A DNA stretch of 64,000 nucleotides from Thalia democratica (lineage: Eukaryota): the NCBI GenBank assembly GCA_965202585.1, contig OZ241829.1, positions 14,880,001 to 14,944,000 of the forward strand, in the 5' to 3' direction. Positions 1-64,000 of this stretch are shown one piece after another (position 1 is the first letter of the stretch; each line of letters opens with the position of its first letter). Under the pieces are notes generated by a model that saw only the letters and a program-made list of their open reading frames with translations, made no database searches and was not told where the DNA came from. The translations under genes and the position numbers were made by a program.

Positions 1-1089
1 AACTAGTCATTTATAACTCTGGTAGTGTAATTGTTTTACTGGGAACAAATTGAATGTGTAGTGAATAAAGGAAATAATACATTTAAAACAAGTGCAAGTA
101 AACTAAAAGCAGAAATGAGGTCAGCTGTATAATGAAATAGTTTTTCAATAACAAGTCTATTTACTTTAACAAAGACAAAACGATTGTGAATATACTTGCT
201 CAAGCTAGTTGCAACTTATAATATGGTTGGTGTTGAAACTATTTTCCGCAAATAAAACTCACATATAGTAACTGTTTCATGCACATGCCTCTCAACTAGC
301 TTGTGCAACTGCAACTAAGGACAAAATACCTAAAGTAATTAAGAATGTCTAATGAGTTGTATTTGTAAATGTAGATGTAATTTTTTTCTAAAATACTTAT
401 TTGTTGGAACTATAAGACTTTTAATTAAATAAATAAAAGAACATGTTAAAAAACAATGTCAAGTTAGCACAGGGAGAAACTCATAAAAAGGTCAAAAAAG
501 GCTTCTAGAGAAATGTCTACCCAGCTATCAGTAAACTAAACGGAAAAGAACTTGATAATAAATATATAAAATGATGAGTTCATATTCGCAGTACATTTTC
601 TTGAGCTACAATTGGCGGACTATATGAATGCTGATACGAGTGTATATTTGTAAAAAACATGAAGTAGTAGAATTACATGTAAAGTATTTAAGATTTTTAA
701 TTTTTAGAGCTCAACCTGTAACGAAAAAAATTAATAGCAAGATATCTATAGTTTAAGAATTTTATCGGAAAGAAAAAAAAAAGATAGAGTATTCAAATAA
801 AGCATCTTCATAAAAAACGTTAAAAATTCTTTAAGCTATAATTAAAATGACTTATATGGTTAGGCTCGACTTGCCTACTGACTTATGACAAAGAAAACAT
901 TACGTTGAAAACCTTCTTTTATCTGCTTTTAATGGAGAAAAGTTCGGGGAAATAAAAAGTATCTGAAGGGGTATAATATTGTTATAAGGATTATTATTGT
1001 AAAACCGGCAATAATATGATTAGGCTCAGTTGTGGTGGACCCTGAAATTTTTCCAAGGAATTGATAAAATAATAGCAATTCAGAAAAGG

Positions 1090-1614
1090 CAGAAATCCAA
1101 TTAATTGTTCATATAATTAAAGTTAACGAAATCAACTTCGAAAAATTTGTTACCAAAAATATTGGTTTGTAGCTTTCCAACTTTTTGTCTTTAACTTTCG
1201 CTTGAAAACTAAACTTCTAATTTTCTATATATCGTATAAAAATTTAAATTTATAAAATTTAATTTTGTCAGTAAGAGAAGTACGGTTAACAGTCCCCATC
1301 GCTAAATGTAATTTTGTAAGTGTGCTAAGGACGTCATTAAATCCTAAGCAATTGAAAGAAAGATCGAGCGCATCAGAAAAGTTAAAGATGGTACTTCCTG
1401 AGTCTCTAAATAGGAAACAACTACTGGGTGTTGATGCCACGGAAGAGGATTGCAGTTTGGGATATTGAACCACAAAACTTTAATGACAAAATGAATCTGA
1501 AGTTGCTCGTTAACCCCGAAAAGTTTCCTGGAAATTCAGATCCGATGTCACACGCATATTTTGTAACATAAGGTCACATAACCAAGCGAGAAGAGCTGAA
1601 ATGGAGCTTTTCGA
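1090..1614 (+). pseudogene. SET-domain gene remnant, copy 1 (SETD8/PR-Set7-like), with GT-AG intron 1165-1271
   Basis: After the TTTGTCAG acceptor it reads VREVRLTVPIAKCNFV...LLGVDATEEDCSLG; after a frameshift MNLKLLVNPEKFPGNSDPMSHAYFVT*GHITKREELKWSF. This matches the SET pattern GRGV / VDAT..GSLGRL / A..DI..GEEL.(Y/W). Stops and frameshifts present. Confidence 0.7.
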
Positions 1615-2143
1615 AACCAAAGTCTCAAAACCAGCTAAAAGTTTTTGATAACTATGTGCACGTCATAATCAGTTAGAAAAATTTTAAATCAAAAATTAAA
1701 CAAAATCTTACTAAATACGTTTTTTTTTTCATGCTTTACTTGTGTTATTCTACATTTACAGAATGAAAACTCCCATATGACACCAATGTAGATTTGGCAA
1801 TGGAGTTAGTTGAAAAGACTTTTGATTTCGAAACCGTTAGCAGACGTCTATAAGTCAATCATAACACTGTTAAATAAGGGATAGTGAGTTTTTTTTTTCT
1901 TATTTTGAATAGGTGGTACAAAGGAAAGTTAGGGAATGATGAAATTATAACCCATATATGATCTGCACTTATAATAAAAGCTCTGGTGAGTTATGTAAAG
2001 ATTTCAACTGACTTTTCATGCTAAAAATTACTCTACAAACACTTTGTTGAAAACATGGTTTAATAGTGTAATTTTGGTTGTAAAAAGCAGCTAGTTCAAA
2101 CCCTACATAATAAAATAATTCAATAATTTTTTTTTTCGAAACA

Positions 2144-2470
2144 GGTTTCTTTTTTAAAAGCTATAACACTAGAAGTTTTTTCATTAATTAGTAAATGGAA
2201 ACACTTGCCAGAAAATGAGTTTACAAAACTTTTTTTATAAAGTTTCCTATGTTTAGTTTTTAGGCCACATTTTAAGTTAAGACAATGTGTACACTTTGAA
2301 AATACTGATAAAGCAGCCTTAAAATTGCAACTTAGATTGCCTACAGAATTAATTCCAATTAAAAACTTTCCAGCTGGGGACTGTTTGTTCAAGGCTATTT
2401 CCAAGTCACTATATGGTACTGGAGACCATCACTAAAGCCTAGGACTCCAAGATTTTATTTGGATGTTGCA
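2144..2470 (+). pseudogene. OTU/vertnin-like cysteine protease domain remnant, copy 1
   Basis: Reads DKAALKLQLRLPTELIPIKNFPAGDCLFKAISKSLYGTGDHH*SLGLQ, resembling OTU GDGNCLFRA.S..LYG....H..LR. Candidate acceptor CGAAACAG just upstream. Confidence 0.6.
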
Positions 2471-3002
2471 AAATAAAAAAACTGCTGTCCAAATTAAAAA
2501 ACTGAACAAACTAAAGTTATTTCACTGAATTTGATTTCTCTAAACTAACATTGGTGACAGATGGGGAACAAGCTCTAATAAATCTAGTATACAAAATACT
2601 TCCTAAAAGTTTAGATCCTTATTTAAAGATTAGATGAAAGTTTAAAATTTAGATTTAAAATAAGAAGATAATATAAATATTAGAAAACCAAACAATAGCT
2701 TTAGAAATTAGTAAAATATTTTTTTTCTAATTTAAGTAGTTTTTTGAAAGTAGTTAAGTTTTGTTAACTTGTATATCTTATAATATAAAGTTTCACTATT
2801 ATATTTCAAACTATTCTTTTATTTTGTTATAATTTGAAGAAAATAAATTTGTCTGATGTAAGTTTGTTTGTCCTATACTGTTTTACTCTTTAATAAAGCT
2901 TTTTAGAGGTAATTAAAAAGACTAAAACCATCAAACATTCAAGCAAAATTCTTATCTGACGAAAAAAAGATATCTTAATTAAAACCGCATATACTTTGTA
3001 TA

Positions 3003-3350
3003 ATATCTCCTTACATAGCTGCTGACTGGTAAGAGAATGCAGGTACAAGCAACAGGGGATTATAAAAGAAGTAAATGAAGCTAGTTGATTAAATGATAAA
3101 AAAGTCTTCAAATCCATAAAGTTTATTGACTGAATTGCAACTTGTTATAAACAAAACTGAAGTTTAAAAGTAAGAATTTTAACAGGGAGAAATTACTAGT
3201 TGTTCCAAGCATACTTCAAACAAAATTCTTAGCTGAAGATAAAAAATCTTTATTAGATTAATATTTAAAAAATCACAAGCAAGAAAAAGGCTTCGATTGC
3301 TGACTTTTAAGGGGTACGAATGCGTGTTTCAACAGGTTGCTTGATTGTAA
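3003..3350 (-). repeat. Unknown module C of the repeated unit (other copies at about 9060-9220, 10043-10370, 14900-15250, 19400-20110)
   Basis: Shared CCTTACAT.GCTGCTGACTGGTAAG.GAATGCAG and/or ATTGACTGAA.TGCAA core; the minus strand reads PAFPYQSAA. No family recognised. Confidence 0.75.
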
Positions 3351-3420
3351 AATTAATAAAAATTTCTGTTATGCCACACTAATAAACAGCATTGCTGGTT
3401 GATAAAAAACACAAAACTTT

Positions 3421-3715
3421 TTGAAAAAAATCTCTACGAATTGATAACAACTCTTTTGAATTTGTGTTAAATAAAATTGTTGAAATACAATCTGGAAGTA
3501 CTGATAATAACTGTTTTGATTTGTGTAAAATAAAATTGTTGAAAAAAATCTGTATGGACTGATATCAACTCTTTTGATTTTGAGTAAACTAAAATTGTTC
3601 AAATACAGTCTGTAGAGACTGATAATAACTCTTTTGATTTTGTGTTAAATGATGTTGTTGAAATACAATCTGTAAATACTGATAATAACTGTTTCGATTT
3701 TGTGTTATATAGAAA
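3421..3715 (+). repeat. 59-60 bp tandem repeat, about 5 copies
   Basis: Unit approximately GAAATACAATCTGTAGA.ACTGATAATAACTCTTTTGATTTTGTGTTAAAT.A..TTGTT; unit starts at 3421, 3480, 3539, 3598, 3658. Confidence 0.9.
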
Positions 3716-5049
3716 TTTTACGTTTGAAGAAAACCTTAATAACAATAATAATAAATTATATGTTAATACTGCTGCAGGTAGCTTTACTATATTCATTGAC
3801 CTGCAAGGAAAAACAAATTTTAGGTACAATGCGACAAATGCCTGAAATGGTATCACAGATGGTATCTTGAAATGTTGCCCAAACAATATAAAAAATAAAA
3901 GACAATAAATTTGTATTGGAGTTGCTCATTATGTGAATACATGTCAGATGGTAATAATTCATAAGTATCTGCCACAAATGCTATAGGCAAGTTATAGAAA
4001 TTGTTAAGAAGATAATTAAAGATAATAGTGGTTGGTTAAGTTAACTAAACTTTAGTGCTCAGTAGATTTTTGTTTTAAACTATAAGTTTATAAAAATCAA
4101 GATCAAGTTTTTTAGATTAACAAATTTCAGGTACACTGTGACGATTGCTTGAAATGGTATAATAGATGCAGTCTTGAAATTCTGCCTAAACAGTTTAACA
4201 AAATTCAAGACCTAAAGTTTAAACAGTTTTGTCATTTTTTAGAAACTTTTTACTGTGTATTAATCTCATGAAATGTACTGTGTATGTTTGCCTTTAACAT
4301 GAACAACAAGAAAAGTTTCTGGCTAGAGAGGGTGAATAGCAGTCCATGTATGAATTTAATAAAAAATTATAAATAAACAATAATCAATGTAAAATTTGTA
4401 AAAACAATAATTTAGAATCTAACATGATTACTATAACTGTCAAAGTTAGGAGACATCTACGTGGCCAAACAACAACTAAACAAATTTAGAGAATTCTAGA
4501 GAGTTGATATTTTAGAGATAATTGTATACTGTAATCTGTTAATAAATGGAGGAGGTCATCTAGCATTTGTTTTTTATACAGTTTCTTTTTAATTTTTCAA
4601 CTATTTGTTTTATTTTTTTTAGTCTAATTTTCGTACGATGTGGTATAAGTTTTAATTATATTAATTAACATAATTAATTTAAATTAGGAACTTAGTAAAG
4701 AGTTAAAAAAGAGAAGATTTTTTTTTTGAGAAATTCTGTTAATGATACTGAACAAAAAGGTAGCCATGGTGAAAGTTAATTCATCACTTAAAAAATTTGG
4801 ACCAGTGAATTCGCCAGGGCCTGAAGTAAACACGACATCTTTCAGGTTAAATCAGTCGTTTTCCAACATGAATATTGGAAGTCATGTGTCACATTTGCTA
4901 GATTTGAAGAAAACTTATAAACTCAATGTCTCAAATTTCAGTTTTACTTACTACGAAAAATAAGTAATGTTGCTTTACTAGGAAATAAAATCGAAGCAGT
5001 AATAAGACTGACGAAGTGCTAAGAATTGTTAGTGATACTTTTGCTTTGC

Positions 5050-5310
5050 TACTCTCAATTCGATCACAACTGCTCCTTGAGATTTCCTAACGTCAAATGT
5101 GATCGCCTGAACGTTATATGCGAGAAACTGAGAGGAGAAAATATGGAAATCTGCAAATATGTTTTATACCATATCTGCACGGTAACCAAAACCAAAGATT
5201 AACAAGGGTCATTCTACAAACTTCAAAACTATAATGTCGAAAGGTGGCACACGCCTAGTAGATGCAATGAAGAAAATAGGTAGTGTTCATGACACAGCTA
5301 CCTTAAAACT
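5050..5310 (+). mobile_element. N-terminal region of hAT-type transposase subfamily B (paralogs 10600-10860, 20370-20620)
   Basis: GATTTCCTAACGTCAAAT.TGATCG...GTGTTCATGACACAGCTACCTTAAAAC in three copies; in the other two copies it runs directly into LKRTKCT...FYIDESTDKS. Confidence 0.55.
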
Positions 5311-5349
5311 CTTAGAAATGCCACATGCAGTAAATCAAAGTTCTTTTCA

Positions 5350-6465
5350 AACATGAACTGCGGCTATATTTATCCGCTCTTGAAGACACATTACCTATCA
5401 CCAGAGCAGCTGAAAGAATGTAATATTAGTGATAATCCAGCCAAAATATTCCAAGCAGCTGGAAACAACCACCTTAGCAGATTTTGAAATGTCAAATGAG
5501 TTGAATGTGCAAGGGTGGTTAAGAAAAAATGTGTCTGAACATACTAATTTGAAAAAGCTAAATATTTATAAATTGAAAAACTGCCAATGAAATATATGTT
5601 TCTTAAACACTGCTGGGGAAGGTGACCAACATACTTACTTCAAAAACGATAAAAAAAAGTTTTATGACTACAAGAAGAAATCGAAGGTTCTAACTTATCT
5701 GAAATGATGAAACACATATGTAAATGGATGTCATAGATGTTGGTAGAATTATGTAAGTCTCACTTGTAATGACATAGATGTTGGTGAATAGTGTTAAATA
5801 TGTGTAGATCACATAGAAGCCTTTGGTCGTTTTGAAGTAGTTTGAATTAATAAAAAGTTTGAATTCATAAAGCTAAATAACCCGACAAGTTTCCTGGAAT
5901 TCCAGACACGATTATTCAGGTGAAAACTTGAGTTAAAAAAACAGTCTAATAATAAATTATAGTTATCTGAATGTTTAAAAACATTAAAAGAAGAAACTCT
6001 TGCAGTATTATTATAAAATTATATAGCTCATATCAATTCGATAAAAATAACTTTGAGAAGTTTAAGAAAGAATACTAGTAGCACAAAAGAAAAAAAGAAA
6101 TCGAGTTGAAAACTAAATAATAAATAATGACTTAATCAACATCGAAAAATTTGATACCTAAGTATTGGTTTGTAGTTTTCTAATTTTATGGTCTGTAATT
6201 TTCGTCTAAAGACTATACATCCGATTTTTCCTAAATCGTAAGAAAAAAAAATTTCTTGACAGGAAGTTCAACAGTCTACATCGCTAAAGGGTATTTTATT
6301 TGTACTTGTACCAGGACTGTCTTAAATTTTAAGCAATAGGGAGTTGCAATTAAAAAGCGAGGATAATGATACTTCGTTTTTTAGGGTCTTTACATACTGG
6401 ATAATCACGCTTGAGTGATGATACCATTGATAATGATGGCAGTTTGAAACGGCTGTTCAATCACA
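5350..6465 (+). pseudogene. Unknown module X plus SET-domain remnant, copy 2 (intron 6168-6262)
   Basis: Module X reads TLADFEMSNELNVQGWLRKNVSEHTNLKKL and NNPDKFPGIPD. The SET exon after TTGACAG reads STVYIAKGYFIC...DNDGSLKRLFNH. Confidence 0.65.
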
Positions 6466-6639
6466 TTGTTAACTTAATATTTCTTTTTCATAAAGGCATT
6501 GAAAATTCCAGTACTTAAATTACAAAAATGATGTTTACACTTTAAAAACAAAAACTGGTAACTAAAAAGTTCTGAGCTGCAAGAAGAAAAAAGTTGACCC
6601 CATTAAAAAAAACTATTTACTTTCAGTTTCTGTTCTAAG

Positions 6640-7370
6640 AAATCTTAATAAATCTATAAAAAGTTCCTTCAACTTCTACAACATCAGTTAAATATGCACA
6701 GTGTTCACAAACAGCTGTAATTGAAGCTAAAACTGCAATGCATCGTGCTATACATGGAAAAATGGCCACTAGTACATGTCTTATTAGTGCTAAAAAATAT
6801 GTTTAAGGCATAAGGACATTCAGTCTGTACATTTTGCAAGAACAAAATATACTGCAGAAGCGAAGAGCACTCTCATGCCAATGTGCAAAAATAGCATTTA
6901 TAAGACAATGGCTGTAGAGCATTTTGAATTTTTGTTGATGAGGCTACAGATAAGGCTGGTCACAACAGTTACTTTAGTTAGCTTTTAAAAATATAATTCT
7001 ATATAGTTATTCTTTTGAATCTGAGTTTCTGAAATCTTTTTTATAGTTCCCAATTTGAAAAAAGATTTGAAAACAATCAACCCTTTTCAAATTATTACCT
7101 CCTGCTCTAAGGGTTAATGCTTGCTACAGGGGTCATTGTTACCTGTTTTTAAAAGTCATGGTTGAAAAAGCATTTAGTCATAAGTAAGAATTTAATATTA
7201 AAATATTTTTAGGTATTGCTATCAAATACATCAGTTAAAAGAAAAAAGTCTAAAAAATACATTCATATGTTTTAAACATTTAGAAAAAGAAACAGAGCGG
7301 GCAACAGCCCAAGCTGTTGAAGACGTTTTTCAAGTTAATAATATACAAGTAGAGTATAGTCTTATTGGCA
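6640..7370 (+). mobile_element. Decayed hAT-type transposase, subfamily A (paralog 62810-63490)
   Basis: Reads AEAKTAMH.AIHG...HFARTKYTAEAKS.LMPMC...FVDEATDKAGH...AQAVEDVFQ. RTK.T and DE.TD are typical hAT/DUF4371 motifs. Multiple frameshifts. Confidence 0.65.
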
Positions 7371-7939
7371 TGTGTAAATGTGACTGTTTGAATTCAAATT
7401 AATCTTAGTACTTATTTTAAAACTCACTAGTGACAATTTTCAAAGTTTAATTTAATGTTTAGTCCTGATGTGTTTGATTTTAACAAAAAAAAAACATATA
7501 GACTTAAAAAAAGCTGAACAATTGTTGAATTCACTCAGAAACAAAATACATGAGCACCATGAAGAAAAAATGGAGCCTAAAGTAAACACTGTTATTTAAG
7601 ATCAAAACACAGTACTTTTGGAACTAATCAACTAAATAGTAATATTGAATCTTTAAAAACACATGTTTATTTTATTTAAACATTTTTTATTCATGAACAT
7701 TTTTTGATAAGTTAATAAAACCAGTAACTAATTAAAACTTAAACAATAGTTAGCATTATCACATTCATTTTTTTTTAGTGTCAACAACCTAAGTGATAAA
7801 AACCATTTTGTTACAAATATGGTGTAGCTGAAGAAGAAAAAGAAGGAACTTTGAAAAATAGTAAGAGATACATTAAATGCAGTTATGAATAAAAATATTT
7901 TACCCTTAACAGCTTGTAGCTAGATAAAACAAACCTAAC

Positions 7940-8240
7940 AGAGATAACGATACTTCATTTTTAGTTGCAGATAGGAGAATAGTACTGGGGTATTGATGCC
8001 ACAAAAGATGATGGTAGTTTGGATCGCTTATTGGATGATTAGTTTAAAGTTTTAGCCAAGGGTGAGACCTAAGTTTTTAATTACCGATTTATATCGTAGC
8101 CGCCAAAACCCAAATTACCAAATGAAGCTGTAGTAGCTTGTAACCTGACAAGTTTCCAGGATAGTATGATCCGATGCCGCACGCATTTTATGTGGCTTCT
8201 GCTGACATAGCTAAGGGGATAAGAGCTGAGATGATATATG
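7940..8240 (+). pseudogene. SET-domain remnant, copy 3 (C-terminal half)
   Basis: Reads YWGIDATKDDGSLDRLLDD...NPNYQMKL...PDKFPG*YDPMPHAFYVASADIAKG. Confidence 0.65.
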
Positions 8241-8420
8241 AAAATATTTTTGAAACAGATAAACAGTTGAACATTGTATTGAAACTTTAACTATCGTTAC
8301 TGAGAATATTTTTGAAAAAGTGAATGATTGGATATTGTATTGACAACCATCACTATATTAGAATGTTTTTGAAATAGATGAATAGTTGCACATTATATTC
8401 AAACATCAATGATGGCTTAT
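8240..8420 (+). repeat. Degenerate tandem repeat of about 60 bp, 3 copies
   Basis: GAA(A)TATTTTTGAAA..GAT.AA.AGTTG.ACATT.TATT recurs about every 60 nt. Confidence 0.6.
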
Positions 8421-10039
8421 AAAATATTATTTATAAGCACCACGCGTTTATATAGCAGTTTTAAGGAATAATTACCAATTTAAATAACAACTTCGTAAGA
8501 AGATCAAGCTGCAATCAACTATTTTGTTTATGTAAATAAATTTTAAAAATCAAATTAGTAAAAATAAATTTAATCAGAAACTGCATATACAAAGAAAGGA
8601 GATAGGAAGGTATTCTGGCTGCATTCGGATGGCCAGCAGAGAAAGAAATAGAATTATTATGTATTAAACAGATTTAGTAACTTTAAACGACGTAAAAAAT
8701 TAAGTAAGTTGGTGTTTTGTTTGTAGTATAAAGATTAAAATTTTAAGTAGATTATTATGTTTTTAAGAACTTAAATGAATGGTCCTAAGTTATATTAAGT
8801 TTACTTTTTCAATGTGCGTTTAGCACTACTAAATAAATTTTTGAAGCAGAATTGGTTTTTATTTGCAGTTTATATAAAACCTTGAGGAAAATCAGACAAG
8901 GAAAAGTCTTAAACACAGGGATAAAGGGAACTCCTTACAATTCAGAATGTAAAACTCCAATCAAAAAGACGTTTTTGGAGTCGTGTTGGCTTACTATTAT
9001 TTAAGCAAGTGGCTGATAAAAAGAGCAGAAATAAAACTTTCAAACTGATTCTTAAACTCCTTCATATAAATGAAGCAAGTACATTGACTGAGCTGCAATT
9101 TCTTATAAAAGTTTAAAAATAATAGTTACTGCTAACAGTGAGAAATTACCACAAACTTAAAAATATATACTGTAGTTATTTATAAGCTTGTAATAAATAA
9201 AAAACACCACAAGCGTTAAAGATTTTTAGCTTCTTTTGCTTTCTGTTTTAACTGAAGCAATCGAAAGTCAAACTTATAAAAATGGAAACACACTTGATCT
9301 CCTTATTTGCAACCATATCGGTTTAGATAGATCTCATTCAACTACTTTTTTTCAGAATATAGCTTTGAGAAATTATATTTTGTCTTTTTTCTAAAACTGT
9401 TCTGATATATAAGTACGTGCTTTACAAACTTAATTTAAAACATTTTAAACCTTGTAAAAGTCTAAGTAAGTTGACCAGTTTTAGTTGAAATTACTCAATA
9501 GATAAAAATCAGTTTTCATATCCTTTGTTTGTTATGATTTGCCTACAGTATCTGCTGCTGGAAACCGATCAAAGCTTCAGAAAAAATTAACTTATTTTTC
9601 GGCTTATTGGTTTTGCTGCATTAATGCCTGAAGTATAAATTTCTTACAATGAAATGAAGTTACCTTGTAGTGATTTAACTGTCAAAAAGGCGGAAGACCA
9701 TATCAGCAATTTTCAAAATTAGTTGCTAGAACTAGAAATTCTAGCATAACAAGAAAATGATAATGTAAATCTCTGTGCTTCTGTAGAAAAAGTTTGCAAC
9801 AGTGTTCATCTAGATGTCGCAGAAAGGTTTAAGTTCTGATCACTTACGCATTGCTCAGATATTTGATGAAAAACCATGTATTTATCTACATTTTTCTCAG
9901 ATTTAACAGAAAAAGTGATATGTATTATCCAGATAAAGAGTGTAAAATTTTAGTTTACTCTCTGCTTCTGATCTTTTTACAAAATGTTTTTTTTTTAAGA
10001 AAATATTATAACTTTAAAATTAGTTCATGCTTTAAATAT

Positions 10040-11000
10040 TAACATTTCCTTACATCTGCTGCTGACTGGTAAGGGAATGCAGGTTTAATAATGTGGCTTG
10101 TACAAAAGGTGTAAATAATGCTATTTAATTAATAGATAAAAGTCTTCATATCAATGAAGCAAGCACATTGACTGAACTGCAATTTGTTATATTAGAAGAA
10201 TGAAAAAATAAACAAGTAAGACTGCAAACAGAGAAATTACCAGCCGTTATAAGAAACTTCAACTCAAGTCTGTTGATAAAAAACTTAATATAAACAAAAA
10301 CATTTACAAGCGTTAAAGAATGTCTTTTGCTGAATGTTAAGATATAAAAATGCATGTTTCAACAGGTTGTTAAACTTTTTAGAAATTACCACACTTAACT
10401 GATAGGCCACACCAATTCACAATTTTTAAAATAAGTCACATCAATATATAAATACAAACACAGCATCTTATTATGCTTGGTGTCACTGTAGAGTGCGGTT
10501 GAAAAAGTTTGATCCTTGTTCAGTTGAAAAAGACGAAAAATATTCGAACTTTGGTCAGAAATGGAAAATTCAAGCACGATGTCTGCAGTAACATCAACTG
10601 TTTACTTCTCTCAACTCGATCAGCGACTACTCCATGAGATTTCCCAACGTCAAATTTGATCGACTGAACGGCAAGTGTGCAAGAAAATATGGAAACCTGC
10701 AAAATGTCTTACACCATGTTTGCAGGGTAATAAAAAGATAAAGATTCAAACGTTTTTCTACAAACTTAAATCCTATAATGTCGAAAAGTGGCACACACCT
10801 AATAAATCTTATGAAGAAAATAGGTAGTGTTCATGACACAGCTACCTTAAAACGAAAAAAAAACATACAAAAATTGTAACTAACACTCTTGCACCTATAT
10901 TCAGAAAACTAACTGATATGATTGGAAACAGTTGTAGTTTTTACATAGATGAAAGCACAGACAAATCATGATGCAGTTTTCTGGGTTAAATGATTTTTAA
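10040..11000 (+). mobile_element. Module C + hAT-type transposase subfamily B N-terminus, truncated; paralog of 19380-20760
   Basis: Collinear with 19380-20760; ends with SCSFYIDESTDKS*CSF just before the Penelope-like insertion. Confidence 0.7.
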
Positions 11001-11120
11001 TAATCTTTAACTTTTTTTTTTGTTTTTATGGTTACTCTACTAGTAAATTTGACTATTACTATTTAAGAGTGCTCGATTTACATGTGTAAAGAGCTAATAA
11101 TACAAATAGAGTGCTATAGT

Positions 11121-11187
11121 TTATTTTGTTTAACAACAGCTGTTTCGAAAGACAGATAGTCAATCTCTTCAGGCTTCAACAAAATAA
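11121..11187 (-). ncRNA. Inverted copy of the same hammerhead ribozyme at the PLE 5' end
   Basis: Exact reverse complement of 13814-13880. Confidence 0.8.
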
Positions 11188-11248
11188 GAATAAGCACGTT
11201 TTAGGCAACTATTAATAAATACAATAACTACACATTTTACTATTGATA

Positions 11249-13417
11249 ATGGCACACTTTGAAAAAATCAACTTCCATTATTCAACAAAAAATATTCCTA
11301 TATGCAGCCAAAACGAATACAAGTTTAAGCTAATTGACAAGATAAGAAACTTCTGCAGGCGAATTAGATTGAAAGTTTTCTACTGTACAAACAAAGAAGA
11401 AAATGAAAGTATGTATGAAAATGAGGAAAAAATAGAAACTTTTGGATTTAAATCAAAATTCCTACCAAAACAAGAAGAAGAACTCAAACTTTTTGAAAGT
11501 GATATGTTTGACATTGTTAGACAATTAAAATTCAGAAAGATAAACAATAAATTCCAAGAAAAAATTCAAAAAGATGTAAAAACAATAAGAAACAGCAAGC
11601 AAATCTATGTGGCCGCAGATAAAACAACAAATTATTATAAATTGAACAAAAATGAATACATAAAATTAAAGGAAAATTCCATCAGAAAAACATACAAAAA
11701 GAACAATTATACTGTAATTGACAGTATAAATAAGGAAGCTAAACAAATAGTCAAAAAATTAAAGCTTGATAAGAAGCTAATCAACCAACTACCATTAAAA
11801 GATTGTTATGTAACACTCAAAGACCACAAAGACAACTTCTTCTCAAAGCCAGAAACAAGACTAATAAATCCATCAAATTCAGACATTGGACAAATTAGCA
11901 AAATTATAGTTGAAAAAGTTAACAAATCAATCAGAAAAACAAAAGAATTTAACCAATGGACTAGCACAGAAGAAGTACTGAAGTGGTATAAAAATTTGGA
12001 AAAGAACAAATACAAATTAATGAAATTTGATGTTAAAGATTTCTATCCCAGCATAACCAAAGCACTTCTAAATAAAGCAATTGAATTTGCAAATAACTTT
12101 GAAACAATCACTGAACAAGATAAATCCATAATAAACAATGCTGCAAAATCTGTTTTAGTAGACAAAGAAGAAATTTGGACAAAACAAAGCATAAGTGAGA
12201 AAGATAATGAGCTGTTTGACATAACAATGGGGAGCAGACATGGAGCTGAAATAAGTGAACTAGTTGGACTTTATATACTCCAAGGCCTAAAGCAAACACT
12301 ACCTGATAAAATAATAGGAATCTATAGAGATGATGGATTAATAGCTTTAGACAAATCAACAAGCAATGTTGAAATAGAAAAAAAAAAACTACATAAATTT
12401 GCTAAATCAATAGAAATAAAAATAATCATCGAAAACCCAGCATTTCAAATAAACTTCCTGGACCTAAACTTAAATCTAAAAAAACACAGCTTCTTCCCAT
12501 ACAGAAAACCAAACAACAGAATCAATTATGTAAATGCAAATTCTAACCATCCACCAGCAATTATCAAACAAATCCCAAAGATGATAGAAAATAGATTAGC
12601 CAAAAATTCAAGCAGCAAAAAACTATTTGTCAGTATAAAAAAAGAATATAATGAAGCGTTAAAACTAAATGGATACAGTCATGACATAAATTATACAAAA
12701 ATAACCAATGAAACAACTGTGAAAAAGAGAAAAAGAAAATGTATATGGTTCAACCCACCGTTTTGCTGTTCAGTGAAAACAAATGTGGGAAACAAATTCT
12801 TAAAAATAATAAAGAAGCATTTTAGCAAAGAAAGCAAACTAAATAAATACATTAACAGCAACTGCATAAAGCTAAGTTACAGCTGTATGCCAAATGTCGA
12901 AATGACAATCAAAAGCCACAACAAAAAACTGTTGAATAAAGAAAAAATCACAGATGAGACGTGTAATTGTAGGGACAAAAATAAATGCCCCCTGAAAGGT
13001 GGCAATTGTAGAACTGAAAACGTCATATATGAAGCTTCAGTAAGCGCAAAAAACGAAACCAAAACATATATTGGAATAACAGCAAACCAATTAAAGAAAA
13101 GAATTTCAACGCACAATACAACAATCAATTGCAAACCTGATAACAGAAACTACAATAAATACGTAAATTCAACAGAACTATCAAAACTAGTTCACAAATT
13201 AAAAAACGAAGGAGAGGATTACAAATTAAATTGGAAGATCCTAGAAAAAGTAAACAAACACCAACCAGGAAAAACAACATGCAAGCTTTGCTTGAAAGAA
13301 GCCCTCAAGATATTACAAGAAAGTAACAACTGTATCAACAAAAAATCCGAACTTATGGGCAGTTGCAGACATGGGAACAAATTTCTGTTGATGAATTGGA
13401 AGCAAGCAATTTGCTAG
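11249..13417 (+). CDS. Penelope-like reverse transcriptase with C-terminal GIY-YIG endonuclease (722 aa from ATG 11249)
   Basis: N-terminus YSTKNIPI..Y...LI.K; RT motifs KFDVKDFYPSI, MGSRHGAEISELVG, YRDDGL, INFLDL; WFNPPF; CNC..CPL.G.C linker; GIY-YIG VIYEASV...TYIGITANQLKKRISTH. Confidence 0.92.
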   Translation: MAHFEKINFHYSTKNIPICSQNEYKFKLIDKIRNFCRRIRLKVFYCTNKEENESMYENEEKIETFGFKSKFLPKQEEELKLFESDMFDIVRQLKFRKINNKFQEKIQKDVKTIRNSKQIYVAADKTTNYYKLNKNEYIKLKENSIRKTYKKNNYTVIDSINKEAKQIVKKLKLDKKLINQLPLKDCYVTLKDHKDNFFSKPETRLINPSNSDIGQISKIIVEKVNKSIRKTKEFNQWTSTEEVLKWYKNLEKNKYKLMKFDVKDFYPSITKALLNKAIEFANNFETITEQDKSIINNAAKSVLVDKEEIWTKQSISEKDNELFDITMGSRHGAEISELVGLYILQGLKQTLPDKIIGIYRDDGLIALDKSTSNVEIEKKKLHKFAKSIEIKIIIENPAFQINFLDLNLNLKKHSFFPYRKPNNRINYVNANSNHPPAIIKQIPKMIENRLAKNSSSKKLFVSIKKEYNEALKLNGYSHDINYTKITNETTVKKRKRKCIWFNPPFCCSVKTNVGNKFLKIIKKHFSKESKLNKYINSNCIKLSYSCMPNVEMTIKSHNKKLLNKEKITDETCNCRDKNKCPLKGGNCRTENVIYEASVSAKNETKTYIGITANQLKKRISTHNTTINCKPDNRNYNKYVNSTELSKLVHKLKNEGEDYKLNWKILEKVNKHQPGKTTCKLCLKEALKILQESNNCINKKSELMGSCRHGNKFLLMNWKQAIC

Positions 13418-13813
13418 TATAACAAATGTTCAAATTAGGGTTTTGAATTTTGAGTTTTATTTGTTGTTTTTTATTATTTTGTTAAATGTTAAATATTCCG
13501 TTTCAACTCAAATTCATGCATTGTGTTTAACCATTACTAGTTAATATGTTGCTTTTTAATGTTTTGTTTTATTTCGAAGTATATTAAGAATTAAAGCCAA
13601 TCTTTAACTATAATCAAACATTCTGATATTATTATTATAATTACAATACAATATATTTTTCTAATTGCTAACTTAATCTTATCAAAATAATTAACAAAAA
13701 GCATTTCTCCTTACTCTCTCTTTTTTCTCTCTCTTTTTACTTTCATTTACTTTCTTTTTACGCATGAATAGTTATTTTGTATTTATTAATAGTTGCCTAA
13801 AATGTGCTTATTC

Positions 13814-13880
13814 TTATTTTGTTGAAGCCTGAAGAGATTGACTATCTGTCTTTCGAAACAGCTGTTGTTAAACAAAATAA
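13814..13880 (+). ncRNA. Type I hammerhead ribozyme in PLE 3' repeat
   Basis: Stem I TTATTTTGTTGAAGC / GTTAAACAAAATAA; core CTGAAGA (13829-35); stem II GATTGAC-TATCT-GTCTTTC; GAAA (13855-58); palindromic stem III ACAGCTGT; predicted cleavage after GUU at 13866. Confidence 0.8.
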
Positions 13881-13900
13881 ACTATAGCACTCTATTTGTA

Positions 13901-15390
13901 TGGTTTACTCTACCAACATTTTGTTGAAAACATGGTTTAATAGTGAAGCTTTGTTTGTAAAAAGCAGCTTGTACCTTAGTTCAAACCCTACATAACAAAA
14001 TAATATAATAATTTTGTTTTAATAAATTTTTTGTAACAGGTTTCTTTAAAAAAAGCTATAACATTAGAAGTTTTTTCTATAATTAGTAAATTGAAACATT
14101 TCCAGAAAATGAGTTTACAAAACTTTTTTTAGTGAGTTTTCCAAGTTTAGTTTCGAGGTCACATTTTAAGTTTAGACAATGTGTACACTTTGATCAAACT
14201 CATAAAGTTGATGAAGCAGCCTTAAAATTTCAATTTGGATTGCCTACAGAATTAATTCCAATTAAAAACTATGTAGCTGGGGACTGTTTGTTCAAGGCTA
14301 TATCCAAGTCACTATATGGTACTAAATACCATCACTAAGACCTAAGACTCTAAGTTTTTATTTGGATGTTGCATAATAAAGAAACTGCTGTCCAAATTAA
14401 AAAGAAAATATATTTCTCTGGATTTGGTTTCTCTAAATTATCTTTAGTGACAGATGGGGAACAAGCTCTGATAAAATTAGTATACAAAATATTTCCTGAC
14501 AGTTTAAGGTTTAGATCCCAATTTAAAGATTAGATGAAAGTCTAAAGTTTAGTCTTAAAATAAGAGGATAATATACAATTTTAGGAAACTAAACAATAGC
14601 TTTAGAAAATAAAATACTAATTTTTTTTCTAACTTAGTAATTATTTGTAACTAGTAAAGTTTTTTAACTTATTTATATTATAATATAGAATTTAACTGTT
14701 ATATCTTAAACTACTTATTTATTCTGTTGTGAATTCAAGAAGATAAATTTGTCTGATATAAGTTTGTTTGTCCTATACTGTTTTACTCTTTAATAAAACT
14801 TTTTAGAGGTAATTAAAAACGACTGAAACCATCAAACATTCAAGCAAAATTCTTATCTGACGATAAAAAGCTATCTTAATTAAAACCGCATATACATTGA
14901 ATGATATCTCCTTACATAGCTGCTGACTAGTAAGGGAATGCAGGTTCAAGCAACAGGGTATTATAAAAGAATTAAATGAGACTAGTTGATTAATTGATAA
15001 AAAAGTCTTTAAATCCATGAAGTTTATTGACTGAACTGCAACTTGTTATAAACAAAACTGAAGTTAAAAAGTTAGAATTTTAACAGGGAGAAATTAATAG
15101 TTGTTCTAAGCAAACTTCAAACAAAATTCTTAGCTGAAGATAAAAAATCTTTAGTAAATAAATAATTAAACAATCACAAGCAAGAAAAAAGGCTTCGATT
15201 GCTGACTTTTAAGGAGTAAGAATGCGTGTTTTAACAGGTTGCTTGATTATAAAATTAATAAAAATGTCTGTTACGCCACACTAATTAACAGCATTGCTGG
15301 TTAATAAAAAACACAAAATTTTTTGAAAAAAAATGTCTACGAATTGATAATAACTCTTTTGAATTTGTGCTAACTAAAACTGTTGTAAAA
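13901..15390 (+). pseudogene. OTU/vertnin-like remnant copy 2 + module C (paralog of 1990-3500)
   Basis: ORF 14132-14338 reads VDEAALKFQFGLPTELIPIKNYVAGDCLFKAISKSLYGTKYHH. Confidence 0.65.
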
Positions 15391-15721
15391 AAATTTTAAG
15401 AAGATAGATTAGTCTGATGCAAGTTTGTTTGTCCTATATTGTTTTACTCTTTAATAAAACTTTTCAGAGGTAATTATTAAAGATTAAAACCATCAAACAT
15501 TCAATCAAAAGTCTTGTCTGACGAAAGCATTACTGTTTGTTAAAAAACACAAAAGTAAAAAAATATTGAATGCAGTAGGTATATTCTATTGAGCATCATA
15601 CTGAATAACATACTCACTACTTGTTCCATGGTTGCCATAAGTTTTGGCAAATTTTCTCTAGGTTTTCGAAATTTCCTTTAGTTTTTTAAGTACACCTATT
15701 GGGACTATTGTTAGTTTAAAG

Positions 15722-16440
15722 CAGGGGTTGCCAACCAGGGATGCAAGATTGCTTATCATTTTTGTTTGATAAATAAGGAGATTTCACTCTCTGATAAAGT
15801 TTATAAAGTTAAAAAGTACATTTTGTTATAAAAAAAAGTTAGCGCTAATTTTCTGAATAAATTAATTTTGGAAACTTGAACCATTTATAAACCATTTAGA
15901 AATAATATCCAAGTCATTTGACGGATATTTTAAAATAGGAGAACTGGAAATTTCTGGAGAATGGATAATAAATCCATATTCTTTTAATTTGAATCACATG
16001 TCCGATGATGAGTCGTTAAAAGATGAACTTATTGAATTATGCATTTCTCAAAATGCAGTTTGAAAGCAAAACTCTTGAACAATATTGGTGTTGTTGAATG
16101 AATATGTTTCAAAAACTTGGTGAAAAAGCACTAAGTACTCTCATTCCATTCGCGACGACTTACTTGTGCGAGTCTCTGGATTTAGTACTATTTTGTCAAT
16201 AAAAACTAAATCTAGAAACCGCTTTATGTTTAATTGTTATGTTTTTAAATTTACAAGTATTTTAATTTTGTTAGTATAGTACACTATCATAAAAATCAAA
16301 ATACAAATTATGAATAAATGAAATCAATGACTTTAAAATCAAATTATTAATAGATAATTATGGCATATAGCGTTAGGCGGTGCGAGATCAAATTAAGAGA
16401 CTTTAGGGGTGCGGGGCATTAAAAAGGTTGGGAACCACTA
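15722..16440 (+). mobile_element. Internally deleted hAT (Buster/Charlie-type) transposon
   Basis: Ends CAGGGGTTGCCAACC / GGTTGGGAACCACTA; 8-bp TSD GTTTAAAG / GTTTATAG with central TA; transposase C-terminus LGEKALSTLIPFATTYLCES..FSTILSIKTKSRNR. Confidence 0.88.
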
Positions 16441-17289
16441 GTTTATAGTAAAAAAAAATGTATTAAATAGTTTAAAAGCATTGAAAAGACACTGTAAAGC
16501 TACTTAAAATGTGATTTTAATAAAAAAAGTTGATGATGACATAAAATTTTCATCTTGATTTCTACTTAACATGCAAAAACTGTTTAACAATTGTAGGTTT
16601 TTCCAAGATTGGAGGTTTTTTGGCAACCCTGTCTTAAATTTTTTTTTCTGTTATTTTTAAATTAAACAAAACTATTTGAATTCAAGATTAAAAAATTGGC
16701 TAAAAAATATAGTACTTATTTAACATAATTATATAGTTGATCGTTTGCTCAAGCAACCGCTAAAACTACGACTAAACTAATTTAATATTTTCAGTATAAA
16801 ATTATTTTAAGAAGTTTAAAATCTTACTAACAGAGTCAATGCGAATAAGGTAAAAAAGAAACAAGTAAACCTTAAGAGATTTTTTTATAACTTTTCTTTC
16901 AATAATTATAACTTAATCCAACATTTATAAAACAGAAATCTACAGCAAGTTGACAACTTTCAATTGCAATAATTTACATATTAATAAATGGATGAAAAAT
17001 AGGAGAAATCTAGAGTAAAAGTGCTGAAAAAGACAGCAAAGAAAATTCTTGATAAAGTAGTATTTAATATGTCAATAAAAAATAATTGGTTTCACACTCA
17101 TTAAATATTAAATTTCGGTGAAAATTTGACTTAATAAAACAATCTAATAAATAGGTTACAGTTATTTGAACGTTAAAAAAAGTAAAAATTGAAACTCATG
17201 CAGTAGCGTTATAAACTTAAACAGTTTAGTTACAGATGTATCTACTAAAACAAAAATGAGAAGTTTAAGAAATAATACTATTAGCACAG

Positions 17290-17822
17290 TAGAAAAAAGG
17301 AAATCGAGTTTAACACTAAATGGTAAACAATGACAAAATCACATCAAAAAATTTAATACCTAAAGCATTGATTGGTTTGTAGCTTTCCACTTTTGTAGTA
17401 TGTAATTTTTGTTTAAAAGATATATATTTATTGATAAATCGTGTAAAATTTTTTATTTTTAAAAACTAATTTTGACAGGAAGAGGGGTTAAACATCCCCC
17501 ATCTCTAAAGGTTATTGTTGTACGTGTTGCCGGGACTTTATTAAATCCTCAGCAATTGAAGGTAAAAACGAATTCAACAAGTAAAATAAAGATGATACTT
17601 CGTTTTAGTTAATTTCGAAATAGGAAACGCACACTGGGGAGTTGATGCCACTGAAGAGAATGGCAGTTTGATGTTAAACCGCCAAAACCAAAACTGCCAA
17701 ATGAAACTGAAGTGGCGTATTATGCCTGACAAGTTTTCTTGAATTCAAGAACTTGCCTACTTTATGGCATCAGCTGACATAGTCATAGGAGAAGAGCTGA
17801 TATGGAGCTTCGTTGGGAGACC
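17290..17822 (+). pseudogene. SET-domain remnant, copy 4 (best preserved; intron 17375-17478)
   Basis: Splicing ATTG|GTTTGT...TTTGACAG|GAAGAGGGGTT gives IGRGV; then HWGVDATEENGSLMLNRQNQNCQMKLKWRIMPDKFS*IQELAYFMASADIVIGEELIWSF in one frame. Confidence 0.78.
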
Positions 17823-19379
17823 AGTAGTTTCAAACTAAAGTCTCAGCCTTGGCTAAAAATTTAAACTAATCATTTGTAATTTTGACATTATAATTTTTTG
17901 AAAGCCCATTGTTACCAGAAGAATTTTTTTTTTTAGTTTACAAGTTAAAATGCTACTGTGAAAATAGCAACATTAGACAAATTTCCCGCCACCTAAAAAT
18001 AAGAATAAAAGATATTGTTCCAAAATGTATTACGTATTACATCAGTGACAAAAAAGATAAAAAGAGCGTAGCAGTCAAAATGCAATGAGAAAATCAGCTA
18101 TAGCTGAAGAGATACAATCATGAAGGCAAAAAAGAGAAACATCGCTAAACTATAAGAATAAAGTAGACCATATAATCAACAAATTTTTAAGTATTTTGTT
18201 ATCTTTAGATTACTGTTAGTTATTTTAACCTAAATGTAAAACAAATTAAAATATTTAAAGATACAGTCATGAAGACAAAGAAGATAAACATCGTTAAAAG
18301 AGACATATTAAGGTAGACCAATAAGAATCTGCACCAACATATTGTAACTAATCTGAACAATTATCATGAAAAAAAATTGACTAAGAGTTTAATATTGACT
18401 TATTTCATTTACTTTTATATTGTAATCAATTGTAATTGGTTTTTTTAATTAAACATGATGTTTCTGATAATAATACTCAAAAATGTACTACTCTTGATGT
18501 TTATCAAGTGTTATCGGAGCTCGCACTCAAAGCAAAACTACCTTATAGAGATGTTTAAATGACTAACAGATTCATAAAATGAAATGGGCAGTCTACTGGT
18601 TTGAAAAATATGTTTGAATAATGGAAAAGATGCAATCTATGCTACAGATGAATTAAATAATACAAAAACATCTTTTTTACAAAAAGATCTGGACCACTGT
18701 CAAATAATCCCAGCCACTTTGGGTAGTGATTGTTTATGTACTAGAAATTTATCTAGTCAATAATATCTTAGCTAAACAATCAAAAAACTTAAAGTAGATA
18801 TTCTAGATTATGAGTAGACGGTGATATAATAATAAAATATTTATTAAACAAGCAATCGCCTACAATAGTTGATGTTTAAAACAAATGTTGACATAAGTTC
18901 ATAAAAGCTGGTTGTTTTTAAGGTAATACTGAAAAAATGATTACTTTAAATAAAATATAGTAATTTAATCAAACAATTGGCAGTAAACAAAGGAAGGATA
19001 ATTTTAAGTATTTATTTGAATATTTTGTTGAAAAGTGCTGAAGGCGACTGCAGTTATCCTAAACTGCATGTTGTAAGCGAATTACATCTCTAGAAAAATA
19101 TCTTAAACAATGATAAAATATTTTCAAAGTAAGGAATGTCCTAAAAATTTGTTATTGTAATTACTACCAAATACAATGTTATTCAAATGATTTAGATTTT
19201 TAGTGTGTTCTCTAAGCTAAGTAACAAAAATAAATTAATGTGTAATTTTAGTGAGTTTAAAGATGATGATAGTATAAGTTCATGAAAAACAAAAAAATTT
19301 AAACAGATACAATAAAAAAATTTACATATTGAAAATATAAATGAATGAAAGAACGATAAGAATGTATTAAAACTTAAAA

Positions 19380-20760
19380 ATCAGTTCATGCTTTGAATAA
19401 CATTTCCTTACATCTGTTGATGACTGGTAAGGGAATGCAGTTTTAAGGAAGTGGCGTATACAAAGAGAAGAAATATGGTCAGCTAATTAATTGAATATTC
19501 TTCATATTAACGAAGCAAGTACATGGTTACATCACGATTCAAATTCAAACAATTCAGTTTCTAAAATAAAAATAATTAAAAGACTATATCTCAAAAAGTG
19601 AATTAAATTTGACTAAAGTAAAAAATACATATGTAAATCTTATTAAAATCTACAAGCAATTTTTTTTTTTAAATCTTAAATATTTTTTAAGATATTTTAA
19701 AGTTACTACAAATATTTTTTTTTATATAAGCCATCTGTCAAAAAATAAATAATGTTTTGCAAAAAGAAAAATATGGCTTGTAGATCTTTGTAGGACCTAC
19801 ATATTAATTTTTTATATTTGACAAATATACATTACTTTTTTAGTTATGGCCCTTTCAATTTTTACTTAAGAATTTGAATTGTCCAAACTTGAATTACCCG
19901 AATTTGAATAATCGTGCACCCCAAGAAGATTGACTTAACTGCAACTTGTTATAAAGAAAATTTGAAAAAAAAAAGACTTTTAATAAAGAGAAATTACCAT
20001 GACGTATAAGCAAATCAAGTCTGTTGTTAAAAAACTCAATATAAAATAAAAAAACATCAAAAAAGTTAAAAAATGTCTTTTGCTGAATGTTAAAAGATAA
20101 AAAAAAGGAAGGTTCAACCAGATGCTAAACTTTAATATAAATAAACACAATTAACTGGTACCCCACACTAATTCACAATCTTTAAAAATAATATAAAATA
20201 TATAAATACTAACACAGCATATTCTTATGTGATGTCACTGTAGAGAGTTATTGAAAAATTTTCATCCTTTTCTAGTTCGAAAAAACAGAAAATCTTCTAA
20301 CTTCGGTCAGAAATTGACTAAATACAAGCACGTCGATGCCTGCAGTCACATCAACCTCCTGCTTTGCTACTCTAAATGCACCGACTGCTCCTTAAGATTT
20401 CCTAACGTCAAATTTGATCGCCTGAACTTTTTGTGCGAGAAACTGAGAAATTTATAAAAATTTGCAATATGTCTTATATCATTTCTGCATGGTACCAGAA
20501 ATTAAATATTGAAAAATCTTTTAACAAACTTAAAAATTATAATGTTGAAAAGTGGCACACACCTAGAATACGTTATGAAGAAAATAAGTAGTGAACATGA
20601 CACAACTATCTTAAAACGAACAAAATGTACAAAAATTGCAACTAACACTTAGCATTTTTGTTCAGAAAACTAATTACAACTGATTTGGTGGGAAAAAGTT
20701 GTAGTTTTTACATAGATAAAAGCACAGATAAATCGGGATGCAGTTTTATAGCTTGTTGAT
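19380..20760 (+). mobile_element. Module C + hAT subfamily B N-terminus, with an insertion of about 400 bp (approx. 19523-19930)
   Basis: Reads ILKRTKCTKIATN...LVGKSCSFYIDKSTDKSGCSF. The insertion ending ...AATCGTGCACCC splits the GAAGCAAGTACA|TTGACT site that is intact in other module C copies. Confidence 0.7.
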
Positions 20761-22559
20761 TTTTGATAATCTTTTTTTTTTTTGTTTTTTTGATATAGTG
20801 ACTGCAGTAAAAAGAGTGAAGTTTGATCAAACAACTCTTTAATAAATTTGTTAATTGTTGTAAATTTTAAATTAACAATTTTGTAGTGAAATAGTTAACA
20901 AAAATAGTTAATTATTGTACAAAATACTTGGTTTATAATAGAATTCTTAGGAGACAGTTACATTTTTTATTTTGTCACTAGACAGTTTAGAGTATCTTAA
21001 CTATAAATCATATGTGTTTTTGTTTTAAGCATTAATATTAAGATTTTAATATATTTTTATAATCAGAACATCATGGTGAACAAAACAGGTTATTTTTATT
21101 TTCTTTCAAACTTACAGTTATTTGTGTATATTTTTGGCAGTTTGGCTTGCTTTTATTGTAAAATTTTGTATATAAACCAGAATATGCTTAGTTATAGATA
21201 GATATATTTGTTTAAACATAAATTCATCTATTCAAGTAAAATGTGAAAATATACATATTACTATGCTTGAATCTAGATTTGGTTTTAGTAATACTGTGAG
21301 AACTTAATTTAGAAAGGACTTCAAAAATTTTAGAATTTCAATTTTGTTTTTATAATAACTTTTATAATATTATAAAAATATTCTTATGTTTGGGGCTTCT
21401 TGTAATGGGCTTCTGTTTTAAATACAACACAAAATATAAAAAGTAGTTTGGACAGTTGTATGCTGGTGTGAGCATATACATAAGCAGATTTAGTAAGATA
21501 CTGTTTCCACGTTTCCATATTTAATGCTTTGAATTGACTTAACTTATGGTTTTTTTTTATTAAAAATAAAATTGTGTATAATACAGTAGCAATCTTTAAA
21601 GATTACTTTATTGTTTATTTAAACCGAATATCGTAAATATTTAAACAGAATAAATTTTGATAACCTTTTTTAATTAAGAAATAGATAGCAAAAGATAGTG
21701 TTCCATTTCAACTAGGATTCCAGAACATTGGTTGTAAAAGCGGTGTAAATATCTGGAGCTGAATTGCTATTTAGAGTACATTCGTAAAAACAAAGTTATG
21801 TCTAAATATTGGAAACAAAGCCTTGAAAATTTGAAGTCAATATTTTTAATAAGCGTTTCGCCAACATTGTGCACTCTTTAACAAAGTAAAACTTGTGCTC
21901 CAAGTCTGAAGGTTGTGCTAGCATTGGAAATTTAGATTTGGTAAATGTTAAATGTTTGCATTTAAGTTCAAGAACTTTAAGCGAAAAGAATATCGTTTGG
22001 ACGAGTTCTATTTTGAACATTGAAAGGTTATCAATTTTCATTTACTCCACCGGCGTAGATTCACCTACAATAGCTTCAAGTATAATTTAAACGAATATTA
22101 ACAGTGGCTGGCTGTTGTTAAGTAAGATGCTGAAAACTAAATAGTAAAAAAAGAAAACTATCTATTTTACTAACTTTTTAAACACAAATGAAACTTTTCA
22201 AAAGCATTTGTCGAAGACAAATGCCTTCTATTTACCAACTTTTTATTTTTAATAAATTTTGTCTGAATTGACATATCCATATCAACATCAAGTTTATCAC
22301 AAAAGCATGATACATTATTTAAAGAAAGTATTAAAAAGGCAAAAATTCAAGTTGTAATAAATAAAAAGCCATATGTAGTAGTTACCTTCATTCAATTTTT
22401 TGTTATACAGTGTCGAAAGATGAAATTAAAACACTTCAGGGAAAAATTATATAGAAAACATCTTAGTACAGCTGTATTAGTCCAAGTTTGATTTAATTGC
22501 TGAGTATATTCAGTATATAAGTTTTATGCGAAGCAGTGGCAAATATCAAACCTAACATA

Positions 22560-24930
22560 ATTATCTGCAAAGATATGTCCACGGATAAGCATTAATGGTG
22601 CATAATGAAAAACCAAATGAGATGAAAAAGAGTTTCTTTGAAAGGGATTGGATAAAGACTTTTGACTATCTAGCTGCCATAGGAGTGGAAGTAGGCATTA
22701 GCATGAATACTTTTGTCAGGAATGATAATGAATTCCTGCTGAAAAGTCTTTTAGAGTACAACATATAGTTGGTTTTAAAACCTTGTAGAAAAAGTTAATA
22801 CACCTTTGTCACATACATGATACCAAGATAACAGGAAATGAAATACTGTGAATGCAGCTTGTCTAAGAATGATAGAATTACAAACTTTTTATTCTCTGAT
22901 TAGGTTTCATTTGACAGTAACAGATTCGAAAACTTGATAAAGGTCCCGCAGTTGATACCGAATTACCATAATAAACCTATAAGGAGTCCTATTGAAAAAA
23001 AGTTAATGTCAAAGATGTGTAATCTAGCCTTTCTTGCTCATCTTAAGGACAAAACCAGCACAGAGGAAGCAATAACCAATACACGGTACGTGACAATAAA
23101 AGTACTTTAAATGGATAAAGACGGTTCCATGATGAAATTAATCAAAAAGTTTATAAAGATGACAATATCAAGGTTGAAACTGCTTGCAAGCCTAATGATT
23201 GCACTTCAGGTTGGAGATCATCTGTTTAGGGAGGTTGGAGAAGATGCTGTGTGAGACATGAAACACCCAATATTTGGTGATCCCATGGACCAGCCACAAA
23301 ATATTATTTGCAGCTTTTATGTAGGGTACTTCAAGGATAAAAACATTAAGAACAAACAAAATGCTGAGTATGCATTGGCTGGCAAACTGGCACTGGCAGA
23401 AGAAAAGTTGGAGAGTTGCGATCCTGAATTTTTAGGTGATAAAGGCAATTAATCTTTTAACCTTAACAGAGTTTTACCTTAAAAATTTTGTTGCCCGTGG
23501 TGCGATGACAAAGAAAATAATAGCACGGAATCATAGCGGTGACCCTGACATCAAAATAGAGAGAACAATAGATCATTATATGAGCAGGATATCATGAGAT
23601 GAACTTCAGACATCAAGGCATATAGTTCATTCATTACAGATAAGACACGGGAAAGCAATAAAAAAGCAGATCGAGAGCCATGGTCTCCGTTGCTAAAGTT
23701 GCAACAGACGATGAACAATAAACCCATTTATGAATGCTTGGGTGGATTACTTGAAATGTTTGAAAACAAGATGGAATACTCGTTGATTTATTGAATGAAC
23801 ACCAGAATGGGGGTAATGATTAAATATATGTTCTGGATGGAATATTCAGAGTCATACAGGCTATATGCGAAAGAATAGATAAATCAGTGTGCAGCCTTCT
23901 TTCTTCAGAGATCATGACTTACCCAAAAAATAAACAAAAACTGCAGACTGATCATCACAGCAAACCCAGACAGTACTTTGACAAGCCGTGCACTTATGAA
24001 TTCTAGCAATGATTTTCAGGGTTGTGTCACACTAACTTTGTCACCAAAAAATGACAGCATACATGCTGTCAGTTGTTCCTAAAAAGTAGAGAGATTTTAT
24101 AGAGAGGGCCTTTTCCATGTGAAAGAAGAAATAAATTTATCTTCAGACAGGCTTCTGCAATAAGCTCATAAATGATGTACACAAGTGTAAATTAAAAAAG
24201 AGAGAGTTAACATGATCATGGAAGCATACAGAGGGGATTGTACATTCTATTAGATGAAGAAGGAAGGTTTTGTCTATACAGCTCGTTCTGGCATGATGCA
24301 AGGAAATCCTTATTTTTTAGTCATCATCCTTTTACGTTAGTTTCACTATAACAAATAAATGTCTTGAAGTGAACCTGATTGGGAACTACCCAACAAGGGA
24401 TAATTGATAAATTTGAGGACAAATAGGAAAAAAAAGAATGTCTTTCAACCTTGGGGAAAAATAGAGAGGCAAAGTGTCAACAATACTATACTGTTTTGCA
24501 TCAGGTTCTTGATAATGTTTCTTACATTGACACAGTGAGAGATGTACAGTTTGGTCAGATGCATGTACATTACAAATCACTAGGAAATAGTATAAATCAC
24601 CTATTCCCTGACATGATGACTAGAATGGCAATGACAACAGCTCCTGACATGGGTTGGTTTCCTATAGATCATCCTAATGCAGTTGGAGTATTTGGGCTCA
24701 ATTACATTATATACAGGAAAATTATGTCAACCAAGATATTCAGGAGGATATTGACAATGGCAATTGGGAATAAGAGGAAAAATTTTGAAGATAGAAATTC
24801 TTCATAAAACATCAGGGTTAAAATTGATAAAGGGAAGAAACTTCAGGCTTTAAGAGACTAAATGGATGAAATAACTGAGTATGTAAATAAAAAAGTCAAT
24901 GTGTACTCTGGCAGCAGGCCTTGGTGAGCA
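22560..24930 (+). pseudogene. L: Endogenous viral element: decayed bunyavirus (Phenuiviridae-like) L protein / RdRp gene fragment
   Basis: Collinear L motifs: IGVEVGISM...EFLLKSLL (~22679); KDKTSTEEAITNTRY (~23045); HPIFG..Q.IICSFYVGYFKDK (23258 ORF); HQNGGND*IYV...RVIQAICE.I..SVC..L.SEIMTYPKNK (premotif A/F, 23797-23935); MNSSNDF.G.CHTNFVTK (motif A, ~23996); SGMMQG (motif B, 24287-24304); QFGQMHVHYKSLG...PDMGWFPIDHP..VGVFG (24451 ORF). Many stops and frameshifts. Confidence 0.88.
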
Positions 24931-26841
24931 TTTCACCTTTTACTTTATCCTAGTTGTTGCCTCGATGAGCAGTAATATTTTGTTTTCAAGTTGTACATTT
25001 ATTTTACATTTATTGTTTTTAGCATGCTTCAGAAAGTTAGATCTTCAATTAGATCTAATTTGAAACATTAAAAAAAGAAAATATTGAATCTCTACAGGAA
25101 TTTGAGCTAATTGAAAAAAAAGTAGTGGTAGTATAAAGTTTATGTCTTATTTCAGTAAAAATATAAATTATGCCGCTAAAATACACCAAACAAAATTTGA
25201 TCACAATTGAAAAATATTTAACAGACCAAAAAATGGTTTTTAAGACTTAAAAAAACAAGTTTGTTTGCGAAATCCTCGAAACATTTATAAACAATTATTT
25301 TAAGAATATTAACAATATACGATATAGTAGTTTATTTGGTAATTATTGTGTCCCAAATTAAAAAACAATACGCATAAACTACTAAATACAACAATAAACA
25401 ACATAAACTGTAAAGCAAAACTACTATTCAACAAAAATCAGATAATAAAAATAGTTGAATGTAGTGCATAAATATCAATAAACCATAAGTAAGGATCTTT
25501 TCAATCCATATAAATTTTTTGAAAAGGATCTAGCCGGATACAAATCAATATAGCTATAAACTAAGTTACATCTAGATTACAATTTTTTTTTTGGAAAAAT
25601 ATCATTTCTAAAACAAACAAATGTTCAGCTCCCAAACAACTTTTCATAAATTTGAGAAAAATAGAATTCAATATGTTTAGCAATAAGAAATTATTTGAGA
25701 GGAAAAACATAATAAAAAAGTTAATGTAAATAGTTTTCAAATTACACAAAATAATGAAAGTGTCATAGAATGTATGCAATTAAGGAAGGAAAATAATTTC
25801 AACCACAAAATAAAGAGAAATTTAATCACAAATATTTTCTGAAGAATCAAATCAAATTACCTCTGTATTGTCAAATTATTTAATCATTTCAAATAAATTC
25901 ATTTTCTTTAATTGACATTGAATAAATGGCTTTAGCAAAAGGTAATGTTGGAAAAATCTGCAACTAAAACTTTGGTACTTTTGCAAGAATTGTTTCAAAA
26001 CCAAAAAAGACATTAATATAAAATTATATAATAATTTATAGTTAATACCACAACAACAGATGTATATTTAATTTTTTTAATAAATAAAGCAGATTGGCAA
26101 AAACTTGATTTAACCTATGTTTACTAATGTATCAAATGTTATATAGCTATCATATATGAAGTTAAAAATATCAGAAACAACATACCTAGTACTTTTTAAA
26201 AAAAAAATTTAATTATATTTTTTTTATTGAACAAAACTTATTGATTTCAATGTCTATAAAACTATTTAAAAATATAATATTTTTTCTGCTTGTAATGCTC
26301 ATGTTTTAAAAACTCTCAAGCCTAAATTTTAGTTCTATGAATACACAAGAATTCATAAACGAAACAACCTCTTAGATCTGACAAAACTGCTTGATCAAGG
26401 TGTTTCTCCTCATCAACCACGCTCAATGAAAGGTGTCTCCCCTCTACAGCAACAAGAATGAGAGGATATTGTTGGTACATGAAACCAGGTGAGCCAACAA
26501 GGGGTGGATCAATTTGCTAGTCCTTTTGACCAACTTGGTACTTCTTGAACCTGCAAGTAAATTGTCTTAGGGTTCATAAAAGAAGCAAAATATTATTAAT
26601 AATATATACATTTTTTAACTAGTAATTAAAGATTTTTGTTATAAATTTTATGAAAACTTTTTAAAATATTCATTAAAATTCTGGATATTATAACAAGTCT
26701 ATATAAAGTTTTATTACTGCTAAGAAAGTTGAACCAAATTAACCTTTAGGTTTTGATTTATTGTGTTCCTTTTTTTTAATGAACACATAATAAACAATGA
26801 ACTTTACCGCAAGATCAACAACAACAGCATCCGAGACAATC

Positions 26842-26880
26842 CTACGACCGGTTTCGTCCTTATTAGGACTTATCAGGCAG
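26842..26880 (-). ncRNA. Minimal type I hammerhead ribozyme, probably inactivated (PLE/retrozyme remnant)
   Basis: Minus strand CTGC-CTGATAA-GTCCT AATA AGGAC-GAAA-CCGG-TC-GTAG: perfect stem II, palindromic ACCGGT stem III, GUC site; core G8 mutated to A. Confidence 0.7.
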
Positions 26881-27917
26881 AAATAGTCGCGAGAAACCGC
26901 TATTGTGATCTTAAACAAGCAGGCTTAAGTACTAAGTACTGAAGCGACTGTTTGTGGGTAAATTTGAAAAAATGACACAGCTATATCATTCACAGCTCAA
27001 CGTCTCAGACACCTTAGTCCAAACTATACATTGTATTAAAGGCTAACAAAAAAGGCTTATTAGCCAGCAAAAATAAGAAAACATCAATAAATTATTTTAG
27101 ATTTTTGGTATTTTTTATAAAAATATAATGTAAATCAGTACATCATACTATATATATATAACTTAATTTACAAACTTTGGTAATTTTGACATAATTAGAT
27201 TTCATACAAAAAAATGCTATGGAAGGTAAAACTTTTTTTAAATTAAAATCTTTAAAAAATTCGTTAAAAAGCTGAAGCATTACAAAAAACTTGAGTTGTA
27301 ATTATTTTAAAATTCAAAGGAGACTCATCTAAGGCCATAAGGGGTTTAACCATTTTTATTACTAAAATCAACTTTAGTCCTTAAATGAAAGCTTAGTTTA
27401 TAAACTAAGAAACTTTTCACAAAGTATATAAATTATTAAGCTTTTGTAACATAGTTAATTATGTAAAACGTTTCTGATACAAACATAAAAAAAAATTTTT
27501 ATATTGCTGGTTTTCTTGGAATTTTGTAAAAAACTATTAAATCGTTATTCTCCTTTACTTTTTATCAAATAAACTTAAACTTTCATGTAATATTTCTTGC
27601 ATTTATAGAAAAAGGCCCACTCTAATGATATTATTAAAATTTAAAAAAACTTAAGAATTTGATGACTGATAAGTAAAATAGCAAATCAATTTTTTTAGAA
27701 AATGAAAATCTTAATTTAAATTATAAACTATTAAAATAGCATTGTTTTAACTTATAAGTTTCAGAACTATTGATTAAAAACTGTAAGAGGAGAAAGATTT
27801 CTAATAAATAGTCTTATTTACATTGGTACTTTCATAAGGAACCTATTAAACTCTCTAACTATATAATCTTATTAACGAAAACCAGTTTGATATTTACTAA
27901 GCGGTAAAATGCAACTA

Positions 27918-29056
27918 CAGTAATCTCTCGCTTATTTACGCACATTGTGTCCACAGAAAAAGTTTGAAAGATATGAGAGATCGTAAAGATACGAGAGGTA
28001 CCAAATATACTTACTATAATGGCTGTTTTTTTATTTTGCTTCTAGTTAAAAGCAGACTGGGGACTTTCCCACTTTTAACAATTTGTTTACTTTATTTATA
28101 AATATGAAATCAAAATATAAAACTCTACATATATTAAAAAAAGATTTAAATTTATATAAAATAATAATACTTGTAGAAATACATAATCTAACACTTGAAA
28201 CTATATAAAGCTGTTTAAAATCTTAATAGAAAATTTTTGCAGTTTTATATTTTACCAATTTATACCAGATGAAGGCTTTGGAAATAAAATTTATAAAAAT
28301 TGTAAATTTCTAGGTAAATTTTGGAATTTTTTTTCTGACTTTTAAAAGACTTTTAATTAATTTTCACCATTTGAAGGCTTTGGAAAACAAGGAAGTTTGT
28401 AAATTTAAACTGACAAAATCTGATTTTTTTTTTAATTTTATCAAATTTCATGACTTTTCCTAACTTTTTTTCAAAACCCCCCATTTTTTCCTGACTTTTG
28501 TCATTTTTTTTTAATTTTTCCTGACTTTCTTGATTTCCTGACTTTTCCTGACCGAGTGGCAACCCTGCAATAAGTATATTTTATTTTTATCTTTATTTAT
28601 ACGTGACTTATTTGATAATTAACATTTATAATCTATTCTACTTAGCAAATTCAATTTATAATTAAACAGTTGTTTACAATTAAGAAATAGTGTCTATATA
28701 TGTCTATGTTAACATTTTAAACTCTCATTATTTTATTATACTTTCATTATTTACACAGTTATATTACTTTCCAAAACTTAATTTAATATCTTATTATTAA
28801 CAAAATTATTGATATACTGAGGTATAATAAATGTTTATCAATTAGTCAAGAAACATAAATTAACAAAGTTTAAAAATAAAGAGAGGTGAGTTAACATTTA
28901 AAAACATACTTTAAATTGAAAATATACAATAAACCTAATTTGTGCAATATTAAAATAAATTTTAATTTTTATATTTTGAATTTTTAGAACTCTAAAATGC
29001 GTAACTAAACGAGAGTGCGTAACGTCACGAATGCATAAAGATGCGAGAGGTTACTG
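27918..29056. mobile_element. pogo/Tigger-like (Tc1/mariner) non-autonomous element with nested MITE fragment
   Basis: TIRs CAGTAATCTCTCGCTTATTTACGCA / TGCATAAAGATGCGAGAGGTTACTG, flanked by TA on both sides. Confidence 0.75.
28250..28567 (-). mobile_element. Partial CAGGGTTGCCACT-type (hAT-like) MITE nested in the pogo-like element
   Basis: Ends GAGTGGCAACCCTG at 28567 with short TTTCCTGAC repeats; other end not found. Confidence 0.6.
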
Positions 29057-29699
29057 TAGCAGATAAGTTAAAAAGCTTTAAATAAGATTAACATGTAAAA
29101 AATAATTTTCTTCTGGTACGACTTTAAACTATATTAGTTTATATATTTTTGTTTGTAAAAACTTTCATTTTTAACTAAGTCAAAATAAAATAGATATTCA
29201 ATTTTTGAAGAGGTTTAATACAAAGAGGATCTCAAAAAGAATATTTTTGTAGTGTAAATATGCTGTTATAAAACAGAAAAGCATACATGAATCAACTGCA
29301 GAAGTTTAAGTATCTCAATGGGCTGTTGGGTGGAAATTTATTTTTTTGTGACTAAATATAAACTAAGTTTTTTATTATATTTGGTAGAGCTTAGTTCTTC
29401 ATTTCGTAACTATTTGCTTTTAAAGTATTCTAGGAGTAAAAATTAAATTTCTAATGCTTATTTTTTTTTTGTAAAAAATACTGAAAATGCTACATGTTTA
29501 ATGTCAAAACTAAGGTGTTTGACAACTACACAAAGATACCTGAATTAATCATATATGATTATTCTTTATACCAGCTCTATCTTTTTGGCTTTCTGTTTTT
29601 GGAAATATTGAGTTGTGAGTATTTTTTGTAAGTAATTTTTACTTTTATAAAAATTAAGGGTGCTTTTAAAGAATTTCAGGATGTACTCAAGAAAAGAAC

Positions 29700-29876
29700 A
29701 AGTCACTTTTGAACAAAATGTCACTTTAACCAAAGTGGTAACATTTGCACAAGGTTAGAGTTAGGGTCTGGCTTAGGGTCATAGTTAAAGGTTAAAGCTA
29801 GGGTCCTTGTAATGTGAATGTGCAAATATTACTGCTTATGGAAAATAACCCTTTGAGCAAAAGTGACGACCTACCC
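29700..29876. mobile_element. Small MITE with internal TTAGGG-like repeats
   Basis: IR GTCACTTTTGAACAA (29702) / TTGAGCAAAAGTGAC (29853); ends CTACCC like the element at 46.3-46.8 kb. Confidence 0.5.
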
Positions 29877-30007
29877 ATTAAGGACATATAGCTCTACAAC
29901 TAAGCATCCCTATATTACATCTTTGTTTATAAGTACACAAGATAATCTAAAAATATATATAGTGAATTATGTCTTTTGAACAACCAACTTTAAGGTTTTT
30001 GTAAGCA

Positions 30008-30436
30008 CAAGGTTGCCACTCGTTTTTTCCAAATTTTTTCCAGGTTTTCCAAATTTCTTCCAGGTTTTTAAAAGTATACATTTTTGGGTCCATTTTAAGT
30101 TAGTTAATTTCTATAAAAGAAACTGTGTTAAATAGTACAAAAACATTTAAAAGATGCTATAAAGTTACTTTAGGTGTGTTTTTTAATAAAAAAATTTTTG
30201 ATGATAACAAAAATATCTTATTTATATGATAGATTTTTTGTGTCAAATTGAAATTTTAGTACTGAAAAGGTTAAAATTATTAAAAATTCGAGGTTTTTTG
30301 ATCAAGATCCCAGGTTTTTCCAGGTTTTTTACAAAATTTCTCAAATTCCAGGTTTTTCAAGGTTATGTTTGCCTAAATTGTCGAATTCCAGGTTTTTCAA
30401 GGTTTTCCCAGGTTTCTAGGTAAAGTGGCAACCCTG
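30008..30436. mobile_element. hAT-like MITE with 6-bp TSD
   Basis: TIRs CAAGGTTGCCACT / AGTGGCAACCCTG; TAAGCA duplicated at 30002-30007 and 30437-30442; internal CCAGGTTTTT repeats. Confidence 0.8.
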
Positions 30437-31239
30437 TAAGCAAAATCTTAATTTTTTTATGTCTATTAATTTAATTTCAAGTTTTTAAATAGCTTAAACA
30501 ATTATTTTCCATAATAACTATATCAAACAAGAGAAAATCATAATAAAAAACAAATTACAGGTGTCTGTGTCTGATTCTTTTTGTTGTGCTAGCAAACCAT
30601 TTTTAGATATAACTTATAGATAATTTTGAGTAAGTTGAACTGACCATCTTCAAAATTCAACAACTTATGAAATTCTTAACAATAAAATATAAAGTATAAT
30701 TTTAAAAGGACCTCATTTATGAACCATTCAACTAATTTTGTTATGTTTTTATTGCCATGTCAAATCAAAAATGTCAATATCTGCATTAACCCACTTTCTC
30801 AGCTCACTGCGCAACATCATCAATGTATTTACTTCAGCTTAGTTATTAGTACATTGTTTCAGCCTTTTATTAAGTAAAAAAGTCAGCTTCAGTCAGCCCA
30901 AGTTGGTTAAAAATTAAAAACATTTTTTGAGCTAAATACTTTAGCTACTTTTTGAGCTAAATATAAACTTTAGAATAGTTAAAATACAAATTTTTATACA
31001 CTTATTAGATAATTTTACCTTTATAAATAAACACAAACTTTCATACACTTATTAGATAAATTTAAATTTATACATATGATGATCTATCAGTTAATAAAAC
31101 TAAATCAGTTAAACTTTTATAAAGAAAATGTAATTATATAAGAAAGTTATTAAATGTTACTAAGTTACAGTGGAACAACAACTTACATACAGATATATTA
31201 CAAGTTTACTTACTTATACTTTATCATGTGTGAACAGCA

Positions 31240-31420
31240 TTCCATAGTAGGTACTTCATATTGTTGAGTGCAAGGAATTAATGTGAGCAAAGAAGGTTTA
31301 AGAATTCTGTGAGGATGTTTCCAATTTTTTATTAAATTTTATTAGTAGAAGAAAAGGGTTTTTTGGTTATCCAATTTAAACCAAGGTTGAACTTACGATA
31401 CTTTAATCCGTTTGTAGTAC
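31240..31420 (-). mobile_element. Decayed Penelope-like RT fragment
   Basis: Minus strand WKHPHRIL...FFAHINSLHSTI resembles PLE RT IW.H....L..F...INS.HP.IKFT.E. Confidence 0.4.
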
Positions 31421-33854
31421 ACTTGTAGTGATTACAAATAAAATTTTCATAAAGCAAAAACAAAAAAAATTATAAAACTAACCTTAAACTAATAAAACAC
31501 AAGAAAACGTTTAGATAAAATTCTAAAACTATTTCAAATTTGTAACATTATTGTTTGTTGAACGCCAGAAGAAAAGTTTAAAAATAGGTTTAAGAATTTT
31601 TTGTTAACTTAAACTCGTTTTACAAGTAAAGTATTGTTTGGGTTATACATTAGAAAAACGTTTTACTTTATAGTTTTTGAAAAATTACAGTCATAAAAAG
31701 GTTGTAGAAGACGTTTTTTTATTTGATCGATAAAACAGATCTTTTTGGGGTTATCAATAAATTTTTAGCGTAGTTTGCTTAAACTTTCAAATATAACAGT
31801 GTATTTATCTAATAGATAAACTTGGTGTTATAAAATGTTTTTTACACTAGACTTCTAAATTAAAACTTAAAATCTTGTCAACTTATAGGTTTTTTTTAAT
31901 CAAATTGAAAAAATATCTGAAACTTAATTATTTATATTGTTTAAAAAAGATTGTTTTACATTTTTAAGCAAAACAAAGAGTAATAGTGTGTTTTTATCTT
32001 TAAAGTAATTAATTTTTCAAAGTTCATTCTTCAACAAGTAAACAGTTCCGGATTGTTTTAAATACACAAGAATTAATATTTTTAATTAATTCTAAAACGC
32101 ATGAGAATGATTAAAGCATTTGTTTTAAGTTGCTTATGATTATTATGTTTTGACCTTTAATTTTGTTAAATTTGTCCTCCATATACATTAGTACGTTAAT
32201 CTGTTAATTCAGCTTATCTTAATTTTTGGAAGTTTTTTACAAGTAAAGTAATTAAAACTAAGATTTTTTTTTGAAATTTAAAAGTTTAACAGAAAAATTA
32301 ACGTTTTTTGTAAGATCGTTCAAAAAATTTAAAAAAAGTCTTAAAACAATATAAAAAATTTTTATATATACTAAGTGTAAACAGCTTTGTTTAACTTTTG
32401 TTTTTAAACTTCTAATATAGCCATGCAATCAAAAGGAACAAAACAAATATTTGTTTGTTTGAGTATTTTAAATTTAACCAATTACTGAACTAGTTTATAA
32501 TAAAATTAAATAATATTGATAATGGAATTTATAACTTTTAATAAAATTCTTAACTATACTTTAACTTAACAAGTTTTCAATTTAATAAAGATTGTTTTTA
32601 CATCCCGAAAAAATTATCAAGTTTAGTATTTTTTCATAAGCCATAATAATTAACAAATTCACAAATATTATACTGATAGGTATACTTGTTAGAAAGTGGT
32701 ATATCATTAATGACGTAATAAGTTAATAATTTAGATAAATATTAGGTTAGTACTAATGAAAACAAGAAATTTGCCATCAAAACTTAGCCATCAAAAATAA
32801 ATTAGATACCAAGTAAAATAAAACTACTAAGTATGAGTAAGGTACCAAGTAAAATTAAGCTACCAAGAAGAAGTTAGCAATTTAGTAGGAGTTAGCTACT
32901 TAGTAGAAAGTAGCTCAAATTAGAGTTACTTTCAAACAAATAGTTTGCTTTTAAGATTGAGCTAGCTTGCGAGTAGGAGTTATTAGGTACCAAGTATGAG
33001 GATCCTACCAAGTAAGAGCTAGCTACAATGTTTTAGTTAGCTACCAAGTAGTAGTTAGCTACCCATTAAGATTAAACTAAAAAAATAAGTAAACTAACAA
33101 GTAGGATTAAGCTACATAGTAAGAGTCAGCTATCAAGTATACTTCTATACTAATACTAGGAATCAATTTCATAATTAGTAGCTAACTCATATTTTGTAAA
33201 AGCTCCTACTTGCTTGCTAACTCTTATTTTGTAGCTAACTCATACTATTTAGCTAATTCTTACTTCGTAGCTAACATATACTTATAGCAAATTTCTACTT
33301 GGTAGCTATTTCAAACTTGTAGCTAACTTCTACTTGGTAGTTTACTTAAACATTATAAGTAACTCCGACTTTGTAGCTAAATTACCCTCGGTAGATGTTT
33401 TAAACTTTTCAGGTTATATCCCGATGGCTAACTAATTATTAGTAGCTATGTCCTGATAAGTAGTTAAAACAACCTTAGTAGCTAACTTTTACTTGGTTGC
33501 TAACTTATACTTGTTAGCAACTCATACGTAGTAGCTAATTCAGATTGATGATAACTCTTACTATTTGTTTAGCTAACTCTGACATTTTTGAGTACTACTA
33601 GGCTCACAAATGTTAGCTTTTAATAAAGTCATTAACACAAATTAACCTACGGTATAAACATAATAATTATTTATACATAAAGAGGTTAGCTGAATCAATA
33701 ATCTTTTCAGAAAAAAAAAGTTAATAAATATAAGTAGAAAACAAAATCTCAATTACTAATTCTTACTAGTCACCATTTAATGCTCATAACTTTATGAATT
33801 AAAATATAGATATCACTTGTTAGATATATCCTAATTTATAAACATAAGCAATAT

Positions 33855-34046
33855 TACAACTATCACATAACAGTAGATCGTAACATTACAACTGTCACAT
33901 GACAGTAGATCGTAACATTACAACTATCACATCACAGTAGATTGTAAGAATACAACTATCACATTACAGTAGATCGCAGCTATACAACTTTCACATCACA
34001 GTAGATTGAAATAATAAAAACTATCACATCACAGTACATTGCAATT
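33855..34046 (+). repeat. 32-bp minisatellite, 6 copies
   Basis: TACAACTATCACAT.ACAGTAGATCGTAACAT starting at 33855, 33887, 33919, 33951, 33983, 34015. Confidence 0.92.
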
Positions 34047-34699
34047 ATATTCAATAAATTATAGAAATGCTTAGTTTTTTACATATTGCATTTGACTTTC
34101 CAAATCTTAATTCTTAAAAACCTTTGTTTTACAGTTAGTCAACAAGCATATAGAAATATAATTATGTAATCCTATAACAACTCTAAAAATTACTAAAAAT
34201 TTTAATAAGTTGCGTAAATACTTGGATGCTAACTGCTATTTGGTAGTTAACTACTACTACATTGTAGCTAAATCATCGTTTGTAACTATCTCATACTTGG
34301 TAGCGAAATTATACTTAGTACCTAACTCTTACTTGGTAGCTAACTGCTATTTGGCAGATAACTCCTACTTTTAGCTTACTTACTCATTCTTGAAAGCTAA
34401 ATCATACTTTGTAGATACCCTTAGTAGATTAACTTATACGCGTAGTTAACTCACCCTTATAGCTTAATCATACTCGCTAACTAACTCCGACTAAGTAACT
34501 AACTAATGATTGGTAGCTTACTTGCCTTTGGTAGCTAACTCTTACTTAGTAGCTAACTCAAGTTTGATAGCTAACTATCCCTTAGTAGCTAACTCAAACT
34601 TGATAGCAAACTTAAACTGCATTGCTAACATAAATATTTAAACGAACTTTTTTTTGTCAATTGTTAGTAGCTAGCTCGCATTAGGTAATTAACATAAAT

Positions 34700-35358
34700 T
34701 TTAAACAGATTTATCTATGTCAATCATTAAGCTAGAACAAAAATGAAATTGAAAAGTGTTCATCATTATACTAGTTTTATTATAATGTTTTCAGATTGAT
34801 CAAATTTGAAAAAACTTAAAAAATATAAGTACAAACATTAAGAATCGTGCAGAAAACCTATATTACGAACAACTTAAGACTTCGGTTTTTAAGATGAGTT
34901 CTTTAAAGTGCGGGCAGGAATAATAGGCCGATACTTTTACCTGCTTTTCAAAAAGCTTCCTAGTAAGAGTTAGCTACAAAGTACAGTTTAATGTTTGTGT
35001 TGATTTTTACCATCGCATATATAGATTAAATTACGTTTAAGAGTGGAAAAATATAAACTTATCATAGTCATTTCTGCTTAAACGATAATAATATGTATTG
35101 AAAATTGTTACTGAGAATCTTAGCATTTTCGAGATACCTACAAAACACCCGAAAACAAAGTAATTTTAGATAAATATTTAATATCATAAACTTTACTAAA
35201 AATTTCCTAGAGTCGTTTTCATGTTTGTAGTTATAATTTTAAAGGCTTTTCAAATTAGTCAATCTGGAAAAATTATGGGAAAACTAAGGTATTAGTGAAC
35301 ATTTTCAGGTTCCTTTATTGTTCTAGCTTAATGTTTAACAAAGATAAGGCTTTTAAAA
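34700..35358. repeat. Old diverged inverted repeat (arms about 34700-34822 and 35237-35358)
   Basis: CATTAAGCTAGAACAA...TTTTCAGATTGA.CAAATTTGAAAA versus TTTTCAAATTAGTCAATCTGGAAAA...TTGTTCTAGCTTAATG; flanking satellite blocks are also inverted. Confidence 0.8.
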
Positions 35359-36166
35359 AGTCTATGATAGCTAGGCAGTGCAAGTTAACTATCAAGTTAG
35401 CTACCACGTAGGAATAGACTACAAATTGGATTAAGATACAACGTTAGAGTTACCTACCAAGTATAAGTTAGCACTAGAGTAAAAGTAAGCTACCTAGTAT
35501 CGGTTAACTACCAAGTAGCAGTTAATTTATCAGTATGAGTTAGTTAGGAAGCAGGTGTTTCTACCAAGTAAAAGTTAGCTACAAAGTATGAGCTACCTAC
35601 AAAGTATGAGTTAGCTACCAAGAAAGAGTTAGCTACCAAGTAAGCTATCAAGTTCAAGTTAGGTAACAAGTAAGAGTCAGCTAGTTTATTTTTGATAGCT
35701 GACTCCTACTCGGTATGCTTATCAATTCAAGGATCATATAGTATTTTAACTACAATTTTGTTTAAACAATGTTATTTTTGAAAATTAACTAGCTCAAAAA
35801 GAAAGCTACATATAGCTTTTTAACATTATTTTCGTTGTTATATTGATTTTGAAACTTAACTAAAAACTAAACTTTACTTTATATTCAATCTTATTATTAA
35901 AACTCAATTTGCTTGGTTTTTAATTAAAATTTTTATGTATAAACTTGTTTTTATTTAATTGTATAAAGCTATATTCGATGACTGTTATATATATTTTTAT
36001 ATTCTTTATTTAGGCTCTGAAAAAGTGTTTGACCGAAAGTTACTTTGTAAAATAAAGTCTATATAACCAAATTAATAATATATATCTTATTTATTTTTAT
36101 ATATTATATAATATTTGAAATAGTATGTACTCAACTAAAATATGCTTCACCTTAAGGATACTTATA

Positions 36167-36573
36167 GAAGTCGTATAGAAAAAAAAAGATAAGGTACTTT
36201 GCAGCAAACTTCTAGTAGGTAGCTAAGTTTTACTTTGCAGCATTTTCAAACTTGGTAGCTAACTTTTAATAAGTGGCTAACTCTTACTTGGTAGCTAATT
36301 TAGTTTCTGACTCCTACTCGGTAGTTAACTAATACTTTGCAACAATTTAATACCTGATAGCTATTTCATCATCATTAGCTATCGGGTATTAAATTGTTGC
36401 AAAGTATTAGTTAACTACCGAGTAGGAGTCAGAAACTAAATTAGCTACCAAGTAAGAGTTAGCCACTTATTAAAAGTTAGCTACCAAGTTTGAAAATGCT
36501 GCAAAGTAAAACTTAGCTACCTACTAGAAGTTTGCTGCAAAGTACCTTATATTTTTTCTTTCTATACGACTTC
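36167..36573. repeat. Near-perfect long hairpin: arms of about 197 bp, 12-nt loop (36364-36375)
   Basis: 36191-36363 is the reverse complement of 36376-36548 except one T/G pair (36355/36384); outer ends differ only around an A-tract. Confidence 0.95.
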
Positions 36574-39328
36574 GTAGATGGCCATTACTTGCTAGTTAAC
36601 TCATACTTGGTAGAAACTTCTACTTGCTAGCTAACTCCCTTTTGATTGCTGACTAATATTTAGTAGCTAATTCTTACTTGGTAGCTGACTCATAGTTAGT
36701 AACTAACTTCTACTTGATGTCGATTTTCAATTTGTAGCTAACTCTTACTTGATAGCTAACTAATACCTAGTAGCTAGCTTTCTACTAGTAGCTAACTCTT
36801 ATTTAGTAACTAATTCATATTTGGTAGCTACTTCATACTTGCTAGCTAACTCATACTTGGTAACTTAATCATAATTGCTGCTAATTTATATTTGGTAGCT
36901 AAATAATAGTTGTACTTTAGTTTCTCATAACCTTTTCAGATTTCTTCTTTTCAGATAAAAAGAAATAAAAAATATTTAGTAGGAGCCTATAATAGCTAAT
37001 TCCTACTAATTACCTAACTTACTCTTGGTATCTAACTCATACCAAGTAACAAACTGACAGTTGGTAGCTAACTCCTATTTAATAGGTAACTCATACTTGG
37101 TAGCTAGGTTATAATTAGTGCTCCACCTTAAGGATACTTAAGGAAATTGTGTATTAATTAAGTATAATAGTTCTTAGTAAACTTCTAGATGCTATATTAT
37201 GGTTTTATCTGATAACACTAAAATAAAAAACATATTAAGTTGTTGATTAGAGTCTAAGCTTTATAATAGTGTCTGAATACTGTACATAAAGGATATTTAA
37301 AGAAATCATATATAAATAAAATATTTTAAAAGTAAATTATAAGAAATTATACATTCTTTAGTTTTTGTCGCATCAAACTGAAAACTATTTTAAAATGTTT
37401 TTAAAATTTTAGCTATTCGATGGTACCTATTAAACTGTCAAAACTGAACTCAACTAAGAGTTATATTTTGTATTGTGAATTAAGCTTAAAAATTATGTAC
37501 CTTAAGGGTACGTAAAAAAAGTATATGCTAATCATATATAACAGTTTTAAGTAAACTTTTAAAATAGAAAAAGTTAATTACCTTAAGGATACATTAAGAT
37601 TTCGTAAACAAAAGTAAATATCTAAGTGACTTGATAACTATCTCCTACTAGGTAGCTACTTACTTGATAGCTAATTACCACTTAGTACCTATTTAGAAAC
37701 TATTATTTTTGGTAGCTAACTCATATTTGGTAGCTAACTATTAATTGTCATCAATTCCCTAAAGAACAGTTCAGAACCGTTTTTTTTTTGATGACGTACT
37801 TAATAAATTTTAGTAGAAAATTACAGTTTTCTGAACAAGTTAATAAAACATTATGGCTTAAAATAAAACCTTACAGCTTATTGAAGCGTTAACTAGCTTC
37901 TTTCAGAAGTTGCTTTAAAACTTGTATTTCTATAGAAAAATTTCACTTTAGTTCACATCAGTAAAAACTAAGGTAGTTTATTAAATTTTTAACTTATTTT
38001 TTTAAATATTCATACTATAAACACATTTTGTTTTTGAAACTAGGTTTTTTAGTATATGAAAACGCTGATAATATTGTTTTTTGGTTTAAAGCTCTTTTGT
38101 ATCACGGTAAACACGTAATCAGATGTGTTAAGCTTTGGACTATATTATTTCAACCAAAAGTTATTGATTAATTTTGTACTTAGTTAAATACTTGTGTGGT
38201 TAATTATATCTAATGTTTTAATTTTTGTAGAAAGTATTCCAAATATTTTAACTACTTAATGATTTAAGGTACTGTATAATTTTACTACTAGTAATTCATA
38301 AAAAATGTTTTTGTTATATTAAACTCTATTTTACAATCATTTATTATTTATACATGATATCTATGATAAAGATGAAGGAAAACAAACAAATTTTGTATAA
38401 GTTTTAAACTTAATTGGCAACAATAAAAGTTGCAACAAAATAAATTATTATATAAATTGCAAAGGATTATAGTTATAAAAATCAGTAATAAATTACAAAA
38501 CAAAACTTAATTTATGAGAAAAATTGTGTATGTTGATCTTTAGGATAAAAACATCATTAATGAAAGAAAATATTTTCAAACTTACTTTGAAAGTTTAATC
38601 TGTTAACTTCTAAAAACAAATAAGTTAACAAAATTTACAGATAAAATCATAATTGAAATCCAATCAAATTCAAAACGATAAGGTTTAGAATAAAATTTGC
38701 TAAAATTTTTTATATAGATTTTATATCTTTATTTTATATCATTTACTATTTTAACACGCTATTTAAAATGATAAGTGAAAAAATCTTTACTATATGTAAA
38801 ACTTTTATCTGCAATAAAAGTATGGCTGAATATTTATGTTTGGTGTAATATGGTAATCACAGGTTTTATTTGTCTAATTACTATAAACTTCTCAAAAACG
38901 TTAATATTTAGCTAATTGTTTAGATTTTCCTTGTCTAGGAATAGATATTATCTATATATAAGTTTATGTTTGCAGAGTAGATAAATTTAACTTGAAATAG
39001 TTAAAAAATAGAAGGATAAATTAGATTTTTATCAAAAAGATTTTATTTTTGTGTATCAGCTAACTTGTTAATTTATCAAATCAACTAATTGTTTTATACA
39101 AGTGACTAATTTTATGTCTCTAATTACAAAAATGTTGAAAAACTTATTTCACATAAACGTTAAAAATAACTAAATAAAAGTCTAAATTTTATCAAATAAT
39201 CTTTTTCATTGAAAAATAAAATGTTAAAATATACAAAATATTTTAAGATTATGTATAGTTATGTTAAGAACTACTGTTTTACTTGGTACAACTTTCTTCT
39301 AAAATAGTTTTTCTGACTTTTTTATTAG

Positions 39329-40325
39329 GGTTAAAAAAGTTTTGATTAACTTTACGAAAATGTCTAAACTTTGTCGAAGTATGCCTTCAGTTTTATACGA
39401 TAATCGTTATTGCAATCAGGATGAATTTGATATTGTCGTTTGTGGAGGTAAAAATGAAAATGGTATTACTAATGAAGCTACTAAACTAAGTGGTCCTGAT
39501 TTTATAACTTCCGTCAAACTGAGTCCAATGATAACAACAAGACACTCAAGGAGAACAACTGTTATTGGTTCTAATATTTATATACTTAGTGAAATTGATA
39601 ATTGGTCATCGTCTTTTGAAATGTATAGTGCAAAGACAAAAACTTGGAAGGAATTAGAACCCGTTTATTTAACAGATTTTAGTGTCTGTTCATTTATGAA
39701 AACTATTTATGTAATTGGCGGTTGTTTTAGATGTAACCATTATGATTCTATTCATGCCATTCAGTATGATCACTTTTATGTAAAAACAATTCACAATTAT
39801 TGTTATAAGTACGAAGCAAACAAGTGGACAGGAGTAGCACAACTACAAAATAAAAGATATTTGTCGGCTTGTACAGTTTTTGAAGGCAAAATTGTTGCTA
39901 CTGGAGGTAATAGTTCTGATGAAAGTTTAAGATCCGTAGAAGCATATGATCATCAAGAAAACAAGTGGACTTATTTATCTGATATGATTGTACAAAGTCA
40001 TGATCATTCTGCAGTTAGCATGGGCAATAAAATTTTTGTTGTTAGTAAAGGAAATCTAGTTTACTATCAGTTATATGACAGCATATCGAGAAAGTTTACT
40101 ATGTTCAACGTTAAGCCACCCTATTCAAATTTTTACAGTTATGATTTTAAAGTACTCGGTATAAATAACAAGTTAGTATATTTTTGTATCGTAAACTCTT
40201 CAAAGGAACTTAATGTGTATATGTATGATATGGTTGAAAATAAATGGGTGGTAGAAAATGCTTTGGTTAAATTAAATTTAATATTATCAGCCGATGCTTC
40301 TTTTATTAAATATCCTCAAACATGA
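39329..40325 (+). CDS. Kelch-repeat protein (Kelch-like beta-propeller; probably terminal exon, BTB/BACK not seen)
   Basis: IYVIGG...; KWTGVAQLQNKRYLSACTVFEGKIVATGG...SVEAYDHQENKWTYLSDM..HSAVSMGNKIFVV. Candidate acceptor TTTATTAG at 39328; AATAAA at about 40460. Confidence 0.78.
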
Positions 40326-40681
40326 TGAAACAACTAAAAACTATGTTAGCATACAGTTTTCATAAACTATCTTAATTACAAGAACTGTGTTGACAAAATG
40401 CTAAGTTTTATTTAAATTCGTTAAAATTTTACTTGTTTGATGTAAAATAGTTTTGTTGCAATAAAAGTGTTTTAGTTTAATGAGAACTTATACATTAATA
40501 TTTATTTTATAGTTACCCACTATGTAATACATTATGATATATATATTAATAAATTAATTAAATTTTTTGTGATGGAATTGTTAAATATAAATTACTGAGT
40601 TAATTATACTTTATGTTGTTTTTATTCTAAATCGCATAAGTTGTTTTCAGATAGCAGCTTATAGCTTCAAAGCAAATAAAC

Positions 40682-43600
40682 TTTTTTTTTTTTTTTTTTT
40701 TTTTTATGGTAAAAAAACATCAGTCTCAAACTCTACCCCTTGCAACGATAAACGTTTTCTGGGGAAAAGTGAGTGTGTTACATCATATGTAATTTTACCT
40801 GCCCCATTAATATTTAACTTTAACTATCCAAAAATAAAATAAACAAAAAACTATCTTTTAAACAAATAAAAAGCCCTTGGTGACACGCCATTTGGAGAAC
40901 ACTCACAAGGCTAAAATCTCAACACTAAAAACCACAAAGTGTGGGAAAATCATGAAGCTCAAATCCCCAAGTAAGTGTTCACCGGCGCTACAACAAAAAA
41001 ATCACACCAACAATCCAATCATGTGATCACCGCCACCAAAGTGAACTCACAATCAGCTGTTGAGCAAATGCATAAAACTAGTATTATAATGAATACATTA
41101 GCATTAAATAACTAAAGCTTGATAATTAACTAATTTACTGAAATGGTACTCAGAAAAAAAAATCTAAAAATTAAGCTAAATTAGAAAAAAAAAAAAATAT
41201 ATAAATAAAAATAAATAAATAAAAATTAAACAAAAACTATTAAGAAAAATGTAGTTTCTGAAACTTGTATTGGTGGAATTAATTTTAGTCTAATAAAAGT
41301 AAAAAAAAAAAATAAATAAATAAATTATATTTATGCAATAATAATTAATATATACAGCTAACAAATAAATATACAAAAATATAATAAAAACTGGATAGTA
41401 TCAAAAAAAAAAAAAAAAAAACAATCACGCACAACCATACAATACCCATCAACAGACCAAAACCAGCCAATCATGATCAGAGTAGACACAATCAAAATTG
41501 ACCATACATATAATAAGAGAAACAGATAAAAATAACAAACAAAAGCAATTAATCAAAATATGCATGCAACACAAAATATTCAACCACAGCACTCTAAACC
41601 TACTCAGTATACTGGCTCAACAAGAATTTTTTGTAACTATATTTAAACTGATCTTTTTTTAGATTTTTAAAAATTTCGGGAACACTAGACCACAACTTAG
41701 GGCCCAAATACTTGAAGGAGTTTAGGCCAAGTTGTGTTCTAGGTCTTTCAATAACAAAATTATTATTTTTTGAATGTCTTGTATAGTGTGTATGAACCAT
41801 ACTTACTGGAGTAAAACAACTGTGGTCAACCTCAAATCCTCTCAAAGTATTCAGCATCAACTTACAAACTTGCAAATTAAACACCTCATTAAATTTCAGT
41901 ATACCAGTTTTTAAAAACAATGAATTTGTAGGAGTCAGTGCAGGTACGCGACAAACATATCTTACAATTCTTTTTTGCATACAAACAATTGGTTTCAAAT
42001 GACAACTAGCAGCACCACCCCAAACAGATATACAATACAGGATATGAGGATAAAACAAACTATAATACACCATTTTCAAAGTACTTGTATCCAAATAATA
42101 TCTTAATTTTGACATCATAAAACAACTTCTTGAAAGCTTAGACTTAAGGTACTTTAAATGTGCCTTCCAATTTAAATTATCGTCTAATACCACACCTAAG
42201 TATTTAATATTTTCACTCTGCTCAATCACAAAACCATTTACCTTAACACTGAATTCATTCTTTTTTGCAGTTCTATTAAACAGCAAAAACTTAGTCTTTG
42301 AATAATTAATAAACAATCTATTTTTACACAGCCATTCATCAATTTTCTTCAACTCCATATTTATAACAACATTAACATGGTCAATATCACAATGTTGATA
42401 ACTCAGACAAGCATCGTCTGCAAACAATCTCAATTTAATATTTGTAGCTGAAAATATGTCATTTATATATACAAGAAACAACAATGGACCAAAACAAGAA
42501 CCCTGAGGTATCCCAACATTCAAAACTTCACGCTCAGAAACAACATTATTTACAACAGTAGACTGACTTCTATCTTTTAAATAACTTTCAATAAAATTTA
42601 ACATTGAGCATTTTATATTATAACATTTAAGTTTTGATATTAGAATTTTATGGTTAACAGTGTTAAAAGCTTTAGCAAGATCCAAAAAAACAGAACAATT
42701 TACCTTTTTTTTTTCACCAGCCTCAATTAGTTCCTCAACAATCTGATTTACTGCTAACTCAGTCGTACTATTTTTTCTAAACCCATATTGTTTGCAGTGC
42801 AGTAAATTATTTGACAGAAAATAACCACTCAGTCTCTCACACACCAATGACTCAAAAATTTTAGAAAAAGGAGACAAAAGAGAAATAGGTCTGTAATTAT
42901 TTACATTGTTTTTTTTACCATTTTTATAAATCGGCACTACCTCAGCATGTTTAAGAGAATTAGGAAACACACCATACTCAACACAACTATTATACAACAT
43001 AGAAAGATAGGGAGAAATTATTTTTGCACTAAGCTTCACAAAACGAATACTAGGGACATCAGAACGCACACTCTTGTTAGGGTTCATTGTTTTAATATAA
43101 TTTTCAATTTCGCTCGCTGATATATTCTTAAAAACAAAACCATTTTTTACAGAACCTATTGAAAACTTATCATAATCACAAGCAACATGTGTTCTTTTTT
43201 TTATTAAATCATCAGCAATTGACACAAAATTTTTATTCATAACATTACCAATTTTTTTTGGTTCAACAACAACATTACCATGCACATCAAGCACACCATT
43301 GATTTTTGAATGAGAGATAGGTTTAGTAGCAACAATATTGTTAATTATTTTCCACAACTTTTTACTGTTTGTTTTGTTTTTGTTTACAACCTGTTTAAAG
43401 TAAAGTATTTTAGATCGTTCAATAACTCGATTCAGAATATTTCTATATTTTTTGAATGTAATTGAAAATTTTTTTGTTTTATCTTTGATGGCAGACTTAA
43501 ACATTAGATTTTTCTTTTTAATTGAAACAATAATCCCCTTTGAAATCCAAGGTTTAGCTTTTAGTTTTTGATCTTTTTTATTTAAAATTTTAATTGGTGC

Positions 43601-44330
43601 ATGATAAAACACTGTGCTACCAAACACACTCTCAAACTCATTCCAACACTCATTTATATCCTCACCTTTTGTAATACTCATTTTCAATTTACCCAAGTTC
43701 CTTCTAAGATCATTTAAAAAAACTCCAACATCAAACTTACTGAAATCTTGAACTGATTTTTGATAACACAATTCATTTTTATTCATTAAACATTTAATTT
43801 CACAAACAACAGGCATATGGTCAGATATATCATAATCTACAACATTAACATTTAGCTTCTCACGCCCAAAACTAGAATAAACATGGTCAATCAAAGAACT
43901 AGAGGAGCAATCAGAAGAAAGTCTAGTTGGGGAATCAACAAATTGTTTAGCACCAGCACTAGAAACACAATTCAAATAGTCACAAGTACGCTGATCTCTA
44001 CTAAATAAGTTTATATTTACATCACCACCAATTATAAAATCTCTTTTCTTTTCGTTTAATATATCTAAAACTTTAACAAAATTTTCTTTAAAAGTATTAA
44101 ATGTAGAGCTTGGGTGTCTGTACACATTACCAAGTATAAGATTTTTATTGTTTCCAAGTTTAATAGAGATCCACAAATCATCTACATCACACTGTTTAAA
44201 TGATATACCTTCTACAACCTCATAAGAGTGACAAGCTCTTACAAAAAATGCAACACCACCAGATTGATTACTATTAGACAGTTTATTTACAAAATCATAC
44301 CCATGCAGTTTACCCATAAAAGGTCTCAGA
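40682..44330 (-). mobile_element. 5'-truncated CR1-group (CR1/L2/Crack-like) non-LTR retrotransposon with poly(A) tail
   Basis: 24-nt T run at 40682-40705 = poly(A) on minus strand; 3' UTR of about 0.9 kb; ORF2 lacks the first APE motifs; no TSD found. Confidence 0.9.
41600..44317 (-). CDS. LINE ORF2: AP endonuclease (N-truncated) + reverse transcriptase
   Basis: APE motifs VYRHP, GGDVNIN, TR....SLIDH, SDHMP; RT motifs YRPISLL, QYGFR, FLDLAKAFNTVNH, GIPQGS..GPLLF.VYIND, LFADD, KYLGV. Confidence 0.92.
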   Translation of the reverse strand: MGKLHGYDFVNKLSNSNQSGGVAFFVRACHSYEVVEGISFKQCDVDDLWISIKLGNNKNLILGNVYRHPSSTFNTFKENFVKVLDILNEKKRDFIIGGDVNINLFSRDQRTCDYLNCVSSAGAKQFVDSPTRLSSDCSSSSLIDHVYSSFGREKLNVNVVDYDISDHMPVVCEIKCLMNKNELCYQKSVQDFSKFDVGVFLNDLRRNLGKLKMSITKGEDINECWNEFESVFGSTVFYHAPIKILNKKDQKLKAKPWISKGIIVSIKKKNLMFKSAIKDKTKKFSITFKKYRNILNRVIERSKILYFKQVVNKNKTNSKKLWKIINNIVATKPISHSKINGVLDVHGNVVVEPKKIGNVMNKNFVSIADDLIKKRTHVACDYDKFSIGSVKNGFVFKNISASEIENYIKTMNPNKSVRSDVPSIRFVKLSAKIISPYLSMLYNSCVEYGVFPNSLKHAEVVPIYKNGKKNNVNNYRPISLLSPFSKIFESLVCERLSGYFLSNNLLHCKQYGFRKNSTTELAVNQIVEELIEAGEKKKVNCSVFLDLAKAFNTVNHKILISKLKCYNIKCSMLNFIESYLKDRSQSTVVNNVVSEREVLNVGIPQGSCFGPLLFLVYINDIFSATNIKLRLFADDACLSYQHCDIDHVNVVINMELKKIDEWLCKNRLFINYSKTKFLLFNRTAKKNEFSVKVNGFVIEQSENIKYLGVVLDDNLNWKAHLKYLKSKLSRSCFMMSKLRYYLDTSTLKMVYYSLFYPHILYCISVWGGAASCHLKPIVCMQKRIVRYVCRVPALTPTNSLFLKTGILKFNEVFNLQVCKLMLNTLRGFEVDHSCFTPVSMVHTHYTRHSKNNNFVIERPRTQLGLNSFKYLGPKLWSSVPEIFKNLKKDQFKYSYKKFLLSQYTE

Positions 44331-46315
44331 CTAGGAAACTACTTTACGATAAAATACATTTTAATGTAGCCAAATTTAATTGTGAAGTAGCAATCAAGAA
44401 CTTAAGAATTATATAATTGTTATAACTAAGAAATAAAAATTTGGCCTTTGTATTTTTATAATTTTTTTTAGTTTTTAGAAACTAGTAGATCCATAAAAAC
44501 TGTTTAAGAAGTTGCATAAATAAGTATCACGGAAGTTTTAAAGTGAAGACAGTATTGTTGTGTGTAGACTTTTGAAGTGGTTAAAATATATTTGAATTTC
44601 ACAAAACAAGTCATATTACTTATTGTTCTTATAAATTTGCACAAGTAAATCTAAATTATAGTTTTTATTGAAAAGCTTCTCGTATGGCTTAACAGAAATT
44701 TAGAAATGAGTTTTGCATTTATTTTAAAAATACATTACTAATTACTGTTAGGTTTTAAACGCTTATAGGTAATTTAAATGCTAATTTGAACTTTTTGGCA
44801 AAAGATAAATTTGTAAATAACGGACATGTTTTGATATATCAACATTTTCATGGTGAAAAACTCAACACTAACCATAGTACAAACAATTTTACAAGAATTT
44901 TTTTTAATGTATAGTAACTTTTACATTTTCATATAGACTAATCTTAAAATAGTTTTTAAATCCAAAATAGTTAATATTCTATTAGCTTAAAAGTTATAAG
45001 GTTTTTCTATTATTTAGATATTATAGAAAAACAAACTTTTATTTAACATTTACAAATTAAAAACAAGACACTTAAAAACTAAAAATAGTAGTTTATTAAT
45101 AAAAATAACAAATATAAATAACTTAAATTCTAATAAAATTCATTACAGATAGTTTGAATGAATGTTAAGTTCTTCTCTGTATCTGTTATCAAAAATAAAG
45201 GTTTTTAAAGTTAATGAATCTAGTATTTATGTAAACTGTTTCTACTGTAAAATATGTATACAAGTATATTTTGAATGTTGAACTACTCTTAAACAACTTT
45301 GAATTAATAAAACTTTCTCGAAAAATAGAAGTTCATAAATATACTTATGCTTATGTCGAAATGCTATACAACCAGAATAGAAAAATAATTACGACATTCA
45401 CTTTTTTGAAACAATCTGAAAAACATCAAGACGGCTTTATTCACAAATAACGAAAAGTATAGAGAATAAAACTGGAATTTTCAACAAAGTATTTATATTA
45501 ACAAATTATTAAGTACTTTTCTATTTTACTTATTTTAAAGTTGAAAAAAATTGCTTAAGTTTTCCAACTACAAAATAAAGTTTGTAATGATACCATCATA
45601 CACTTTTTTTGTATGTTTGACATATACATTGATCATAGTGGCAACTGATTATTTTAGAAACTTTTTTCAGGTTCTCTTACAGTTTCCTTGTTTCTTGTTA
45701 GTAGAAAATTAAAAATAAGGTTAAAACTGTATTATAGTTGCTGAAAAGATTCTGTAGTACTACTTTGTTTGTGTTAAAAAGTAAACAAAATTTTACAAAA
45801 TTAAAACACTTTAATGAACGAAGTTGAGATAGTTTTCATTTTATCTGAAAGAGTACGGATAGATGATTTGTAGAATTATGTAACTTTTTCTATTTAAAAT
45901 TTATCAATATTATGATGAACTTATTTTATAAAACCTAGTTTAGAAGCAAAAATAAATTGTGTGAAACTGGTTAAGATCAGTCACTGTAAAATGGAGGCTA
46001 ACAGGAAGTTAATATGAAAAAATTCAAAACTTAATAAAATCCTTTCGCAGGTCGATGAAACTCTTTTTGCAGTGATAACCTTCTAGATGTTCCTTTCTTA
46101 GAATATCGAGTCGAAGATAAGATCCGAGTTTACAGTGACAGAAGAGAAGTTACTGCAACAATACGGATTATTTTTGCTTTTTCATTGACCTTAGAAGCGA
46201 ATTTTTATTAAGTTTTGGAATGTTTTACTCAAGTAGACGGGGATATTTATTTAAAATGGTAAGCGGTAGAAGTATTTCGTTCCATCTGTAAATAAACATA
46301 CCCGCTACGAAAACC

Positions 46316-46832
46316 GGGGAAGGGTAAAATATGCACGAAGGGACACTTTTGCGCGAAGACTTTTTTTCACAAAGACACTTTTGTACGGAGGGTCACTTTT
46401 GCACGAGAATAGAAAAAAAATTAACTAAATAAAAAAGTAATAACAGACAAATTAAAATCGTAAAACAATGAAAAAAAAAACAAAAAATTACCGACCGAGG
46501 GTAAGAGTTTGGGGTAACAGTGATAATAAAAATATGATAAAATAAAATACTAAAAATAGCAAAAACAAAACATTAGAAAAAATAAATAAACTAATAAAAA
46601 AATTATAAAAAAAAACACTGTCCAAGTGTTAGGGTTAAAAGCGATAATAAAAAATTACCTAACAAATATTGTTAATAAAAAAAAACAATTAAAAAAAATT
46701 ACCGACTGAGGGTAAGAGGTGATAGTGGTAGTAAAATAAAATATTAATAACTTAAAATTAAATAAAAATTAAAATTCAAAAAGTTTTTAACAAGTGCAAA
46801 AGTGTCCCTTCGTGCATTTTAGACTTCTACCC
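46316..46832. mobile_element. MITE with 22-bp perfect subterminal inverted repeat
   Basis: ATGCACGAAGGGACACTTTTGC (46331-46352) / GCAAAAGTGTCCCTTCGTGCAT (46796-46817); internal GGGTAA/TTAGGG-like motifs. Confidence 0.75.
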
Positions 46833-47639
46833 ACAAGAACCATATACTTGAAGTAACTGGTGTCACTTAAGACCGCCACGCCAAGCAATTCTTCAAAAAA
46901 GTTTTAAATACTGTTTACTAGGTAAATTAATAAAGGTAAAATAAACTATTTAAACTAAACTAAATATAATTATTTAAGACGGTGCAACCCAACCACTCAC
47001 ATCGACGAGAACGTGTTGCTCTCTGAAGCTTTTAAATAATTCTGGGATAAGAAAATAATAAATGTGAATGCAACTGCGTGCCGCCCCCTACTGCATTTGA
47101 ACATTTTTATAGCATTTGCTACTTTTGTACCTTAATTGAGCATAGTGACAATAAGTTTCAAATTTTAACAGTAGTTTAATTGATGTAACATGAAAAAATT
47201 TTCGGCAGGAAAAAGTTTAAGAGTAGTGAATACATGATTTTAATTAATGCAGAATCTTCGAAAATATTAAATGTAGAGTTTGTGATATAACAAACATGCA
47301 ATATTCACTACTACTTTAAATTGAAACTTTTATTTGAATTTATAAGGCTAATCGAGACAGTATCCCTGCGTTTTTTATACTGCTTGATAGTTCAAGCGAA
47401 TTGACTAAAAGAAGATCTTGAAATGTTAAATTATGTAAAGGTTTTTAAATAAAAAAACATGGAAAAGTATTCCATCATAAAAAGAAAAACTTAAATAAAT
47501 TTGGTACAGTTAATAATAAGTTATTTTCAGCTAGATTAAGTCACGATAATTTATTTTAGAGTATTGTGACAACATAAATAATTCATTTACATTTATTCAT
47601 CCAGGAAATATCAAATGCTACAACTATTAATTAGTTTAG

Positions 47640-48130
47640 TTTAGGCACTGAAATAGTTGAACAACTGTTAAAAGTTAAGAGACATCTATATGGCTGATTG
47701 ATGCAGTTTCCCTGCATATTTTCTTCAGATAGATACCTTAAGCAAAATGACTAGAATAAGAGGGAGAAAATAAAAGCAGGTGGTTCGACTTTAACTAGCT
47801 CTAGTAAATTAAGAAGAAAATAAACTTGTAACTATAGAACTTGAACAAATGCCGAAGAAACTTAAACCTGGAGAATTATCAAAGAAAGGTACTAGAAGGC
47901 TGAATGAAACAATCTATCAAAGTTAACTCTGGTTGATTATCATATCAAATGAGTTAGATATGCAAGGGTGGTTGTAAAAGAATATGTCTGAAAATACCGA
48001 TTTCAAGAAACTGACGAAATATATTACAAATACTGCAAAGGGCAGAAGTTCATGAAAATGCCAAAAGAGAGGGACTACTTGAGAAATGACTGATTAAATA
48101 CTGCTGGAAAGTTGAGGGAACGTCAATATT
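47640..48130 (+). pseudogene. Isolated copy of module X of the SET-associated unit
   Basis: LTLVDYH.SNELDMQGWL*KNMSENTDFKKL matches TLADFEMSNELNVQGWLRKNVSEHTNLKKL at about 5470-5560. Confidence 0.55.
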
Positions 48131-50494
48131 AGATCTAAAATGTTAACCTTCAACGTTTTTTATTTTAATTAAATCTGTTAAGAGATTAAATAATCGCTAA
48201 AGCTGAGTTTCTGAGACTTTAACTAAAAAATAAATAAACGTATAAGTCTAGTTGTTTAGGAAGATTTTGTGTTTTTACTTGTGAAAACTGAACAAAATCC
48301 GACACATAATTTAACTGGTTAGAATTTCAAAACGTTCAAACATCATAGCCATTTATACGAAAATACCTTTGTTAAAAGATTTGACTATTTGAATTTTATA
48401 TCTATCTTAATAAGTAAGTCAAGGTTTTATTTATATTAAACTTTATTAAAGAACACTTTTGAGTAACATTAAGCAAGTTTAAACTATAGAAACTTTTACA
48501 ACAAACTCTGGACCAGAGTTGTTAAAATGCTAACAATTACTATGGTAATTCAGCAATGAAGCGTATAAACTTTGGTTTGTTTTAAGTTAGTAATTTCACG
48601 GTCGAGTAAACAAAGCAGAGCTTTTTAACATGTCTGCTCTGGACGCAGAACATTTTTACAATACGCAGTATTTAAATGTTAAAATACTAAAAAGAATTTT
48701 ATATAAGCTTTGATGCTCTTTCTAAAAATTATTAAAAACTGCAAGCACTTTTGTATTACTTTTTTTCATATGTTTTAGTTTAAATGTATATTAAATCAAA
48801 TTTACATGTAATGTTTTTACAACTATTTTAAGTGTAATATTAAATTTAAATTTTCTCAAATTTTAAAAAGCTTTAAATTTATGGCGAACCGCAAAATTTC
48901 ATCTTGTCTTTCAAAAGACCCAAAAAGCTTGTGCAGGTATTATTTGTTAAAACTTTAGAGTTAATTTTACGAACTAACCAGAGAAAAGAATGCAGAGAGG
49001 TTGTAATATACTTAAAAAGAGAAAAATTTTCAAAATTGTGTTAATTAGTATGGATAAAATAATCGTTTGAGTTTATAAACGCATAATCACCGTTGATAGT
49101 AATCGATGACAGGTTACAAACTAAATTTAAAAGCTCATATTAAAACATAATTAAAGCACTACTTGTTAAAAGATTTTTTAGTAAGTTTTAAAGTTAGTAT
49201 TTAAACATAATAAAGTACTTTATTTTACGTAATATGTAAAAATTAAACTATAAATTTGTGTTAACAAAATGTAATTACTTTATTTAAAAAAATATTAATT
49301 TAAATCTATAAAATTTATAACAAATTTACATTTCATTTAAGTAAATTACTTTTAAATCAATTTCCTAATGTGTTTATTAAATAGTTTTGTCTACTAAAAA
49401 AACAACTAAACACTTTTAAGTTTGTTACATGATCAAATAGAGGTGAACTGAAAATATTTTTCAAAACTAATAACAACAAAACTATTTTTCTGTGTTGTTT
49501 GTTTCAAATTCGTTATAAAAATTTGTCAAGCGTTATTTTTTTATTAGTATACACATCTAATATAAATCAATTTTTTTTTTGTTTTAGGGACGTAGTTACC
49601 ATATACAAAACATTTATCTTGATTAACGACATGTTACCGTTACAAAATTTAAAAGCATTTAATTTACTTAATTAACGTTTAAAGTTTTTCTAAGTGTAAA
49701 ATTTTTAACTTTTTTTTTTATATTTGCTACAATAAGTTCATCAGTTTACTGACAACGTAAAGACTTAAACATTTAAATTTTTACTCATTTTATTATTTAT
49801 CGACAAACTAAAATTACGATTAACTTGATTTTAATTATTTAAATTTTCCCTTTACAACTCTACAATTTTTAAATATTATACTATAGATCAAGATATTACA
49901 TACAAAATTCAAAAAATAGTAAATTCAAGACTGTTTAAATATAAAAAAAAATATTTTATTTTTTCACTTTTTTTAATTTAACATTGAACTTAAGCTAAAT
50001 TTATATTCTTTCACCATACTTACGCTGATTATATTTTTTTTAAGTCTTAACCTATATAAGGTATCAACTTCTTACAAAAGTATTTTACTGTTTTTTTTTG
50101 ACAAATTTTAAGTTATTATGCGTCAAACAATCTTACACTTAGTATTTGGAAAAATAATATTTTTTTACATCACGTGTTGTTTTAAATTAACATAGTTTAT
50201 TGAGCTGACATCAATAGTTAGCGTAAATAAATGAATTTGTTTCTAAAAACTTAGTAATTTTTATACTTAGAAAAAATATGTAAATAACAAAAGTCTTCAA
50301 CTAATTTTTTATCAATGTTAAATTTCTAAAGTCAGAAAGATATACACAGAATAAAAAAAAAATGTTAAAAACTTAGAATAATAATTTCAGAAATCATTAC
50401 AAGTTAAATTGTAGAGTAAAAGCTAAAAAGTTAAAACAAAAATAAATTATTTAGATTTAAAAGTACATGACTTTTCAAAGATAAAGGTAGAAGT

Positions 50495-52820
50495 TTAGAA
50501 TATTAAATTCTTCATTTCACACAGACCATGGAAATCAACTCCATTGGAATTCACTCCGCATCCTACATCGTTTAGTTCACCATATTTCATCCAAAAATGC
50601 ACGCAGTCTTCATTACCTCCATAATTGTTTGGTTCACCCGATTTGAAATAGTACAAAAAGGGTTGGTCTTCGATTACATTCACTGTCTGCCCATTCACAT
50701 ATCTGAAAAATCCTTCGGTTTGACGATCCGTTATTCCAACCCAGACGTTTTTTCCTGACGACTCTACCATTTTTCGGATTTTCCTTTGTTAAAATAAAAA
50801 TTGTTTAAAAACATATGTGACAAAAAAAATTTTTGAGGCTTTTTTTAATGAAAAAAACTACTAAATTACATTAATTGTTTTTATTTGAACTAGTTTTTTT
50901 ATATTTTTTAGGTTATTTAAATTTTTTTGACTAATTTTTTACACTAATTTATAGCACAAAGAATTAATATACTTAGCTCATTTGTCAATTAACAAATACA
51001 TTTTTGATACAATGAATATTTATCATCAAACTTAAATTAAGTTGTTTAATATTTGAAAATACCAAAAACCTCTTTATTCTACTAGGTTAATCTAAAGGTA
51101 ATTCACAACTAACGAATGATACTTAACACCATTTTCACCAAAACTCTCATGTATTAAATCACCGCCCATAGCTTGACATTGCTTGCGACACTCTTCAAAG
51201 GTTCCTCTGTATGGTGTTATCTTGAATGTGTAGTCAAAAGCTGTTTTGAAAAATTACGAGTTGAAATTAAATCTAAGAACATTTTTTAGTATTAGTATAA
51301 GAAGTACATGTTAGACCTACTTGTGGAAAAAAATGTTACCTCATTAATGAATATTATAAATTAATTTAAAATATCTTCAATAAGTGTGGTTTAACGTAAA
51401 ATTTGTACTCTTATACATTTCTTAAACCACTTATAAGTATAAAAATTATAAGGTTGTTTTTATAGAAACTTTCTAACAAGTTTCATTTAGTATTGCTACG
51501 ATTTTCTCAACAGTATGCTCCAATGTCGAAATTTGCTTATTCAGCATTTCTATTATGGGTATGACGTCACAATTAGCATCTAAACCTCCTTTTCCACCTG
51601 AAAGTAAATTATGTATAAATTGCTATAGTATTAAATTAACAAACAGGTTTTTGCTTTGGATAACTATAAGTTTCAACTAGACTTTGGCAACGGTTTTTGT
51701 CGGCAAGCAATGTGTAGAAAAATTTATTCCTTATTAGGTCTATGAATTTCAATAACTATTAATTTACAAAAGTTACTTAAATATCTATTTCGTTTCAAAA
51801 ATACTATATTTATATATTACTTTTTTTTCTACTATACCGAGTTTAGACCTCAAATCACCCATTAAATATGCCTATTTTCTCTTTCGTTATTGTGTTTTTA
51901 TTAATCCCAGATTACCTAGCATAAATTAAAAATTTAAGTTTAGCGGGCTAGATTCAAATACTTGCAAAGGTATTTTTTACTTTAACGGGCCAGATTCCAC
52001 TAACGTTTTTTTAACTGTGTTCTTCATTTTCGGGTGCACGACAACTTAAATTTGGACAGTTCAAATTCCGACAATTTTAATCGACCTTAGCTAAAAAAGT
52101 AATGTGTATATGCTAAAAAATAATATTTTTGTATAAGTAGTGTTAAGATCTACAGGCCTTTTTTTATTATTGAAAAATTTTAAGTATTTTTTGAGATATA
52201 TCTAAAACAAGCATAAAAATATAGTTATTTATATTAGTTTTATACTATCTTAAGAAATATTTAAAACTATGCGAAAAAGAAAAAACTGCCTGTAGATATT
52301 AATAAAACTTACAAACATACTTTATACTTTTTTCAATAATACATTAGTTTTTGATATATGGTTTCTTAAATATTTTTTAAGGATTTGAGTTGTCAGAATT
52401 TTGATTGTCATGAAAACGTCATTTTCGTATCTGGCCCATCAGTCGTATGTTGCCCACCCCTAGGTTAGACCAAATATCTAGATTTAATTTTTTTTTGAAG
52501 CAACCGTATATAAAAAATAGTCTAGTTTATTCATAAATCATTTAAAACAACTACTTGAAGCTTTGATAAAAAAAATCTTTTTTAGAGTTAAGGTACACAT
52601 TTAACGCTTAAAGATAATAGAAATATTTTTTATCCAAAAAATTAAATACATTTACAAGGTTAAACAAAAGTATAAAACCTTCAGGGTCATTAGTATTTGT
52701 GATATTGTTACAAAAAAGTTTTCTAGCTGCAGCAAGTGTTGATTTGTCATCATCGTAAGTTGTTATTTCACTTACAACCACGTGAAAGTAAATTATGAAA
52801 ATTGTAAACCAGAGCTTCAT
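50495..52820 (-). CDS. Secreted C-type lectin, 4 exons (52820-52679, 51597-51478, 51240-51114, 50783-50495), 225 aa
   Basis: Signal-peptide-like MKLWFTIFIIYFHVVVS; all three introns GT-AG with compatible phases (1,1,2); total 678 nt in frame; CTLD with C...C..MGGDL, VWVGITD...EG.F.Y..G, GEPNNYGGNEDCV and LND..C. Confidence 0.9.
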
Positions 52821-53278
52821 TGTAATAAACCTATAAAATCTCTACGTTTTTTGACTTAGTTATTAGTTATTTAAACTGTATTAAACTCATAACAATTATA
52901 TTAGTTATGTTAATATTTGAGGACATAGTATTAAATGCTTTATAAACTATTTACTATATAATAAAAGTGTAAACCAACAGAAGAAAATTTAAAACACAAG
53001 TGTCTTAATATTATTTTTAACTTATTTTTTTACATTTAAGCTTTACTTTACATTAACTACAATAAAATCTTTGAAGTATTGAAGATAAAAAAAAACTTTT
53101 TAAGAAGGCTGTTTACAAGTACAATTTTCACTAAAAACAACTTTCATTAGACACATATAACAAATTAGTATTGACATAGTAACATAATTATGTCACGTAA
53201 AGAATTAAAAAAAAACGAAAAAATTTATAAGAAATTTTTAATATTTTTAAAAATGTTATATAGTTGCTGCTTGACTTT

Positions 53279-53703
53279 TAACAACTTTTTATTTCTTTTT
53301 ACAACAAACCAAAACAAATTTCTAATAGAAATATAACGTATATAACTTTTCATGTATAAAGTGTATAGCTTTAGTGCACAACTCAAACTGTTGAACAATT
53401 ATTATTTAATACTAATAGTTAAAAGTATACTTTTTAAATTTATTTCATCTGATTGTATTTGTTTAAAGTAAAAATCACAAACAAAGTTTGTTTCTCTTAG
53501 GCCGACACGCTTTTTCTTGTATTTTTACAAAAATAAAAACTAGCAGTAGTCTTAACATTTATTGTATCATAAAAAAAAAACTTGTAAAATTGTTTAATTT
53601 TCGTCTAAGCGTGGCGTATTTTTGTAAACTTTTTGTAGAAAAATCTGCCATAAGGTTATACTACAGCGGTGCACTACATTAACTCCGTGCTTTTGAGTCT
53701 AAA
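53279..53703 (+). repeat. Dispersed direct repeat of about 425 bp (second copy about 58074-58498)
   Basis: Collinear matches, e.g. GTGTATAGCTTTAGTGCACAACTCAAA, AGGCCGACACGC, TACAGCGGTGCACTACATT. Confidence 0.9.
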
Positions 53704-56700
53704 CTCTTATGAAGTTAATGAAGTTATAAAATTTTTCCTTATGGAGTATATCATTAACATCGGTGCGCACTTTCGTTTGCGCACCGAATCAGTATGCTGG
53801 GTAATTTCCCTAACTTGTCACTTATTGGTATTCAAAATTTCGTTAAACTTTTTGAATACTAAATAACCATAGTTGAAAAAAAACAAATTAATCAGAAAAA
53901 ATAAACAATAAAGGAAAAGATATTACATTCTTATTTATTACTACTTCTCTTTTTTTGGGTGGCACGCATGCGCCAGTGTTTGCGTATACCCATTATTTTT
54001 TTACTTTTCTTAATATTTTATTAATTTCAATGGCATCAAGTATATTATTTTCTTTAGCTTCAGCTCTACATCTACAACAAATAATTAACAATAAGAAATT
54101 ATTTAAAAACAGTTTACAATCTAGCGCGGTGTCTTATGCCTTAATTAGTAGCTCTTAGTTTAAGTTTTAAATTTTACACTTTATTATTTGTGTTAACTTA
54201 AATTTTGTTACTTACTTTATCAATACCGCGCTTGGATCAACAAACTGCAGCCCTCAAAGCAAAAATTTACGGCTCGCTAAGTAATTTTTGGCTGAAAACG
54301 TTTTCTTTTAACATTAAAAAAAGCTTACAGTTTATATTTTTTTAACTAATAATGAATGAACTTTACAAGTGCTCTGTTGTGGTTTATTTTTGTACAATTA
54401 GGTTTAAAAACGATTTTCATATTGTTGCTAGACTTTAAAATAACTGATGAAGCAAACAGTTTTCTATCTTATTCACTTATAGAAACTTATAGGAAAACTT
54501 GCCGGCTTCTTCTAAAAAGCTGCCGACCCTCGATCCAATAAGATGCTACTACATTTGAAAAAAAAAAAGATTTTTTTGATAGAGCGAATATAATTTTTTA
54601 ACATTTAGCAAAGTAAATAAAAACCTAACGAGTTTCCTAAACATTTTGTTTTTTTATACGTAAAATAAACTTGTAAATTTTGTAGAGTCAAGTTATTTTA
54701 ATGACAAGTTAGCTAAAAACTTGAAAAAACAATTAAGTTTGCTAATTAATACGTCTTAGATAGCTTTATAATATTTTTTGATTGTTTTTGATTTGTCTGT
54801 AAACTAAATTTAGTAGTTATATAATTTAATTTTTATGAACATAGTTGAATTAGTTTAATAAAAGCTTTACAAAAGTATATTGCTCATGAAATAAATTTAT
54901 ACAGTATACCCATTTCAAACTTGTTCACAAATTTAAACATACAGAATTATTTTCTTGAATAAAGTGCACTTTTGTATAAGTTACATTTCTAGTATTTTTT
55001 AGAATACTTTTAAGGTTCATAAATAAAGTTTTGCACAGATTTGCATAGGACATAATTCACACTTCTTTAAAGACAAATCATGTCTAACTAAAAGCATTAC
55101 TAATAAAAACTACCAGTATACAAATTAGAGATAATTATAAGTACTTATAGACAAGTACAAAGTTTAAAAAACGTATATAAAACAAAATAGATTTGAAACT
55201 AAAACCTGTTTCTAAAATTTACTTCTTTTAGAATTTATGTAACGTAAGCAAACAGTTCTATCAAACTAAAAACTTACAATTAAACTAGCTTCGTACTTTC
55301 GTTTATATAGCAAATATACACTGATTACGTAACTTAAGTTGTGTAAGATGCTGTTGTTATTTCCTTTTATATAATTATGTAGTTGTTTATAGCTTCCCGA
55401 TGTATAATTATGTTGATACAATTACGGAAGAAACTTGCATGAACTTTTGTTGGTGCTTTTAGTTTTTGTTTTGTTTACTTTTAATGATAAAAGTTATTTT
55501 TTGAAAATGTTTTTTTTTACTTAGTACTATTTACAACTATAACCTAAAAACATTCAAAGTTAATATGTATATCTTAGTATAAAAATATATTGATTTATAT
55601 ATAAGTATATTCAATTTCAAAATACATATATACTAAATTAAGTTTCAAAGTAATTAGTTATATCATAAGTACACTAATAAAATTACTTTAGCAGTCAATT
55701 CCCCTTGAACATACTTCTTGTAAAAACTTAAAACATGTTAAATATGCTTATTTAGATTGATTATTCCATGAAAATTTATTAAATTAACATTGTTTAAGTT
55801 GAATTTCATCAATTATTAAAACAAGTTTTATCAACTAAAAAAGTTTTAATGAAATAACAATACAATAACCTTTTTTCTACTAAAAAATCTAAATGTACTA
55901 GTTTACTGAGGATTTGAATAAATGCAATTTTTCACTGCTCAACTTAATATATACTTTTTATATTTATGAACTTTTCTGTTTCAAATTTTTTGCAAGCCAT
56001 AATAAGTATTTTTTTAAATATCGACATATGATAACTAATAAATAAATGTCTTCTATTATGCTTGTACTATATAAACTTAAACTTGGCAGTGAGTAATTGT
56101 CTTTAACAAGCTATGATCAGCTGAACACTTTAAACAATTTTTACAACATTAAAGTGCAAAGAATAATCTAATAAAATTTTTATTAAAATATTTTAAAAAT
56201 TTGTTATGTCGTTTTTTAAAATAGGACTTTTTCTTGGGTAGTTTAGTTTTAGTAAGATGTATACTAGGAAATATCTTTTTTTTAAGCCCATAACTAACTT
56301 CGAATTTATAATAGATAATAGACACTTACATACTTTTAATTTTTTTACACTATTAGCTCGTATTTGTTTTAAGAATAAATTTATATTTTTTTTATCAGTC
56401 AACTTGATATTTTCAAACTACTTTTTAAAATTTTAAGGTTTTTTGTATCGGTTATTTTTCAAGCAAATGTTTATATGTTGATTTTTATTAAACATATAGT
56501 AATTTCATTAATTAGCGTTTAACTTAAATACTTTTTTTGATTGCAAAATATTCTAGTTACAGTTTATAAATGTTAGTCTAAATTTATTAAAACCCTAAAA
56601 ACAAATAAGTCAATAATTGTTAACCAAAGTATAATTTTATTAATTTTTTTTTTAATTTGTCAGTATACCTAGAACATTAATTTTTGTTTTGTTAAGCATT

Positions 56701-58559
56701 TATCTTAATTATTTTATTATCATTTATTTATAAATGTCTAATTAAAAACAATTTTTTATTCATTTGTTCTTTTATTTACATTTATTGAAAAGAATTGAAT
56801 AATAACTTTATTTCAAGTTTATAAAAACGCTATTATCTACAAATCTAACAACAATCTACAATGTTATAATTCTAACAAGTAAAATATAATTTTTAAAATT
56901 TTGCTGCGATGATTTCTTACTTCTTACCTTGGTAGCTGTAAAATTATTAATTGTTATTTAAATGTTAAAACTATTAAACTTTTTAGATGTTTCTTAAAAA
57001 ACATCTAAACAAAACAAACTTGTTTTAACATACTAGCAACAGTTTAGAAACATTGCTTTATTATATATAAAAAAGTAATTTAGTATTATAAAGCTTGTTT
57101 AACAACTCTATAAAACAGTGTTACTAGTTTAACCATGAGAAACGTGCGTCAGTTTAAATGAAGCAAGTACTTCATAAATCATCATTATTATTTATTTAGT
57201 TTTCACGTTTACACAAACTATGGTTAGCTAAAAGCTTTTAAATCAAACATAGCTGATTTTTTCTAAATTCTAAATACACAATTATCTTAGTTACAACTTT
57301 GAAACTTATCTTGGTTGTTCGAAAAATATGTTCAAAATTTACATAAAAATTCAAACAAATAATGTAAACCAACTTTGAGTTGTTAGAATTCATCTGGTTT
57401 GAGTGGTTGTTCAAATCAGATCTGGTACCAGACCCACCGTAGTTACTTTGGTGACCCTGATAACTGTAAACAATATTAGTAATGCAATTGTGTTTTTCTA
57501 GACTCATTTTGAATATAAACCTCTTTTTAATAACAATTACTTAGCTTGCTCTACTAAAGATTTTAAAAAATCTATGATTCAGTAGAATTTTTTTTCAAAT
57601 AATAAATTTAATTTTTGAACATTAAAATAGATTGTTTTTTAACTAAACATACGTACTTTTAATTGTTTGGGTTACATTGATTAGCATGATTATTAGCGTT
57701 AGGCTGGCTTTGCCTATAAAATAAACTCAATAATAATATTAAAAGCAAGGAAAGGTTTAAAACTTGAATATGATATAACTGAGTAAATTATTATTTTAAA
57801 TTAATATACTAACTGAGGTTTAGAATTTCATTAACAAATTTACGAGTACTCATAAACCTTTTACTAAATAACTTTAGTATGACTTAAACAATTTCAATAA
57901 TAAAATTATTAAACAAATTACTTGTCCATATTTGTAACTTGTTGTCGAGTGAACTAGTTCTAGAACAGTGATGAAATTAACTCATTTCAGCTTAATATAC
58001 AATTGAAAACTTTTTGTTTACTTTTATATAGTAGTTTAGTACTTTTTTGTTTACCGTTTTTAATTAAATTCAACAACAACTTTTTATTTCTTTTTACAAT
58101 AAACCAACACAAATTTCTAATAGAAACATAAAGTATATAACTATTCATGTAGTTAAGTGTATAGCTTTAGTGCACAACTCAAAATGTTGAACAATTACTA
58201 TTTAATACTAATAGTTAAAAGTATACTTTTTAAATTAAATTCATTTGATTGTATTTGTTCCAAGTAAAAATCACAAACAAAGTTTATTACTCATAGGCCG
58301 ACACGCTTTTACTTGTATGTTTACAAAAATAAAAACTAGCAGTAGTCTTAACATTTATTGTAGCATAAAAAACACTTGTAAAATTGTATAATTTTCCTCT
58401 AAGCGTGGCGTACTTTTGTAAACTTTTTGTAGAAAAATCTGCCCTAAAGTTATACTACAGCGGTGCACTACATTATTTGCGTGCTTTTTGAGTCTAAATT
58501 CAAGAATTCAGAATAAATTCAGAATAACTGCTATGTTTAATTTAGTTTTAGATCTTGTT

Positions 58560-59950
58560 AGTAGAAATTACTTCCAAATTAAACTTCATGAATATTGTAA
58601 GGATTCTACTAACTACTTGGGAGGCTTGAAATCCTGTTAATTATCAAACAAAGGTACATTGTTAACCGCATAGTTAACATTGTTGACGTAGTCAGCTTGT
58701 ATACATCACTTGAAGTAAGCCTAATTGAAAATGCTTTAGAAGAAGCCCTTACACTTTGAACTTGTTACAATACTAGCATAATCAAATGTATTGTCAAACT
58801 ATGTAATTGGCGATACACAATAACTTTATACAATTCAGAGAATATTACTTTAAACAAAAGAAAGATATAATTACAGGGGACAATAATTCAGTGGCAATTG
58901 CTAACATTACGTTTTATCATTTTAAGAGTACAGAAAACAAATTAAGTATTTCTTATTAAAATGTTTATTGATGAATTTTTTTTATCTCAGAAAGCAAAGA
59001 AAATGCCAATAAGATCATCAAACATTTAAAAGACACATTTGAAAAACATAATCTTGAAATAACATCCAGTATAGTGTCTAAAGATAATAAAATAGTTCCT
59101 TTTCTAGACGTAATTAATACAGATAGTAAAATCAAATCTTAAAAAACAAAATTTTCTGAATGGTAGATCATACCATCCACAATTATCTTTTTAAGGAATC
59201 AAAACAGGAGAATTCAAACGTCTCAAATAATTAAATGAGATCGAAAGTTTATTGGAACTTCAAATGAAATGCATAAGATCTAATTCTAATCCTAAAATAG
59301 TCAAAAGCCAGTTAGAAAACAATAGTGAGTTTAAATCTAGTGAGAGATAAAACAAACTGAAAATTCATAAGTCTAACAAAATATACTGGTTATCTCAATT
59401 TAGAATTTTAATAAAATTCATGAAAGAATAAAAGAAACTGTTTCCACTTGCAAAAACATCTTTCACTAAACCAAGAAGTTTAGGTTAATTGCTAAATGTA
59501 TTTAGTTGTACAGCCATAGGGAAGCAACGTACCTATTACAAAGAGCAAAAAATGTGCATTATGCGGAAAGTAGAGTACTTAAAAAAACAAACAATAGATA
59601 TAAAACCAGAATTAAACTGTAAAAGTTATGTAATATATTCTGCTTGATTTTCAAAATGCAAATAAATCTATCTAGGTCAGACTAAAAATAGTTTTAATCT
59701 AAGATTAAATGCACATAGAAGTAACTGGAAAATTTCCAAAGAGATTTTAACTTGGTTGGTAAAGGAGACGAATCTGCCTTATTTAAACACTTGTTTTAAG
59801 AATCATCATACTGATATTGAAAATATAGGATTGGACAGTGCCTACAAGATAATGTTTTTAGAACAACCTGAGTTTATAAGTTTAGGCTACAAAGAAAGGT
59901 TATGGATAAAAGACTAAATGCAAAAATTACCTTAGATAAAACAATTTAAG
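58560..59950 (+). mobile_element. Decayed Penelope-like element (RT + GIY-YIG), different lineage from the 11-kb element
   Basis: VDVVSLYTSL (58682), IITGDNNSVAIANI (~58867), FLDV, KCALCG, NCKSYVIYSA, IYLGQTKNSFNLRLNAHRSNW; many frameshifts. Confidence 0.75.
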
Positions 59951-60909
59951 GTTTAATATTTTAGAGCTTGGTCCTTATACGATTTTTATGAAAAGAGAAT
60001 TTTTTACATTGTGTTTTAGCTTGTTTACTTATATGCGTTTATGAGTTGCTAGTTGTTCAAATCTTAATTTTAAAATTTTTTTGATAAATAATTGTGTTTT
60101 TATTATGGAAATGTTTTATAAACTTGTATAAAAGTTTAATTTATAAGTTTGTTTACTGTTAATTATGCATTTATCACTTTAAAATGTTTTAATATACGAA
60201 AGTATGAGACTAAAGCGCAGGGATGCCGAAGATCTAGCTGAGAAAAATTTCCAGACATTTTGCTAAAATTTTCCTGTCTTTTGTAAATCAATCTCTTTAT
60301 ATTTGCTTATTCTTAAATACATAATTTAACACTGAAATCCATATTTTTAGAAAAGTATGAAAGTTAGAACTATACTTATGTTTATTATTTATAACGAAAC
60401 GCTAAACAGTGAAGAACAAACAGTTAGCTTTAAACAGTTAATTAAAATATTCACCTTTTAAAAAAATCATGAAAACCATTATAACAATTTTGTTCACCAA
60501 TAACATAGAATAGAGAGAATAAACAGTAATCTCTAAATAACAAGGTCGTAATTATTTTTTAATTAAGCTTTTATTTTTAAGAAAAAAAAATGGTGAAATC
60601 TATATACTACAAAATTAAGAGCTTTATAGATTATTTTTAGAATTGTAGACACCATCAGGATTTTAAAATAGTGATGAATAAATGCATATAATTTTTATTT
60701 AATTTGACATACATTTTTATTAGGTTAGCCACTGGATGTTTTTAAATTATTTTCAGGGTTTTAAAACTATAAGTCGGATTCTTTAAAGTAGAAAATTAAA
60801 ATTGAGGTTTAAAATGTATTTGAAGAAATGTCAAAATATATTAGCACCTGAACCAATTATCAGTGAAAAGTAATAGAAGGTGCAATTTTAAAAACTGTAT
60901 ATGTATATA

Positions 60910-63500
60910 TTGAAAAACTGCCAATGAAATGTATTATGCTCTTTAAATACTACAGGGGAAGTTGATGGAACGTCTTTAATTGTAGTATACAAAATTTAAG
61001 TTTTCTGAGTCTTTTTTATTATTTGCTTTTTTTGCTATGTTAAATATCTAAACTACTTTGTTTATCTAACCAACAACATACTTTCTTTAAAAAACTATAA
61101 AAAAGTTTTATGACTGCATGAAGAAACCGAAGGTTCCAACTTATCTGAAATGATGAATGGATGTTAATGGATTTCATAGATGTTGATGGAATAATGAGAG
61201 TCTTATTTGCAATGATATAGGTGTGTAGATGGTATAGAAGCTTTTAATCGTTTTAAAGTAGTTTGAATTAATTAAAAGTTTAAACTAATAAAATTAAAGT
61301 AGCTTAATAACCCCGACAAGTTTCCTGGAATTCCAGGTCCAATTATTCGGGTGAAAACTTGAGTTAAAAAACACTATCAAAATAGATTAGAGTTATCTGA
61401 TTAGTTACTGTGACAGTGTGTATATTGGCAGAACGTCTTAGAAATTCCATATAAGAAGGGACCATCACGTTTTTAATTCCCTCAAAAGATGGATGGACAT
61501 TTGTTTAAAAAAACCATCTAATAGATCATCAGCGATTGCCGCACACTTATTAAACAATTCAGATTGTGCAAAGAACTATAGTGATAGTAACTTTTCAATT
61601 TTAGGTAAATCTCGTAATGATTATCATTTAAGTTTTTTAGAATCTTTATTTACAAAAACATGCAAACCTAATTTGTGTAAGCAACAATACGTTTACAAAT
61701 CTAATCTTTATAATATAGATTAAAATAAAAGATAGATCGTTATAGATTAAATTAAAAGAAAATAATAAAGAATTTTTTTTGTAAATTTTGTCGCTTATTT
61801 TAGTGTTTGTTTTTTTTTTTTTTCATTTTTATTGTTGCTTATTTTAGTTAATTACTGATCAACTGTTTTATATATGTATTTATGAATTGTGAATGTCTAA
61901 TTAGTTTTTCGCTCAATTATGCTAATTAGTGGTAATTGATTTTTTCTGATGTAACCTCTAACTATTTATTTACTCAAAATAAGTTGCTAACAAAAAAAGT
62001 TGAAAAGCGTTAGCCGAAATCGATTTTATTTGTTGTTTGCTTTAATAAAAGATGTTTATGAATGAATATTGTCTTAGATTTTTGTACAAGTTATCTGATT
62101 GTTAAAAAACTGTAAAAAAAAACTCTTGCAGTATTGTTATAAAGTTAAATAATCTAGCTGCAGATATATCAATTTGATAAAAATAAATTTGAGAAATGTA
62201 AGAAATAATACTATTAGTACAAAAGAAAAAAAGGAAATCAAGTTGAACACTAAATAATAAGCAATGACGAAATCAACATCGAACCTTGAAACCTTGAAAC
62301 GAATTTGATACCCAAGTATTGGTTTGTAGTTTTCTAATTTTATAGTCTGTAATTTTCGTTTAAAGACTATGCATACAATTTTTCCGAAATCGTAAAAAAA
62401 TAAAATCTTGACAGGAAATTTAAGAGTCTACATCGCTAAAGGCTATTTTATTTGTACTTGTGCCGTGACTATCTTAAATTCTAAACAATTGGTTCAAAGG
62501 GAATTGCAACTAAAAAGCGAAGATAATGATGATTCGTCTTAAAGTGTCTTTACAGATTGGATAATCACATTTGAGTGATGATACCACTGAAAATGATGGC
62601 AGTTTGAAACGGCCGTTGATTCACATTCTTAATTCAATATATCTTTTTCATAAAAGCATTTAAAATTCTAGTATTGAGATTACAAAATTGATGTTCTCTT
62701 TTTTAACAACAAAAACTGTATACTAAAAAGTTCTGTGTTGCAAGGAGAAAAAATTTGGCGACATTGAAAAAAAATATTTACTTTAAGTTTCTTAACAAAA
62801 CCTTAATAAATCTATAACAGGTTCCTTAAACTTCTACAACATCAGTTGAATATACAGTGTTCGTAAACAGCTGTAATTTAAGCTAAAATTGCAATGCATC
62901 TTACTATACATGGAAACATGGCCACTAGTACATGTCTTATTATTATAGTACATTGCTTAAAAAGTTGATTAATGCTTGGACGTTCATTTTGCACATCTTT
63001 CAAGAACAAATGTACTGCAGTAGTGAAGAGCATTCTCATGCCAATGTGCACAAAATACTTTTACAAGACATTGGCTGTACAGCACTTTTAATTTTTGATG
63101 ATGAGGCTACAGATAAGGCTGGTCACAAGTGTTACTTTGGTTAGCTTTTAAAAATACAGTTATCTATATAATTATTCATTTAAATCTGAGTTTCTAAACT
63201 CATTTTTATAATTCCCAACCTGACAAAAAGTTTGAAAACAATCAACCCTTTTCAAATTATTACCTCCTGCTCTAAGGGTCAACGTTGCCTATTTTGAAAA
63301 ATCCGGGTTTAAAAAGTATTTAGTCAAAAGTAAAAATTAAGTAATAAAATAATTCTAGGTATTGTTATAAAATACATTAGTTTAAAAGAAAAGTCTAAAA
63401 TATACATTTGTAAATTTTAAAGATTTAGAAAAAGGAACAGGGCGGGCAATGACACAAGCTGTTGAAGACGTTTTTCAAATTGATAACTTACAAGTAGAAA
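60910..63500 (+). repeat. Diverged duplicate of about 5580-7370 (module X + SET copy 5 + hAT subfamily A)
   Basis: Collinear with the 5.6-7.4 kb block; SET intron 62322-62414; RT.CTAVVKSILMPMC...DEATDKAGH...TQAVEDVFQ. Confidence 0.9.
61403..62100 (+). mobile_element. 5'-truncated Penelope/Poseidon-type insertion (GIY-YIG tail) with 12-bp TSD
   Basis: AGTTATCTGATT at 61391-61402 and 62089-62100; single AGTTATCTGA at the paralogous empty site 5961-5970; reads CDSVYIGRTS...SAIAAHLL...FSILG...LESLF..KPNLCKQ. Confidence 0.85.
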
Positions 63501-64000
63501 ATAACAGATATCTAAAGCAAATTAACATTTTTCAATGCAAAAGCAATTATTAACATTTTAATAACTGTATAATAAAATTAGAGGATAACGAGAGTAAGTG
63601 TTGAAACAGAAAGCAAAGAACATTGTTGAGTAAGTATTTTAATGTATTGATAAAAATAATCGGTCCAACACTTTTTAATTTAAAAATGCCGTTTTTGGTT
63701 AAAATTCAGTTAATTTTAAATTTTTGTCCATTGAAGGTTAAACAAGAATATATAGAAACTAAAAACAAAGTAAAGGGAACAAAAGTAAATAAGTCCAGAG
63801 ATTCTGCTAGAAATTGGAAAATCTACCCCTTATTAAACATAAATAAACAACTAATTATAGTTCGTTGAAGGAACACTTAAATTATTTGCACCTACATTCT
63901 CATTAGTTGTTTTTAAAATTATAAAAAAAAAGTGTTAACTCTGTTTTTCTTTTGCAAGTCCTACTGTTTTGCAACTCTCAGAGTGTAAATACATTATTGA

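What the first reader, a model, noticed from the sequence alone, without database searches (positions are those of the whole stretch)
22560..24930. Endogenous bunyavirus (phenuivirus-like) L polymerase gene in a probable cnidarian genome
Seven collinear motifs match the L protein of Phenuiviridae-type negative-strand RNA viruses, including premotif A/F (Q.GG..EIYV...R..Q...E), motif A (SS.D...W....FVTK), motif B (GMMQG) and the downstream Q...HY..LG...P..G.F..D.P...G..G block. Stops and frameshifts plus AT-rich host flanks show that it is an old integrated fossil. Established: these viruses have no DNA stage, so a retroelement RT must have copied the RNA; PLE and LINE RTs occur in this window. 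Inference: this is a fossil of a divergent, possibly undescribed bunyavirus lineage that infected this host's germ/stem cells, and a possible substrate for piRNA antiviral memory.
Basis: partly seen in the sequence, partly recalled or inferred. Interest (0 to 1): 0.88.

Follow-up and report, generated by a model that had tools for sequence, protein, structure and literature searches.

The report
Bunyavirus fossil in a tunicate genome
A broken 2.3-kb piece of a phenuivirus-type (bunyavirus) polymerase gene sits in three duplicated copies on a chromosome of an animal whose mitochondrial code marks it as a tunicate, not a cnidarian; it likely records an old germ-line infection of these closest invertebrate relatives of vertebrates by a still unnamed virus lineage.

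Summary
Window 22580-24897 is a decayed endogenous copy of the central third of a phenuivirid L polymerase. It matches 201 database proteins (best E 3e-16) and nests among named phenuivirids, sister to two unnamed metagenomic proteins. Catalytic motif C (SDD) is deleted in all three copies. The copies are passengers of a tandem segmental duplication and drift neutrally (pN/pS 0.8-0.9).

The host is a tunicate: its mitochondrial COX1 reads AGA/AGG as glycine. The PLE and LINE in the window are younger than the fossil.

The genome holds about 13 independent negative-strand virus insertions: phenuivirid N (one 7 kb from an L copy), rhabdovirus N and mononegavirus L. One lies inside both LTRs of an active LTR family, which points to the likely capture route. 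A piRNA role is untested.

Phenuivirid EVEs are known from ticks and mosquitoes; my searches found none reported from a chordate. The scan earlier noted an EVE cluster and an LTR-captured viral gene elsewhere in this genome, labelled 'probably Hydra'. Verdict: new member of a known kind, in a new host group.

The parts
22580..24897 (+). Decayed endogenous phenuivirid-type L gene fragment, about L residues 500-1380. No endonuclease or C-terminal/cap-binding part was detected.
   Evidence: GC about 35% against 22-29% in the flanks
22580..23480 (+). N-terminal block of the polymerase core (about L 500-790), with in-frame stops
   Evidence: tblastn E 6e-19 with P0004; 133-bit HMM block
23767..24050 (+). 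Premotif A / motif F and motif A remnants, with a frame change inside motif A
   Evidence: 51% identity to P0001
24254..24304 (+). Motif B (GMMQG at 24290)
24305..24468 (+). Interval with an internal deletion of about 75-80 codons that removes motif C (SDD) and the neighbouring palm motifs; shared by all three copies
   Evidence: model 622-751 spans only about 165 nt in each copy; motif B to HY..LG is 92-93 codons in two copies against 141-190 residues in 132 intact L proteins
24469..24897 (+). Thumb-side block (HY..LG, G.F..D.P), including the longest stop-free stretch (126 aa)
24905..25390 (.). Right flank: old degenerate host repeat with a 66% identical paralogue on C7. It is not an empty insertion site.
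15392..60344 (+). Tandem segmental duplication unit that carries the EVE (other copies at G000:C5:14858.0k and 15020.2k) and an intronless Kelch gene
39303..40325 (+). Host Kelch-repeat ORF in the same duplicated unit
   Evidence: Kelch_1 E 1.6e-21; further copies
11100..13901 (+). Young Penelope-like element (729-aa frame, inverted terminal repeat); younger than the EVE
   Evidence: GIY-YIG hit on the 98% identical C7 copy; Pfam RT did not hit this ORF
40683..44341 (-). Young LINE (endonuclease + RT, 912 aa) inserted only in the window's copy of the duplicated unit

Best explanation
This is a non-coding, decayed copy of the middle of a phenuivirid L polymerase gene, present three times on one chromosome of a tunicate, and it likely entered the germ line when a retroelement reverse transcriptase (most likely an LTR element's, by template switching) copied viral RNA. 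Shown: viral origin, integration in host DNA, loss of motif C, stops and frameshifts shared by the copies, later triplication with a Kelch gene, neutral drift between copies, and the tunicate mitochondrial code. Inferred: that the virus infected germ or stem cells, which RT did the copying, and that the piece has no present function.
For: Viral origin. Tree: the three copies join P0001 (SH-aLRT 99.8) and P0071 (98.6) inside a 22-taxon clade (98.9) with termite, mantis and psyllid phenuiviruses, a goukovirus and Tibet bird virus 2. Integration: an 85.7-Mb contig; three copies whose flanks differ as much as the viral part (2.4-4.7% in the EVE, 1.8-6.2% in flanks); contigs of two public runs from two studies cover all 30 bins, and single records bridge the left (X1, 22253-22831) and right (X3, 24454-25785) junctions. 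Decay: 4 stops shared by all three copies plus 4 in one or two copies among 464 compared codons; pN/pS 0.93, 0.90, 0.78. Host: AGA/AGG at 13 of 15 glycines in seven COX1 motifs (their conservation is recalled), and nuclear copies of this mitochondrial DNA lie on chromosome-scale C4. Route: phenuivirid mRNAs lack poly(A) (PMC12641553). In this genome a mononegavirus L piece lies inside both 1251-nt, 99.9% identical LTRs of an abundant LTR family, beside a primer-binding-site-like stretch.
Against: No target-site duplication, poly(A), LTR or empty site was found at the junctions, so the RT type is an analogy from another locus. Trees contain only hits of the search itself, with no outside bunyavirus family as outgroup, and the EVE branch is long. 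Its exact sister genus is unresolved (SH-aLRT 26-56 at the next nodes). Run X1 may be the source sample. Kind and library of X1 and X3 are not on record. A GH6/cellulose-synthase search for a nuclear tunicate marker found nothing, but it also rang in no control genome.
Confidence: 0.85

Rival explanations
1. The locus is a virus-archiving (piRNA-cluster-like) region. It trapped phenuivirid RNA at least twice, an old L and a much fresher N 7 kb away, and would yield antiviral small RNAs as Aedes EVE clusters do. This adds to the best explanation rather than replacing it.
For: The N EVE at G000:C5:14849.8-14851.2k is on the same strand as L. It has two stop-free frames of 179 and 270 aa and 87% identity to P0174 over 180 aa, so it is far less decayed than L. 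On C6 a rhabdovirus N lies 0.7 kb from a phenuivirid N, and 11 of 11 binned TE-protein hits there are on the same strand. Around the three L copies all TE-protein hits are on the + strand (7, 3 and 4 binned hits). Two such pairs within 10 kb arise in about 1-2 of 100,000 uniform simulations. Salp piRNAs exist (PMC5174732, passages).
Against: No small-RNA or transcript data. The + strand hits near L come from only three TE families, partly tandem copies. The direct-over-inverted repeat excess also appears in 2 of 3 control blocks (34:2 and 179:2), so it does not discriminate. The simulation overstates significance: I chose the N and rhabdovirus families because they were neighbours, and the uniform null ignores gene-poor regions. 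The L piece has an estimated 9% decay, which would blunt matching to a living virus. It was duplicated as part of a block of at least 45 kb with a host gene.
Confidence: 0.25
2. A domesticated viral protein gene.
For: A 126-133-aa stop-free stretch is kept in all three copies.
Against: Motif C is deleted, stops and frame changes are shared by the copies, and pN/pS is near 1.
Confidence: 0.02
3. Assembly artefact: exogenous viral or symbiont sequence joined into the scaffold.
For: None found.
Against: Three diverged copies with co-diverging host flanks, pseudogene decay, and junction-bridging contigs in two studies.
Confidence: 0.01
4. The host is a cnidarian (Hydra-like), and the tunicate-code mitochondrion is a contaminant.
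For: AT-rich genome of about 800 Mb; an earlier scan note says 'probably Hydra'.
Against: Under table 4 (cnidarian) COX1 has Arg at conserved glycines. Three nuclear copies of this mitochondrial DNA, 75-80% identical over up to 4 kb, were checked, two of them on chromosome-scale C4. No second, cnidarian-code COX1 appeared among 9 matches (4 of the 9 examined).
Confidence: 0.03

Closest known systems
Phenuiviridae-derived NIRVS of Ixodes scapularis, Rhipicephalus and Aedes (PMC6580184; passages)
   Same: Integrated fragments of phenuivirid genes, including L-derived ones, beside rhabdovirus-derived ones.
   Different: The host here is a tunicate (chordate), not an arthropod. The virus lineage has no named member.
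Phenuiviridae L proteins (ICTV profile PMC12641553, whole text); nearest unnamed P0001 (ENA, 248 aa) and P0071 (JGI, 1643 aa); nearest named Coptotermes/Reticulitermes phenuiviruses, Fushun hierodula phenuivirus 1, Aphalara polygoni bunya-like virus, Diaporthe gulyae goukovirus 1, Tibet bird virus 2
   Same: Collinear core motifs and tree position inside the family radiation.
   Different: Only about 28-32% identity to full-length relatives over 390-465 placed residues, and 49-55% to P0001 over 66-97. Own long branch; motif C lost; no termini.
Unidirectional EVE-rich piRNA cluster of Aedes aegypti (PMC7161354; abstract and outline)
   Same: EVEs near TE fragments on one strand; the resemblance is stronger at the C6 locus than at this window.
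   Different: No transcript or small RNA shown here; few TE families near the L copies.
Tunicate-associated exogenous Bunyavirales contigs (bioRxiv 10.1101/2024.12.15.628590; abstract, introduction, section 5, passages)
   Same: Bunyaviruses occur in tunicate RNA libraries and group with non-vertebrate viruses.
   Different: That study reports transcripts from filter feeders and does not mention phenuivirids or an EVE survey in its main text (0 and 1 occurrences). Integration here shows real infection of the lineage. Its supplementary bunyavirus tree could not be seen and may hold a closer relative.
Vertebrate non-retroviral EVEs (PMC11521997; passages)
   Same: RNA-virus fossils in chordate genomes, including one Nairoviridae (bunyavirus) EVE.
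   Different: 'Phenui' does not occur in that text; tunicates were not surveyed.

Membership tests
Non-retroviral endogenous viral element (NIRVS) | Significant homology to an RNA-virus protein | tested here: met
Non-retroviral endogenous viral element (NIRVS) | Embedded in host chromosomal DNA with host flanks, seen in independent data | tested here: met
Non-retroviral endogenous viral element (NIRVS) | Integration scar or orthologous empty site | tested here: inconclusive
   no TSD, LTR or empty site found
Phenuiviridae (source virus) | L protein groups phylogenetically with family members | tested here: met
   nested among named phenuivirids, SH-aLRT 98.9 and 93.9 without P0001; no outside-family outgroup was included
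Phenuiviridae (source virus) | Phlebo/tenuivirus-type nucleocapsid protein | tested here: met
   N-like EVEs: Tenui_N E 4.4e-4 and 1.4e-6; model of relative P0173 (mean pLDDT 56.8) matches SFTSV N Z 8.0 (rmsd 6.0, 174 aligned) and RVFV N Z 7.1 (rmsd 3.4, 140), next row 4.3; BFVD top named rows are phenuivirid N. That N and L come from the same virus lineage is inferred.
Phenuiviridae (source virus) | Gn/Gc glycoprotein (not in all members) | tested here: inconclusive
   PF07245 had no candidate in G000 and rang in no control
Phenuiviridae (source virus) | 2-8 RNA segments with conserved complementary termini; cap-snatching endonuclease | not testable with these tools
   the fossil covers only the core; ends and endonuclease are not detected
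Functional RdRp gene | Intact frame with motifs A-E including SDD | tested here: not met
EVE-bearing piRNA cluster | Antisense precursor transcript and phased 1U piRNAs | not testable with these tools
   no small-RNA data could be laid
EVE-bearing piRNA cluster | Same-strand array of TE and EVE fragments | tested here: inconclusive
   all hits on the + strand but from few families near L; clearer at C6; repeat-orientation measure not discriminating
Tunicata (host) | Mitochondrial code 13 (AGA/AGG = Gly) | tested here: met
Tunicata (host) | Nuclear cellulose synthase with GH6 domain | tested here: inconclusive
   nothing in G000 and nothing in any control

The most novel reading that the evidence does not exclude
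This tunicate runs a mosquito-style archive of RNA viruses. LTR elements write phenuivirid, rhabdovirid and other negative-strand RNA into one-way TE arrays (C5, C6) that feed antiviral piRNAs. The L and N fossils would be the first record of Phenuiviridae in a chordate germ line, from a tunicate-specific lineage with an unusually long N (at least 458 aa in relative P0174). EVE-based antiviral memory would then extend to the sister group of vertebrates.
Probability: 0.25. Interest if true: 0.8.

Novelty: new member of a known kind. Interest (0 to 1): 0.5.

Why it matters
Bunyavirus reads in tunicate RNA could come from food or symbionts of filter feeders. A germ-line fossil shows that a phenuivirid lineage truly infected tunicates, and the several N sub-lineages (27-87% identity among the N-like proteins compared) suggest that it did so repeatedly. 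The family includes human and livestock pathogens and was thought to cycle mainly through arthropods, plants and fungi. The genome also holds a young example of viral RNA captured inside an LTR and candidate one-way EVE clusters. One small-RNA library would test directly whether EVE-based antiviral memory exists in invertebrate chordates. The L fragment itself is an ordinary dead pseudogene.

Tried and rejected
Bunya_RdRp family search in G000: no match even to the known copies, so too insensitive. Word-index homologue search with the 126-aa piece: nothing, and limited to 222-2000 aa. A longer-relative search with P0001 could not be made, so closer members hidden behind that 50% cluster representative remain unseen. 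P0001 in viral contigs and P0173 in metagenome contigs: no relatives. Further phenuivirid L insertions in G000: three queries returned only the three C5 copies (counts are lower bounds). Glycoprotein and GH6 searches: blank, with silent controls. No RNA holder listed among public runs: no evidence either way. The C7 paralogue of the right flank as an empty site: rejected, its other side scores at shuffle level against the left flank (114 vs mean 134). Rfam: 0 matches in the window. Relaxed tRNA scan near the EVE: noise only. Direct/inverted repeat ratio as a cluster signature: rejected, controls show it too. ESM Atlas on the Kelch ORF gave no host clue. IQ-TREE with ultrafast bootstrap timed out. 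Support labels printed are shifted by re-rooting; the correct ones are. One block was in the wrong frame and was corrected. How close organism B's allele is to the third copy could not be measured directly. Literature searches with no report of tunicate EVEs: 0 papers; 0; 3 papers, 2 listed, neither on topic by title and abstract start; scan notes, 0; for cnidarians searches listed none on topic. The library omits most subscription papers.

Full report
Observation. With stops read as X, one frame hits Pfam Bunya_RdRp (E 3.3e-4, under the curated cut-off). Two separate pieces hit solved L proteins as their best matches. A full HMMER scan of 1.84 billion representatives returned 201 proteins at E<=1e-3 and 28 at E<=1e-10. 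Most of the 150 listed are 2000-3100 aa long, the size of bunyavirus L proteins. Of the 28 of these that I looked up, 14 carry virus-polymerase names, all phenuivirid or phenui/bunya-like; the other 14 are unnamed or 'hypothetical'. A profile of 138 of the 150 (12 lacked my anchor motif) maps collinearly to 22580-24897 and to nothing on the minus strand.

Anatomy. The fossil covers about L residues 500-1380: the front of the core, premotif A/F, A, B and the thumb-side block. The window copy changes frame at least four times between supported blocks. Between motif B and the HY..LG block there are 92-93 codons in two copies, against 141-190 residues (median 170) in 132 intact relatives. No frame there reads SDD in those two copies, and none does in the window. 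The third copy has the same short interval (166 nt between model 622 and 752). Catalytic motif C was therefore lost before the copies separated. No endonuclease or C-terminal part was found here or elsewhere in the genome. No TSD, poly(A), LTR or empty site marks the ends.

Copies and age. The element occurs three times on the 85.7-Mb contig C5, inside a tandem duplication of at least 45 kb that also carries an intronless Kelch gene. Copies differ by 2.4%, 4.7% and 4.3%, and their flanks by 1.8-6.2%. In 464 compared codons, 4 stops are shared by all three copies and 4 more occur in one or two; pN/pS is 0.93, 0.90 and 0.78. About 4.5% of single changes make a stop here. My hand estimate is about 6% decay before the first duplication (rough Poisson range 2-16%) plus about 2% after. 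It is a lower bound because the blocks were chosen for recognisable homology, and there is no clock for years. Contigs of run X1 (organism A, possibly the source) and X3 (organism B, another study) cover all 30 bins, and single records bridge each junction. Of 31 listed differences inside the EVE (the tool showed 40 of 332 overall), X3 is fixed for the non-window letter at 26. The third copy carries all 26, and 10 of them are specific to it. Organism B thus has the insertion in a state like the third copy. Whether B is another species is not known.

Host. The assembly's mitochondrial contig carries a COX1 that reads sensibly only under table 13: AGA/AGG stand at 13 of 15 glycines in seven motifs such as GGGDP, FGHPEVY and LGGITG (conservation of these glycines is recalled). 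That is the tunicate code; cnidarians use table 4 (established knowledge). Nuclear copies of the same mitochondrial DNA at 75-80% identity, two of them on chromosome-scale C4, tie it to this lineage. The host is a tunicate. Class is not determined. The 802-Mb size is near published values for a salp (602 Mb estimate) and Botryllus (about 725 Mb) (PMC5174732, passages).

Which virus. On 475 columns the three copies join P0001, a 248-aa ENA metagenome fragment (SH-aLRT 99.8), then P0071, a 1643-aa JGI protein (98.6). They sit within a 22-taxon clade (98.9) that holds termite, mantis and psyllid phenuiviruses, a goukovirus and Tibet bird virus 2. Removing P0001 keeps P0071 as sister (98.7) and the clade (93.9). 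The IQ-TREE runs used 61 of the 150 relatives; FastTree on all 150 gave 0.99, 0.97 and 0.80 for the corresponding nodes. Identity to full-length relatives is about 28-32%. It is an unnamed lineage inside the phenuivirid radiation, with the caveat that no outside family was in the tree.

Context. Reading beyond the window showed a Tenui_N-like insertion 7 kb upstream of the second L copy, on the same strand. A genome search found 10 matches at 8 places, about 6 independent after merging duplicates. The family's fold is phenuivirid N (model confidence moderate, pLDDT 56.8). ENA metagenome proteins P0172-P0174 are its only database relatives found. Beside one N lies a 461-aa open rhabdovirus N frame (E 2e-44). 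Rhabdovirus N occurs at about 4 independent places and mononegavirus L at 2. In total there are about 13 independent insertions.

How it got in. Phenuivirids have no DNA stage, and their mRNAs are not polyadenylated (PMC12641553), which makes poly(A)-primed LINE capture less likely (inference). The window's LINE and PLE are young and post-date the fossil. At C7:31.96 Mb a mononegavirus L piece fills most of two 1251-nt, 99.9% identical repeats that begin TG and end CA on the minus strand. They keep 300 nt of an abundant non-coding LTR family (2194 candidates) and are followed by a tRNA-complementary stretch. LTR-type capture of negative-strand RNA therefore occurs in this lineage. I take it as the likeliest route for the older L fossil, by analogy only; no trace of that family lies in the 264 kb around the L copies.

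Function. As a protein gene it is dead. As a small-RNA source it is untested. For: N and L of different ages lie side by side, different viruses lie side by side on C6, and all TE hits near them are on one strand. Against: few independent TE families near L, a biased clustering test, a non-discriminating repeat-orientation measure and the decay. I give it 0.25.

Known and new. Phenuivirid NIRVS are known from ticks and mosquitoes (PMC6580184, passages), and one-way EVE clusters from Aedes (PMC7161354, abstract). A vertebrate survey lists a nairovirus EVE and does not mention phenuivirids (PMC11521997, passages). A tunicate virome study found exogenous bunyavirus contigs but reports no EVE survey in its main text (supplements unseen). 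A flatworm study treats its phenui-related viruses as exogenous (passages). Searches found no report of such elements in tunicates. Two earlier scan notes from this genome describe an EVE cluster and a reovirus gene in an LTR. They are unchecked AI notes, and the first one's 'probably Hydra' conflicts with my test. Verdict: new member of a known kind, in a host group where I found none reported; interest 0.5.

Noticed in passing
G000:C5:14849800-14851230 (L025:2829-4230): Phenuivirid N-like EVE 7 kb upstream of the second L copy, two overlapping stop-free frames (179 and 270 aa), set inside a local repeat unit; much fresher than the L fossil.
   Followed up: yes
G000:C6:67108000-67136000 (L052-L054): One-way array: two phenuivirid N pieces, an open 461-aa rhabdovirus N frame (67128074-67129456) and 11 of 11 binned TE hits on the same strand. 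Unassigned ORFs at 67109295 (-) and 67133395 (+).
   Followed up: partly
G000:C7:31964348-31968127 (L090-L091): Mononegavirus L fragment inside both LTRs and the interior of a young non-autonomous LTR element (repeats 99.9% identical), abutting a 3'-truncated Penelope-like element.
   Followed up: partly
G000:C1:23095298-23100500 (L088): Long, broken mononegavirus L EVE with RdRp, capping, connector and methyltransferase domains.
   Followed up: no
G000:C8:63719196-63720685 (L031): Divergent phenuivirid N-like EVE (398-aa open frame, Tenui_N over cut-off) on the strand opposite to a dynein heavy-chain-like gene, apparently between its exons (dynein label recalled from the translation).
   Followed up: no
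P0174 (ENA) and L030, L034: The N family has a long N-terminal extension (at least 458 aa in P0174) compared with about 245 aa in phlebovirus N structures.
   Followed up: partly
G000:C5:14830543-14831460 (L021:543-1460, -): 306-aa open frame with no Pfam match, 19 kb from the N EVE.
   Followed up: no
G000:C4:56.84-56.95 Mb and C757 (L071-L073): Old nuclear copies of mitochondrial DNA, 75-80% identical to contig C1833.
   Followed up: partly
window 26787-26980: Extremely high-copy short repeat (summed contig depth above 600,000), inserted only in the window's copy of the block.
   Followed up: no
window 32780-37120: Array of short repeats in both orientations, with a 407-nt near-perfect palindrome at 36167-36573.
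   Followed up: no
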